DNA of 64,000 nucleotides, from the NCBI GenBank assembly GCA_964019425.1, contig OZ025786.1:1426001-1490000 (forward strand). Reading direction: 5' to 3'. Within the stretch, counting starts at the first letter, position 1, and every line of letters starts with the position of its first letter. Positions 1 through 64,000 of this stretch are shown one piece after another. Below the pieces are notes generated by a model that searched no databases, was not told the DNA's origin, and was given only the letters and a program-made list of their open reading frames with translations. The position numbers were made by a program, and so were the translations under genes. Source of the stretch: Flectonema sp. DT1601 (taxonomy: Eukaryota).

Positions 1-456
1 GGATCAGTCAACTATGGTCGAATAGGAGCTGTTGGACAACGTTTTGTTGCAGCAATTGGTCCATGTGTTCCTCTATCACAAAGTCTATGCTCTGCAGCTA
101 AAGAACTTGGTGTTTGTTGTTTATATGGATCGACTGACAGTATCCTCAGCAGAGAAACAAGTCGAATGTTTTCACACGCTCTTCGACCCGTAGATGAGTG
201 GACCGATCTTATACTTTATGGAAGACTCACTATAACACTTTATGAAGTTAACACCAAAGCTTTGATCCCTGAAATTAATGATCTCGAACAACAGGAAACC
301 CCCAACTGGGAGTGGTCTGACGACTATTGGAAAGCATTTCACAGTAACGACGTTTCCTCTATCGCTGTAGCAGCGACTGATAATTTAGTTCTGAGTAAGA
401 TTTTGGAACAGTTGTCGGAGGGTTCTCATTTGACTCATTCAATTATATTACAATGA
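1..456 (+). CDS. 3' end of a class III nucleotide cyclase-like protein (paralog of 24599-26878), truncated by the window start
   Basis: Frame 1 is open from base 1: GSVNYGRIGAVGQRFVAAIGPCVPLSQSLC...LRPVDEW...ITLYEV...WEWSDDYWKAFHSND. This aligns by eye with GSIQCGNVGSQDQRFVTVFGPCVSMCGLLC...LRPVGTW...ITIYEI...WGWCGYYREAFHSND of the 24.6-kb gene. Confidence 0.85.
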   Translation, partial: GSVNYGRIGAVGQRFVAAIGPCVPLSQSLCSAAKELGVCCLYGSTDSILSRETSRMFSHALRPVDEWTDLILYGRLTITLYEVNTKALIPEINDLEQQETPNWEWSDDYWKAFHSNDVSSIAVAATDNLVLSKILEQLSEGSHLTHSIILQ

Positions 457-800
457 TCCATTCATTACGTTTTGAAATCAAAAAAAAAAAAAAAAAAATT
501 GTATTTCCATACAATAATATTTACACATTTCTTTATATTGAAAACGAAAAAAAGAAATTCTGGGTCCATGCTCCCTGCGTTCTTTGGTCAGCTTTGTTGA
601 CACTGCCTATTAGTAATTTAAACTTTGCAGCCTCACAACGATATTCAGATGGGATCGTGGCGAGTGAACTTAAATAACGAACGTTGCCAATTATTTTCTC
701 CTCTGTCCTCAGCTATTTAATTAATTTACCGGTTTTTTTTCCTTCATTCTTTCTCCCTTTCCAGCACGTGCGGGTTTAAAAAAAAAAAAAAAAAAAAAGA

Positions 801-1478
801 ATGCCAAAAAAAAAAAAGGGAAAGGGAGGTTCAAAAAAAGGAAAAGTTAAAACCGAAGTATCTGACAGCATCGAACAACTTCTTGAAGAAAGATATTATA
901 TGGGACCTAACTATGCAGAGAAAAGAAAAGAGAGATACAGAGCTAAAATAAACGAAGCATTTAAAATGTTTGAAAGACACGTTGAGGGAGGAACTCAAAA
1001 CCCCAGAGAACGAATATGTGATTGGAGGGAAGTAAAAACTATTGTGAGATCTCTTAACCTGAATCCAACGAAGGAACAGATTGCTTCGATCCTCGACGAG
1101 GTTGAAGAACCAGAACCGTCTGCTTTCATTCGCTACGATAAGTTCGAAGAAGTGTTACTCGACATTTTAGTAAACAGCGAATACGTTCCAAAGAACAAAC
1201 GCGTACCTGCTGAAGGAGAAGTTGAAGAATTCACATCCAACCTACTCGTCAGAGACTCAGAAGAAACAATCATTGAAGCATTTCGTGCCCTAGACACTGC
1301 TCATAAAGGTGACATCGAAGCAGAAGCTTTGGGAAACCTAATGATGAAATTCGGACGTGCTGGAGAGGATTTCGAAAGAGAAGAAGTAGTCGACATGGTT
1401 CAAGCGGCAGCAGATCCCGATTCTGGATTGATAAAATATGAAGACTCTCTTTATATTGATCAACTAGCCAATGATTAA
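801..1478 (+). CDS. DRC8: Calmodulin-like EF-hand protein, dynein regulatory complex subunit 8 (EFCAB2-like)
   Basis: KINEAFKMF...DWREVKTIVRSLNLNPT...EVEEPEPSAFIRYDKF...RDSEETIIEAFRALD...F..EEVVDMVQAAADPDSGLIKYED matches the EFCAB2/DRC8 pattern as recalled. Confidence 0.75.
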   Translation: MPKKKKGKGGSKKGKVKTEVSDSIEQLLEERYYMGPNYAEKRKERYRAKINEAFKMFERHVEGGTQNPRERICDWREVKTIVRSLNLNPTKEQIASILDEVEEPEPSAFIRYDKFEEVLLDILVNSEYVPKNKRVPAEGEVEEFTSNLLVRDSEETIIEAFRALDTAHKGDIEAEALGNLMMKFGRAGEDFEREEVVDMVQAAADPDSGLIKYEDSLYIDQLAND

Positions 1479-1830
1479 AGTTAACTATTGTCCCGCAAAT
1501 AACACTTGAGATTAGTAGAAATATTAATTTTTTTTTTCCCCTTCACCCTCCTTCCCCTTCCCCTAAGTACCCTTTCCGCGCAGTTGGTACCTTACGGCTC
1601 CAGGCGAAAGTAAAAAGTTAATTTCTTTTTTTTTTTTTTTAAAAAAAAAATAATTATTCACTTAATTTGACCAGATCAGAATAACAAAAAAAAAGGGAAT
1701 GATCCTCAGAGGGAAACATAAACAATCGACAACCTAAAAAAAAAAAAAAAAAAAAACAACATAAAAAAACCTATCTAAAACTACATAGAGTAGAATTAGA
1801 CATGAACGTGATCATTAAAAATTCGTAATT

Positions 1831-2802
1831 ATGTTGGAATCTTCAGCAGGCCACACTCCGTACAGCTCTGCCTTCAGTAGTCCTGTAGAAAAGGAATGGA
1901 GAGAAGCGCTTCGAATAACTGAGGAAAAGAGTAGAATGAGAAAAGGTCTCGAGTGGCGTGTAAAAGAAGAATCCGCTCACAGACGAACACACGTAAAACG
2001 ACACCAATGCGAACTGGAGAGAAAAGAAGAGGAGCTTAAATCTTTAAAGCATAGGTTGAAAGTGACATCTGTGTACGGCTCTGCCAACTACAGAGAAAAA
2101 TGGAAAAGCATTCAACGAGAATACGACGCGACGGTTAAAAAATTATCGGAAGCTGAAACTGACAACCAAGTAATACGAGATAAGTTAAGAGAAGCCGCTT
2201 CCATGGCCAGCAATGCTGAAGAACAAAATCGAAAATCAAATTTAACAAATGATTCCTTACGACAACAACTTGAATTATTAAAAAGTGAAGTGTGGAATTG
2301 GAAGCACTCCATAACCAAAGGCGCTTCTGCGACAAACGTGAATTTAAAAAACCTCATCGAAGCTAATAACGCTCTGAGTCGTAGGGTTGCAACGTTGGAA
2401 ACATTAAACCAAAAACACTTGTCTGAAAAATATTCTGCCGAGGAAGAACTCCTCATCACAAAAAGACAACTCGCAACTTTATCATCGCAGTTTAAAGATT
2501 TATCACAGACGAACACACCTGTGATTGTAAAACAACTACCTGAAGTAACCATTCATGGCTCTTTGTACACACCACGTTCGTATAGTCCAAGACCAACTGT
2601 AAAAGGATTGTCCGTCAGTTCACATTCTTCACCAAAAGTTCAAGGACGCTCAGTTAGAATGGTTTTTACTCCGCAACCTCCATCGACATCTCAATCACCT
2701 GATGTGGGTAATAGCTATAACAACTCTACTAGTGATAATAAAATTAGACCTTGGTGTAGTACACTACCTCCTGGTGCTGGTCAATCAAAATCTTTATTCT
2801 AA
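1831..2802 (+). CDS. Coiled-coil protein with Ser/Pro-rich tail, unknown function
   Basis: 323-aa ORF with an E/K/R/Q/L-rich heptad-like central region. Confidence 0.75.
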   Translation: MLESSAGHTPYSSAFSSPVEKEWREALRITEEKSRMRKGLEWRVKEESAHRRTHVKRHQCELERKEEELKSLKHRLKVTSVYGSANYREKWKSIQREYDATVKKLSEAETDNQVIRDKLREAASMASNAEEQNRKSNLTNDSLRQQLELLKSEVWNWKHSITKGASATNVNLKNLIEANNALSRRVATLETLNQKHLSEKYSAEEELLITKRQLATLSSQFKDLSQTNTPVIVKQLPEVTIHGSLYTPRSYSPRPTVKGLSVSSHSSPKVQGRSVRMVFTPQPPSTSQSPDVGNSYNNSTSDNKIRPWCSTLPPGAGQSKSLF

Positions 2803-2970
2803 ACAAACAATCCACTATTGCCTTTCTACTGTCTTTCCAGACAGCAGGAAAATCAAATGGGGTTGTCTATTTTATTATTTTTTTTTTTGTTCTTTTTTAC
2901 TATATGATTGAGTGATTATTATTATTATTATTATTTTTTGCAGTTGTACAAAAAAAGCAAAAAAGAAATA

Positions 2971-4774
2971 ATGGAACAGGAAGTAGAGGTAAAGACAGAC
3001 AATCAATACTATAAATACATTGTTTGTTTATCAGTAAAAGCTGAGGGTAGGGATGGCAACCCATGGCCTTTGCAATGCACTGAATTCAGATTGGTCGTTG
3101 TAAATGTTTTAAAATGTCGCATCGCAGAAAGACTTGTCGTCAAAGTCAACAAATTCGCAGATGCGATAACCCAAATAGACGATTTCTTAGAGGCTAGGAA
3201 ACTGTTATTTCCTCAAGTAGTGTTCTTGACAAAATCAAGATGGCAACTCGACACCTGCATCAAATGGGAAGCCGCATGTAAAGAAGTCAACCTACAACAT
3301 TCTCATTGGTGTTTTCATCTTGACGCCAGAGTCGAATGTCTCAAAGCCGACCTTGGATCAAAACTGTCGCACACAATAAATAAACTAAGCATCACTGACT
3401 CAAGCCCTGAGGATATATTAGCGAAGATAACGATATCTTTATTGCAAAGAGGACATCATTTCAAAAGTCCACAGTCTGCTAGTAACACGTTACTAAGTAC
3501 AATTCAAAATCAATGGCTTTTCGGAGGAAACGAAACCGACGAAATTGGACAAGCAATTCTAGAAAGAAGCGCAGTCGTACTGACGGGAATCCCTCGAAAA
3601 GGACGTTCTGATGTTACGGCAGCTGCGGCAGCAAAGTTCGCATTGCCTATTGAAGTTTCAGTTGATTATATTATTGTTGATCCAAATCCTGAAGCAGCAA
3701 GTGTTCAAGTGTACTTCGTCCTTCCAGACTCTGAAAGTTGGCAATTACTATTAACTTATTATAATAGAGACTTCGCTGGTAATTCCGATATTGATATTCT
3801 TCCAGTGACAATAAAAGAAGTTGAGGATCATGGATGGAGGCAACCACCTCCAGCGCCTTTAGGACCACCAGCTTCACTGTCATTGTATCCGTCGACGTTA
3901 CCAATTCATTCAATGAGTTATGCTGGTTGTGATTCGTATGACTGTAGTCATTTTGATTATTATGGTTCGAGTATGGGTTCTCAATCACATACTCCCTATC
4001 ATCCTCATGGACCTGTAGATGAACTCTCTAATAATGTTGTTGTATTGCGGTATTTATTTTGTTATTTCTAATTGTGTTTTTTCATATTTAAGACAACAAC
4101 AACAACAACAACAACACCAACAGTGGTCTTCCGTTCGCCACAAATGAAATTGATATTGCGCAGTTTTTAGAAGGGGTTCAGATAGTAAGTCAAGGGATTC
4201 ATCTGATATTCACAGCAGACAATAAAAGCTGTGGAGAGGTATGTAAATTCACTTGATAATCGATACTTATTAAAAAATCACAAATCAACTACATAATAAC
4301 AACAGTGTTTCGTTGAGGTCTGTGGCACTGATGATGTCCAACTCGCTGTTGCGATCTCCGGTAAGAAAATAGGTCATAGATACATTGAAGTCTCAAGAAG
4401 CAGCAAAGGAAAATTAATTAAAATAATGGAACAGGCGATAAAGGTATACATTTAACAAGTATTGTAAGAACGAAAAAAAAAGAATGTTGGGGACAGCACA
4501 CACGTAAAGCTCCTTTAGCTTTGTATCAGTTTTTAAGTCGGTTTCACAGGTTCTCGTGACACAAACAAAAAAAAACATCAACAAGTGGTTTATTTACTAT
4601 TTTCTGTATAATTTTGAGATAAAATCAATTATTTTTTTTAAAACAAAAATAACACAGTTTGGAACCCCGATGGAGGAAGAACCATCTCTCGCAAGTCAGT
4701 TTCAATTGTCTGAAAGCTACATCTTCAGACACAAGTATCACCATTCACCCATAATACACAGTCACATGTACTGA
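2971..4774 (+). CDS. ESRP/hnRNP F/H-like quasi-RRM RNA-binding protein, 4 exons (2971-4049, 4124-4238, 4306-4443, 4658-4774)
   Basis: Splicing GT-AG introns 4050-4123, 4239-4305 and 4444-4657 restores VVVLRGLPFATNEIDIAQFL...GIHLIFTADNKSCGECFVEV...GHRYIEVSRS, a typical qRRM. The N-terminal region loosely resembles the degenerate DnaQ-like domain of ESRP proteins (weak). Confidence 0.8.
4449..4632 (+). repeat. Interspersed repeat family B, copy inside intron 3 of the qRRM gene
   Basis: catttaacaagtattgtaag...gaatgttgg...cacgtaaagctcctttagcttt...tcagtttttaagtcggtt...cgtgacacaaacaaa... is shared with the copies at 5684, 20681 and (reverse) 50811. Confidence 0.9.
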
Positions 4775-5683
4775 TAGGAATTACCTTCTCTTATATTGTG
4801 CAATTATTTAGCATTATTCATCACCGGGTTGGAACCTGCACAGTTCCCCCGACCCTTTTGTTTTAATTTTCTTTTATACGTTTAACTGATGACAGGATGG
4901 AGGGAAAGTCTTTGTCTGTCAAAATTAATCATATTGTTTTTATTTTATAATTTTTCCCCTGGAAGAGGATGATATTTATGGATTGTGCAAACCATGTGTT
5001 ATTATCAGTGTTTTATTCAAAAAAAATTTTTTTTTGAAGGGGGGAGGGAAAAAAAAATTGTTAAATTCAGGATATCCGTGAGGACCTCGGTCTTCAATTA
5101 TTTTTCTGTACTAAAAAATAACTTGGTTAGAGAGAGAGAATTAAAAGTTTTCTCTTTTTTTTTTTTTGAGTTATTTTTTAATTTTTAATTTTTAATTTTT
5201 AATTTTTAATTTTTTTTTTTTTTGTTTAGTTCTGTTGATTGAATCGCCTCAGAATTGCCATTGATGCAAAAAATAATTTTTATTTTATTTTAAAAAATAC
5301 CAACAAAACCATATTGTTATTGTTCCGGTAGAAAAAAAAAGAATGAGAAATTGTGAACAACGAAAAACTTCACTAATTTCCTTCATTAGGATTCCGTAAA
5401 AAGGTTATGTGTGCACAAATAAAAAAACAAAAAAAAGTGTTGAGTAAGAAAAAAAAAAAAAAAAAACAGTAATCGGTCGATTCCTTTTTTTTTTTTTTTT
5501 TTTTTTTTTAAATTGTGTTTCAGCAAGTATAGCTTGTCATAATCAAAGAACTTAGTTGCTGTGGATAGCGTGCGTATTTTTTAATGAAAATTTTCTGGAT
5601 TCTCTTCCCTTTTTTAGTCAGTTTCGAGTTGCTTTATATCTAATAAACACATCAAGTTACCTTCAAATCCCATCAAATTCACA

Positions 5684-5787
5684 GCGTTTAACAAGTGTTG
5701 TAAAAAAGAATGTTGGACAGCATCACGCAAACCTCCTTCAGCTTTATCAGTTTTAAGTCGGTTCACGGTTTTCGTGACACAAACAAA
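5684..5787 (+). repeat. Interspersed repeat family B, partial copy
   Basis: gtttaacaagtgttgtaaaaaagaatgttggacagc...gctttatcagttttaagtcggttcacggttttcgtgacacaaacaaa. Confidence 0.85.
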
Positions 5788-6222
5788 TTATTTCTGATCA
5801 ATATAGGTGAAAGGAATTAATGGCTAAATAACATATTTGAGCTCTGGGGAAGGGGGAAAAAAAAAAAAAAAAAAAAAAAATGTGAATTTTTGTTGTAGGT
5901 TTGACATTTGGAAATATGTAGCAAGGAAGCTAATTACGCACTGATGTGCATATATCCCGTTATTAGAATCTGGGAAAAAAAAGTTTTTTATTTGCACTGA
6001 TGTGCTGTTTTTTGTTTGTTGTTGTTTTTTACTCAGTAATTTTACTTCTCTTATTATTATTTACATTTTAATGTTTTTTTTTGTGTGATTTCACCAGATC
6101 AGCTTTTTTTTATATTTTTTTTTATTTTTATTATATTTTTTTTTTTTTCCCTTTCTTCTTATTATTATTTTTTTTTTTTAAAAATGTGTTTCACTATTCC
6201 TTTAAAGGAGAAGCTCTGCAAC

Positions 6223-6261
<39 letters not shown>

Positions 6262-6537
6262 GCTTATCGATATCGATATTCTGACAGCATTACGTGTTTG
6301 TCCGAAAAAAAATCAACCATACCACGAAACCTTCAAGGGTTTTGTTATTTATTTATTTTATTTTGTTGAAATTAATTTTGATTATTATTTATTAACTCCT
6401 CTCCACAGACAGAAACCCTACTCATTAAATCTACTCACTTATGAAGTTTCAGTGTATTATTGAGGTATAAAGAAAAAGAAATATAATATTATATAAACAA
6501 AAATATCAGTTGGCTGTTATTAAAAAAAAAAAAAAAA

Positions 6538-7506
6538 ATGGAAATTTCAAGCAATACGATGATTGAAATCACAGTGAGGAGGGATGATGTTTGTACCATT
6601 GTCGAAGTAGCTTGGGATGGTATTGTTGAAAACTTACTTGGTGAGAATGAGCTCGCTGTACTCGAGGGTGAAGTTCTCGATCGCAATCAGACAATCGAAG
6701 ACTCTGGAATCACAACAGAGTCTATCGTCACTATAGTAAACGAACGATGTTTAAACCTACGAGATTTAAAAAAATTAGGCAGATTTCATGTTCCTTATCC
6801 CAAACTATGCACAGCCAACGAAGAAGAATTGATATGCATCGAATCAAGCAACAGCATTAGCGTAGTCGCTTCTGATGGTGAAAAATCTGTTGTCGCTAAT
6901 ATTCCTGTTGGGACACAGCCATTGGACTTGTGCGTGTTGTCTGATTACTTCTTTGTGTTGGGAGTTAATACTGTTTTAAAGTATTCTTTACAAACTTGGG
7001 AAATCTCAGCAGCATTTACTTTAAATCAATCAGTCGAGCAGGTAGCTATAATTAGATGTTTTATGGACAATGAGGTCTACTCTATTTCAACTTTTAACAA
7101 CAGAGACGTTCAGTTGACAGAATGCAGTAATGGAGCTCAAGAAAAACAAATAACGTTAGCTTTAACAATTTCATTACTTCGGATTAACGCATGGGCTGGA
7201 GTAAATCGTCGTCGTGTGGTCATGTGTTTCGATAACGGAGTTCGTCTTTATAGCGCTGAGACTGGAGCACATCTATTCTCTGTAAGTCTTGGTGATAAAT
7301 TCCCTATCAGCGTTGCATCTGATCCCGCAGGACGTGTCTTGATTCTTCACTATCAATCAATAACTCTCTTTCATGGAACAAGTGATGATGAGGTTCAACA
7401 CTTTCCTATTTGTTTACTCGCTTCTAACTTTCCTTGTAAGCTTTCGACTTCGAATCTGATACTTGCTGTTCCACAGCGTTATGGAGTTGAGCTCTTCGCT
7501 AATTGA
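6538..7506 (+). CDS. Hypothetical protein: possible N-terminal ubiquitin-like domain followed by a beta-rich (propeller-like) region
   Basis: 322-aa ORF. LEGEVLDRNQTIEDSGITTESIVTIV resembles a Ubl C-terminal half. Short beta-strand periodicity follows. Confidence 0.65.
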   Translation: MEISSNTMIEITVRRDDVCTIVEVAWDGIVENLLGENELAVLEGEVLDRNQTIEDSGITTESIVTIVNERCLNLRDLKKLGRFHVPYPKLCTANEEELICIESSNSISVVASDGEKSVVANIPVGTQPLDLCVLSDYFFVLGVNTVLKYSLQTWEISAAFTLNQSVEQVAIIRCFMDNEVYSISTFNNRDVQLTECSNGAQEKQITLALTISLLRINAWAGVNRRRVVMCFDNGVRLYSAETGAHLFSVSLGDKFPISVASDPAGRVLILHYQSITLFHGTSDDEVQHFPICLLASNFPCKLSTSNLILAVPQRYGVELFAN

Positions 7507-8124
7507 TGTCATTTTTATGTTTGTTTTTTTTTTTGTTTTTTTTTTGTCCGCGTTCAACGAACTATAAAATTGCTAATATTCATATTGTTCATGTGTTTCC
7601 CTTTTCCATACACAAAATGTGTACGAACAATCCAGACTATGAATCTTGAATCCCCTATACTTCAACCTGTTGTTGATTTCACTTGTGAGTGAATTATTAT
7701 TTGTTTAATAATCATTTGTGATACCTCTACTGTTGTCCTTTGTGTTAAAGTTGCGAATCTAACTTATCAACTGCTCTTACCGTTTTTTTTTTTTTTTTTT
7801 CGTTTTTTTATGTTGTCGGAATGTATTGCATCACCGTACCGAGGGATACATAAAGAACGGTAATTTTAATTTTTTTTTTTTTGCCAATCTTTTATCTCGT
7901 TATGGTATCGCATATCTGGGGAGTTGAATTTAATTTCCCTCCCTCTGAGTTGGTTTGGCAATCAGCGTATTTGAATTAGGTACTTGTGCGCGAAGGTTAC
8001 TATAGTTTTGTTATTGTGCGTGTTATCTATGACCCAACAAGTGGTTGAAAGCCGCGTGGGTTGCATTATTGTTGCTGCTTAGGAAGTGTTCCTACCCTCC
8101 TTTTTCTTCTTACCCCTATCCTTT

Positions 8125-8390
8125 TATTATGAACATGAAACTTAAAGTAACTACATTCCAGTCCTGCAAACTGGAATGACTCAGTCTCAACATTTGACTG
8201 ACTTACTTCTACACCATACTGATGAGAGAGAATAGAGGTAAGAGGTATATGGATTACTCTCGAAACCTATAGTTACTTTAATATGCTAAGTTGCGCATCA
8301 CCCTTAGTCACTGTATTTAAAACTAATGTTAAATTATCTTTATGTTTTATGATACAACACAGTTGTAATTTTTACAAAATCGAACATACA
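8125..8390 (+). mobile_element. Short non-coding retroposon-like element (family A) carrying a hammerhead ribozyme; 14-bp target-site duplication
   Basis: Flanked by the direct repeat TACCCCTATCCTTT at 8111-8124 and 8391-8404. Identical to 62193-62459 except for one T in a homopolymer. No ORF. Confidence 0.85.
8142..8281 (+). ncRNA. Hammerhead ribozyme, non-circularly permuted, within a larger structured RNA
   Basis: CCATA(8214-18)-CTGATGA(8219-25)-GAGAG(8226-30)...AGGT-A-TATGG(8243-52)...CTCTC(8257-61)-GAAA-CCT(8262-68). Closing helix TTAAAGTAACTA/TAGTTACTTTAA. Predicted cleavage after GUA at 8247. Confidence 0.75.
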
Positions 8391-8943
8391 TACCCCTATC
8401 CTTTATCTGGAAAAAAAGAACTTCCAACTAGATGTGGTAATGTTTAGCAATATTTATTATTTATTTATTAATGGAACGGCTACCTTCCTTAATATTATTT
8501 ATTTATATTGGCTAAAGGTCATGTCTAAGTTGTATTCATAACATATGGTTGAACTGACTGTGAAACGAAAGTAGCAACACAGTGACGATCTTGTTGACTG
8601 TGTTCACAGATTTTGGAATGATGTGGTCATCTTTTTATAAAGACCTAATCACCTTTTGAAAGCCATCGCTGTAAAGCTGTGTTGTGTTTGCCTCGTTTCG
8701 AAGTTAGTTGCGCAAGAGGGAAAAAAAAAAAAAAAAAAAAAAAAAAAACCATCCATTATACTACCACGACGTTTCATCGCGTTCGTATTTACCTTGCCCT
8801 CTGTTATTTCGCAGTACCCACTCGCTATTTGTTTTTTTTTATTCCCTTTTTGGTTCCTCCGAAAAAAGCTCGCTATTGTGATTATTACATGTCTGAGAAA
8901 AGTTTGACGTGTCATTTTCTTACTTCTTCTCTTCAGCACTATT

Positions 8944-10626
8944 ATGGTGAATCTCACTTCTCCGACTCATGAGGAATCGTCTAACCCGGTAAAGAACAGT
9001 GTTGGAAAGAAGAAAGAAAGAGAATTAACGTACTGGGTACATGGATTGCTCTCTGATGACGCATGGAGAATGTTGGATTCTCGAGGATGGCACAAAGTTG
9101 ATCCGGAAGAGCGAAAGCCACCTCTGTTTGCGAGATATCGAAGAACATGTAAGCACAGTATCGTTAAACAAGCTCTTGTTAGACCATTTCCTTATTCAAG
9201 TTGTTTATCTTATTGTTGTGATAAAAAACTTTTTTACATGGGGATGAGAGCATTCGGCTTCACTGCATCAGTACCAGAGACTTACACGTCGTATAACGCC
9301 CTCAGAAGAGTAGAAACAAGTGACAAACCAAACAAGGGTGAGGTTTGGTTTGTAAAGACAAGTGAAGGATGTCATGGTCGAGGTGTTCAAGTGTTTGATG
9401 ATTTCATAAGTTTAAAAAATCACATCAGATCATTACACAATGAACCGTTTGTTATCCAACGAGGTGTCTCTCACCTTCACCTAATCGAAGGAAGGAAGTG
9501 GACTGTTCGATCACACGTCCTCATCGGACCAGATCTACGATTGTATCGCTACGAGGACTCTGTTATTGTTATTCATGGAGCAGATTACGCTGCTGGAACT
9601 ACTGATCGAGCGGTGCAAATTCTTCACAACAGGAGAGCCTCACGGTATAGTTTAAATGAGGGACCAGCTTGTTACCTTCTTCCTTTGATCGATCCTCAAA
9701 TTGAGAGAATTTCAACTGAAGTAGCTAAGATTATTCAAGGTAAATTACTAAGGGCGGCAGCAGCCAATCCAAACACGTCGTTTTACGCTCTTTTGGGTCT
9801 TGACTTGATTGTTGATTCTAATCAGGTTGTTCACTGCTTGGAAGTAAACGAGTTCCCTCAGTTAGATTTCAGTTCTGATCCAAAAGCACATCGAATCGTG
9901 GTGAGAATGTTTGATGATTTCCTTAAACTGGTAGTATTTCCTGAAACATCACCAGAGCATTCTGCTGACTACCTTGAAACAGGTTGGTTACCCCTGCGCG
10001 AACAGCTTCCTGAAGTTGATCTCAACGTATCTGCGAAGGAAAGTCGCATATCTTCTCTCATAAAACTAAAAGACACCAGCACTTCTTCAATCTGCTACAG
10101 CACTGATAGTGAAAAGAAAGTTATAAAACTATTAATTGAAAGAGAAGGTATGGAACGAGAGCGCAGTATTCGCGAAGCTGAAAGAGAACGACAAAGGGAA
10201 CGCACAGCTAGGAAGTTGAAGGAAAAAGAAAGAGCGGAAATTGAAAAAGCTGAGCTTCGATATTTGAAAATTAAAAAAAAATGCAGCACGGCTGAACTGA
10301 TCCCGGGATCTATCGGTAAGAATACCGTGCCTCCTCCTGCGTTAGTTGCGGCGTCTGTGCCAGTTCCACCTCCAGTTATAGCGAGGAAGCAGACTAATCG
10401 AAAGATTCTTCAGATGCATCGAATAGGAGTTCGAGTTAGTAATCATCGTAGCCATCCAACACATGTGACAAGTAGCCCTCCATCAAATGCTTCAATTAAG
10501 ACTGATTCAGATGTTCTCGCTGCGACTCTTCGCAATCCTCGTCAAACAGTTGTTCCTATTTGGGATCGACCCAAGTCATCACTATTACGAATACATGCTC
10601 GCAACCCTGGCCGACTACCTTCGTGA
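8944..10626 (+). CDS. Tubulin-tyrosine ligase (TTL/TTLL) family ATP-grasp protein
   Basis: Motifs WFVKTSEGCHGRGVQVF, FVIQRGV.HLHLIEGRKWTVRSHVLI and YALLGLDLIVD.....CLEVNEFP, with the ExN motif intact. A coiled-coil and basic tail follow. Confidence 0.85.
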   Translation: MVNLTSPTHEESSNPVKNSVGKKKERELTYWVHGLLSDDAWRMLDSRGWHKVDPEERKPPLFARYRRTCKHSIVKQALVRPFPYSSCLSYCCDKKLFYMGMRAFGFTASVPETYTSYNALRRVETSDKPNKGEVWFVKTSEGCHGRGVQVFDDFISLKNHIRSLHNEPFVIQRGVSHLHLIEGRKWTVRSHVLIGPDLRLYRYEDSVIVIHGADYAAGTTDRAVQILHNRRASRYSLNEGPACYLLPLIDPQIERISTEVAKIIQGKLLRAAAANPNTSFYALLGLDLIVDSNQVVHCLEVNEFPQLDFSSDPKAHRIVVRMFDDFLKLVVFPETSPEHSADYLETGWLPLREQLPEVDLNVSAKESRISSLIKLKDTSTSSICYSTDSEKKVIKLLIEREGMERERSIREAERERQRERTARKLKEKERAEIEKAELRYLKIKKKCSTAELIPGSIGKNTVPPPALVAASVPVPPPVIARKQTNRKILQMHRIGVRVSNHRSHPTHVTSSPPSNASIKTDSDVLAATLRNPRQTVVPIWDRPKSSLLRIHARNPGRLPS

Positions 10627-11236
10627 ATTCTATTTAGTCCATGTAGTCACCTTTTGTGTGTTCTATTTGTTGTATTGTTGTCTGTAGTCAGGTCATCTGT
10701 ATCTGTCAGAATTGCGCCTTGCCTTATAGTTTTTTTTGCCAGTCTTGCCATTGTACCTTATAGCTTTCACAGATTTTCTTTGTTGTTTGTTTCCTGACCT
10801 GGTTACTCTTTTTCGGAGTCTTGCCCGGATAGTAATAAACTTTTTGTACAGATATCTGGTGAGTTGCTTTTTTTCATTTCAGAAATTAGTTTTTGCAGGA
10901 CAAAAATTGTTTGTCTTGTGATACACCTTCTGGGATGAGGAATCGATTTGAAGTTTACTTGTTGTTTTCAAATCGGAGTCTCGTCTCAGACAAAACAATA
11001 AACTTCTCGATTCTCTCTTTTAGTTCAGAAAACTATTTTAGTGAATACCATCTAAGCCTGTGGCATGGTTCTTACGCACCTCTCTTTTACTCATACTCTT
11101 TCTCTACCTCTTCATCCAGGTATTTTATTTTTATATTCGTCTTCTATTCTGTTGCTTGTGCTTTTTCCCTTTTTCCCATTTTTTTTTTTTTTTTTGCGGT
11201 TTCATGTATTTAGCAACGTTAATTGCTATTTTAGTA

Positions 11237-11267
<31 letters not shown>

Positions 11268-11363
11268 GTATGAAATAAATAATGTTGGGCAGTCCAATGT
11301 AGTCCCTTCTGGCTCTCATAGTCTGGTCGGGTTATATAGTTTTGTGCAGCCAAACTAAATTTT

Positions 11364-11402
<39 letters not shown>

Positions 11403-11727
11403 ATTTTCTTATGTACCATTATTTTGGGGAAACACCTTTTCAGGTGCACCTGTTCTACACACATTACCCGACGAGAGCCATTTAGTTTTTTTTTTTTTCA
11501 TTGCTGCCTCTGGTGCATTTCAATTACGCTTTTTCTGCGTTTTCCAGTGGTAGCAGTTTTAATTAATTTAATACTTTAGTTTTGCTTTACTATAATTGAC
11601 ATAAATCCAGGTAATAAAAAATATTGTTGTTTATGCAACAAGAGTTAGTAGTAGTTCGTTTATTAGTATTTTGAAGTAGGCCTCCCCCCCCTCCTCCATC
11701 AGAAAAAAAGGTAATGAAAAACCACTA

Positions 11728-12465
11728 ATGCTTCCCACTCCACCCCATCGTAAACGACTTGATAGCAATGGTGGTTTACGGTTAGTGGAAGGCATCGATC
11801 TCAGACCAATAAAAGAATCACTTGGAAGACGTGGCAGGTACGGACGAGTTGGTATCTGTGGAGGCAAAGCACCAAAAAGAGTTAAAATAAGCTGCAGAGG
11901 CTGGAGACCTCCAGTAGGACTATGTGGTGAAGACTGTATACTTCCTACAGTAAGAAAAATGATATTTGATAAAAACACATACGAAGAATCGTTAGTATCA
12001 TTACCTGTGGTAACTAAACAAGTACCTAACCCTGTACTAAGTGACAGTGATGAAGAAAGTCACGTTACGAATTTGTCTAAAAACACGTCGTTCGTCTCTG
12101 CCACATGTCGCAAACAATGGACAGTTGCCAAAGACATATCGGGTAATGTTGTATATGTTTTACACAAGAAGAAAAAACGAAACAAGGAGGGTAAAAATAA
12201 AAAAAAATATCCACCTCCGCCAAAACCCCTCACACCACCATCAACTGAAGTAACCAGTATAGCACCATTTCCACTACGGGAGGCAGGTCCTCAACTTCCA
12301 CGTTCTTATCCCAGAACAGCTGGCTATCTCTTTCATGGTAAATTGTTTACGTATGATCCGGTACCCCCTCCTGTTTGTAAATCTAAGAGACAACGTAGTC
12401 AGAGATTGTTGTCAATTTCTGATGATATCCATATTAAGTCTTCACATTGTTCAGAACTCAATTGA
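11728..12465 (+). CDS. Hypothetical basic, Pro-rich protein
   Basis: 245-aa ORF with coding-like composition and no recognised domain. Confidence 0.65.
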   Translation: MLPTPPHRKRLDSNGGLRLVEGIDLRPIKESLGRRGRYGRVGICGGKAPKRVKISCRGWRPPVGLCGEDCILPTVRKMIFDKNTYEESLVSLPVVTKQVPNPVLSDSDEESHVTNLSKNTSFVSATCRKQWTVAKDISGNVVYVLHKKKKRNKEGKNKKKYPPPPKPLTPPSTEVTSIAPFPLREAGPQLPRSYPRTAGYLFHGKLFTYDPVPPPVCKSKRQRSQRLLSISDDIHIKSSHCSELN

Positions 12466-12571
12466 GAATATTATTATTCTTTTACAAGAATAGGTGTTGA
12501 AGTTTCTTTGTTAGTCGTCGAGTATAATTATTAATCTTTAAAACAGTTTTTTTTTATTTAATAAATAAAGT

Positions 12572-13175
12572 ATGAGTAGCTACTTGAGCAAGGCTGCCAA
12601 CTGTGGATTTTCTGGAATGTTGAAACCGGAGGAGGATGTTGATGAAAATAGCGCTACACGCAAACGGTTGGCAGACGTGACAATTGCACGGCAGCGTTTG
12701 AGAGAAGAGAAGCGTCAAAAGCTGCAGCAGCTATCTGACAGTGACATACAGGACGAGTTACTGTATTGGAAAGTAAAAGAACAGGAAAAACGCGATCAAG
12801 CATGGAAAGACGAAGTCAGACAACGAGAACGAAATCACATACAACTCGAAATGAGACAGCAACTCGATGAAGAAATAAAATCACACGACGCACTCAATCG
12901 CCACATGATCGACGTTCTATCTAAAACAGTATGTTGTTGATGGGGTTAGTACTTATTATGTTAATTATATTTATTGAGGAAATAATATCAAAAAAAGAAA
13001 AAAACAGTACGGTGAATCCTTTCTGTGGGCTTCTCACAAATCCACATACGACGCTAACGGTGAGAGTAAATTCTCACGTCATCGACTAAATGATGAATTC
13101 AATACCAATCTTGGACTCATACCTGGTCCGGTAACTCCATCAGAGCAGAGGCGTCAGCTTCGACCTGACCTCTAA
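12572..13175 (+). CDS. Hypothetical coiled-coil protein, 2 exons (12572-12928, 13008-13175)
   Basis: Donor GTATGT at 12929 and acceptor aaaaaaacAG at 13007. Exon 2 continues in frame: YGESFLWASHKSTYD...RRQLRPDL*. Confidence 0.75.
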
Positions 13176-13473
13176 CATTCTCAACTTTTTATATTTATCT
13201 TCTTGTTCTGTTCTCTCTTCGTTCTGTTCTTTTCTAAGATCCAATCCGAAGACGACGTTCTAAAGATTAAAATATTATTTACACTTTTTTTTTTGGATGA
13301 TATTTATTATTGAGAACCTTTCAACACGTCGAATCTGATAAATCACATTTCAGAGATTCTTCATTACTGTGACACGTGTTGTTTGTGTTGAGTCAGTTTG
13401 TCATTTATGATTGTCATGTCTGTTTTGTTAATACTTTTTCAGTTATTGTCAACCCAAACAGAGGACAGACAGT

Positions 13474-15000
13474 ATGAGTGTGCTCGTTGTAACATTGTGG
13501 GCGGTGCTTTCATCATCGTGTCTTATAAGTGACTTGGTTCTGAGTATTGAGTCTGTTGAGAAAACGTATCGAGCAGTGTCGGGACGTGACATCTTTCATG
13601 ACGGAGAGATTACATTCAACTGTGATGGGGAAGACTTCAGTAAGCCAACAGTAATTGATGATTCTACTTGTTCGTTCAGTTCTATATATTGGATGAGACA
13701 CAGATCTACTCGAGTTCATTGCACTAATGGGGTCTGGCACTGGACTCGAGAATATCAAATTCCTGTGGATTCTGGTATTCTTGAGTTGCTGTTCTGCAAC
13801 TTGAGCGACATCGATTTCAAATTAGAGACATCTAAAAACGTGGTAATAAACCTTACTGGTAGTGAAGCTGCTGCTGATTATGGAGTTCTCCCAACTGGTT
13901 GGAATGTAAATATGACTCCAGCGGAATACCTCCCTTCAGGGATGTCACTAGAATTCACGTCTGATACATTTGAGAGAACTTTAGTGAGGTGTTTGACTAG
14001 AACGTGGACTTATTACCATTCGTGTGGTGATTTTTGTTCTGTGGGTTCATCAATGAGTGTGTGGTGGTTGACTCCAATAATATTAGAAAAGACTTCTCCA
14101 TGTCTGTTCGCTAACGTGTCAGTTGATGTTTTACTTCCCGAAGGAAAAATTCGAACCTATACAGGAGCAGACATGCGTCAATTCCCATTATTATTACAAG
14201 TGACGGGTGCACAACCGGAACGGTGTGACTACATGAACCCTACAGGTTGGTTAGATACCTACACCTCGTGTTACTTCTCACTGGAAGGCTACACATCTGA
14301 GAAACTCGAATGTCCCGTGAGGGGAAAATGGCATTTTCGAACATATAATCAATCGTTAAAGTATCCTTTGTTATATCCGCAAGGTGGTTCGGTACTTAAT
14401 CTCCAATTATGTTCATCTGCGGGTATACAAATTACTATTATCAGTGGAAGTGAATCACAAAGCTTTACTGGGCTGACCTCTTCTGTGATTCCAGTTGATT
14501 GTGATTCCCATCTGTCGAGTTGTTTGTTGGGAAATATTAAACTGACCTGCAATGGATCGCAATGGAAACCCGCTGAACACTTTACGTTCTACTACACCAC
14601 AGTAAGAATCGATTGGAACTCATTGCCTCGGATAGATGAAGCAAGTCAGCTGTTGTCTGACAAGATGTATAGTTTAGCAGCTATAAAACATGTGATTGAC
14701 TGCGAGGACTGTCTGATTAGTAAATATACGATCTTTGAAACTTACACTTCAACATCATACCATTCAAACGATGAATTGATTGCTGGTGTTGAGAGTATTT
14801 TTAGAAAAGAGTTTCCCTCAGATTTCAGAGCTGTTCGTATTTTCAATAGCATCGGCGATGCTGATGCTCCTGTGACTACTACAAAGGTGACTTTGGATGT
14901 TGTTAGGTTACCTGTCTACGAGTCGTCTAATAAAGCTGACTATTCTGTTATAGTTGAAACTATCTCCGTGGTGATGGTTTTTGTTGTTCTCTCTGCCTAG
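13474..15000 (+). CDS. Secreted or surface Cys-rich protein with signal peptide and C-terminal hydrophobic anchor
   Basis: N-terminus MSVLVVTLWAVLSSSC, many Cys/Trp residues, C-terminus SVIVETISVVMVFVVLSA. Confidence 0.75.
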   Translation: MSVLVVTLWAVLSSSCLISDLVLSIESVEKTYRAVSGRDIFHDGEITFNCDGEDFSKPTVIDDSTCSFSSIYWMRHRSTRVHCTNGVWHWTREYQIPVDSGILELLFCNLSDIDFKLETSKNVVINLTGSEAAADYGVLPTGWNVNMTPAEYLPSGMSLEFTSDTFERTLVRCLTRTWTYYHSCGDFCSVGSSMSVWWLTPIILEKTSPCLFANVSVDVLLPEGKIRTYTGADMRQFPLLLQVTGAQPERCDYMNPTGWLDTYTSCYFSLEGYTSEKLECPVRGKWHFRTYNQSLKYPLLYPQGGSVLNLQLCSSAGIQITIISGSESQSFTGLTSSVIPVDCDSHLSSCLLGNIKLTCNGSQWKPAEHFTFYYTTVRIDWNSLPRIDEASQLLSDKMYSLAAIKHVIDCEDCLISKYTIFETYTSTSYHSNDELIAGVESIFRKEFPSDFRAVRIFNSIGDADAPVTTTKVTLDVVRLPVYESSNKADYSVIVETISVVMVFVVLSA

Positions 15001-16548
15001 TGATCTCGTGCTCTCTTTTTTCTTTTTTTTTTCTTTTTGGGAAAACCTCTAATTCCACGCACGTGTTACTGAAATGTCCGATCTCAACATAGTAGTTTCC
15101 GAAATGGACAGCTACTATTTTTTTATATAACTTACTGTTAGTGTATTTCGGGGATTTTTTTTTCCTCCCAAAATTTTTTTTCCCACTCAAGGTAAGGCAT
15201 CCGACGAGATGAGTGAAGAAGACCGAACCTGTGTGACCTGGGGCTAGGCCTGACCTCACTGAGCCACCCAGTACTGTCCTTTCGGAGTTTCTGTGAAAGT
15301 AGCCCACGGAACACTTTTCTAAAGATTCAATCAGCCGAACTACTCCGCTACTGACTTTCAGTTGATTAGCGAGCTACTAGTATATATTATTATGTCACCT
15401 GTTGAAAAGGGGAGTACTAAGAGGTAGATTCACGCTGTGCATATTAGTTGTAACTACGGTACCTGCCTTACCTTGAATTATTCCTTTCCTGCTTGAGAAC
15501 CAACCCATCTCAGCCATCCCGTTGCATTTTGGGAACGGAGAAATTCTTTTTCTTCTTCTTATCGAACAGCGAAAAAGAAATCACTTTCAGCGAATGGCGA
15601 AAAGAAAAACCTTTTTCGTTTATTGAACAGCGAAAATGAAATTATTGAACCCTACCATAGATTTTACGCGAAAAAAAAAAAGAAGTTGTTCACTAACAAA
15701 AAGTTCGGAGATTTTCTTTTCCCTTGCTGAATTTTTTTTTTTTTTTTTTTTGCTGTCCATTTCGGAAACTTTTATGTTGAGATCGGACATTTTAATAACA
15801 TTTTTCACGGAAGAGGTTTTCCCTTTTTTTTTTTTTTTTTTTTGAAAATTGTTTTTTTATTTTTATATTTAGGGCTTTTTTTATTCGCTTTTTTTATTTA
15901 TTTATTGGTTGTTTATTCGGTTTCCTTTTGTATATAAATAAAAAGGGGTTTTTTCTGATTTCTGTCTCGTAAACTAATCTTTTGAGGGGATTTCTTTTTT
16001 TCCAACAAAATGTTTTTTTTTGATTTTAACGACGGTTATTATTATTTCCTTCGCGGCATGGATTACGCACTTACTCAAGGCCGGCTTTTGAATAACCGAA
16101 CCTCGGCCGACTGGTGTTATTTTCTTTTTAAACATTTACAATCTTGCCTATATTTTTTTAATTTTAAGTTATAATCGTAAACTGACCTTTATCTTATTTG
16201 ATCCTTTTTGTTTTCATTTTCTTGCTGAGTGCATTCAGAGCTTAGGACTCGTAGTCGCTAGTTTTGCATTTTACTAAGCAAACCAATGAAGGCCTAAGAG
16301 GGACAAGTACTCCAAGATTAAGGCTGCTGAAAGTAACGTATTCCACGGTGTTTTATGGAACAGCAGAAACAATGTGTTTATAACTTTTCTTTTTTTATTT
16401 TTTTATTTTTTTAAAAAAAATATAATTTGATTTGGTGCAATTTTTTTTTTATAATTTGAACTCGACTTGCGTACCGTGTTTTTGGATTGTTGTGTTCTTA
16501 TTATTATTATTGTTTTTGTTTTGTTTTTTAAAAAAAACAAGGGATGAA

Positions 16549-17955
16549 ATGAATGTGTCTGTAGCTCTGAACAACGAGTGTCATTCTCTGCGGATTTCAC
16601 CATCGGATACCTTGAGTGACATCGAGCAAACCGTTTCAAATTTACTAGGAATTCATTATTTTATATTGAAATACGAGGGAATCGAACTTGACGATAGTGA
16701 AATTCGATGTCTGGTTGATGGATCGGAACTGGAAGTTGAATTCAGTGCAAAAATCAAAGCAGAACAGGAATTGAAGCGATTAGGCATCGAATTGGAATTA
16801 TGGGAACAATACATTACCGAAGTAGACCTACTCGAGATGTTTATAGCCGTCGGGATACATGTTAATACCATCCTTTGTCTTCTTATTGACGATCAAACAT
16901 TATCAATACAGCTACTACAACCACTACTTCGTAGCGGATGTGATATTAATATTACATCATCAGGAATTCAAGGCACAGCTTTAACACACGCTGCTTGCTT
17001 ACCGGATCTCAATCTTATTAATTTTCTTATAAAAGAAGGAGCTGACATTGATAAACAAGCTGCCTTTGGTATGTTATCACAAACACATTTCCGTAATTCG
17101 TATTTTTACTTTAAAAAATAAACAGATCAGACTTCTTTAATGATGGCTATAAGAGAACATCACCTGTCGTCAGTTTCGCTTCTATTGGAGTTAGGAGCCT
17201 CTCTTGACATTACGGATAGAGATGGTATGGGATTGAGTTTGAAAGGAATTTCAGTTTTATTTTCTCATGAAAATTTAAAAAAAAAAAAAAAAAAAGAATC
17301 AGTTAACTTTTTACTTACCCACTCACACTTTTGTTGTTTGTGTGTAACCAGATACAAAATCCTAATAAAGGAACAATGGGTTTTGTAGGTACAAGAAAAA
17401 AACAATTCAGGTGACACTCCGCTTATAGCATCTGCTGATAACTTAATTTTAGCTCGTCTAATATTATTTCCGAGCCTCCACTTGATAAACAGAAGAAATT
17501 CATTGGGATGCACTGCCTTATACAGAGCTACCAGCACCCAAACAGAAGAAGTTGCAGAAATGTTATTGAGAGAGGGAGCATTGCCTAATATAAACGATGA
17601 GTACTGTTTTTTTTTTTTTTTTTTTTTTTTTTTCACAGTCTCTGTTTTCTTTTTCTATTTTCTTGTACTATCTGGGACCACACCACAGGTATATCTCCTC
17701 TCTACCTGGCTGCTGAAACTGGTCATTATAATATTGTCAGATTACTGCTGGAGTTCGGTGCGGATACCAATTGCGAAACGATATATGGTATGTGTGAAAT
17801 TATTTCATTTGATCACCTTCTTCTTTTTTTTTTTTTTTTGGTATTTGTTCCATTTGTTTGAAAACACCACGCCAGGGGAAACTCCATTGAGAATAGCCAC
17901 TAAGAAGGGCCATGTGAACATAACGCGAGTTTTAAGAGACTTCAATGTCGATTAG
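16549..17955 (+). CDS. Ubiquitin-like domain plus ankyrin-repeat protein, 5 exons (16549-17068, 17126-17224, 17411-17605, 17689-17787, 17876-17955)
   Basis: Spliced product gives GTALTHAA...GADID, DQTSLMMAI...GASLD, GDTPLIAS, GCTALYRA...GALPN, ISPLYLAAETGHYNIVRLLLEFGADTN and GETPLRIATKKGH. The third donor (GTTTTT at 17606) is weak and inferred from frame. Confidence 0.75.
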
Positions 17956-18074
17956 CACTGCACTGCAGTAGTGATTTGAGACTGAATTCCCATGCTTGTT
18001 ACTCACAGACATGTTCTGCTTATATAGAGATCGAATAATCTACTTTCCATCATTCCCCCTTCAGTTGGCATATT

Positions 18075-19952
18075 ATGAAATATGTGGGCCTACAGCCGTT
18101 ATCAGTATTTCTGGTTGTATGGATCGGCTGTGTTTATGGTATTGAAGTGAGGTTTACGATGGGAAATCACAACAAGGCTGACTCTCCTGAAGACTTCCAT
18201 GTTGAGGTACTTCACATCTCAGGGAGGAAAGATGTGATTGGTAATTTATCAAAGCCTGACCGTAACGTTCCTATTGATAACACATACACATATCAATACA
18301 GTGAAGATAGTATAGTTAGCATACGTGTGAAACCTATTGAGAACTGGCCAGGTGTGAATGATGTCAGGAGTGACGGTGATGGTGCACAAGTTAAATCAGC
18401 TTCAGTAAAAGTAAATGGAATCTACAGTCAGTATAATGGTGGAGCACAATGGGTTGATTACTATGCGTCAGGTCCCGATAAAGAAGCCGTTTATTATCGT
18501 CCGATAAATGCGACTCTGACACCGACTGCTGTACCGACAGCTGTTCCGACAGCTGTGCCGACAGCCGTTCCGACAGCCGTTCCAACAGCTGTTCCAACTT
18601 TGATGCCAATGAGCACCAGTACTCCAACAACAGGTGAGATAACTACAGGTGTTCCTCACGTTCTTATCTCATCTCGTACTATAACATTGTTGGATAGAAG
18701 TGATGACTTCACTGCTGTGATTACTCGTCTTCCTGATACTGAAGTTCCCTCAACAACCACACCAACTACTCAACCAACTGAGGCACCAACACCCACGCCT
18801 ACATTCAAACCTGTAGTACCGTCATCTGTAGGGAATGCAGCTGCTGCAGGAGCAGTTCTCAGTTCTGGTGGTGCTGTAGCTGGTCACGCTATGAGACTTC
18901 TTTTAATTAGTGGTGACTGTCAGATTGGTGGTGGTGAAGACCGAGTAATTGTGAAGAGTTTTCACTTCACGGGGATCACGATCAACGACTCTCAAGCTCT
19001 TGGAGCGATAGCTGTGAATATTATGATTTTAGTAACGGTAACCGCGTTGCTGAAAATAGTTTCGAACCTTTTATCGAAATGCTTTCCTCGAAGTAAAGGA
19101 ATATACAACGCCAATGACCCTGATGGGTTTCTGAGATTCCCATCAGCTCCGTTAATTGTATTTCAATGGATGTATCAAAGTAATACTTTGTGTGGGTTCC
19201 TTTTATTATTCTACAGCGATACTGTTATTGGTTCTGTTGTTGGATTCTTGTGTGTTTCAGGGTGTGCGATAATTCCTGGGTACTTAGCTGTGATTTTAAA
19301 GAAATCTGTTCCTTGTGAAGGATTCTATGTTGAGGATCCTAATAAGAGAAATATTCTTCAGATGTCATTACTTGGATCAGGTGAATGGGTTAGTAAGTAT
19401 CGAGACAACCATTGGGTTCAGAAATACTCCTCAGTTGTTAGATCTCTTCGGCAGGATTCACTGTCAGCAACTTCGATTGAAATGTATGCTGGTTTCTTTT
19501 TATCACTCGCCTCTTCATTAGAAACAAGAGATAAATATCAGTGCGGATATATTAGAATATGTCAAGGAATTATAATTTTGTCGGTAATGTGTTTTTATGG
19601 TCTAATGAGACCACATTGCAAGGCTCGTGATTGTGTGATGTCATTCGTAATTTGTGGATGTCAGTCAACAGCTCTCGTCTTTTTGGGAATATCGTTCTAT
19701 CAAAACAGTGGCAGTGCTCTTGTTTCTGTTTCTGAGATGTTGCTGGAAATTGTTTCAGTGTTGTTGTTTGTTCAGGTTGCGTTGGATTTGGGTTGTGAAA
19801 TTTACGTTTTTTTTTCACGTCGACGAGAACACATTCAAACAATAGTTTGGAGTTTCATCGATCACAGCGTCGTCCACAACGATAATGAAGTCACCCTTGA
19901 TTACTGTATTAGTCGTCATTCTAAATACCTCTCTTCACAATGCTTTGTATAA
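18075..19952 (+). CDS. Surface membrane protein: signal peptide, beta-rich head, short PTAV mucin-like stalk, multi-pass TM domain (paralog 1)
   Basis: 625 aa. Hydrophobic N-terminus, (PTAV)x6, and about 7-8 hydrophobic segments in the C-terminal half. Confidence 0.85.
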   Translation: MKYVGLQPLSVFLVVWIGCVYGIEVRFTMGNHNKADSPEDFHVEVLHISGRKDVIGNLSKPDRNVPIDNTYTYQYSEDSIVSIRVKPIENWPGVNDVRSDGDGAQVKSASVKVNGIYSQYNGGAQWVDYYASGPDKEAVYYRPINATLTPTAVPTAVPTAVPTAVPTAVPTAVPTLMPMSTSTPTTGEITTGVPHVLISSRTITLLDRSDDFTAVITRLPDTEVPSTTTPTTQPTEAPTPTPTFKPVVPSSVGNAAAAGAVLSSGGAVAGHAMRLLLISGDCQIGGGEDRVIVKSFHFTGITINDSQALGAIAVNIMILVTVTALLKIVSNLLSKCFPRSKGIYNANDPDGFLRFPSAPLIVFQWMYQSNTLCGFLLLFYSDTVIGSVVGFLCVSGCAIIPGYLAVILKKSVPCEGFYVEDPNKRNILQMSLLGSGEWVSKYRDNHWVQKYSSVVRSLRQDSLSATSIEMYAGFFLSLASSLETRDKYQCGYIRICQGIIILSVMCFYGLMRPHCKARDCVMSFVICGCQSTALVFLGISFYQNSGSALVSVSEMLLEIVSVLLFVQVALDLGCEIYVFFSRRREHIQTIVWSFIDHSVVHNDNEVTLDYCISRHSKYLSSQCFV

Positions 19953-20680
19953 GAAAGTTGACTTCCTTCCTTTCTTTTTTTTGATATCTCATTCATGAAA
20001 TTCACTGTTTGTGTTTGGTAAAGAAGTAGAGTTTACTGTGGACGGAGCTCAGTTTTACTGACAGAGAGTGTAGCATACTTTTATACTTTTTATTTCAAGT
20101 TTTTTTTTTTTTTTTTTTTTTGTTGTAATCACTGATGAGTGTTGTTGTAAAAAAGTGGTGATTTTGAACTGTTTATACGGCGTGGGATGTCTACGCTGGC
20201 AGAGCAATTAGTTCTCACCTCCCATTTGTCTTTTTTTTTAAAAAGAAAGAAATCTCGTCGGCTTATTAAAACTGTCACACAAAGACACTAAATTGGCTGA
20301 CAATTATGATTTTAGTCGCATAGCTCCTTAGTACGGGAGCTATACTTCTCACTTTTTATACTTCTCACTTTTTTTTTTTTTTTTAAAATCCTCTTTTTTT
20401 TTTCTATTCCAATCAAAATAACGTTAATCTTTTTATAACGTTACTGATACTCCGAACTCGTTTAGATGAAGTAACTGTTCAACTGTTTCGGATATGTTAT
20501 TGACACCCTTGTTATCAAGTAACCTCCGTAAGGACGTTTCATAATTATGTTTATTTTAAATTTTTTAATTTTTAAAAAAAAATATTTTGTCGCCTCTCTT
20601 TTCGAATTCTAAATTCTTATCACTTCAGATAGGAATATCGGCGTAATTACATGCTGAATGTTGAGTGCTTTTTTTTTTTT

Positions 20681-20860
20681 GCATTTAACAAGTATTGTAA
20701 GAGCGAAAAAGAATGTTGGAGGCAGCACACACGTAAAGCTCCTTTAGCTTTATCAGTTTAAGTCGGTTCACGGGTTTCGTGACACAAACAAAACAAAAAA
20801 CATCAACAAGTGTTATATTTACTATTTTTCTGTATAGTTTTAAGATAAAAACCAATTCTT
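20681..20860 (+). repeat. Interspersed repeat family B, full-length copy between T-tracts
   Basis: (t)n-gcatttaacaagtattgtaag...taagataaaaaccaattc-(t)n. Confidence 0.9.
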
Positions 20861-21280
20861 TTTTTTTCTCTAAATTTGGTTGTCACAAATACGGATTTTT
20901 GTAATCATTTTTTTCCTTTCACAAGAAACCTGTCTTATAGGGAGATGAGTGACTATAAGAAATATCGGGGGGCTTTCTTAAATATGAAATAGTTTCATTT
21001 CCGACGATGTCGGTACAAAGAAAAAAAAAAAAAAGATTTATGTTTTGTTCTGGTTATTTATCGTTTCGACTACACTAACGCAAGTATTCAGTTTTGTTTA
21101 TTTTCTGAGAATCTTGCGGGGGGGTTTCCTCTCTTTTCTATTGGCAACGTAAATGAGTGATTGTTTCTTCTCTGTTGCTGTTTTTTTTATATAGAATACA
21201 TCTACGCGGCGCAAACCCTTTTTTACAATGTCACAAATTAATAATCTACTTTCCATCATTCCCCCTTCAGTTGGCATATT

Positions 21281-23566
21281 ATGAAATATGTGGGCCTACA
21301 GCCGTTATCAGTATTTCTGGTTGTATGGATCGGCTGTGTTTATGGTATTGAAGTGAGGTTTACGATGGGTAATCACAACAAGGCTGACTCTCCTGAAGAC
21401 TTCCATGTTGAGGTACTTCACATCTCAGGGAGGAAAGATGTGATTGGTAATTTATCAAAGCCTGACCGTAACGTTCCTATTGATAACACATACACATATC
21501 AATACAGTGAAGATAGTATAGTTAGCATACGTGTGAAACCTATTGAGAACTGGCCAGGTGTGAATGATGTCAGGAGTGACGGTGATGGTGCACAAGTTAA
21601 ATCAGCTTCAGTAAAAGTAAATGGAATCTACAGTCAGTATAATGGTGGAGAACAATGGGTTGATTACTATTCATCAGGTCCCGATAAAGAAGCCGTTTAT
21701 TATCGTCCGATAAATGCGACTCTGACACCGACAGCCGTTCCGACAGCCGTTCCGACAGCCGTTCCGACAGCCGTTCCGACAGCCGTTCCGACAGCCGTTC
21801 CGACAGCCGTTCCGACAGCCGTTCCGACAGCCGTTCCGACAGCCGTTCCAACAGCCGTTCCTACAGTCGTACCAACAGCCGTTCCTACAGTCGTACCAAC
21901 TGCTATACCCACAACCATACCAACAACTGTGCCGACAGCCGCACCAACAACTGTACCGACAGCCGTTCCGACAGCCTCACCAACAACTGTGCCGGGAGTA
22001 GTTTCAACTTCTGTACCAACGACCACACCAACGACAGCTATTCCAACGGCAGTGCCGAGTGCCGTACCTACAGTCACACCAACGGCAGTGCCGACGGCCA
22101 TGCCGGCAACTGTACCAACGGCAATTCCAACAACTGTGCCGACTGGTATACCGACAAGCATACCAACTATGACACCTACAGCTGCTATTCCTTCAGTTGT
22201 ACCGACAGATGTCCCAACTGACATGCCGACGGAAGTACCAACAACTGTAACGACAATGCCCGCGGGTGGGCCAACTGCTGCATCGACAGATGTCCCAACA
22301 CCGAGTCCTTTATTTAACGCTGTTGAGACAGCAGTTCCTATAATACCTTTACCTGTTGAGTTTAATGACGTAACTGTGACACAGACCATCCCAATGATTC
22401 AAGAAACTCCAGTGCCTACACTAAAAGATAAGGTACCGTCATCTGTAGGGAATGCAGCTGCTGCAGGAGCAGTTCTCAGTTCTGGTGGTGCTGTAGCTGG
22501 TCACGCTATGAGACTTCTTTTAATTAGTGGTGACTGTCAGATTGGTGGTGGTGAAGACCGAGTAATTGTGAAGAGTTTTCACTTCACGGGGATCACGATC
22601 AACGACTCTCAAGCTCTTGGAGCGATAGCTGTGAATATTATGATTTTAGTAACGGTAACCGCGTTGCTGAAAATAGTTTCGAACCTTTTATCGAAATGCT
22701 TTCCTCGAAGTAAAGGAATATACAACGCCAATGACCCTGATGGGTTTCTGAGATTCCCATCAGCTCCGTTAATTGTATTTCAATGGATGTATCAAAGTAA
22801 TACTTTGTGTGGGTTCCTTTTATTATTCTACAGCGATACTGTTATTGGTTCTGTTGTTGGATTCTTATGTGTTTCAGGGTGTGCGATAATTCCTGGGTAC
22901 TTAGCTGTGATTTTAAAGAAATCTGTTCCTTGTGAAGGATTCTATGTTGAGGATCCTAATAAGAGAAATATTCTTCAGATGTCATTACTTGGATCAGGTG
23001 AATGGGTTAGTAAGTATCGAGACAACCATTGGGTTCAGAAATACTCCTCAGTTGTTAGATCTCTTCGGCAAGATTCACTTTGGGAAGTTCAATTTGAAAT
23101 GTATTCAAGTTTCTTTCTATCACTGATTGCTTCATTAGAAACACTCAACACATTTCAGTGTGGTCATATCCGCATTGCTCAAGGATTGATATGCCTGACT
23201 ATGATGTTTATTCATGGAGGACTCCAACCACATTGCAAGGCTCGTGATTGTGTGATGTCATTCGTTATTTGTGGATGTCAGACAGTTGCTTTGTTGTTAC
23301 TCGGGTTGTCCTATTACAGTAATAATTTAGACGGCACTGCTGGTACCGTTTCAGGAATGCTGTTGAAATTTACTTCTGTGATGTTGTTTGTTCAAGTTGC
23401 AGTTGATATTTGTTGTGAAATTTTTATTTTTTTTTCACGTCGGAGAGAACGAATACAAAGCGACACTTGGAACTTACGTGATCAAAATATTATTCACGAA
23501 CGTGTTATCGATGTCGACTGCCTTGAGTACTCTTGTGATTCTCCACAAGTTAGATTTATGCTTTAA
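21281..23566 (+). CDS. Surface membrane protein with long Pro/Thr mucin-like stalk and multi-pass TM domain (paralog 2)
   Basis: 761 aa. The N-terminal ~150 aa and the central TM block are near-identical to 18075-19952, and the stalk is expanded. Confidence 0.85.
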   Translation: MKYVGLQPLSVFLVVWIGCVYGIEVRFTMGNHNKADSPEDFHVEVLHISGRKDVIGNLSKPDRNVPIDNTYTYQYSEDSIVSIRVKPIENWPGVNDVRSDGDGAQVKSASVKVNGIYSQYNGGEQWVDYYSSGPDKEAVYYRPINATLTPTAVPTAVPTAVPTAVPTAVPTAVPTAVPTAVPTAVPTAVPTAVPTVVPTAVPTVVPTAIPTTIPTTVPTAAPTTVPTAVPTASPTTVPGVVSTSVPTTTPTTAIPTAVPSAVPTVTPTAVPTAMPATVPTAIPTTVPTGIPTSIPTMTPTAAIPSVVPTDVPTDMPTEVPTTVTTMPAGGPTAASTDVPTPSPLFNAVETAVPIIPLPVEFNDVTVTQTIPMIQETPVPTLKDKVPSSVGNAAAAGAVLSSGGAVAGHAMRLLLISGDCQIGGGEDRVIVKSFHFTGITINDSQALGAIAVNIMILVTVTALLKIVSNLLSKCFPRSKGIYNANDPDGFLRFPSAPLIVFQWMYQSNTLCGFLLLFYSDTVIGSVVGFLCVSGCAIIPGYLAVILKKSVPCEGFYVEDPNKRNILQMSLLGSGEWVSKYRDNHWVQKYSSVVRSLRQDSLWEVQFEMYSSFFLSLIASLETLNTFQCGHIRIAQGLICLTMMFIHGGLQPHCKARDCVMSFVICGCQTVALLLLGLSYYSNNLDGTAGTVSGMLLKFTSVMLFVQVAVDICCEIFIFFSRRRERIQSDTWNLRDQNIIHERVIDVDCLEYSCDSPQVRFML
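21728..21847 (+). repeat. Coding minisatellite (CCGACAGCCGTT)x10 encoding PTAV
   Basis: Ten perfect 12-bp units followed by degenerate units. Confidence 0.9.
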
Positions 23567-24598
23567 GCTCTCTGATCAATTCGCAACGTTTTATTTTTAC
23601 CTTCTCTCTAAGCAGAATATCATTCACAGTTTAAAGTGATTTGAAACAAATCTGTTTTTTTTTTTTTTTTTTTTTTTTTTGAGAAGATCGCCATCTCACA
23701 TTATCCACAAGGATATCCTTCTTTAATTTATGACAATTCTCTCTTACTACCCCCCCTACCCCCCTATTTACATCAGAGACTATAACACACATTGCGTCGA
23801 GTGACGTTTTCTTTTTCTTGTTGAAGCGCACATGTGTAGTTCGTCGAAACTCACAAAATGATCCTCTCAGGGATTAGGTTCAATCTACTACCGTTTCTCT
23901 TTGAGAATCTACCTAAAAGTAGTATTTCGGTGGACTGTTGGACTCGCCAACTAATTAGTTTGGCTTTCAATAATTTAATCTTTTCCTTTTTTTTTTTTTT
24001 TAATTTTTTTTTTACTCTTTATCTTTGGCTTCTTTTGGGAAAATTTTACGCTTGCGGTATAAATCAGTGCATGGGAGTGTAAATTTTCCATTCGAAGCGA
24101 CGGTTTTAGATGAAAAATCAGATACAGATTTTCACTTCTGGATGGGTTCTTGCTTCGTTTACCTTTTGCATCACTCGGTAAAAAACCCACTACGCGTGAA
24201 AAATCAGACTATCTGATTTCACTAAATTATTCTGCTGCACCCCTATCAATTTTTTAAAAAAAAAATCTTTTTTTTTTTTTTTGGTATTTTTGCTTCCATT
24301 TTCCGACGATTATTTATTTAGGTACGATGCCGATGAATATTGCGGATTTTTTTATTTCTTCCCCCCCCTTCATTCTTTTGATTGAGAGACTCCTGTTGAA
24401 CACTTCGCCCATTAGGTTTTGCGTGAGACAAGAGAACTATTCAAATCAAAGGCTGATTTGTTATTTTATTTTTTTGATCCTCTTCCATGGTAATGAATAT
24501 TTCTCTTTTCATTTTATAAAAAAATCTCAAGCGAAAAAAAAGAGAATTCGTAGCGTAACTTTATAACTAAAATCTATTTCTTGATAGCATACGACAAC

Positions 24599-26878
24599 AT
24601 GCGAATCCGACCGATGCATGAATATTTTGACTCAGAGGACGATACTGAACTTGATAAACGAAGAAAACAAGTAGTGGTGACAACCAACATAGTTATAACT
24701 TTGTTTGGAATAGTTGGCTTAGCAGGATTTTGGAGTAATGGATTCACATTCTTAACATTGGGAACTGTAATGTTGTTGTTGACTTCTGTATTATTTTTAA
24801 TAAAATGGTTCATGACAAAGCAACTTTCTGTTAATGAAATTGGAATTTGTTTCATGATGTGGTTATTCGCAATAATGGTTCTAGATATATACGAAGCAAG
24901 TCACAGCGTGATGAGACTATGGCCATGCGCAGTTGTACTCCTGGACATAGTGCTGCTTTGTTCACTTCCTCAATGGGTTTACGTTAGTATATTGACGACG
25001 TTATCGCTATTTTTATGCGTCGATTGCGCTGAAAGACACTATCGATTCGGTCTTTATGACATAACTGGTTCAGATAAATTATTATTCTTTAGTTGTATTG
25101 ACATTGTAAAAGAAGATGCTTCGCGAAGTCCTTGTCCTGAACCCTTATTCGACGCAATCATCATAACCTGTATATATTTAGCTATATTGCTTATTGATTT
25201 CTATTGTACGAAGGGGTTCGCGAGAGGTTTGGAACATGAAAAACAAAAATTACAAAAATCTATTTTGTTGGTAGAAAAAGTTGTAGCAGATCTACTAGAC
25301 TTCGACTTAGAAGAAGCTCATTCATCAATTATTGCTGCTGAAGGCACTCCACTAACTGAAGTGCTTGAAAAATTATTGTTAAATCTAAATCAATATAAAC
25401 CTTATCTTCCTGTGTCCTTATTTGATACACCTGGCAAGTGTCTTTCTGAGGTTTCTTCATCTCCCTCAGTAGGACCACCAAGCGGAGATTCCGTTTGCAT
25501 ATTATTTACCGACATCAAATGTTCAACTGAAATTTGGGAAGCTTCACCTGATGCTATGAAAATAGCATTAAAGATTCATAATAAAATAATAAGAAAATGT
25601 ATTGAAATCCACAGAGGTTTCGAAGTAAAGACAATTGGAGACTCTTTTATGATAGCGTTCGAAACATTGAGAGATGGAGTTGAATTCGCATTGGATGTTC
25701 AGGATAGAGTAGCAGAAACTATTTGGCCATCCGACTTAATACCACCCTCTATTTTTGAATCTGAAAACTGGTCATCTATATCACTTCAGATTGGACTTCA
25801 CTACGGACAAGTAGAAATGGATTTCAATCCAGCATCAGGAAAGCCTGAGTATTTCGGACTCACGGTTAACAAAGCTGCATGTTTAGAAGCAGCATGCAAT
25901 CCTGGAGCTGTTGCCATTGATAGTTTCTTTTTAGATCAAATTAACTCAAATGAATGGCACGTTGAACGAAGATACGAAGCACACACAAGCACTGATCCTA
26001 ATCCAGTTGACATGGCGTTCTTATACACAGTTGATCCTGCAACCAGAAAAAGTCATACGAGTTCATCTGTTGAATCTGTCTCAATCATGGATGATATAGT
26101 ACCATTAACACTTCATCCATCACGACAAAAGATTGATTCTGGATCGTTAATAGCACGATCATCTGCGACAGTATGTAAGGTTCACATACTGCTTGATAAT
26201 TTATTCTTGGTTGATAAAGATGATGCGTCAAGCATCATAAACACCACACTAAGTAAAGCAATCAACTGTATAGAACGTTCAGAAGGATCAATCGTATCAG
26301 TCATCGCTACCACGATGACTATTGGATGGAATACTGTTAAGCAATGTGTTTCTCACTATGAGGGAGCTTTGAGGTTTACTTCATTAATGGATTCAGTTTT
26401 TAATATATCTGAACAAGTCGCAATAGGAATCTCTTCAGGATCTATTCAGTGTGGTAACGTTGGATCACAAGATCAACGTTTTGTTACTGTTTTTGGGCCT
26501 TGCGTTTCTATGTGTGGATTACTATGTCAAGCTAGTCAAGACATTGGTGCATTTGCTCTGTGCTGTAACGTTCCAACATCGTTCCCTCTGCTGAGACCTG
26601 TTGGAACGTGGAATAATGTAATGGGTGATTCTGGTAGGATTACAATCTATGAAATTAGATTGGAAAAATTAAAACAAAGTTTATCAGGTAAAGTGCAAGC
26701 AGAATCACCTGGATGTCAACAACAATCAGAATGGGGTTGGTGTGGTTATTATAGAGAAGCTTTTCATTCGAATGACTGGGAAACTATAGACAGCAACCGT
26801 GATCCGAATGATACAGTTCTTCAGCGGGTTTCTGAGATGATGAGGAACGACACGAGTCTCAGAGTAGTGTTCGATTAA
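24599..26878 (+). CDS. Membrane-bound class III adenylate cyclase-like protein (N-terminal TMs, cyclase domain, second degenerate cyclase-like domain)
   Basis: ILFTDIKCSTEIWE..PDAM..AL..HN.IIR.CI....GFEVKTIGDSFMIAF, IGLHYG and EYFGLTVNKAACLE. About 6 hydrophobic segments at the N-terminus. First ATG is at 24599. Confidence 0.85.
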   Translation: MRIRPMHEYFDSEDDTELDKRRKQVVVTTNIVITLFGIVGLAGFWSNGFTFLTLGTVMLLLTSVLFLIKWFMTKQLSVNEIGICFMMWLFAIMVLDIYEASHSVMRLWPCAVVLLDIVLLCSLPQWVYVSILTTLSLFLCVDCAERHYRFGLYDITGSDKLLFFSCIDIVKEDASRSPCPEPLFDAIIITCIYLAILLIDFYCTKGFARGLEHEKQKLQKSILLVEKVVADLLDFDLEEAHSSIIAAEGTPLTEVLEKLLLNLNQYKPYLPVSLFDTPGKCLSEVSSSPSVGPPSGDSVCILFTDIKCSTEIWEASPDAMKIALKIHNKIIRKCIEIHRGFEVKTIGDSFMIAFETLRDGVEFALDVQDRVAETIWPSDLIPPSIFESENWSSISLQIGLHYGQVEMDFNPASGKPEYFGLTVNKAACLEAACNPGAVAIDSFFLDQINSNEWHVERRYEAHTSTDPNPVDMAFLYTVDPATRKSHTSSSVESVSIMDDIVPLTLHPSRQKIDSGSLIARSSATVCKVHILLDNLFLVDKDDASSIINTTLSKAINCIERSEGSIVSVIATTMTIGWNTVKQCVSHYEGALRFTSLMDSVFNISEQVAIGISSGSIQCGNVGSQDQRFVTVFGPCVSMCGLLCQASQDIGAFALCCNVPTSFPLLRPVGTWNNVMGDSGRITIYEIRLEKLKQSLSGKVQAESPGCQQQSEWGWCGYYREAFHSNDWETIDSNRDPNDTVLQRVSEMMRNDTSLRVVFD

Positions 26879-27756
26879 AGTTATAGCGTCTCTTAAGTAG
26901 TATTTTGTTTCTGTTTTTGTTTGCGAACAACCCTTTTTCTACTTGCAGAACTTTTGTGTTTTTCAAGCTGCGTGGTTCTTTTTTTTTTTTTTTCCTCTTC
27001 TTCTTTCCACTTCTTTCTGTTCTTTTTTTTTAAGGCATCAATAATGTATGAGATTTAGGAAGGAATGCTATTTCGTGACAACCGAGACACACTTTTTTTT
27101 TTTTTTTTTTTTTTTGTACCCACAAAACCCATTGTTCGGTGGAAAGAGAATTGTCAACAGTGTAACTAACCTATTCCTTTATTAAGGTTTTGTACCAGTC
27201 TGACGGTGAGTTATTTATAATGAGGGGAAGGCATCTTTGGCGATCACAGTCGAGGTGACCTTTAACTTTGGTTATAATTTTTTTTGTTTCTGGAATCTTG
27301 TGAGCTTCAGACCTTTAAAAAAAAAAAGTTTTTTTTTCTCCCCCCGAGAACTGTCAATTTGATCAATACAATCCTTTTGCTTATATGAAAACTTTTTTAG
27401 TTTAGTTTAAAAGAGATTTTTTATTTTTTTTTTATATATATTTGTGTTGAGAACGGTGGGGTATTATTTAGCTCTATTGTTCACACCGTGAAATAGTGTA
27501 GCTACATCACCGTGTATGGTGGAAAGCCGGCAATGACATGCTGTGTTCAGGATGTTCTGTTATGTTGCTGCTGCTTCCTGGTTCTATTGAGTTTGCCCCA
27601 TGTTCCTTGTAGATTACATGCACAATAAATGATGCCCTGATTCATCTATTAAGTGTTCATCTTGTTTTGTTTACGGTTTTTTGAAACTTTGTGTTTGAAT
27701 CCGGAATTTTGAAAAACTTTTGTGTGGAATTAAGGGTTTTCCTTTTTTTTTTTTAA

Positions 27757-29494
27757 CCCATTAAGGACGGGGGGTCCACTACAGTGGTTATTTTGAAATT
27801 TTATTTTCGCTAAGGGGAAAACCCGGCTAACGCTACCCAGGGGGGGTGTAATCGAGGCCGTTTCGCGACGAATCTTGGGTGGGATGGCGTGGTTCGCTGT
27901 GTTTTCATTCATGAAATTCAAAACTAATAATCGAAATTTTACCACCTAACAAGAAGTTTCGTGTGCCTGTTGAAATTGATACAAGTTCGGCGTCCTATGA
28001 AAGTCTGATGATGATGGATTCTGTATCGGAGTCGTCATCTGACAGCAACACAGCAAAGGTATCAAAGTGGGGGGGCAAAACCAAGAGAATCCCCAGGGAA
28101 AAACGGAAAGGACCTACCCAGAGTGTGAGCGACTTTAATGAAATGAGCGAATTGAAGGCATCCAACTCATTTTCACTGATCATGTGCTTAAAGTGATATT
28201 TCGACACACTCTTGCCTACCCGATTGACAAAGAGACGTCCATGAAATCACTAGAAGTTGGTGAACTGAAATGCTTTCTCCGTAATTTCCACACTGCTAAC
28301 AAACACATTCCTGCTTCTTATGTTCATAGTCTTGTTAAACCCCATAATAATAAAGGGCATTGGGTGACGTTTGACAATTTCAATTCGTCATACGCATTTC
28401 TTGTTTTGATGTTAGCGAAAGGGTTCCACTGTGTTGGAACAGCCTGACGGAACAGAAAGGGAGTTCTGTTGATGTTACAAAACCGAAGGCTACCCCTGGA
28501 CCGGGACGACTAAGCAAATCGGAAGTGAAAGAAAGACCGAAGAATCTTTCTGCTTCTTACCTTCAGTCAAGCACGGCATCCACCATATAAAGTGGAGAGA
28601 CTCAAAGGATGTGCATCTTTTCAGTACTCTTCCCTTACGTGAGCACTGTGTCGATGTATATCGCTGGATTAGGAAGAGAAATAAAAAAGAAAAAGTGCCG
28701 ATCAAACTACCGTGCAAGTAGACAGGTACACCAAAACGATGGGAGGTGTTAACCTGATGGATAGCGTGAAGGGAAGGGCGAACAGAAACCTTCAAACTAA
28801 ACGATGGCATCTAAAGGTTTTCGACTACTTGCTGAAAGTTTCAATGTTCAACACGTTTACCCTTCAAAAGAAATGCGGTAAGGATACTGGTACCTACACA
28901 CGGTATGTAGAGGAGCTCGCTATGCAACTCGTCAGTGACGGGACGTCGAGAGACAAGACAACCAATACTACATCTACTATTGACTCGGGTTCGCACTTTT
29001 CACACATGTTCAGCACCACTGAGCACTATCCATCAATATTTGGCGCTGCTAAACAATGTAAGTATCACAATACTCGAGTGAGGACTACTTATGGATGCCA
29101 GGGGTGTAAGGTTTTTATGTGTCCTGCACCCTGTTTTGGCAAATACCACTTAAATCTTACAAAGGGGAGAACATTTGCGTCCCATACCACCACCTCTGTG
29201 TCGGGAGGTGCTATCCGGGAAGAATGTACGAAGGGGAAGACCCCTGCACTCACAACAACATCAAAATTGAAGAGGCGCAGGGAGTCATAAGAACTGAGCT
29301 TATTTTTGTCTTTGGTGGTGTTTTCATTTGTTCTGTTCACCCTTTAGGTGGTGAATGTGTGTGTATTTTTAACGGGCAGGCAATGGCGGTTCACTTTGTC
29401 ACATCACCTTTCCGAGCCCCCCTACCCCTTTTCCCCGTTAGCTCTTTTTTCAAAAAAAGTCAAAAAACCGGGTTTTACCCCCGTCCGTAATGGG
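27757..29494 (+). mobile_element. piggyBac-family DNA transposon, internally decayed
   Basis: TTAA at 27753-27756 and 29495-29498. 17-bp TIRs: CCCATTAAGGACGGGGG on the left, and the right end reverse-complements to CCCATTACGGACGGGGG (1 mismatch). Transposase remnants lie inside. Confidence 0.92.
27963..29290 (+). pseudogene. piggyBac transposase pseudogene
   Basis: HWVTFDNFNSS...LAKGFHCVGTA*RNRKG (in-frame TGA at 28445), WRDSKDVHLFST, YTKTMGGVNLMD, KRWHLKVFDYLL and a C-terminal Cys-rich domain CKYH...TTYGCQGCKVFMCPAPCFGKYH. The pieces are split by frameshifts. Confidence 0.88.
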
Positions 29495-29973
29495 TTAAAA
29501 AAAAATTCCCTATTCGCTATATGAAAAAAAAAAAAAAAAATGTTTCGTTTCTGATTTTTTTTTTTTTTTTTTTGCAAACCTAATTTATACTTACCAAGCA
29601 GAGTATTTTCTGTTGGTAGTATCACACAGTGCGAATGTGAGTTATTTTTCCCCCCCCCCCCATCTTTTCGTATCGTATCAAAGGTCCCCCCCCTTTTTTT
29701 TTTTCTTCCTTCTAATGCCTATCCCGCGGAATTTCCGATAACTTAGCAAGTCTGCAGATTTGTCTTCTACCTGTGATTTTTAGTCACGGTTGTTTTTCTA
29801 TGTTTTCTTTCCCCCTTTATCAATTACCCCTTTCTTTTTTTTCTTCTTTCTTTGAAGTGATAAAAAAAAAATCAACAGTCAGCTGTGGGTGTGCTGTAGG
29901 CCTTGTTTGTCTTGTTTGCCGTATCTGTTTTGATTAGTTTTTGTGACTGTGGTCTCATCAACATTTTTTTAGA

Positions 29974-30007
<34 letters not shown>

Positions 30008-31630
30008 CGCTTATCTGATGACTGAGCGACCTGAGAATGGGCACTTGGAAACATTCCGTTTTTTATTCTCTTTGTTATCCTAGATAGCTGCTTAGAACAA
30101 AATAATTTTAAAAAAAAAAGAAATTGTGACCTTTGGTCGCATTTCATTTTTTATGTTGATGTTCGTCTGTGGATTGTACTGTTCTTCTTGGTGCTGCCAA
30201 GTACAAAAAGGAAAAAAAAAAAAAAAAAAACCCAAAGCTGAATTTTTTTTTATTATTGTTTTAGTACTACAGTTAAGTTTTTTTTTTTTTTTTTTTTTTT
30301 TCTTCTTTTCTTTCTATTCGTGACTGTTCGTCACTCAACAGGTATATATCTCTATTCGCTTGAAAAGGTAAGTTACGTTTTTTGCGCCCGAAAGAGGAGT
30401 TTTTTTTATATACATTTTTTTTTTTTTTTGAATGTTTCCTCTCCCGTGAAGAACAATAATAATCTTTGAAAGCCTTTGTTTTTATTTTTATTTTTTTTGA
30501 TTGGCCTCATTGAAAAAATTGGGGGGAACAAAAAAAAAAAAAAAAAATGAAAAATAAAATATTATAGCTATAATATTTTTTTCTATAGCGTGTACAGCTG
30601 CAACAAGTGGCGATCATTTTGGCTATTTTCTATCACCCAGCCGAGGAGTTGGTTTTTATGTTTAGTTTATACTCTTGTTGCTGTTTTTTTTTTTTTTTTT
30701 TTTTTCAAAAAACCTATCATTTATATTTATAAGCACTTTTTGTTAAAAAAAAAAAAAGTGCTTTTTTATTCCACAAAACCTACAAGCAAATCAACGGTTG
30801 TCTTCATTAGAGGTTTGACCTCCCTGGCTTCGATAAAAATAAATAACTAAAAATTTAAAAAAAAAAAAAAAAAAAAATTGATTTAAAAAAAAAAAAAAAA
30901 AAAACTCGTTAATGGGTTATTAGTTAGCATTTATTAAAGTTGGGATATATTCCTTGGAGATAATCGTAATCACATCCCAAACTATTCTTGTATTTTTCTT
31001 TTTTTTTTTTTTTGCGTTTATCAGCCCGTCTTTACACTGCCTGCTTCGTGCATGTGGTGCAGTCTTGGTAGTCACTTCAGGTCAATTGACGTCTCTTCTC
31101 GCCTGTGAATCTCACGGTTGTGGTACCCAGTGAGCTTCTCCACAAGTTTGACTTCCCTGACTTCGATAAATAAATTCTTTTTTTTTTTTTTTTAATTTTA
31201 TTCTTTTATATATTGGGATTTTGCTTGCATCGTTGAAGAGGGTGAGACTTCCCCCAAAATAGTTTTATCATCTACCCTCTTACAGACTTACTACTGTGCA
31301 ACCCTATTTGGGATTTTTTTTTTTTTTTTTTATTACTTAGTTTCAGAGGGTGATCCGCTTTATTACTTCTGGGCTATATCTGAGTGGTTCTATTTCTTTT
31401 ATTATTCTCCTTTTAGAAAAATTTATCAGTTTATTTTCTTTTTTTTTTTTGTGGTCACCTTCAAAAAAAACCAAAACGAAGAAAAAAAAAAAAAAAAAAA
31501 AAAAAAGAAAAGAGTAGCGAAACGATGCAATTTTTTCACATTGCACACTATTCACATTACCTTGTCATCAAAAACATAGCATATCTGTTTTTTTTTTTTC
31601 TCTTTTTAGTAACAGTTATTAATACACTAT

Positions 31631-34471
31631 ATGGATACAGTTGAAATAGATAACAAATCTAAACTATTCTTTCAGTTCCTAATAAACATGAGCCTAGACA
31701 CATATATTAGAGATGAAGGAAAACACTATCACGATTCATTACTCTACAGGAGATTAGCTCTCTTACCTGGTCTTTGTAACGGAAAACTATCCGGTCCTAG
31801 TGGAGTTGTGTTAAAGGGTGAACCTGCTGTACCTGCATTGCAAAATAGAGTTGAGGATTTTGTATATGAAGAAAGTTATATTCCGGGTCAAAGAAGAGCA
31901 CCGGTAGCGTCTTCGTCGAGAGGGTTAGCAAGCAGTGATACGAAGAGTTGTACTTTAAAAAGAAGCATAGAACGGAAACGAGCACAGCGATTAGGAGGTG
32001 GGGTTATTATGGTATCACCACAGAAGACGAAAGGATCAAAAGATGCATACTATCCAAGATCGCCGAATTCAGAACGAATTCAAGCTTCTCCGCTTTCCCC
32101 TTCTGCTCCTTCTTTGAGGGTTGCTGCGGTCGAAAATGATTCGAATTCAGGTTTCGAAGGGCTTCACAAAGCAATTAGAGAAACCATCAGTCATGTATCA
32201 ACCACAGAGTCAATCTGTCTAACCGATTGCCTTACTCGTTTATCTGCACATGTGAAGGCTTACACCCACAATAGAGATTCTGAAAAATTATTAAAATATT
32301 TAACAAATATCAAAGAATCTATTTGTGAATCATCCACTGCCCCGACTCACAACAGAACAGGATTAGCTTTATTTATGTTAGATCACGTTTTTTATCTCAT
32401 GGGATCTATTCACCCAGCACTCAAAAGTGTAATGCTCTGGTGCCGACAAGAGATATGTGCAGCTGTTTTTGCACCAGAGACGAATACCCATCCCGATGAT
32501 TTTGGAAAAGAAGAACCGTCAGTGTCTGGAGAAGTTTATACAGGTCCTCCTTTATTACCGAACTCAGAAGATCATCTTAGCATTTATGAAGATGGATATG
32601 TGGAAAAAAAACTTGAAAGTTATAGTGGAAGAATGACCTATGAGGATAATATTGATTTACAACAACATTTTTGTTCTGCTAATAACTTGATGAGAGAAGA
32701 GAGAGTGTATACCATGCGACTGCTTGTTGCTGAGAAAGAAGTATCAAAATACTATCAAAGGACCGTAACAGGAATTCTATTCAAAGCATGGAGGCAATGT
32801 ATTCGGGGAACTAAATCAGATCGTCAAATGGCAGAGGAAAAACTTTTACTTGAAAGGGAATTGTCACTGGCCAAGAGAGCAACTGCTGAACAGGCAAAGG
32901 AAAAAAACAGAGTAGAAGCTTGCCTTTATGAGCAAATTACGAAGGTAAATAACAAAGCAAAAGAACTGGCGAAATCCTTAGCGACAACAGAACAAACACT
33001 AAAAACTGAAACAAGCAAACTTGCTGAAGGCCAACGCGAACTCTTTCAAATAAGAGCAGAAAAGGTAATTCAGAGAGACCGAGTCAAGAGGATGATAGCA
33101 AAGGTTGAAGAAGCAGAGGTAAGAGATCAACAATCAAAAAAACGTTTGCAAGAGAGTTTAAAAGAGCTATCTTTTGCTAAAGAAGCAGTCAAACAACACG
33201 ATCACCTAGTTGACCAATGCAAGTTAGTAATAAAGCAATTACATTATCCCAAAACAGTTCGGAATACCATTCCGATATCACCCGGAATCTTGGGGGAATT
33301 CACTCAACAGATGCTTCAAAGCATCTCAACTCATCAAAATTTTTGCAATCGACTAGCTGAAGGATTGCACAACTTAGTACCTCTTATTATCACGACTAAA
33401 GACATTACAAAAACCAACGAAATAACCAATGCGATCGAATTGTCGAAGAAAGCATACGAACTGTTAGTACGAGTTTTGGGAAGTGATATTCCATTTCATC
33501 CGAATAGCTTCTTACCTCCGGTACTACCACGTACTGTTGGAGAAGTCATGAGTCTTATAGTCATTGAAACATCATCACCAAAACTGCAACCAGATACTTC
33601 CTACATGTCAGATCAAGAGCTCTCAAGAAAACTAAATTACTGTGCTACCGAAACAGTTAAGTATTCAAAGATATGTTCTGAGGTTGTGAAAGATTTAATA
33701 AGGTGGCCTTCTGATTATGGAAAGGTTCCTGTAAATCCGAGTACGAGTATACCATCAAAGGAAGCAGTTGCCGGGATGTTACCTCGAAATAAGTCAAAAT
33801 ACACGTCTTCCGTATTAAATAGAATGGCTGAACATTCTACTGATGTGACGCTATTAGCAGGTGTTTACAGTTCTATTTACCTGATTCGATCTGGAGTAAA
33901 GGAAATGATGTTGGATACGAGACTCTCATCTGATGTTCAGAAAGCAGTTCTTCAAGAAGTTCCTCAGAGTCATCAAACAGAAATAACACCAAGCATGCTT
34001 TCTACTGCTTTGTTGAAAGGTGCCTTGGTATTGAATCCTCATCTTGCCCCGGATTTAGCATTTGAATCGTTTATGCACGATTCTATATTAAGGTATTGTG
34101 GAGTAAAGGAGGCTTTCGCAACGACGTATAATAATGTGTTGTCGATGTTTTATCCAAAAATTATTGTTTTGTTTGGTAAACTCGGTCCTAATAATGGAAT
34201 TCGGTTTTCGAGTTTGCAGACGTTCTTCGAGAACTGTTCATTGCTTGGATCAGATATGACTGATTCATGGCATCGACTTAACCAATACTCTCTTAGAAAA
34301 ATATTCGATACAGCTCTTCGACTTGAAACGACAAATTTACAGTCAATCGATCTGCATCAGTTTGTATTCGTATTATTGCTGACTACACAAATGTATTATC
34401 CGTTAGCAACGATTGCGTTTGGTGACCGTTTTCGGAGGTTTTTGGAAGACCATATTCTAAAACAACATTAA
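31631..34471 (+). CDS. Large hypothetical protein with central coiled coil
   Basis: 946-aa uninterrupted ORF. A coiled-coil segment follows LFKAWRQ. Confidence 0.8.
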   Translation: MDTVEIDNKSKLFFQFLINMSLDTYIRDEGKHYHDSLLYRRLALLPGLCNGKLSGPSGVVLKGEPAVPALQNRVEDFVYEESYIPGQRRAPVASSSRGLASSDTKSCTLKRSIERKRAQRLGGGVIMVSPQKTKGSKDAYYPRSPNSERIQASPLSPSAPSLRVAAVENDSNSGFEGLHKAIRETISHVSTTESICLTDCLTRLSAHVKAYTHNRDSEKLLKYLTNIKESICESSTAPTHNRTGLALFMLDHVFYLMGSIHPALKSVMLWCRQEICAAVFAPETNTHPDDFGKEEPSVSGEVYTGPPLLPNSEDHLSIYEDGYVEKKLESYSGRMTYEDNIDLQQHFCSANNLMREERVYTMRLLVAEKEVSKYYQRTVTGILFKAWRQCIRGTKSDRQMAEEKLLLERELSLAKRATAEQAKEKNRVEACLYEQITKVNNKAKELAKSLATTEQTLKTETSKLAEGQRELFQIRAEKVIQRDRVKRMIAKVEEAEVRDQQSKKRLQESLKELSFAKEAVKQHDHLVDQCKLVIKQLHYPKTVRNTIPISPGILGEFTQQMLQSISTHQNFCNRLAEGLHNLVPLIITTKDITKTNEITNAIELSKKAYELLVRVLGSDIPFHPNSFLPPVLPRTVGEVMSLIVIETSSPKLQPDTSYMSDQELSRKLNYCATETVKYSKICSEVVKDLIRWPSDYGKVPVNPSTSIPSKEAVAGMLPRNKSKYTSSVLNRMAEHSTDVTLLAGVYSSIYLIRSGVKEMMLDTRLSSDVQKAVLQEVPQSHQTEITPSMLSTALLKGALVLNPHLAPDLAFESFMHDSILRYCGVKEAFATTYNNVLSMFYPKIIVLFGKLGPNNGIRFSSLQTFFENCSLLGSDMTDSWHRLNQYSLRKIFDTALRLETTNLQSIDLHQFVFVLLLTTQMYYPLATIAFGDRFRRFLEDHILKQH

Positions 34472-34815
34472 CAATCGTACTGTCGAATGGAAACAAAAAA
34501 AACAATTTCTTTTTCTTCTTCTTCCGTTTTGTTTGTTTCAAATAGTTTATTTACACTTGTAATTAGTCATCGAGAACGACGACAATACGAAATGTGATAT
34601 TTTTATTTATTATTATTTTTTTCTCCAGTAAGACAAGAAATATAGTTTTCTCTTTTTATGTTTACTTTTTTTTTCTAAACGTAATTTCTTTTGATTAACA
34701 ACTACAAATATATTTTCAGTCACAGTACTTTGATATTAATTTTGTTTTTAAATACCTAAAAGTTGTTATTGTTTATTTACATTGTCAAAGTTTCACACCC
34801 CTTCAGATTTCCGAA

Positions 34816-36084
34816 ATGGGACCTTCACCGGGTTGGTTTATTAGGGGAGAACGTCCCCATGATGAATCAGGCTTAACAAGAAAAAAGAAACTAAGAGAAG
34901 CTCAAAAAGAAGCAGAAAATTTCATAGCTGGAAAGAGCGATGAATGGATGGGAAGAGTGTTGACTAGCAGAAGCGATATTTATGAACCAAAAGAAATATT
35001 ATGCAGCGCATACGATTGTTTTGATTTTGACTTACCACTGCAGTCAGCTGAAGCACCAGCTGAGAAGTACGATTACGACGTGTCAAAAGAAAGAAAATGG
35101 TTCAATCCAAGAAATACTATTTCAGTTAACAGAAATCCTGTGCAGGAGCAAATGCATCAAACTATATCAGGAATGTGTCCCACCTTACAAAGTGACATTC
35201 AAGAGATTAGACTACCGAAAGCTTCCATTTCAATGACTGGTATTGGATCGCTCTGTCAAAATGCCTGGGATCCAACTTGTGATTCATGCGAAGACTCTAC
35301 TGGTAGTTTCAAAACTCATCCAACTAGACTTCGACGAAAGCCTCAGTCTGCCAGACCACGCGGACGTTTCGTAAGTTATTCTCATCCGGGAAGCTTTAGT
35401 CTTGAAAAACGTGATCCACATTGGATCGAACGCAATAAAGAATATTATAAATTAGAATCTGATTGGAATCGTCTGAAGTCAGATGAGGCTTTTCGACTTC
35501 GACGAATAAAACACTTGGCAATGAGAGAAGAGAATCTCACCAAACTAAGAAACAGTATGAAGCAACGGTTTCATAAAGCTCTTGTTCAGAATGAACCGTT
35601 TGCGAGGAAAAGGTTCGACGATTATCTTCAGAAATATTTTGTTTCAATTTGTCAAAAGTCGGGTAGGAGATGCAACGTATCTCTGGAAGACACCTTCGCA
35701 GCAAAATTAAATACTACATTAGGAAGTACGAACACACCTGTTGGAGACACAGTCTTGTCGATGTTGTCAGCGAGTGATCCAATTTATCGTAATGAAAGCT
35801 TGGCTATGAAAAAAAGAAAACGAAGTAGGGGTTCTTTACTTATCCCTGCTCCGCCTGTTGTTAATGCGAGAAGAGATTCTGCTGGTCGTCTTCTTCCTGC
35901 TTCACAGCTTCGACCTCCGAGACCTGCCAAACTGCTATCGGAAAATTCTGAAAAAATCATTGCAAAGATAGGTCGGAAACCATATTCATCATCTTGTGCA
36001 CTCACACCCTCTTGGGAATTAACTCCTGAAGAAACTATCGATGAACTCAATAACTTTGACTCTCGGGTTAACATTACAACCTGA
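34816..36084 (+). CDS. Hypothetical basic protein
   Basis: 422-aa ORF preceded by a pyrimidine tract and AG (cccttcag). Confidence 0.75.
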   Translation: MGPSPGWFIRGERPHDESGLTRKKKLREAQKEAENFIAGKSDEWMGRVLTSRSDIYEPKEILCSAYDCFDFDLPLQSAEAPAEKYDYDVSKERKWFNPRNTISVNRNPVQEQMHQTISGMCPTLQSDIQEIRLPKASISMTGIGSLCQNAWDPTCDSCEDSTGSFKTHPTRLRRKPQSARPRGRFVSYSHPGSFSLEKRDPHWIERNKEYYKLESDWNRLKSDEAFRLRRIKHLAMREENLTKLRNSMKQRFHKALVQNEPFARKRFDDYLQKYFVSICQKSGRRCNVSLEDTFAAKLNTTLGSTNTPVGDTVLSMLSASDPIYRNESLAMKKRKRSRGSLLIPAPPVVNARRDSAGRLLPASQLRPPRPAKLLSENSEKIIAKIGRKPYSSSCALTPSWELTPEETIDELNNFDSRVNITT

Positions 36085-36343
36085 ACATATTTATGTTATT
36101 GGTTGGTAACGACTGTTGTCTTGCTTTTCTTTTTATTATAGCGTCTCTCTTATTGATTTGTTCTTTACAGAACCGGAGATGGTGATGCTACTTCAGAATT
36201 GTAGTCATGAGCGAATTATTATTTTTTGTTACCCTAAGTACTTTAGTCTTACAGGGATTATTTCAAACAATTGGTTTGTCGAACTGCTACCTCTGTTCTC
36301 ACTCTTACTCTCACTCCTCTCACAGGATGTAGGATTAAATACA

Positions 36344-37870
36344 ATGTTGCTTTCTGTGATATTTATATCAACGTACTTTAGTAGTTGCTATGAGAATGGC
36401 GTTGATTATGATGTCAGTAATACCATTCAAACAATATCAAACACACCATCTCCGTCTCAATGTCAAGAGCATTGCGGTAACAGTTCAAAATGTTTCTCAT
36501 GGACGTGGAATAACACTAACCACTGTGATTTAAAAAGAGACATATACGGGAGAGCTCCCGATAGATATTGGTCAATGGTGAAAAGCTTTCCTGAATTACC
36601 AAAAACAAAAATGGGATACGTGTCAGGACCCAAGCGTTGTCCAGACACACCATCTCAAACATTCACAAGAAAAGATTTGATAAATGAAATTATTAAATTG
36701 AGTAATTGTAAATTTGATAATCTAGAAGAAGCAAAAACAATACTATCAGAATGCGGAATGAAATCATCGAAAAGGAATTCGCAATTTAGTCATTGGCAAG
36801 TATCTCATTCTAGCAGCAGTTATAAAAGAACATATCCAAGAAGACAGTGGGAAGACTGTACCGTCGAAAATCGATTTTGCAGATGCTCTACCGCAGTACG
36901 TTTTGGTACCCAAGATTGGTGGTCTCAACCATCTCCGATTTTAAAAAGTTCATTAAAATGCGTGGAACCGAATTTCAAATTCAGTACTTTACAAAAACAA
37001 CGAAAACCACTTGGAAGAAGACGATGTCAATGTCTAACAAGTGAATCAGAGATGACCAAGGCTAAGAATGGTGCTTACCTAGCAATGTCTGTAGGAGTTA
37101 AGTCAAATGTTTCTAGTGAATGTGAATTACACGCATCCATGATGTCTGAAAAGATTAACATGTTATCTGGAGGATGGGGTGAAACTATTCCTCACATCCT
37201 CCTCGGACTGGCAGGACATTGCTTGGAATTACCAAAATGGATTTCACTCGCATCATGGAAACAAGATGCAAAAACATTTCGACTTCCATGCGAATCACTC
37301 ACGGCATTCGATTTCAACTCAATTGAGCATAGTAATACAGGTTTATATTACACACAGAGGATTAATCATTGGAGATGGATGCCAATGAATATATCTGTTG
37401 GGATTCAAACAGCTGTTTTGGAATTGTTTGGTGTTGAGATACCAACCAAATTACATGGAGGACCAATTGGCAATCCAGAAATAAAGATGTGGAGTAAACT
37501 AGGTTGGTCACATCCATGCTGTCAGTATCATGTGGTGTCGCTGGATGCTCAAAGGGCTTATGCGCAATTCTTGCTTCTAATTTCTATTCATATCGCAGAT
37601 GGTACTGATGTTGATTCTGCTGCTGCTTCTGCTGGCTGTTTTCTTTGGTTGGGTCCTTCTGTTGGATGCGTTTCAAGATATTTTGGTTATCTTACTGAAG
37701 CTTTATTTATTCTGTTTACCTATCTAACGCAGCGATTGGTTCCTCTAGCCCCAGGTTCTCAAGGGTTTGAATGCTCCTCACACATGATAAGTAACCATAC
37801 TCTGTACGGTGCTGTGACTCATGATGCTATTAATGTTGTTTTTAGAGAAAAGTTTTTGCTAACAAATTGA
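36344..37870 (+). CDS. Secreted PAN/apple-domain protein
   Basis: Signal peptide MLLSVIFISTYFSS, then CYENGVDY...SPSQCQEHCGNSSKCFSWTW....CDLK...YVSGPKRC (PAN/apple pattern). A second Cys-rich module follows. Confidence 0.75.
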   Translation: MLLSVIFISTYFSSCYENGVDYDVSNTIQTISNTPSPSQCQEHCGNSSKCFSWTWNNTNHCDLKRDIYGRAPDRYWSMVKSFPELPKTKMGYVSGPKRCPDTPSQTFTRKDLINEIIKLSNCKFDNLEEAKTILSECGMKSSKRNSQFSHWQVSHSSSSYKRTYPRRQWEDCTVENRFCRCSTAVRFGTQDWWSQPSPILKSSLKCVEPNFKFSTLQKQRKPLGRRRCQCLTSESEMTKAKNGAYLAMSVGVKSNVSSECELHASMMSEKINMLSGGWGETIPHILLGLAGHCLELPKWISLASWKQDAKTFRLPCESLTAFDFNSIEHSNTGLYYTQRINHWRWMPMNISVGIQTAVLELFGVEIPTKLHGGPIGNPEIKMWSKLGWSHPCCQYHVVSLDAQRAYAQFLLLISIHIADGTDVDSAAASAGCFLWLGPSVGCVSRYFGYLTEALFILFTYLTQRLVPLAPGSQGFECSSHMISNHTLYGAVTHDAINVVFREKFLLTN

Positions 37871-37899
37871 TAAAGCTCTTTCTTTTGTTTATTTTTCCT

Positions 37900-37932
<33 letters not shown>

Positions 37933-38072
37933 TGTCGACGAGATTAATAGAAAAAATTGTTATATTTTTTTTTTTTTTATATAACTCTTTTGTTTTTTTA
38001 AGAAAGGATATTCACACACCCCCCTCCACTCACATATGTGTTGAAACAAAAAAAAGACTTCTTGTCTTACGG

Positions 38073-39101
38073 ATGATGATGTCTGTCGCGGCTCGACCAA
38101 AATCAGCAAATCCACGTTATAATCAGCATTGGAATAAGAGAAATTCTGAAGTTGAGGAAGAGCTACACAGAACTAGCAGTATTTTGTGGGCTTCTAATGG
38201 TGCAGATGTTTCAATCGATTTGATTGAAAGACCGAAGACTAGTAATCCTGTGGCGGAGAAACAAAATACGTCGGAAGTATTTGTTCCAGCAGCTACGAGT
38301 GATCCACAAATTTTATGGGCTGATATTTCTCCTGTTGGTGTTCCGGTTGTCAGACCTGCGACTTCAAACCCGCGAAGAGAAAATGAATCTGAGTCCATTC
38401 CAATATCTGACCAATCTAACAGCTCAACAGGAGCTGTTCTTTGGTCTAGTGATGGAGGTCTATCTCCAAGATCTGTTGCTCGTCCTCATACATACAATTC
38501 ACAGTTAGTCCCTCAAGACTCACTCGCTCAGAATTCTTGTACTGCAGGAAGTGAAGTTCTTTGGTCAAGTGAAGGACATGTTGACTACGATCTGGTTGCC
38601 AGACCTCATGCGATAAATAAACAACTTGAGCGTGAGAGTGAAAGAGGAGATCTGACTCTTTCAAATCAAGGAGTGAACTCATCAGAAGTGTTATGGTCTG
38701 CTGATGATGTCAGTGTTGAGAATGGAGGACGAATGGCATCACCAGTTTCTACAACAGAATTAGACGTGTCGATCGGAGAGTCTAAAATCTCACCAAGACC
38801 TTACTCTGCACCAGTTCGAAAGTGTGTCAATGACTTGGCTGTGACGGAAGCTGTTCGCGCACTTGCTCAGATGATGGAACCCACCGACTCTGAAATCAGA
38901 AATATATTTAAACACCTCAGTCCTGATAGCTCCACAGACACGATCACAAAGAAAGCTTTTTGTTCTTTCTATTCGTCGATCGAACATTTCGGAGCTCCTC
39001 ACAATGCTCGATCAACCTGCTCTAGATTCAATCGTTGCGGATCAGAGAGACTTTGCTATGACGAATTCGCGATAATTATGTTACGATTCGCAAGTCAATG
39101 A
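38073..39101 (+). CDS. Repeat-containing protein with C-terminal EF-hand pair (resembles trypanosomatid I/6 autoantigen-type domain)
   Basis: Five [IV]LW[AS] repeats, four followed by RP. C-terminus IRNIFKHL...ITKKAFCSFYSSIEHFG...RLCYDEFAIIML. Confidence 0.7.
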   Translation: MMMSVAARPKSANPRYNQHWNKRNSEVEEELHRTSSILWASNGADVSIDLIERPKTSNPVAEKQNTSEVFVPAATSDPQILWADISPVGVPVVRPATSNPRRENESESIPISDQSNSSTGAVLWSSDGGLSPRSVARPHTYNSQLVPQDSLAQNSCTAGSEVLWSSEGHVDYDLVARPHAINKQLERESERGDLTLSNQGVNSSEVLWSADDVSVENGGRMASPVSTTELDVSIGESKISPRPYSAPVRKCVNDLAVTEAVRALAQMMEPTDSEIRNIFKHLSPDSSTDTITKKAFCSFYSSIEHFGAPHNARSTCSRFNRCGSERLCYDEFAIIMLRFASQ

Positions 39102-40158
39102 TTTCCCTTGTCGGGTGAAATGATTGCTTTTTTTATAACTTTCTTTTGAACTGTTGGATTCAGGAGAATTTAAAAAAAAAAAAAAAAAAAAATCATCTTT
39201 AAGTAGCCCTCTTTGTATGATATGATTAAAAAAAAAAAAAGAATTATTTCGGTGAGCGCGTTTTGTTTAAAGAGCTTTCCTCTTGCCTTTCCGTCCTGTT
39301 TTTTTTTTTTTTTTTTCTCTTTTTCAGGGAAAGGAAAAAAAAAAAAAAAAAAAAAAAGGCTGCGATCTCCTGTCTGAACAGGTTTCTACCGTTTCAGCTT
39401 GAATGGCAGCAGCTAAGCAGTTGCCGTGTTTGGCGAGATTATTAAAAAAGAAAATGAAGCATTAGTGGTCTGTAGCCTCATGTCCGCTCGCAAATTAATT
39501 TACACTAAGCGGACCTCTTTCTATATATTTTTTTCTTTAGTCTCCTTTTGTGATTATGAATACATTCTTACTACTTACCTCCCTTTTGTGTCGCATGCGT
39601 TAGCAAATTTATTATTTTTAGTTTTTTTTGTATGGAAAGAAGTTTTTTTTAATTCGCAGGTTGTTTTGTAAGAAACTGTCCTTAACTTTCTTTTTTTTTT
39701 CATTGGTGTAGAAGCTGCAGTTTCCACTGAGCGTTGACATCGAATTGTGACCCTGACTCCCTTTTCCCCTTTCTCTCGTTAAACGATATTACTATTGTGC
39801 TTTATTTTTATTTTTGTCTTTTTTTTTTGCACCGACGAAGTCGGAGAATAAACTATTCAGATTAAGGGCCGTTTATTTATTAAGTCATGTTTTATCTATT
39901 TCCTCGTGCAGCCAGTAAAAACTAGCTGCGATCAAACAAAATATAATGCTTTATCTGAATGGTTTTTTTCCCCCCTTTGATTTTGTGATTTTTAGAACAG
40001 CTTGTGTCTGCTGCTAAACTTTTTTTTTTTTTTTTTTTTCCCGTTCTCCTCCATTGAAGTAATTTTGAAAAATACCGTTGTTGTTTTATTTTTTTTTTAT
40101 ATCATCAAAAAAACAGAATAAAAATTAACTTTTCGACAATTCTCTTCACAGATGGAGG

Positions 40159-43100
40159 ATGTCATCTCAGGGTGGTCAAAATGAGGATCAGAATATGTCA
40201 CAAGAGGTGAACAAAGAAAATAGAGAACACTCAAACCCGCCAGACTCAGATAAACTACCTCAGCAAAGTAATAACAACAGAGAGACTCCTCAAGAAGATA
40301 ACAGCAAATCAAATACACAAAATTCAGATCATCGCTCTGATGCAGAACAGAGTAAGACTACCACACATAATCCATCTGTTGCGATACCCCTCTCAGAACA
40401 AGATATGAATGAGGTCCAATCAGTTCGCAATAATTCGACTGCCAAGCCGACTGAGGAAAATAGTAATTCGCAGAGTTCGGTCATCGCAGGAAATCACTCG
40501 GTAGTTGAAAACGAAACAAAACCCGTTCCACAAGTTAACAATAGCAGGGAGTCACAAAGTAATAGTTCTACTGCCAAGCCGACTGAGGGGAATGATATTT
40601 CTCAACCACGAAATCCCGACACCGCAAATAATAGCTCGTTGGCAGAGAACGATACGAAGCCTCTTCCAGAACAAGGTAAGGATAGCAGAAAGTCACAAAG
40701 CAATAGTCCGACTGCCGAGCCGACTGAGGGGAATGATAAATCACAACCGCAAAAGTCTCCAAACAATCACTCGGTGACGGAGAACGATACGAAGCCTCTT
40801 CCAGAACAAGGTAAGGATGGCAGAGAGTCACAAAGCAATAGTCCGACTGCCAAGCCGACTGAGGGGAATGATAAATCACAACCGCAGAGTTCGGTGGTAG
40901 AGACAGAAGTGAAATCCCTCCCTGAACAAAGTAAGTCTGTTGTCAACCTGAATAAGGAAAATGATATTTCACAACCACGAAATCCCGACACCGCAAATAA
41001 TAGCTCGTTGGCAGAGAACGATACGAAGCCTCTTCCAGAACAAGATAAGGATAGCAGAAAGTCACAAAGCAATAGTCCGACTGCCGAGCCGACTGAGGGG
41101 AATGATAAATCACAACCGCAAAAGTCTCCAAACAATCACTCGGTGACGGAGAATGCAACGAAATCTCATCCAGAACAAGGTAAGGATGGCAGAGAGTCAC
41201 AAAGCAATAGCTTGACTGCCGAGCCGACTGAGGGGAATGATAAATCACAACCACGAAATCCTGACACCACAAATAATAGCTCAGTGATAGAGAACGATAA
41301 GAAACCTCTTCCAGAACAAGGTAAGGATAGCAGTGAGTCACACCGTAATAGTTCGACCTCCAAACCAGCTGAAGAAAGTAGTATTTTAAAACCACGCAGT
41401 TCTCAGATCGCAGGCAATCACTCAGTAGCGGAGAACGAAGTAAAATCCCTCCCAGAACAAAGTAACGACAATAGAGAATCACAACACAGTAATTCAAACA
41501 GAGTAGAAGAAGTGAATCGCAAATCATCTTCAGAGAATCCAACAAAACTAAACGAGGTCCCTACGATTCCTCGAACGGTAGAAATAAAAAGAAGTCTAGA
41601 AAGTGATGTGATGACTAAGCGCGTTTCAATACAACAGCACGCTGAGGAAGGTACGTCAGAAGCACAGCCCTCTTCGTCGATACAGCAACGACAGCATCAA
41701 GACGGCAGTGCAACTAATTCAGAAGGCAATCCAGTACCTGAAGATATCCAAACAGCACCAAGAGCCTCCAGTTTGACAACGATAGCAAGTAGTAGACCAG
41801 AAACAGTTAAGGGAAGTCTTCAAGAGAATGACGTCTATTCCGATACTCTACCAGCCTCTCGTAATAGTGAAGTGAGTTCTATTGAACTTCCTTCGATATC
41901 TCGGAGAAGTACTTCCAAAACTGAGGTGATTCAAGAAGTGGTATCAAAAGAAGCCTTACCGAAATTAGTAACAGTTAATAATGATAAGCCTGACACACCA
42001 AGGACTGTATTTGGTAAATCGTCTGTGTCAACGGTTGGTAATTCTCTTGTTCCTTCTGATGCTGGTGCGATGGTCTACTCAAAATCACATACTGCAAACG
42101 ATCTTGAAGGGTCACAACGGAAAGTTGTTTCCGAAATTGATGAAAATTTTCGATTTCCATCCACCAAAACTTCTTTAAAGAGGAATACTCAACCTACTTC
42201 ACAGTATGATGATCAAGGTGATGAAGATATAAATCCATTAGCGAGTAATGCTGGGACTGTAATACAACCTAATAGTCAGTCAGGTATTGGTTTAAATTCA
42301 AAATTGAAACCGAGAATACCAAACCAACCAAACGACGAGATGAAATCTATGTCACCTCTGGCTGGTAGTCCAAATAAAAAACTTCATCCAGCCAATCCGA
42401 ATAATATTTCACAAAGTAGTCGACAAGAAGGTGTAGATCCACTTGATATGTCAACTGATGAGCAGCCAATCACATCGAAAGGCTATTATTCTGTTGAAGA
42501 CTTTGAAGAAAAGTTACTCAATGATTCCGTACAACACATTGAAACACCTCATCCTCAAAAAGTCCTTCAGACAGATGCTGAAGTCGCAACTCATCAACAC
42601 AATTACCTTGTTAGCGGAGAGTGTCTCAGTAGTAGCAAACCAACGACAATGGAATCGCTAGTCGAAGCGGTTCCAGCTGATTCAGAACTGAAGGAAATGG
42701 TGGTGGCTGATCAGCAGCAATCTAACGTCTTAGAAATAGAGAATGACAACCTAGCAACTCAACCTCAGCAAAAAAACGAACATCAAACTGCTCTACAACA
42801 ACCTATCGTATTGGAAGAAGAGAATAAAATATCTGAAGAAATCCACAACAGTCCTGATGATAACAAACCTCTTAAACTCAACCCAAGAGATTTGGAAGTA
42901 CCACTTGGAACTGGTGCTATCAGCGCTGTGAGTACTCCACAGACGGTAAAAAAACAATCACCAATGCCATGGATGATACCATCAGGGAATAACATGAACG
43001 TTGGAAGAGGAAGGCCTGCGTCATCACCTTGGAGAGCTCAGCGTACTCTATTAGATGCTTCAATATTTACTCCGTTACCAACCGCTGATGACGAGTTCAC

Positions 43101-45222
43101 TCGTGAAAAGCGTCGTATCTTATTTGATGCAATGGATGTAAGTGGTACTGGTAAATTATCATTGGCAGAGCTTTCAAGAGGTGTCAAAGAGGTTTTACAG
43201 CTTGACCACATCTTCAGCCAATGTCGATTCGCCATCATGGGCGCTTTCCGAACAGCTGCTGCAAACACAGTAGATGGACTTGTCAGTAAGAAACAGTTTC
43301 AACTTATTCTCACAGTGATTGAGGGATACGTAAATTGTTATTCTTTGTATCGGTCATTTAGTACCGGAGGTTGTGTTTCTAGTGCAGCTTTCTGCAATGA
43401 AGCAACCCTAGTTGCGCTGAGATCTCGTGGGTATCACATTGAGCCTCACAAGGCTAGAGAGATATTCCATCAAATAACACAAGGGAAGGAACTGATGTAC
43501 TTCAGTGACTTTTCAGAATGGGCAATTGGAAACACTGACAGTCCTGTACCGTCACCCAGTGTGGATGTCTTGAAGGAGGTGGAGGTTCCAAATGCCGATC
43601 GCAGTCCAGCACATGGAGAAGTGAAGTTTCATTCGAATATAAATCATCGAGACCGGGAGGAGGTGGTGTATCAGCAACAACATCAGCAACAGCAGGAACA
43701 ACAGCAACAGCAACAACAACAGCAACAGCAACAAGAACAACAACAGCTACAAGAACAACAGCAACAACAGCAACGGCAGGAGCAACAGCACCAGCAACAA
43801 CAACAGCACCAGCAACAACATCATCAGCAACAACAACAGTATCAGCAACACCATCAGCAACACTACCAACATCAATATCAGTATCAACAGCACCCTCAAC
43901 AACAACAACATCAACCACAAGTTAATAATATTCATCCAACCTATTCCAATAACATTAGTGAAAGACAAACTCATTCAATTCAAAGTGGTATCAATTCTGG
44001 TCCAGGTGGTGGCGACTGGACAGTCCGATTCTACGAAGGAAACGACACCCTCGGCAACTACGGGAACATCCACCAACTCCACAGCCTACTCGATGCTGAG
44101 ATTCCTGCTAATGCTGTTGACCAGGGTAATTATTTAATACTGTTGCCATCAGTTTCTGAAGCTCTGTTTCCTGTTACTAGTAGTTTAGCTGTTTCAAAAT
44201 CAGGTCATGTTCGGAAGATGATTTCTAAAACATACGCTCAGGCCCTCTCATCATCTGAAGAATTGCGTGCTATGTTTCTTTCATCGTTTGCAAAGTCTCT
44301 CTTGACGCTTGGAATCGCTGTAGACACGGCGACTGGAAGAGTTTCAGTTGCTGAGAATCGTTTGCATATTCTCGCAACCCGTCGTAATGTTCCCTTCAAG
44401 CGTCTGATCACAAGAATATTGTATTCTCTATCTACTTTTGGATTTCCTCATTACTGTGCTCCTTTAGTCGATTTGTTCATCACAGAAATTGCGACTACAA
44501 AATCACTCGAAGGTTGCAAAGACGCCTGCAGGTCACAGTGGATTCCAGCCTTGGAAGATGAGAGAGAGAAGGATACCTTAACAATGAAGGTTAACACGGT
44601 TTCTTTTGGTAGGAAAAGTAAGATAACAGTAGCGGTAGGGTCTGGTGTTTCTGCTGCAATGACGAGGAATAAGAGAATGAGGGGACAACGTCCAGGATCG
44701 GCGCGGCAACAATCTCGACCACCTTCTAGGTCGAGGTCGCCACAGTTCGTACCACCAGTGGGAGGTTATCATCAGCAACCTCACAGAGCTGATATTAAAA
44801 TACCTAACACAACACAACGAGGATATGAAAATAGTTATTCTCACCAGTTTGGATCTCCCAGCGACTGTGCTTGGAACAGACCGAGTACCGCTAATCCTCT
44901 CCGATGCTCAAGTTCGAATCTCCCCATTCGTCTGGAAGAAGACGATGAATCGTATCGTTTAATTATCTTAGGAGCACCTTCAACAGTACGAGTGACGGTT
45001 AATATTTCTATTCTAAAAATAAGAGTTAATCCACTTCCTATTTATTATGAGCCACATAAGGTAGTCCTAATCGACGATCTTGAGAATGAGGGAATCGAAC
45101 TGACTCGAACAGTAAGATTATCGTCACCGATATTTCCAAGCAGCTCGTATAAAGAACCATTGGGATCTTGCCATACGATTTGTACATTCAAAAAGGTTCC
45201 TGACACCGTTTCTGAGTTGTAA
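40159..45222 (+). CDS. 1687-aa multidomain protein: repetitive N-terminus, calflagin/FCaBP-like EF-hand domain, polyQ, OGFr-like domain, possible HSP20-like C-terminus
   Basis: KRRILFDAMDVSGTGKLSLAELSRGVKEVLQLD...FSDFSEWA (FCaBP-like); TGRV...LITRILYSLSTFG....PLVDLFITE (OGFr-like); IRLEEDDESYRLII...VRVTV...LKI...LTRTVRL (alpha-crystallin-like). Domain calls are by eye. Confidence 0.8.
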   Translation: MSSQGGQNEDQNMSQEVNKENREHSNPPDSDKLPQQSNNNRETPQEDNSKSNTQNSDHRSDAEQSKTTTHNPSVAIPLSEQDMNEVQSVRNNSTAKPTEENSNSQSSVIAGNHSVVENETKPVPQVNNSRESQSNSSTAKPTEGNDISQPRNPDTANNSSLAENDTKPLPEQGKDSRKSQSNSPTAEPTEGNDKSQPQKSPNNHSVTENDTKPLPEQGKDGRESQSNSPTAKPTEGNDKSQPQSSVVETEVKSLPEQSKSVVNLNKENDISQPRNPDTANNSSLAENDTKPLPEQDKDSRKSQSNSPTAEPTEGNDKSQPQKSPNNHSVTENATKSHPEQGKDGRESQSNSLTAEPTEGNDKSQPRNPDTTNNSSVIENDKKPLPEQGKDSSESHRNSSTSKPAEESSILKPRSSQIAGNHSVAENEVKSLPEQSNDNRESQHSNSNRVEEVNRKSSSENPTKLNEVPTIPRTVEIKRSLESDVMTKRVSIQQHAEEGTSEAQPSSSIQQRQHQDGSATNSEGNPVPEDIQTAPRASSLTTIASSRPETVKGSLQENDVYSDTLPASRNSEVSSIELPSISRRSTSKTEVIQEVVSKEALPKLVTVNNDKPDTPRTVFGKSSVSTVGNSLVPSDAGAMVYSKSHTANDLEGSQRKVVSEIDENFRFPSTKTSLKRNTQPTSQYDDQGDEDINPLASNAGTVIQPNSQSGIGLNSKLKPRIPNQPNDEMKSMSPLAGSPNKKLHPANPNNISQSSRQEGVDPLDMSTDEQPITSKGYYSVEDFEEKLLNDSVQHIETPHPQKVLQTDAEVATHQHNYLVSGECLSSSKPTTMESLVEAVPADSELKEMVVADQQQSNVLEIENDNLATQPQQKNEHQTALQQPIVLEEENKISEEIHNSPDDNKPLKLNPRDLEVPLGTGAISAVSTPQTVKKQSPMPWMIPSGNNMNVGRGRPASSPWRAQRTLLDASIFTPLPTADDEFTREKRRILFDAMDVSGTGKLSLAELSRGVKEVLQLDHIFSQCRFAIMGAFRTAAANTVDGLVSKKQFQLILTVIEGYVNCYSLYRSFSTGGCVSSAAFCNEATLVALRSRGYHIEPHKAREIFHQITQGKELMYFSDFSEWAIGNTDSPVPSPSVDVLKEVEVPNADRSPAHGEVKFHSNINHRDREEVVYQQQHQQQQEQQQQQQQQQQQQEQQQLQEQQQQQQRQEQQHQQQQQHQQQHHQQQQQYQQHHQQHYQHQYQYQQHPQQQQHQPQVNNIHPTYSNNISERQTHSIQSGINSGPGGGDWTVRFYEGNDTLGNYGNIHQLHSLLDAEIPANAVDQGNYLILLPSVSEALFPVTSSLAVSKSGHVRKMISKTYAQALSSSEELRAMFLSSFAKSLLTLGIAVDTATGRVSVAENRLHILATRRNVPFKRLITRILYSLSTFGFPHYCAPLVDLFITEIATTKSLEGCKDACRSQWIPALEDEREKDTLTMKVNTVSFGRKSKITVAVGSGVSAAMTRNKRMRGQRPGSARQQSRPPSRSRSPQFVPPVGGYHQQPHRADIKIPNTTQRGYENSYSHQFGSPSDCAWNRPSTANPLRCSSSNLPIRLEEDDESYRLIILGAPSTVRVTVNISILKIRVNPLPIYYEPHKVVLIDDLENEGIELTRTVRLSSPIFPSSSYKEPLGSCHTICTFKKVPDTVSEL
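40430..41480 (+). repeat. Coding tandem repeat of ~55-60 aa units (ENDTKPLPEQGKD..SQSNSPTAEPTEGNDKSQP)
   Basis: About 6 units, with a near-identical higher-order duplication starting near 40591 and 40960. Confidence 0.85.
43672..43920 (+). repeat. CAA/CAG-rich polyglutamine (Q/H/E/Y) tract
   Basis: Read directly from the sequence and its translation. Confidence 0.9.
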
Positions 45223-45797
45223 TTTACTTTCTTTTTAATTATTATTATATTATTATTATTATTGCCAACTTGGGATTATTTATTTGTATTTGTGTTTTCT
45301 TCTTATTTTCTTTTTTCCCTTAAGGTCAGTTTCCTCAGACCTGTTGTGAACACGGTATCTTATTCTTTTTTTTATTGATTTGAGGTCTGTTTCATATCAG
45401 CAACGCTGTTCAAGGATTGCTTGCTGATGTGTTTTGTACATCATCTGTTTTTTTTTTTTTTTTTTTTTGCAACAGCGCACACCTGAAAAGGTCGTTCGCG
45501 GTCATTGCCAAAAGGCTGTGAATAACAGTCTGTAGAAAAAAAAACTTTTTTTTTAGTTTATGTCGGTTTTTCTTACTGCCAGTTGTATTGTTTTGTTATT
45601 TCACTCTATTTCTTGCGAAACAAATCGCAAAAATCAAAAAAAATTTAAAAAATAATTTCCGTAACATCACATTTACTTTATTCAGAACAACAATGCTCCA
45701 AGGAACGAAGAAGGGGAAAAACGAAGTTAGATTAAATTACTTTTTCCTTGTTTTTTTTTTCATCCAAAATCACTATCTATTTAAATCACAGGTAATA

Positions 45798-46277
45798 ATG
45801 AAGAAATTACGACCACGAAAACTAAAAGACGTGGCCCTACTTGTCGATGCCACAAGTGAATCTGTTGCCGTCAGTAAAGTATTAGACGCTGTTAGTAAAC
45901 TGGGAGCTGTAAGAGAAAGAAGGATATATCTTGATACGAGTCACCGTGATGGAATGCTTACGGCCTCTAGAAAATGTGGTTTAGAGGTGGTGTCTGTAAC
46001 GTCTTTCGTTGATGCGAAAAAAGCTCCTGCTCACATTCACATGTCACTCGCCATTTCTGAAATCGTTTCGAGGAAGAATCCTCCGTCTCATATCGCCATT
46101 GTGTCTCCTGTAAGTAAAGCGTTCTTCTTCCTTCCTCCGTTGATGCCGAAGACACAACTTTGGGTTGTTTCAAATACCGACGCGAAAAAGGAATTAACTA
46201 AACGACAGATTTCACAAATTAATATTCAAACGGGAGATATGGTCCCCGCGACAGTTCCTTCTCCTGTTTCAGCCTAA
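45798..46277 (+). CDS. NYN/LabA (PIN-like) domain protein, probably catalytically degenerate
   Basis: VALLVD...LGAVRERRIY...GLEVVSV...KKAPAHIHMSLAI...HIAIVS follows the NYN layout. The later acidic residues are absent. Confidence 0.55.
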   Translation: MKKLRPRKLKDVALLVDATSESVAVSKVLDAVSKLGAVRERRIYLDTSHRDGMLTASRKCGLEVVSVTSFVDAKKAPAHIHMSLAISEIVSRKNPPSHIAIVSPVSKAFFFLPPLMPKTQLWVVSNTDAKKELTKRQISQINIQTGDMVPATVPSPVSA

Positions 46278-46284
46278 TTGCATT

Positions 46285-46684
46285 GCTGGAACGAATCCTC
46301 GATGGTTCTAATGCACTAGCACAAGGCCGGGTGTAATGAAACCATGCACGATGAGTAGTCTTCAGACCGCTAACCTATGTAATATCGTCTGTTCTCGGTT
46401 TATAAAATGTTGAAAGCATCAAGACGTTGGTTGTCTCTTTTTTTCCGCAGTTCTGATAGAGGCAGTCACCACCAAACCTTTCGGTCAGCAGCAGCTTCTC
46501 TATAGAACTTGTGATGGTTTTCACCATCGTGCCTTCCAGAATACATTGGCATGTGTGTAGCTCAGACGAGTCTGATAACTACTGCCTGGAACGAATCCGT
46601 AAAGAGATTTGTCCTCGATGGTTCTAATGCACTAGCACAAGGCCGGGTGTAATGAAACCATGCACGATGAGTAGTCGTCAGACC
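46285..46684. repeat. Local duplication of a ~70-85 bp GC-richer structured unit (46285-46368 and ~46586-46684)
   Basis: cctcgatggttctaatgcactagcacaaggccgggtgtaatgaaaccatgcacgatgagtagtc[t/g]tcagacc occurs twice. Confidence 0.9.
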
Positions 46685-46822
46685 ACTCCCCTATCGATGA
46701 AAAGATATCTCTAAAAGTATAACAAATGCTAACGGCATTGCATTTGTTTCAGTACTACTGCGTAAGTCAACCGTTTTATGATAATTTATTATTTCTTAGA
46801 AAGGTATCAATTATAAACAACT

Positions 46823-47401
46823 ATGTCTGTTAGAGAATACAGCTTGGAGATGGTGACCTGTTTGTTCGCAGTTGCGACTCTCGCCTATGTTTGGGAAATG
46901 GATTTGAAGGAGGTTCAATCATTAACTGGCAGCAGAGTTGCTGAGAAGAAATATGAGTCCTTTGATGAATTCTATCCTTTTTATTTGACACAGCATGTTG
47001 ATGAGACCTGCAAGTTGTTGCATTTTGCTGGTACTTCTCTCATGCTTTTTTGGGTTTTGGGGATGAACATCACCAGCGCTCACAAGTCTGTTGCTACATT
47101 CGCTGCTGCCATCGCTGCCGGACTTGTCACTGTTCCTCTGACAGTAGGTGTTGAAAACGCTTTGTACGAAGCCGTGGCGCTTATCGTCACTTCCGCTGTG
47201 ATGTGCATGCTTCTAAACCACAGTGCAAGCGTTTTGGTCATTGGTTCCATCATTGGGTATTCGTTTGCTTGGATTGGTCATTTCTTCTATGAAAAGAACA
47301 AGCCTGCTACCTTCACATACATTACTTATTCTTTAGTTGGTGACTTCCACATGTACTACGGCATGTTGCAGGAGTACTCTCGTCTGTACCTTAAGCAATA
47401 A
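46823..47401 (+). CDS. DUF962 / Mpo1-like membrane protein
   Basis: YESFDEFYPFYLTQH......LHFAGT...GYSFAWIGHFFYEKNKPATF.Y..YSLVGDF is the DUF962 signature. Confidence 0.85.
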   Translation: MSVREYSLEMVTCLFAVATLAYVWEMDLKEVQSLTGSRVAEKKYESFDEFYPFYLTQHVDETCKLLHFAGTSLMLFWVLGMNITSAHKSVATFAAAIAAGLVTVPLTVGVENALYEAVALIVTSAVMCMLLNHSASVLVIGSIIGYSFAWIGHFFYEKNKPATFTYITYSLVGDFHMYYGMLQEYSRLYLKQ

Positions 47402-48976
47402 GTTTATTTTCGAGACTTTCGAAAATAAACTTTTTTTTTTCTTTTTTTTCATTCTCCCTTTTTTTTTTTCCTCCCCATAATAATTGGTTAAAAAAAAAGT
47501 TTTGTTAGTCGCACATGTCATCCTTTCTAGCCCTCACTGTCTAACTGGTATAACAGCTTCGTGCAAAAAAACAAAAAAATAGGTTTGAATTCTCACTACC
47601 GAATTGATGTGAGTTAAGAGAAAACGCCAAATTATTCCCTCACCCGTTTCCTTTGTTTTTCTTTACACAAGTCACGTCTTTTTCTGATTAGCACCATTCT
47701 TTTTTGAAGTCGGTATTCATTCTTCACACGTGAAAACATAACGTAAGAGAAATTCTTCGTTTTTTTTTTTTTTTTTTTTTTTTTTTTGAAACCTTCTTTA
47801 TTTAGACCAAAGTAAAACTCGCTAACAAAAAAAAAATTGGAATGAAGTCCTGATGATTAATACGCGGGACAAGTAGTATTTCGCAGTGTTAAAAACTGAA
47901 CAGCAGAAAAATTTCTCTTTTTTTTATATTTTGATTTTTTAGTGCACTATTTTATAACAAACTCGTTCTAACAAAAAAAAAAAAAAATAATAATAATAAT
48001 AGTAATAATAGTTGGGAAGACCCCTCTCAATACGATGAATTTCTAAAATGGTCAACGTGCGTCGCAAAAAAGAAAAAGAGTTATGTTTTTGTGGTAAATT
48101 ATTCCCACACCGGTAGTTTTTTTGTTCTCGAAGTTGACAGTTTTGGAGACTTTTGTGTTCGAATTAGGGGGTTTTCCCAAACAAGAAAAAAAAAAAAAAT
48201 ACTATCCTTATGCTATCCTTCTCTTCTCATAAATCTAAGTTTGGTTTCATTGTAAGTACCCTTACCACAGAATTATGTTGCAACTCGCGAAGCTCTCTTT
48301 TTTTTTTTAAATTGTGCGATGAGAATGGGGGAAAAAAAAAAAAAATTGTCTGTTAGACCGATGGTGATTTGTTAGAAGAAAAAAAAAAAAAAAAAAAAAC
48401 AGACCTCACTAAAATAATCCTCACGCTTTGTTTGTAAACAGTACGTAAACTGAAAACAAGCCTATAAAGTGTTAAAGTCACGCTGGCACAAGTCTCATTC
48501 ATTCGTAAAGCATGTCTTTGAGATGGGAAAAAAAAAAAAAAAAAAAAAAAAAATCCATTTCATGGACGTTTTCAACGCGCCACATGCTGGTTGATTTGAA
48601 TCTGAGAGAACCAGCGTTACAGTGAGAGACCTGCTTCTCACGTTCGGGAAAAAAAAAAAAAAAAAAAAAAGACTGACGCATCGGGCAACCCGATAAACAT
48701 CTGAACAATTTCAGATGTCGCATGTGTTTCTAATTGGTCCCTATTCCCCAAAACGAAGCTCCAATCGTGTTTCCGCGAGTGCACCATAACAAGTTGAAGT
48801 TTCTTTTTTTAAATTTTTTTTAGATTTTTATTCTAAAGAGATAAATTAATAACTAAATTTACTACCCTCTTCAGACTTCTCATCACAACATAATATTATC
48901 CTTCCCCCTCGTGAGCTGTATTGTGTGTTAGTTGCTTGTATTTTAAATTTTTTTAAAAAGAATCACATAACTCAAG

Positions 48977-51900
48977 ATGGAGGAAGAAGAGGCAGGCAAC
49001 AACTGGTACGACATTTCGCTACCAGTTAAAAAATTCAGCCTGAAACAGCAGATCAGAGGAGCTGGCACACTAGATGACATCAGTAACGTTGTGGAAGAAG
49101 CAAAAAGTTTATATGGTAGGAAATGTATGCAACAAAGAAACAAGGGAGGAAGTGATAAAAAATGGCTTGATCAGATGACTAAGGAAGGTACAGCACACGA
49201 TAGGGTCGCAGCTATAAGTTCCCAATTACGAAAAAGTGTGGAAGTTCCCTACAAACTTCACATGCTAAACGACTTGGTTGGAATGGCGGGTAGAATGGGT
49301 CACACGAGCAGAATAGCTATCGATGCGTTGATAGAGTTGTTCACGACATCCATCATGCCTCCAAACAGAAAGTTGAAAGCAATCACAACCCGATCACCAA
49401 AAGAACTCAGCGATCATCAAAATGAACGTGAAAAAATCCTTTTCTATTGGCATATAGAAGATCAAATCAAATCTATATTCGCAAAATTCTTATCAACCCT
49501 GAGAGACGGTACATCCTCTACTGTTGAAAATGTTAAAGGATACTGCATCAAAGCAATTTATCTTCTCTTAACAAAAATACCTGAAGAAGAAAAGCAATTG
49601 CTCTCGATATTGGCTAATAAGTTGGGTGATGCATCTCCAAAAATGGCAACTCGTGCAGTCCATTATTTATTGTTGTTGGTAAAGGAGAATCCTACGATGA
49701 GGGGAATAGTAGTGCGAGAGTTAGAGCAGTTTAGTTTTCGTAAGAACAATTCTTTGAAAGCACAATACTATTCTGTCAATGTACTTAGTCAGATCATGTT
49801 GTCCAGGGCTGATCATGACCTCCCACAAAAACTGTTGGAAATCTACTTTTCATTATTTTCAAAGGCAGCTGCAGATGCGAATCTCGACAACAGATTAGTC
49901 AACAGTCTGCTCACAGGTATCAGACGTGCATTTCCTTTTAGTAGACATGAAGCAACAAATATGGAGAGATTCTACACTCCTTTATTCTCTATAGCTGCTA
50001 TGTCAGCGTTCCCTCACCGAGTGGCTGCCCTCATGATTGTTCATCAGGTAATCGAAAAAGGTGAAAAACAACTCATACCTCGTTTCTACAATTCCTTATA
50101 TAACCTACTAATGGCATCTCCTGTTAACACTCAAAACATGACTTCGAGTAAGTTGGCATTGTTCTTCTCTCTTGTGTATAAGGCATTGAAAATGGATGAA
50201 GACGTAACTCGTGTGTTGGCTTTTGTTCAGAGAATGTTACAAATTTGCATGCAACACAAACCATCTTATGTATGTGGTGCTCTATTCTTGATAAGTGAAG
50301 TAAGAAAATTATTTCCATCTATTGATCCGCATTTCACTAAAGAAGGTCCTTTTGTTTCACCTGTTGTGCCAGTGAAGCCAATTCCAGTACCCCGACCATC
50401 GGAAGTAGCAGCAGCACCAGACTCGGAGTCTGATGACGACGTTGCCGGATTCGGTACTGTCGCTGGGAAGAAAAAAATTGTTAAAAAAACGAAAACTGTT
50501 AAAATACCACTTCGATCGAACACCGTGTACGTCTCTGGCAATAACGATATTTATGACCCAAACGCAAGAAATCCATGCGCGGCTTTAGCAGAGGTATGTC
50601 ACCTTACAGTGAATTGATGGAAATGTCAACTGTTTTTCTTCTTTAAAAACAACAACAACAACAACAGACTGAATGTATTTGGATTATTGACAGGTTAACA
50701 AAACACTACCATCCATCAGTAGTAACTTTCGCCACCTACGTTAGGGAAGGAGGATCTATTGCCTATGAGGTATGTGTTTATACGATAACGATATAATATT
50801 GTCAAAAAAAAGAATTAGCTTTATCTTGAACTATACAGAAAATAGTAATATAACAACTGTGATTTTTTGTTTGTGTCACGAAACCGTGAACCGACTTAAA
50901 CTGATAAAGCAAAAGGAGGTTTACGTGTGCTGCCCAACATTCTTTTTCGTTAAATGCAAAAAAAAAACAAAAATCAAAAAACAGGGTGATCCTCTTGTAG
51001 ATTTCACTCTTCAAGCTTTTCTTGATGCGTTTTCGTTTAAGAACCCAAAGAAGAAGCACATTGGAACTATTAGAGATGGTTTAGATACCGCTTTGAAAAG
51101 ATCAAGTAATAAAAGACAAACTCTTACTCATGATGCGTCAGCATTCGCTGACCTACCTGCGGCTAAGGTTGATATCCAAGATGCTTTTTACTACAAATAC
51201 TTTGTGGGAAGGAAGAATAAGATTTTGGAATTAGCGAAACAAAACGAGTCTGGACTACTAATTGACGAAGATGAGGGACCTGAAGAAATAGAATATAAGG
51301 AAGACGATAATACTGTTGATGACTTCACTCGTAAATATCTAAAGTATTCATACGATGCTATGGATGATGATGCCAATGTATTAGCGGATATGCGACAGGA
51401 CGCAATGGGAGCAACTGATGAAGGAATAGACGCTGATATGCTCCGCCGTGATATTGAACACGGTCATGACGACATGATGGGCGTTCAAATCTCAAAAGAT
51501 GATATCCCAGATGATGAAAGTGACGATGGCTCCACCGATGACGATGACGATGACGAACCAAATTTCAAAGCAGCAGTAGCTGCTGGACAAGAAGAAGGAG
51601 ATGAGGAGTCTGATGACGATGACGATGACGATGACGGTGATGATGACATTGACATCGACGCGATGGATGCAAACATCTCTGGGCGTTCATTTGCAAAGGC
51701 TGTGCCGACATCAGAATCCGAGGCATCCGACGATGACGAAGATGAAAACGACTCTGAATTCCAACCTGGCGACTCCGACTCTTCCGGCATCGACGACGAC
51801 AGCTCCGTCGACGACGAAGTCGTCCAACGCAAAAAACGTCCAAAGAACGAACCTCTCAAATCGTTCGATATCACACGTGGTTCTGCTTCCTCGATGGGAG

Positions 51901-52228
51901 AAGCCAGTGCACGTGAGTTAGAATCTATGATCGACTTCACTTCTAAAATAGGAACTTCGAAATTTGACACTTGGCTAGACAAGCAAGAGAATAAGGGAAA
52001 GGGTGCCAACCGAGCTTCCGGAGGGTATGTCGGCTTTTTCCCCCCCCCTTTTTAATAATCTCTTGAAATTTTGCGATGGCGTACCACTTAGGAATTCATA
52101 CATAAACCTATATAAAAAAATAAAACAGTAAATCTGGTGGCAAGGGAGGAGGAAAGGGCAAGGGAGGCAAAGGTGGAGGAAAGGGAGGCAAAAGCGGCGG
52201 CAAGAAGGGAGGCAAACGGCGTAGGTAG
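48977..52228 (+). CDS. MAK21: Ribosome biogenesis factor MAK21/NOC1 (CEBPZ), 4 exons (48977-50593, 50668-50769, 50985-52024, 52129-52228)
   Basis: GT..DRVAA, PEEEKQLLSILANKLGD, AQYY, LLTGIRRAFPF, YDPNARNP. Splicing restores W..D.L.KHYHPSVVTFA...YEGDPLVDFTL.AFLD.F.FKNPK. Acidic tail, and a final G/K-rich exon ending KRRR*. Confidence 0.9.
50811..50957 (-). repeat. Interspersed repeat family B, reverse copy inside MAK21 intron 2
   Basis: Reverse complement reads gcatttaacgaaaaagaatgttgggcagcacacgtaaacctcc...tttatcagtttaagtcggttcacggtttcgtgacacaaacaaa...ttctgtatagttcaagataaagctaattc. Confidence 0.9.
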
Positions 52229-52506
52229 TCATCCACCGCATTATACTGTACATACTGCGTTAAAAAAAAAAAAAAAGTAGTTCACTTTGAGAAAAGAACG
52301 AATGAAGAAAAATCAAAAAAAAAAAAAAAGAAATTCGCATTTTCTTTCGTAACCTGCCTCACATACTATCATAAGAGGGCAGACGTTTATCTAGTTTCGG
52401 TTATCATATCACAACATAGGAAAATGGTTTTTTTAAAATGATTTTTTTAAAAATTATTTTGTTTTGTTTTTACAATCCAGAAAACACAAATTACAATGAA
52501 AAAAAA

Positions 52507-52818
52507 ATGGGCAGTGGTCCAAAATACACCACTTTTTTTGCAAATGGCAAGGGGTTAAGGAATACTGTGAACCACCTGGGTTCCATGAAGCCAGAGGTAG
52601 CAATCACAAAGATTGCAGCCTGGATGAGGGCAGTGGAGGACGCGGACTCTGAAAGCCGCACTATGTTGAGAGTCGACGAAGACGGTCGCTTCGATAAGGC
52701 GGTGTGGTCCTTCGGACACTCTGCGATGTTTCTTCGCTCCGTGTTCGTCGACGCGACACACCTGTATTTTGGGCCTTTTTTTTGGTGTATTTTGAGCCAT
52801 AACCCGAAAAGAAATTAA
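52507..52818 (+). pseudogene. Probable Mutator/MULE transposase fragment
   Basis: GC-richer island encoding LRVDEDGRFDKAVWSFG......VFVDATHL, resembling the segment leading into the first catalytic Asp (DxT) of MULE transposases. No TIRs seen. Confidence 0.55.
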
Positions 52819-52855
52819 AAACAACGTTTTTGTGTGTGCTCGTCAGCCCCCACCT

Positions 52856-52942
52856 TTAGTCACTGTATCTAAAACTAATGTTAAAATTATCTTTATGTTT
52901 TTATGATACAACACAGTTGTAATTTTTACAAAATTAAACATA
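52856..52942 (+). repeat. 5'-truncated copy of family A element (no ribozyme)
   Basis: ttagtcactgtatctaaaactaatgttaaaattatctttatgtttttatgatacaacacagttgtaatttttacaaaattaaacata matches the 3' third of 8125-8390. A C-run follows. Confidence 0.9.
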
Positions 52943-53004
52943 ACAACCCCCCCCCCCCCCCCCCCCCTTTCATGTCTCACAATAATTACGCAGTTCAGTT
53001 TAAA

Positions 53005-54378
53005 ATGATTGAAACATCTGTCATATTAATACAAAAAGTTTGGAGAGGTTATCGGTCTAGAAAACATAATCGTGATTTAATAAAAACTGTTAAGGGAAGA
53101 TCAAGACACCGACATCGGACATTAAAACTAATTGACATGCTGCTGGAGGACTCTGAAAAGACGTACGACAGTACCGTAGTTTGGAATAATGCGCAAATCA
53201 ATCATTCAAACCACAACGTTGTCATAAAGAAATCAAGAAATAGACAAGCAATCCAACAAAGTACTGCTGCTGAGTGTTCTTATTTAAAGAAATTGAGAAA
53301 TACACGACAACAAAAAGAAAATCAATACATCATCGCAAGTGAGACATACGAGCATTTGACAGGTGTAAATATCATCACAGAGTGGTGTCCTTCAATGCCA
53401 AAGCATCCACATAATGGACCCAGAAGTACACTAGTTCAACGTTACGTTGAGAGCTATTATAAGAAAACTTGTCGAGAACAATCAAATACTAAATTATCAT
53501 TGCCAGGTTTGTTGGATCTTCCAAAAGCAGTTAACTCACTTCGATCATTCAGCAATGCCATCCTCGATAATGAAGAGAGAACATTTGAAATTTTAATTTC
53601 AGATTTACAATCTAAATTCATAAAGTATCTTAGTCAAAAGGGGAATGACCTTCTTCAAGGTGGAAGAAAAGGTCGTGTTGCATTTAAAAGGGAACAACAT
53701 CAGCAAAAGGTCATTGAACGATATTCATTGTTACCTCGCTATAATAAGAGGAAGCAGAAACCATTGCATTTGTCGATGTTTGAGGATCAGTTGTGGAAAA
53801 GAAAACAACAACACAATCGTGATAAACACCCTACCGATTCTGAGTGGGTTCAGAACATGATCAGCAGAGAGTGGAGTTGTAGAGCTGACGTTTGGAGGAG
53901 GGAAGGATTTCAATGGGAATATAATTTAAAATATCACAACAATCAGCTCTCTGGTGAAATCGGTCAAGTCGTTGAATTGGAAACAACTTTGAGAAATGAT
54001 ATCATCAGAGAAGAGATCTTATCATTCGATCTGCTTGAAGATACATTACTTTCTCAAAATACTAAATTCCTTCCTTCCGACAGTGATATCCTTCCTTCTG
54101 GTCACTTCTCAACTGGACTAACTCACAGCTGGTTAGAATTTAACATTTTCGTTTCTTCTAAGGGTTTATTTCCTCATGCTACTGTGTCACCAGAAGTAGC
54201 ACCAGTGGTGGCCTTTTTAGCTTCGGTTGTTGCAGCTTTTGTGTGTCGTCGTTGTAGAACTAATTTCTTAAAACCATCAACGTATCGATCTATCGAACTG
54301 CCGATGACTTCAATTCAATCTAAGAATGTATTGCCTCCGTGTTTGGATATGTTCCTCATTGATGATGATTTGATATAG
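53005..54378 (+). CDS. IQ-motif protein, unknown function
   Basis: ILIQKVWRGYRSRK near the N-terminus. The ORF-track start (52903) lies in the repeat, so the start is placed at ATG 53005 (52972 also possible). Confidence 0.75.
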   Translation: MIETSVILIQKVWRGYRSRKHNRDLIKTVKGRSRHRHRTLKLIDMLLEDSEKTYDSTVVWNNAQINHSNHNVVIKKSRNRQAIQQSTAAECSYLKKLRNTRQQKENQYIIASETYEHLTGVNIITEWCPSMPKHPHNGPRSTLVQRYVESYYKKTCREQSNTKLSLPGLLDLPKAVNSLRSFSNAILDNEERTFEILISDLQSKFIKYLSQKGNDLLQGGRKGRVAFKREQHQQKVIERYSLLPRYNKRKQKPLHLSMFEDQLWKRKQQHNRDKHPTDSEWVQNMISREWSCRADVWRREGFQWEYNLKYHNNQLSGEIGQVVELETTLRNDIIREEILSFDLLEDTLLSQNTKFLPSDSDILPSGHFSTGLTHSWLEFNIFVSSKGLFPHATVSPEVAPVVAFLASVVAAFVCRRCRTNFLKPSTYRSIELPMTSIQSKNVLPPCLDMFLIDDDLI

Positions 54379-54846
54379 ATTCGGGAAAATACTTATGTTG
54401 GTTCTTTATTTGTAATTATGTTGTGTTCTGACATTTCCAGCTTTGGCTTTTTTTCAGTGTCAGCACGATTACTTGAATATAACTTTCTGTTGATGTAAGT
54501 TATTGTGGTGGTTGTGGTATTGTAACTGAGTTGTTGAACGACTGCTCCTGTTTCACTGTTGAGTAAGACTATTGAAAGATCGCCACAATCAAACAGTTGT
54601 TGCTGTCTGATCACTTCTTAAAAAGAGTTACACACGTTTCCTGGTTTCTCACCCGCAAAGAGAAATTTTTACTGTTTCGGATGCTTTTTTCTTTGATGTG
54701 TTTTGGGCATTTTTAAAAAAATATTTATTTTGTAAGAAGGATTTCTTTACAGATTCCTTGTTCTGCTCTTGGGAAAAAAAAAAAAAAAAATTATTTTTTT
54801 TTTTCATAACTTATTTCTTTTCTCTCCATTCAGTTCAACTATTGTA

Positions 54847-57300
54847 ATGATTTCAATAAAATGGTCGAGTAACTTTCTGGTATTCGGATGTATTTTAATA
54901 TCCGCCAGCATCTGTTCGATACTTTCGATAACATCATCAGACGATGCGATTTCAAAGACGGAGACGAATCGAGACTCGTCAGTTGATCAATGTTTTAGTT
55001 TTAGTAGTAAAGTAATAACAAATAGAACTTCTGAATATCTAAACTTATTATCTGGAAGTGTTTTGTCGATGATTGAAAAGCATTTCACGACTCACAAAGC
55101 AGTAACACAACTTATTGTTTCAGAGATGCTTGCTGGTGATGATCAACAAAAAGACAGTTGGGAATTTCTTTGGAACAAACGATCAGCTTTTATGAATTTG
55201 TATAACTCATTTTACGACAGTGGTGTTGCTGGTCTTGGCGTAATAAATAGAAACAGCGCAGTTCTTTATATTGTCGAGGATGTATTTACGGTTTTATCAT
55301 CATCTAGACACACCATACTCACTGTTAATAATGGTTCAGAATATGATGTGCCAGGCATTCCAACCAAACATAGACTTGCTTGGGGAACTGCACAGAATTT
55401 TACCGGAGGATTCGCGAATCCAGAACCACAATTCTATCCAAACTGTAAAGAGTGGAGGGATTATCCGTGGATTGACATGGGACCTTGCTATGGTAAACCT
55501 TCGTCTGTCACATCCGCATATTCAGTTGAAATATTCCAGGGTATTGTATTACCTGGGGTTGACAACGTCGTGTTCGCCCCACCAATTGCTATAGGTCCGT
55601 ATATTGCTATATTCTGCCTTGGTACTTATTACAATTCACGAGGTGAATACACTGGAATTACCTACTCTGCTCTAGACATTCGAATTGTTGATCGTTTTCT
55701 TCAAAGTCTTAATGTCCCTGGTATGGGAAGAATATTCACCGTCGTAAAGGAAGGGAATTGGTTGGGATTTCCTGTTGACTTGCATCTGACAGGAGTGTCA
55801 AAAGGTGCTTCTGGTAGAGGAAATTCAACACACGCTCAAACAGTAGCAGCCATTGATGCCGATGATGATATCATTAGAAACACAGCATTGTACATTGAAT
55901 CTACTTATCCAAACAAGTACAGTAATATTAGTGATAAAGGTGTTTTTGAAATATCTATTCCGGTTGGTGTAGGAGGAGGAAATGAAACTTTCTATGTTCT
56001 GGTTAACACTTTCGACAACAACAGACAAATCCAGTGGTACGTTGTGACCGTCTTGGATAGAGAATACATTCTCGGTGAAGTTGACAAGGTGACTGACGAG
56101 ACGAAGGTCGGTATCTCAGCCTCATCGAAGACCATTTCAGACGATCTGAAAACATCGAGAATGGCGTTGATCTTGACCATTGGAGGGACAGCTATTGTGT
56201 TACTTATTGGGGGATACTTGGCAATCACAACTGTCACAAAACCGATTAATATTTTGAAGAATGAAATGGCCAGCGTTGCTGTCATGAGACTTGAAGACGT
56301 TAATGAGAACAGAGACTTGTCGATGCTTTCTGAAGTTTCTCAAATGCAGCAGTCGTTTATTCAAATGATACAAAACTTACGAGAATACAGAAATTACATG
56401 CCACAGTCTATATTATTATCCTCAACAGACGATGACGAAATAATATTAGTGAAGGAAATGAAACTATCGATCAGGTCTGATGGGTCAGCGTCAAAGATCT
56501 CTTTTGGTTGCGGATCATTGTCGACATCTTCAATAATTTTTCATAGTAAGGATATGGGTGTTCGCTCTCGTAAACTATCAATCGCAATCACAAACGCAAT
56601 TTCATTCTGTACAGAAACTGGTAGTCTACAACACCACAAAGAGTACATCGCTCAGTCACTAAAACAGTGCACTCAACATGGAGGTATACCTGATAGTTTT
56701 AACGGAGATCGTTTTATAATGATGTTCAATGGTCCGAAAACCTGCACTGATCACGCAATCCAAGCCGCAGTCACTTGCAAGTTGATCTCAATAAATGCTC
56801 CTTACACCATTTCTGCATCGGTGTCGTCAGGAACTGCCAAATGTGGTAACATGGGTTGTGATGGTCTCAAGAAGTACAGTGTTATTGGAAGTGTGTACGC
56901 TGTTGCTATGACGTTAGAGAGGATTAACAGAGTTTTGGGTACTAAGTTGTTATGCTGTCCGACTGCAGAGAGAGATGTCAACAGGTCGTTTTATACACGT
57001 CTTGAAGACCAACTTTGGTACCCAAAATATAAAGGAGATAAAGCAATGTGCATCTATTCGATTGTGTCTGAAAAACGTGTTCCGGATGCGGAGTGGATGT
57101 ATCAGTTGCAGGCTACTGAAGAATCGAATCCTGCTAAGATTCATAATGAAATAATGCGATCTTATTGTGCGAAGGAATACGAAGAGGCTCTTTGTATCGC
57201 CGGTAGTGATCCGTCCTTCGAACAATTGAAGGAAAAGATAATCAAAGCTCGAGATGATGGGATTAACTGTATTAATTTCATAGCAACAGACTTTCTTTAA
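54847..57300 (+). CDS. Receptor-type cyclase-like protein: TM, extracellular sensor (Cache-like), TM, HAMP-like, degenerate class III cyclase (paralog 1)
   Basis: Two hydrophobic segments flank ~400 aa. VTKPINILKNEMASVA...LSEVSQMQQSF..M (HAMP-like), PDSFNGDRFIMMFN and GNMGC.GLKKYSVIG. Confidence 0.8.
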   Translation: MISIKWSSNFLVFGCILISASICSILSITSSDDAISKTETNRDSSVDQCFSFSSKVITNRTSEYLNLLSGSVLSMIEKHFTTHKAVTQLIVSEMLAGDDQQKDSWEFLWNKRSAFMNLYNSFYDSGVAGLGVINRNSAVLYIVEDVFTVLSSSRHTILTVNNGSEYDVPGIPTKHRLAWGTAQNFTGGFANPEPQFYPNCKEWRDYPWIDMGPCYGKPSSVTSAYSVEIFQGIVLPGVDNVVFAPPIAIGPYIAIFCLGTYYNSRGEYTGITYSALDIRIVDRFLQSLNVPGMGRIFTVVKEGNWLGFPVDLHLTGVSKGASGRGNSTHAQTVAAIDADDDIIRNTALYIESTYPNKYSNISDKGVFEISIPVGVGGGNETFYVLVNTFDNNRQIQWYVVTVLDREYILGEVDKVTDETKVGISASSKTISDDLKTSRMALILTIGGTAIVLLIGGYLAITTVTKPINILKNEMASVAVMRLEDVNENRDLSMLSEVSQMQQSFIQMIQNLREYRNYMPQSILLSSTDDDEIILVKEMKLSIRSDGSASKISFGCGSLSTSSIIFHSKDMGVRSRKLSIAITNAISFCTETGSLQHHKEYIAQSLKQCTQHGGIPDSFNGDRFIMMFNGPKTCTDHAIQAAVTCKLISINAPYTISASVSSGTAKCGNMGCDGLKKYSVIGSVYAVAMTLERINRVLGTKLLCCPTAERDVNRSFYTRLEDQLWYPKYKGDKAMCIYSIVSEKRVPDAEWMYQLQATEESNPAKIHNEIMRSYCAKEYEEALCIAGSDPSFEQLKEKIIKARDDGINCINFIATDFL

Positions 57301-58147
57301 TTTATGAATGATTGAAGTAATAAAAAAAAAACTCTATATTACTGTGAAGTAAAGGAGCTAAATTGGATCAGTGAAGGGTTTCTACTCGTCGTCGCCCGAA
57401 ATCACAAAAAAAAAAAATTATTAATTATTTTCTCCCTCACTTTTCTTCTCACATGATCTGCACTTTTTTTTTTTTCTTTTTTTTTTTCTGTAGCAAATTT
57501 TGTGTGATAATTATTTTAGTGCAGCAAGAGCCTGATGTCTTTGACTGATGTAGTTTTAAGATGGGGCTATGTCTCTCTTGGTTTTAGTTTTCCAAGGCTC
57601 CTCAGCAATTGAGTTCTTCAATTTCGTACTGCACGGTAACAAAAAAACATGTATGCAGATGGAGTTTTGAACATTGATTATAATGTAGAGTCGTTTACGA
57701 TATTTGCAGGGTGGTTACCTACCCCTTTCTAATACTATTTGTAGATAACCGTTTCACGGTACATAAACTTTTATCGAGTTTGCTCTCACACATGGTGAAT
57801 CTCTAACCCGTTCTGGCGAGCTCCGATGGATTGGTTGTTATCGGTTCTTACGTTAGGAAACACTTTTGAAACTTACTGATGAAGGCCAAAAAAAAAAAAA
57901 AAAAGGGGGAGGAACAGCAGAATAATTTATTTAATGTTTTTTTTCTTCTCGAAATGTCATTTTTTTTTTTTAATAATCTCATATACTAACCTTTTTATTC
58001 AATATAACTCCTCTTCTTTTTTTAACTGAGGAAGTATCAAGTCCCACCTGTTTTCCGGATCAGGATTCTTTTTTTTCCCCCCCCCCTTTTTTCTTTTAAA
58101 TATAATGAAAGATGTCAGAAGCAGCAGTGTGATGATTTTTTTTTCTC

Positions 58148-58178
<31 letters not shown>

Positions 58179-58850
58179 GATCATACATACCTGATGCGCA
58201 CAAACATATCTTTTGCAGAACCGTTAGTTGGGTTCATTTTTGTTTTCCCTTTTTCTTCAGTTTTGTAGTTGATATCAATTTTGTATTAATACCTGAAATT
58301 GTTACTGTTTTTTTTTTTTTTTTTACATTGTCCGAGTCCACCCCCTTTCTTTTTCTTTTTCTTCTCTCTCTTTTTTCCTGGAACGCCCATTCGTCAGGGA
58401 AAAAAAAAAAAAAAGGAAGTGGCTAAGCAATTATTTTCGAGCAGTAAGCCCTATTCTTTTTATTTTTTATTTTTTTGCTCCTCCCATCTTTTTTTCTTGT
58501 TTTTTTTTTTTTTTTGAAAAAACCATGTTCTATTCTCTCTCAAAAGACGTTGCTTATATTTTTTTTAAATACTTTAATCATTATTATTACTCTATAGGAT
58601 TACTTATGTTCGTTGTGAACAAAAAAAAAAAAAAATAAATAAAATAAAATAAAACAAATGGATGTTGGAATCGCTGCGGTAGGATCTTTCCAGTTCTCGC
58701 AGCAAAGTTATTATTATGTTTTTCCCCTCTTTGTTTTTTTTTTCCCCTTTCATGTTGAATGCCTTAAATGAGCTTTCTCCATTTGCATTGTTTTCGCGTT
58801 TTTACAAACCATACAAAAACCCTTCAGTTATATTGGGGTTATTATTATTT

Positions 58851-58891
<41 letters not shown>

Positions 58892-59164
58892 CTTCAGTTT
58901 GGTATGTTGCGTTTTGGTAGGGTTTTTAACCAGTTGCTTAAAGTCAACATTTTGCTCAGAAAATCTTTCTTTTTTTTTTTATTCTTTCATTTTTATTTTT
59001 TTTGATTTGTACGAACCTGATAGTTTATGTGAGTTCATTTACACTTTTCGGAGGTTTTTTTTTGTTTTCATCTAACCACAGCAAAAATCTTGTTTCTTTT
59101 TTTATTTTGATACATAATTCTTCATAACTTTATTCTTTTCTCTCCATTCAGTTCAACTATTGTA

Positions 59165-61630
59165 ATGATTTCAATAAAATGGTCGAGTAACTTTCTGGTA
59201 TTCGGATGTATTTTAATATCCGCTAGCATCTGTTCGATACTTTCGATAACATCATCAGACGATGCGATTTCAAAGACGGAGACGAATCGAGACTCGTCAG
59301 TTGATCAATGTTTTAGTTTTAGTAGTAAAGTAATAACAAATAGAACTTCTGAATATCTAAACTTATTATCAGCTGGGGTGGTTGATTCAATCACAACGCA
59401 ATTTGAAACACATAGATCAGTAACACAATTGGTATTATCTGAGATGCTTGCTGGTGATGATCAACAAAGAGGTAGTTGGGATTTCATGTGGAATAAAAGA
59501 TCAATGTTTGTTAACTTGTATAATTCTTTTTATGACAATGGAGTTGCTGCTCTCGGTGTTGTTAATAAAAATAGCGCTCTGGTGTTCGTTCTTGAAGATG
59601 TTTTTACCGTTCGTTCACCGTTTCGACATACCATTCTCACTGTTAATAATGGTTCTGAATTCGAAGTACCAGGCATTCCAACTAGACTTAGACTGGGTTG
59701 GGGAACGGTTACAAATTTTACCGGAGAATTTGCGAATCCAGAACCACAATTCCATCCAAACTGTAAAGAGTGGAGGGATTATCCGTGGATTGACATGAGA
59801 CCTTGCTATGGTAATCCGGTGAATGCTCAAGCCGCTGTTGTTGTTGAATTGCTTGGTAAGATAGTACCTCCCGGTATCGACAACTTGACATTCACACCAC
59901 CCATTCCAATTGGACCATATGTTGGTATTATATGCTATGGTACTTACTACAATTCAAAGGGTGAGTATATGGGAGTCAGTTATGCAGCCTTAGACACTCG
60001 TATCATGGATCGTTTTCTTCAAAGTCTTAATATCCCTGGTATGGGAAGAATATTCACCGTCGTAAAGGAAGGGAATTGGTTGAGGCTTCCTGTTGACTTG
60101 CATCTGACAGGAGTGTCAAAAGGTGCTTCTGGTAGAGGAAATTCAACACACGCTCAAACAGTAGCAGCCATTGATGCCGATGATGATATCATTAGAAACA
60201 CAGCATTGTACATTGAATCTACTTATCCAAACAAGTACAGTAATATTAGTGATAAAGGTGTTTTTGAAATATCTATTCCGGTTGGTGTAGGAGGAGGAAA
60301 TGAAACTTTCTATGTTCTGGTTAACACTTTCGACAACAACAGACAAATCCGGTGGTACGTTGTGACCGTCTTGGATAGAGAATACATTCTCGGTGAAGTT
60401 GACAAGGTGACTGGCGAGACGAAGGTCGGTATCTCAGCCTCATCGAAGACCATTTCGGACGATCTGAAAACATCGAGAATGGCGTTGATCTTGACCATTG
60501 GAGGGACAGCTATTGTGTTACTTATTGGGGGATACTTGGCAATCACAACTGTCACAAAACCGATTAATATTTTGAAGAATGAAATGGCCAGCGTTGCTGT
60601 CATGAGACTTGAAGACGTTAATGAGAACAGAGACTTGTCGATGCTTTCTGAAGTTTCTCAAATGCAGCAGTCGTTTATTCAAATGATGCAAAACTTACGA
60701 GAATACAGAAATTACATCCCACAATCAGTGTTGGTGTCCTCAACTGATGATGAGGCAAACGACGGAGATTTCGAATTCGGAACTTCCATAATCACTTCTA
60801 ACAGCTCTGAGGACTCAGCAACAAGAGCTTCACGCTCTCGTACTGCAACATCACACGGTCTCACTTTCACTAATGCTAAGGATATGATGATCAAACACAG
60901 ACGGATTTCAATCGCAATCACAAACGCAATCGCGTTCTGTGCAGAACCTGGTGGTCTACAATACCACAAAGAGTACATCGCTCAGTCACTAAAACAGTGC
61001 ACTCAACATGGAGGTATACCTGATAGTTTTAACGGAGATCGTTTTATAATGATGTTCAATGGTCCGAAAACCTGTACTGGTCATCCAGTCCAAGCTGCCG
61101 GAACATGTCTTTCAATTATCGGTAGTGCTCATTACAAGATTTCTGCATCGGTGTCGTCAGGAACTGCCAAATGTGGTAACATGGGTTGTGATGGTCTCAA
61201 GAAGTACAGTGTTATTGGAAGTGTGTACGCTGTTGCTATGACGTTAGAGAGGATTAACAGAGTTTTGGGTACTAAGTTGTTATGCTGTCCGACTGCAGAG
61301 AGAGATGTCAACAGGTCGTTTTATACACGTCTTGAAGACCAACTTTGGTACCCAAAATATAAAGGAGATAAAGCAATGTGCATCTATTCGATTGTGTCTG
61401 AAAAACATGTCGCGCATGAAGAGTGGATGTATCAGTTGCAGACGAGTGAAGAATCGAATCCGACCAAAGCTCACAATGAAATAATGCAATTCTATTGTAC
61501 GAAGGAATATGAATTAGCGTTGTCATCAATTGGTGATAACACATCACTCGCTCAACTAAAAGAAAAAATATTAAAAGCGATTGAAACAGGAGTTAACTGT
61601 ATCAATGCTATTGGAACAGAGTTTGTTTAG
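59165..61630 (+). CDS. Receptor-type cyclase-like protein (paralog 2, tandem duplicate)
   Basis: Same architecture, with long blocks identical to 54847-57300. Confidence 0.8.
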   Translation: MISIKWSSNFLVFGCILISASICSILSITSSDDAISKTETNRDSSVDQCFSFSSKVITNRTSEYLNLLSAGVVDSITTQFETHRSVTQLVLSEMLAGDDQQRGSWDFMWNKRSMFVNLYNSFYDNGVAALGVVNKNSALVFVLEDVFTVRSPFRHTILTVNNGSEFEVPGIPTRLRLGWGTVTNFTGEFANPEPQFHPNCKEWRDYPWIDMRPCYGNPVNAQAAVVVELLGKIVPPGIDNLTFTPPIPIGPYVGIICYGTYYNSKGEYMGVSYAALDTRIMDRFLQSLNIPGMGRIFTVVKEGNWLRLPVDLHLTGVSKGASGRGNSTHAQTVAAIDADDDIIRNTALYIESTYPNKYSNISDKGVFEISIPVGVGGGNETFYVLVNTFDNNRQIRWYVVTVLDREYILGEVDKVTGETKVGISASSKTISDDLKTSRMALILTIGGTAIVLLIGGYLAITTVTKPINILKNEMASVAVMRLEDVNENRDLSMLSEVSQMQQSFIQMMQNLREYRNYIPQSVLVSSTDDEANDGDFEFGTSIITSNSSEDSATRASRSRTATSHGLTFTNAKDMMIKHRRISIAITNAIAFCAEPGGLQYHKEYIAQSLKQCTQHGGIPDSFNGDRFIMMFNGPKTCTGHPVQAAGTCLSIIGSAHYKISASVSSGTAKCGNMGCDGLKKYSVIGSVYAVAMTLERINRVLGTKLLCCPTAERDVNRSFYTRLEDQLWYPKYKGDKAMCIYSIVSEKHVAHEEWMYQLQTSEESNPTKAHNEIMQFYCTKEYELALSSIGDNTSLAQLKEKILKAIETGVNCINAIGTEFV

Positions 61631-62192
61631 ATAACCTTCGTGAGTCTACGACTCCACTTCTATAAGTAGGGCAAAAATGATGACAATACTGTTTCGGAAA
61701 GAACGCAAACTTCGATCCGATGTATTTTTCTTCATTTTTCTTTTCGCCTGTACAATAAATAAGTTTTTTTTTCTTCTTTTTCCTTTTCTTTTTTGCTTTC
61801 CTACTTAGGAAGTATCTGTTTAGACAATCCGGCCGACAAGACAAATATAAATAGTGGAAGTTGGCAAACTACGAGGACACATGTAGATAACGGTATGGCT
61901 CTTTCAAGGGAATTTCTTTTTTTTCCTGTTTTTTTTCTTCTTATTCTGTTACTGTTTCTGTCCTCTCAATGTGTTTTCAAAAGAAACCGGGGTTATGATG
62001 CTGTGCACCTTTTTTCTTTCCTTTTTATATAATTGCGAGAACGTTTCCAAGCAATTACAGTTTGTTTATAATTAAATCAAAAGCATCTTTCCTTTTACTT
62101 GATATCACAAATCACAAATTACAATTTTTTTTTTTTTAGTCGATTTTCGACTCTCTCCCATCCCCCCTTTTTTTTATTTTTTTATTTTTTTT

Positions 62193-62459
62193 TATTATGA
62201 ACATGAAACTTAAAGTAACTACATTCCAGTCCTGCAAACTGGAATGACTCAGTCTCAACATTTGACTGACTTACTTCTACACCATACTGATGAGAGAGAA
62301 TAGAGGTAAGAGGTATATGGATTACTCTCGAAACCTATAGTTACTTTAATATGCTAAGTTGCGCATCACCCTTAGTCACTGTATTTAAAACTAATGTTAA
62401 ATTATCTTTATGTTTTTATGATACAACACAGTTGTAATTTTTACAAAATCGAACATACA
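62193..62459 (+). mobile_element. Family A hammerhead-bearing element, second full copy
   Basis: Identical to 8125-8390 except one extra T. Flanked by C-run/T-run sequence on both sides. Confidence 0.85.
62210..62349 (+). ncRNA. Permuted hammerhead ribozyme, second copy
   Basis: CTGATGA at 62287, AGGTA^TATGG at 62311-62320 and CTCTCGAAACCT at 62325-62336. Confidence 0.75.
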
Positions 62460-62582
62460 ACCCCCCATTTATCCAAGTCCCCCCCTTTTTTTTTTTTTTT
62501 TTTTTTTTGGCGTTATTCATCGTTATGTTGTTTTATAATACAATGCATTTGTATTTTACGTACAAAACCGAACAGTTAACAC

Positions 62583-62618
<36 letters not shown>

Positions 62619-63894
62619 GTTATTGTGTTAAATCCTCTGCGTTCATATGCATGAGTGTTTACCGATACCGAATATTACCCTTAGTCAGCTGTATCATAAC
62701 TAATAGTTTGTTTAGATAACTCTGGTACAATACAGATATTTATTTCTTCACATAAATATATTCCAACATTTTGAAAAAAAAAAAAACTCTCCCCTCCTCT
62801 TTTTTTTTTTTCTTTCTTTTCTTCTCTTCTCGATATTAAATGTAGTACCCAAAACCTTTATATCTATTTTGATGCTGTAAAATTGTTTTGTTTTCTTTTA
62901 CAAAATGTCAAAAAATATCACACCTTCTTGACTGTCAGGTGCTGTTGATAATTTTTTACAGTATTCAATTTTGTTTCCAAGATATGTAATTCTCGGAGGA
63001 GAATTGTCAATCGAAGTCTTGCGAGCAATGTAGACATAAAGTATAACTCAGGGGTTTTGATTTTACTGTTCAACCTTTGGTGTTTTTTGACATACTTTTC
63101 GCTGTGTGTCAAATCTATAGGCTTATTTTTGTTACTGGGAGTGAGCAGTGTAATCTGTGTTTGATGAACGTGAGGGTTCATGGATGTGTGTCTTCGTGTG
63201 TGTGGAGCTGCTTTCCTACCTTTTTTTTTTTTTTTTTTGAATAGTTACCTTTTGGGCAATTTTCTTGTTCCAGTTAGTAGAAAAATCGAAAAAAAAAAAA
63301 ACAAACAAACAAACAAATCAAAAACGTTTCAAGGTGCAGGCAATTCATCAAATACAAAAAAATTACTAACAGTTCTTGCGTTGTTATCTCTATATCTCTC
63401 TATATCTCTCTTTTTTTTTTCTCTCTTTCCCGTTGATGTTTTCTAGTCTTTGTTTAAGTCCTCGTATTTGCTTTACTTTGGTTTCTTTTTGTATTTTCAA
63501 TTCCCTCTTTTTCTTCATCCTATGTGTTTCTACTGCTATTGTTGTTAGTTGCCTAGGCGTGCTTTCCCTTATTTTTTTTTTTTTTTGAATTTCTTTATCC
63601 ACATTTTCCAAGTCATTTATTTTTTTTTGACGCAGGCAATGTCCCTTTACTCTATAAGTAGTGAAATACTTCAACCTCGAAATTTTTTTTTATTTATTTT
63701 TACGTTTAATTGTTCTTTTATTGTGCTGGAGACTAGTTCTCTATTTGCAGCAAATCAATTCGTGTAGAAGGCATCACAGAAGAAATGCTTTAAGCGTATG
63801 TAATACGAAAAAAAAAAAAAAAAAAATTGAATAAGTTACTCTTTACCCGAAATATAGTTGGATATCAGTTTTTCTGACTTTTTTAGGAAACTAA

Positions 63895-63919
63895 TTTCTG
63901 TACTTTCTGTACTTTATTG
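63895..63919 (+). other. Spliced-leader-like relic
   Basis: TTTCTGTACTTTATTG (63904-63919) equals the conserved 3' end of kinetoplastid/diplonemid spliced-leader exons as recalled. It is preceded by a duplicated TTTCTGTAC and is not followed by a GT donor. Confidence 0.55.
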
Positions 63920-64000
63920 ATTTCCTACCGTTCACCTGGTTAGAGTCGATTTTGTGCGGGTTTTTCTGACAGGCATAAAACTATAATGAGCAGTTGTAAG

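Follow-up and report, generated by a model that had tools for sequence, protein, structure and literature searches.

What is the RNA encoded between positions 8142 and 8281 of this stretch of DNA, and why is it present in this genome? The window analyzed here is the whole 64,000-nt stretch of contig OZ025786.1 (positions 1,426,001 to 1,490,000, forward strand). The initial annotation recognized in it the parts of a hammerhead ribozyme, perfectly paired and with a GUA triplet, in a non-circular, pseudoknotted order, and added a linker pairing, two hairpins and a 12-bp closing helix. All hammerhead core elements were confirmed base for base, and the additional helices pair as described there.

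8214 to 8218, + strand: 5' strand of stem I, 5 Watson-Crick bp with 8248 to 8252
8219 to 8225, + strand: CUGAUGA core
8226 to 8230, + strand: 5' strand of stem II, 5 Watson-Crick bp with 8257 to 8261, G10.1-C11.1 present
8214 to 8230, + strand: block C (stem I 5' strand, CUGAUGA, stem II 5' strand)
8243 to 8246, + strand: 5' strand of stem III, 4 Watson-Crick bp with 8265 to 8268, A15.1-U16.1 present
8247, + strand: A at position H17, triplet GUA; predicted cut after this base, by analogy with the published hammerhead core
8248 to 8252, + strand: 3' strand of stem I
8243 to 8252, + strand: block S (stem III 5' strand, GUA, stem I 3' strand)
8257 to 8261, + strand: 3' strand of stem II
8262 to 8265, + strand: GAAA core
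8265 to 8268, + strand: 3' strand of stem III
8257 to 8268, + strand: block G (stem II 3' strand, GAAA, stem III 3' strand)
8202 to 8211, + strand: 5' strand of the stem I/II helix, 10 bp with 8233 to 8242, one G-U
8233 to 8242, + strand: 3' strand of the stem I/II helix, pairing with 8202 to 8211
8154 to 8178, + strand: hairpin 1, 9 bp
8181 to 8201, + strand: hairpin 2, 6 bp
8142 to 8153, + strand: 5' strand of the closing helix, 12 bp with 8270 to 8281, spanning the predicted cut site
8270 to 8281, + strand: 3' strand of the closing helix
8125 to 8139, + strand: 5' strand of a possible outer helix with about 8339 to 8354 as partner, AU/GU-rich and weak, from the minimum-energy fold of the whole element

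Within 7900 to 8600, the core elements could not be arranged as a type I, II or III hammerhead, and the best of the three core arrangements present there was one already named in print. Eckert et al. (2023) describe hammerheads as three blocks, C, S and G, and name six orders of them (PMC10085705). The order at 8142 to 8281 is that of their type CSG, and the CUGAnGA, GAAA and NUH elements, G10.1-C11.1 and A15.1-U16.1 of that type are all present. The sequence thus supports assignment of the putative RNA to type CSG, a pseudoknotted non-circular permutation of the hammerhead, as the initial annotation had proposed in other words. The linker pairing corresponds to the stem I/II helix of this type; in the published alignment, a leader helix pairs with the strand between the stem II 5' strand and block S.

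The rarity claimed for such hammerheads also holds. Type CSG is described from five soil-metagenome DNA sequences, two of them unique and with no host given, and the name was found in PMC10085705 only, in a literature search that had most subscription journals outside its scope. Eckert et al. graded the evidence for type CSG as weaker because there were only two similar sequences of unknown origin. Both CSG-1 and CSG-2 were cut at the predicted site during in vitro transcription, at 0.004 and 0.026 per min (PMC10085705). Their descriptor allows a linker of at most 10 nt and demands that stem III contain, not counting the A-U pair, at least 4 pairs. The copies in the window, with a 12-nt linker and 3 such pairs, were found only when both limits were relaxed.

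A search in the permuted order, as proposed in the initial annotation, with undemanding stem limits for CSG (minimum lengths of 4, 3 and 4 bp), matched both full copies of the element in the window (at 8219 and 62287) and nothing else; there were no matches in 300 dinucleotide shuffles of the window, on either strand. Rfam returned no hammerhead match to the region and nothing at gathering scores, with chance-level matches only at E values up to 10, as expected for the CSG block order. This lack of an Rfam match is the only point in favor of a chance match or an assembly artefact, the probability of which we consider negligible given the shuffles, the different flanks of the two full copies and the intact order within single contigs of two public sequencing runs (X1 and X2, see below).

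Searches for relatives, made in collections poor in eukaryotes, yielded none. Among pattern matches, 0 of 32 and 0 of 7 viral and 0 of 6 prokaryotic-genome sequences passed the CSG descriptor, and none of 11 metagenome pattern matches resembled the element by blastn. One metagenome match that weakly passed a looser descriptor (stem I of 3 bp) looks like coding sequence and was rejected. Two scans of viral contigs with a short reverse transcriptase (RT) motif of Naiad elements gave no matches.

Would such an RNA cleave itself? The 140-nt region is unusually stable (z = -5.8; none of 200 shuffles was as stable), and its nearest-neighbor fold favors a weak local hairpin over stems I to III because such folding cannot model pseudoknots. 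We propose that hairpins 1 and 2 would form first, together with the stem I/II helix, and hold block C in a loop of 21 nt; pairing of blocks S and G into this loop, as two short 5-bp pseudoknots, would then complete the standard core, with the 12-bp closing helix clamping both sides of the cut. From what is known of the hammerhead core and of the CSG RNAs assayed so far, cleavage in cis after 8247 is highly probable. Cis action is favored over an obligate dimer because the published CSG RNAs, which share the architecture, cleave during transcription.

Misfolding of the RNA is possible according to the folding model, and the motif might be a hammerhead by design that is mostly inactive as transcribed, trapped by its scaffold, or that is active only in trans or in dimeric form. 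Stem III is limited to 4 bp and directly abuts the stem I/II helix, the core stays unformed in the nested, pseudoknot-free fold, the published CSG RNAs are slow (PMC10085705), and many Penelope ribozymes work poorly or as dimers (PMC4209133). However, linkers of 0 to 2 nt at the junction of stem III and the stem I/II helix also occur in the tested CSG RNAs and in the nematode element Naiad_Parc, the helices that compete with the three core stems are weak, and all core bases are intact in both full copies and in the listed variants. We therefore regard an inactive or dimer-only ribozyme as improbable.

A comparison of the window with itself by blastn showed that the ribozyme lies within a dispersed repeat.

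8122 to 8396, + strand: copy 1, 275 bp, ribozyme-bearing
8111 to 8124, + strand: left target-site duplication of copy 1, 14 bp, exact repeat of 8391 to 8404, overlapping the first 3 T of the element
8391 to 8404, + strand: right target-site duplication of copy 1, 14 bp, overlapping the terminal C-run of the element
62190 to 62464, + strand: copy 2, 99.3% identity over 276 columns, ribozyme identical, core at 62287
62162 to 62175 and 62480 to 62493: duplication of copy 2, 14 bp, low-complexity
52851 to 52950, + strand: copy 3, 5'-truncated, 3' 100 bp only, 91% identity, no ribozyme, C-runs on both sides
62529 to 62574, + strand: 3' piece of a related subfamily, 80% identity over 46 bp, directly behind copy 2, with repeated C-run/T-run flanks

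All three copies are intergenic, lie on the positive strand, lack poly(A), and have an AC-rich end that meets a C-run; C-runs of at least 4 flank each of them on both sides. Copy 2 has a short unique stretch past its C-run and (T7A) repeats at its 5' junction, and copy 3 is flanked by C5 only and not by a longer duplication. The 3' end is common to all three copies and the 5' ends differ. The predicted cut falls 149 nt from the 3' end of the element and 126 nt inside its 5' end. The 14-bp duplication, the common 3' end, the truncation at the 5' end and the missing poly(A) tail indicate that the repeat very probably spread by retrotransposition. In the repeat-family listing of the window, which was dominated by poly(T), copy 2 was not among the top 20 families.

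The interval from 62160 to 62800 appears to be an insertion hot spot, in which copy 2, the related 3' piece with its long repeated C-run/T-run flank and a further weak match to the repeat at 62674 to 62704 (E value of 0.08) follow one another in a row. A contig of a third sequencing run, X3, shows a pairing similar to that of copy 2 and the related 3' piece.

Two other readings of the 5' end at 8122 were considered and set aside. The 24 nt from 8122 form 7 codons, followed by a stop directly where the closing helix begins; by visual inspection, the extensions seen in X1 and X3 stay open for 10 more codons. An open stretch this short was discounted as evidence for the end of a reading frame. 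A minus-strand short interspersed element (SINE) with an A-rich tail at 8122 was ruled out since the 8122 end varies and the 8396 end is fixed, and the X1 and X3 extensions beyond 8122 are not poly(A).

Small shares of the stretch are found in three public sequencing runs, X1, X2 and X3, which we compared as contigs rather than raw reads. The contigs cover the element and not its flanks, except for three pieces of about 40 nt or less with low identity, which may reflect low-coverage DNA in which only repeats assemble. Seven substitutions were listed, some others near contig ends being left unlisted. Three of the seven lie in the loop of hairpin 2, two turn C-G or G-C pairs into G-U, one is outside the fold, and one, in X1, breaks the terminal pair of the closing helix. 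None lies in the core, in stems I to III or in the stem I/II helix. The X2 variant of hairpin 2 combines the three loop changes with one G-C to G-U change. A U is inserted after A9 in two records, a variation that the published CSG search also allows (PMC10085705), and an extra A occurs between stem III and the closing helix in run variants. A loose end of X1, examined by eye, is a relative of hairpin 1 with two compensatory pairs, one broken inner pair and a lost end pair. Covariation in stems I to III was absent among the copies and listed run variants of the diplonemid family because these are nearly identical.

Upstream of 8122, X1 and X3 run on with similar sequence, which shows that longer forms of the repeat exist; the full copies in the window are themselves probably 5'-truncated at the T-run. 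One X2 contig passes from the 3' end through the C-run and 14 more bases to a restart at 8283, that is, a head-to-tail junction. This junction and the related pieces behind copy 2 may point to a partial tandem arrangement; no full unit of two pseudo-long terminal repeats (pLTRs) around an open reading frame was seen. Among the copies and contig starts seen, none starts at 8248, and no circle joints were listed for the X1 to X3 contigs.

In what kind of genome does the repeat reside? By sequence comparison, the host is a diplonemid: the MAK21-like protein of the window is 86% identical to that of Flectonema neradi, the nearest named species, and 54% identical to one labelled Hpha. The window holds 25 frames of at least 200 amino acids, 23 of them on the positive strand, and no RT or endonuclease domain was found in the 23 long positive-strand frames scanned. 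One long frame has a flagellar calcium-binding EF-hand. Genes of the diplonemid D. papillatum lie in same-strand clusters and its mRNAs are trans-spliced, which suggests polycistronic transcription; the mobile elements described for it in the parts of PMC10161547 consulted comprise LINE-1, SLACS, R2/jockey-like and others, with no Penelope-like element among them.

The window contains other repeated sequences. A second dispersed family of about 190 bp, whose copies are 80 to 92% alike and unrelated to the ribozyme element, occurs in both orientations.

4449 to 4639, + strand: copy of the second repeat family
5684 to 5787, + strand: copy of the second repeat family
20671 to 20866, + strand: copy of the second repeat family
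50804 to 50967, - strand: copy of the second repeat family

Inverted repeats of about 74 bp (83% identity) at 15039 to 15112 and 15752 to 15823 surround about 640 bp of non-coding DNA and resemble a small DNA transposon (MITE). At 46296 to 46378 and 46612 to 46694, 316 bp apart, are direct repeats of 83 bp (95% identity) that possibly mark a small element with terminal repeats. There are also two tandemly duplicated gene pairs, 18034 to 19952 with 21240 to 23566 and 54736 to 57300 with 59111 to 61630, the former with Pro-Thr-rich 12-bp repeats.

Copy 1 follows one frame at a distance of about 600 nt and precedes the next by about 550 nt. In the region from 52851 to 53005, the truncated copy 3 ends about 20 to 55 nt upstream of the first ATGs of an IQ-motif frame, likely a region of trans-splicing. 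The intergenic position of all three copies on the gene strand would suit a regulatory RNA adopted by the host, in which the ribozyme is retained so as to cut or destabilize polycistronic transcripts of the host, with mobility as a secondary trait. A precedent is provided in Leishmania by retroposon-derived decay elements (SIDER). The copies, however, are 99% alike with intact duplications and so look recent, their neighboring genes are unrelated, one copy has no ribozyme, and the sequencing runs carry the element without the flanks seen in the window. A primarily regulatory role is thus very unlikely.

Which enzyme, then, would have moved the repeat? The repeat was compared with the Naiad and Chlamys branches of Penelope-like elements. 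Craig et al. (2021) found that Naiad and most Chlamys elements have no canonical hammerheads, that Chlamys insertions are often at (C)n and also at (CA)n, and that non-autonomous Chlamys elements form head-to-tail insertions. In eight Naiads they noted core halves 35 to 50 nt apart, flagged as 'HHR_half_core' (PMC8557442). The corresponding gap at 8142 to 8281 is 36 nt.

We searched the supplement of PMC8557442 for four 8-letter core words, which gave 29 places, and viewed element ends. Such a search misses words split over lines (Naiad Hpol was missed in this way), and it covers only the viewed ends of 54 Naiad families. By visual inspection of consensus 3' ends, six of eight nematode Naiad families (Parc, Nbra-1, Nbra-2, Nbra-3, Hcon and Hpol) fold as complete CSG hammerheads. 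Each has stems I to III together with the stem I/II helix, with stem sequences of its own; the triplet is GUC in five of them and GUU in Hpol. In the published flags, three of the six are marked as half-core, one as core and two not at all. The Naiad folds and the diplonemid repeat have the same four helices and, as read by eye, unrelated sequence, and the architecture common to them and to the published pair may reflect convergence. Inspection by eye did not show the fold in Naiad_Ppac and Naiad_Asuum (final 600 nt of each), in the Darwinula elements Naiad-2 and Naiad-3, whose 3' ends are complete, or among the Chlamys and Hydra core-word matches, the clear ones of which are type I. In our literature search, which left most subscription journals out of scope, we found no report of a permuted ribozyme in Naiad elements, of hammerhead ribozymes in Euglenozoa, or of Penelope-like elements in Euglenozoa or diplonemids.

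In the same supplement, Naiad-2_Dst and Naiad-3_Dst carry a CUGACGA core close to their 3' ends. Some 500 nt upstream of it lies a GUC, after which comes a strand complementary to the sequence that precedes this core. As seen by eye, this is possibly a long-range S-G-C arrangement, in which stem II is not canonical.

The reading that we favor, with a probability of roughly 0.6, is that the window carries a type-CSG hammerhead in the 3' end (pLTR) of a Penelope-like retroelement, or of its non-autonomous partner, in a diplonemid genome; a functional ribozyme with a predicted self-cut after 8247, by analogy with known hammerheads, is part of this reading. Because of the C-run targets, the head-to-tail forms, the CSG fold in six of eight nematode Naiads and the AC-rich start of Penelope-like RT, we think it fairly probable that the repeat was moved by a Penelope-type enzyme.

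A real ribozyme could also sit in a SINE-like repeat moved by a non-LTR retrotransposon of the ingi, L1 or SLACS type, and free that repeat from polycistronic RNA. L1Tc of trypanosomes is freed from polycistronic RNA by a ribozyme at its 5' end. SINEs of the non-LTR type carry a poly(A) or simple-repeat 3' tail. The clean 14-bp duplication and the 5' truncation fit this alternative, and non-LTR elements of this sort are reported in D. papillatum (PMC10161547). Nevertheless, the repeat has neither type of tail, its AC-rich ends meeting a C-run instead; the cut lies in the middle of the element, with no copy or contig seen to begin at 8248; and Naiad and Chlamys are matched in the CSG fold, in head-to-tail joining and in the targeting of C-runs. 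This alternative is therefore unlikely.

For the Penelope-like element that we favor, the following course of events is proposed. Host genes would probably be transcribed as long same-strand units, with the repeat copies on that strand, and cleavage would free the element RNA from read-through transcripts, with cutting of host read-through RNA as a side effect. From a head-to-tail pair, two cuts would yield a unit-length RNA, and since its ends would still be held together by pairing, they could be ligated into a circle. C-runs would be nicked by an RT-endonuclease of the Penelope type, encoded at another locus, and copying would start at the AC-rich end. Since the cut lies inside the element and no copy begins at the cut, copies with a whole ribozyme would derive from uncut or re-joined RNA. 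This fits in vitro results with a Penelope-like RT, which started internally in an AC-rich stem loop and used mainly uncut RNA (PMC11167929). A point against the favored reading is that insertion of the one Penelope-like element tested in vitro did not depend on ribozyme cleavage (PMC11167929). Circularization of cleaved element RNA and its copying more than once have been proposed (PMC4209133), and re-joined RNA as the source agrees with this as well. With the CSG order, each side of the cut would keep one half of the catalytic core, with the GAAA block downstream, and the three core helices and the 12-bp closing helix would bridge the cut and, speculatively, favor re-joining.

A broader version of this proposal is tentative and, in our estimate, somewhat short of an even chance: that CSG is the working pLTR ribozyme of a Penelope-like branch extending from nematodes to Euglenozoa, that the repeat represents the first Penelope-like lineage in diplonemids, and that the CSG order serves re-joining into circles after release from polycistronic transcripts.

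Because the CSG order was already named, the novelty lies in the setting, a dispersed diplonemid retroelement with a link to Naiad, rather than in the permutation itself. Taken as a whole, the element combines a CSG hammerhead and its scaffold in a dispersed, C-run-targeting euglenozoan repeat, and this adds a new form to the hammerhead-bearing Penelope-like and retrozyme elements. It provides an unrelated third CSG family, inside a genome and in a mobile repeat, and the six nematode Naiad ends, as folded by eye, add six more families with fully exchanged stems. If the repeat and Naiad RNAs cleave, CSG becomes a biologically anchored class of ribozymes. Cleavage by the Naiad folds would also answer why nematode Naiads seemed to have no hammerheads: circular orders were taken for granted in the searches, and linkers were limited to 10 nt in the CSG descriptor in print. 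Our favored reading, if true, points to Penelope-like elements in Euglenozoa, and a testable RNA of 140 nt makes the role of Penelope ribozymes (to release, to circularize or merely to ride along) approachable in a polycistronic host.

Among known systems, the closest in fold are CSG-1 and CSG-2, all four helices of which recur at 8142 to 8281 with unrelated stem sequences. The triplet is GUA here and GUC in published CSG, the stem I/II helix has 10 bp rather than 8 bp, and stem III has 4 bp rather than 5 bp; the two hairpins and the closing helix are additions relative to the sequences shown in PMC10085705. The setting also differs, being a dispersed repeat of an identifiable eukaryote lineage here and hostless soil-metagenome DNA there. 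The type-SGC hammerheads of the same paper (HRIMA-1 and variants) are likewise non-circular and also have a stem I/II helix and a pair of pseudoknots in the core, but their block order is different and their 583 sequences come from metatranscriptomes, not genomes.

Traits of Penelope-like elements include a fixed 3' end, 5' truncation, no poly(A) and a hammerhead near the 3' end, and the repeat shows all of these, with a predicted hammerhead. It shares 5' truncation with Naiad and Chlamys, and its C-run flanks and X2 junction resemble the (C)n targets and head-to-tail forms of Chlamys. Penelope-like elements are recognized by a Penelope-type RT with or without a GIY-YIG endonuclease, and the Chlamys clade by an N-terminal GIY-YIG without CCHH, CxC motif and IFD. 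Naiad and Chlamys elements are described, in the parts of PMC8557442 used here, from animals, green algae, spike mosses and slime moulds and not from Euglenozoa, whereas the diplonemid repeat is known here from non-coding copies alone.

Small non-coding repeats with hammerheads are also known as retrozymes and as the pLTRs of Penelope elements, which carry type I motifs (PMC4209133; Li et al. 2026, 10.64898/2026.07.22.740005). For these, RNA release, circularization and dependence on a Penelope-like partner have been proposed, as we propose here. Retrozymes are mostly tandem arrays of animals, in contrast to the dispersed copies in the window, and non-LTR retrozymes are recognized by accumulating circular RNA and by tandem units that each bear a type I hammerhead, an arrangement different from the dispersed CSG copies found here. 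The retrozyme and Penelope type I motifs are circularly permuted and often minimal and dimeric, whereas the diplonemid motif is a complete CSG hammerhead.
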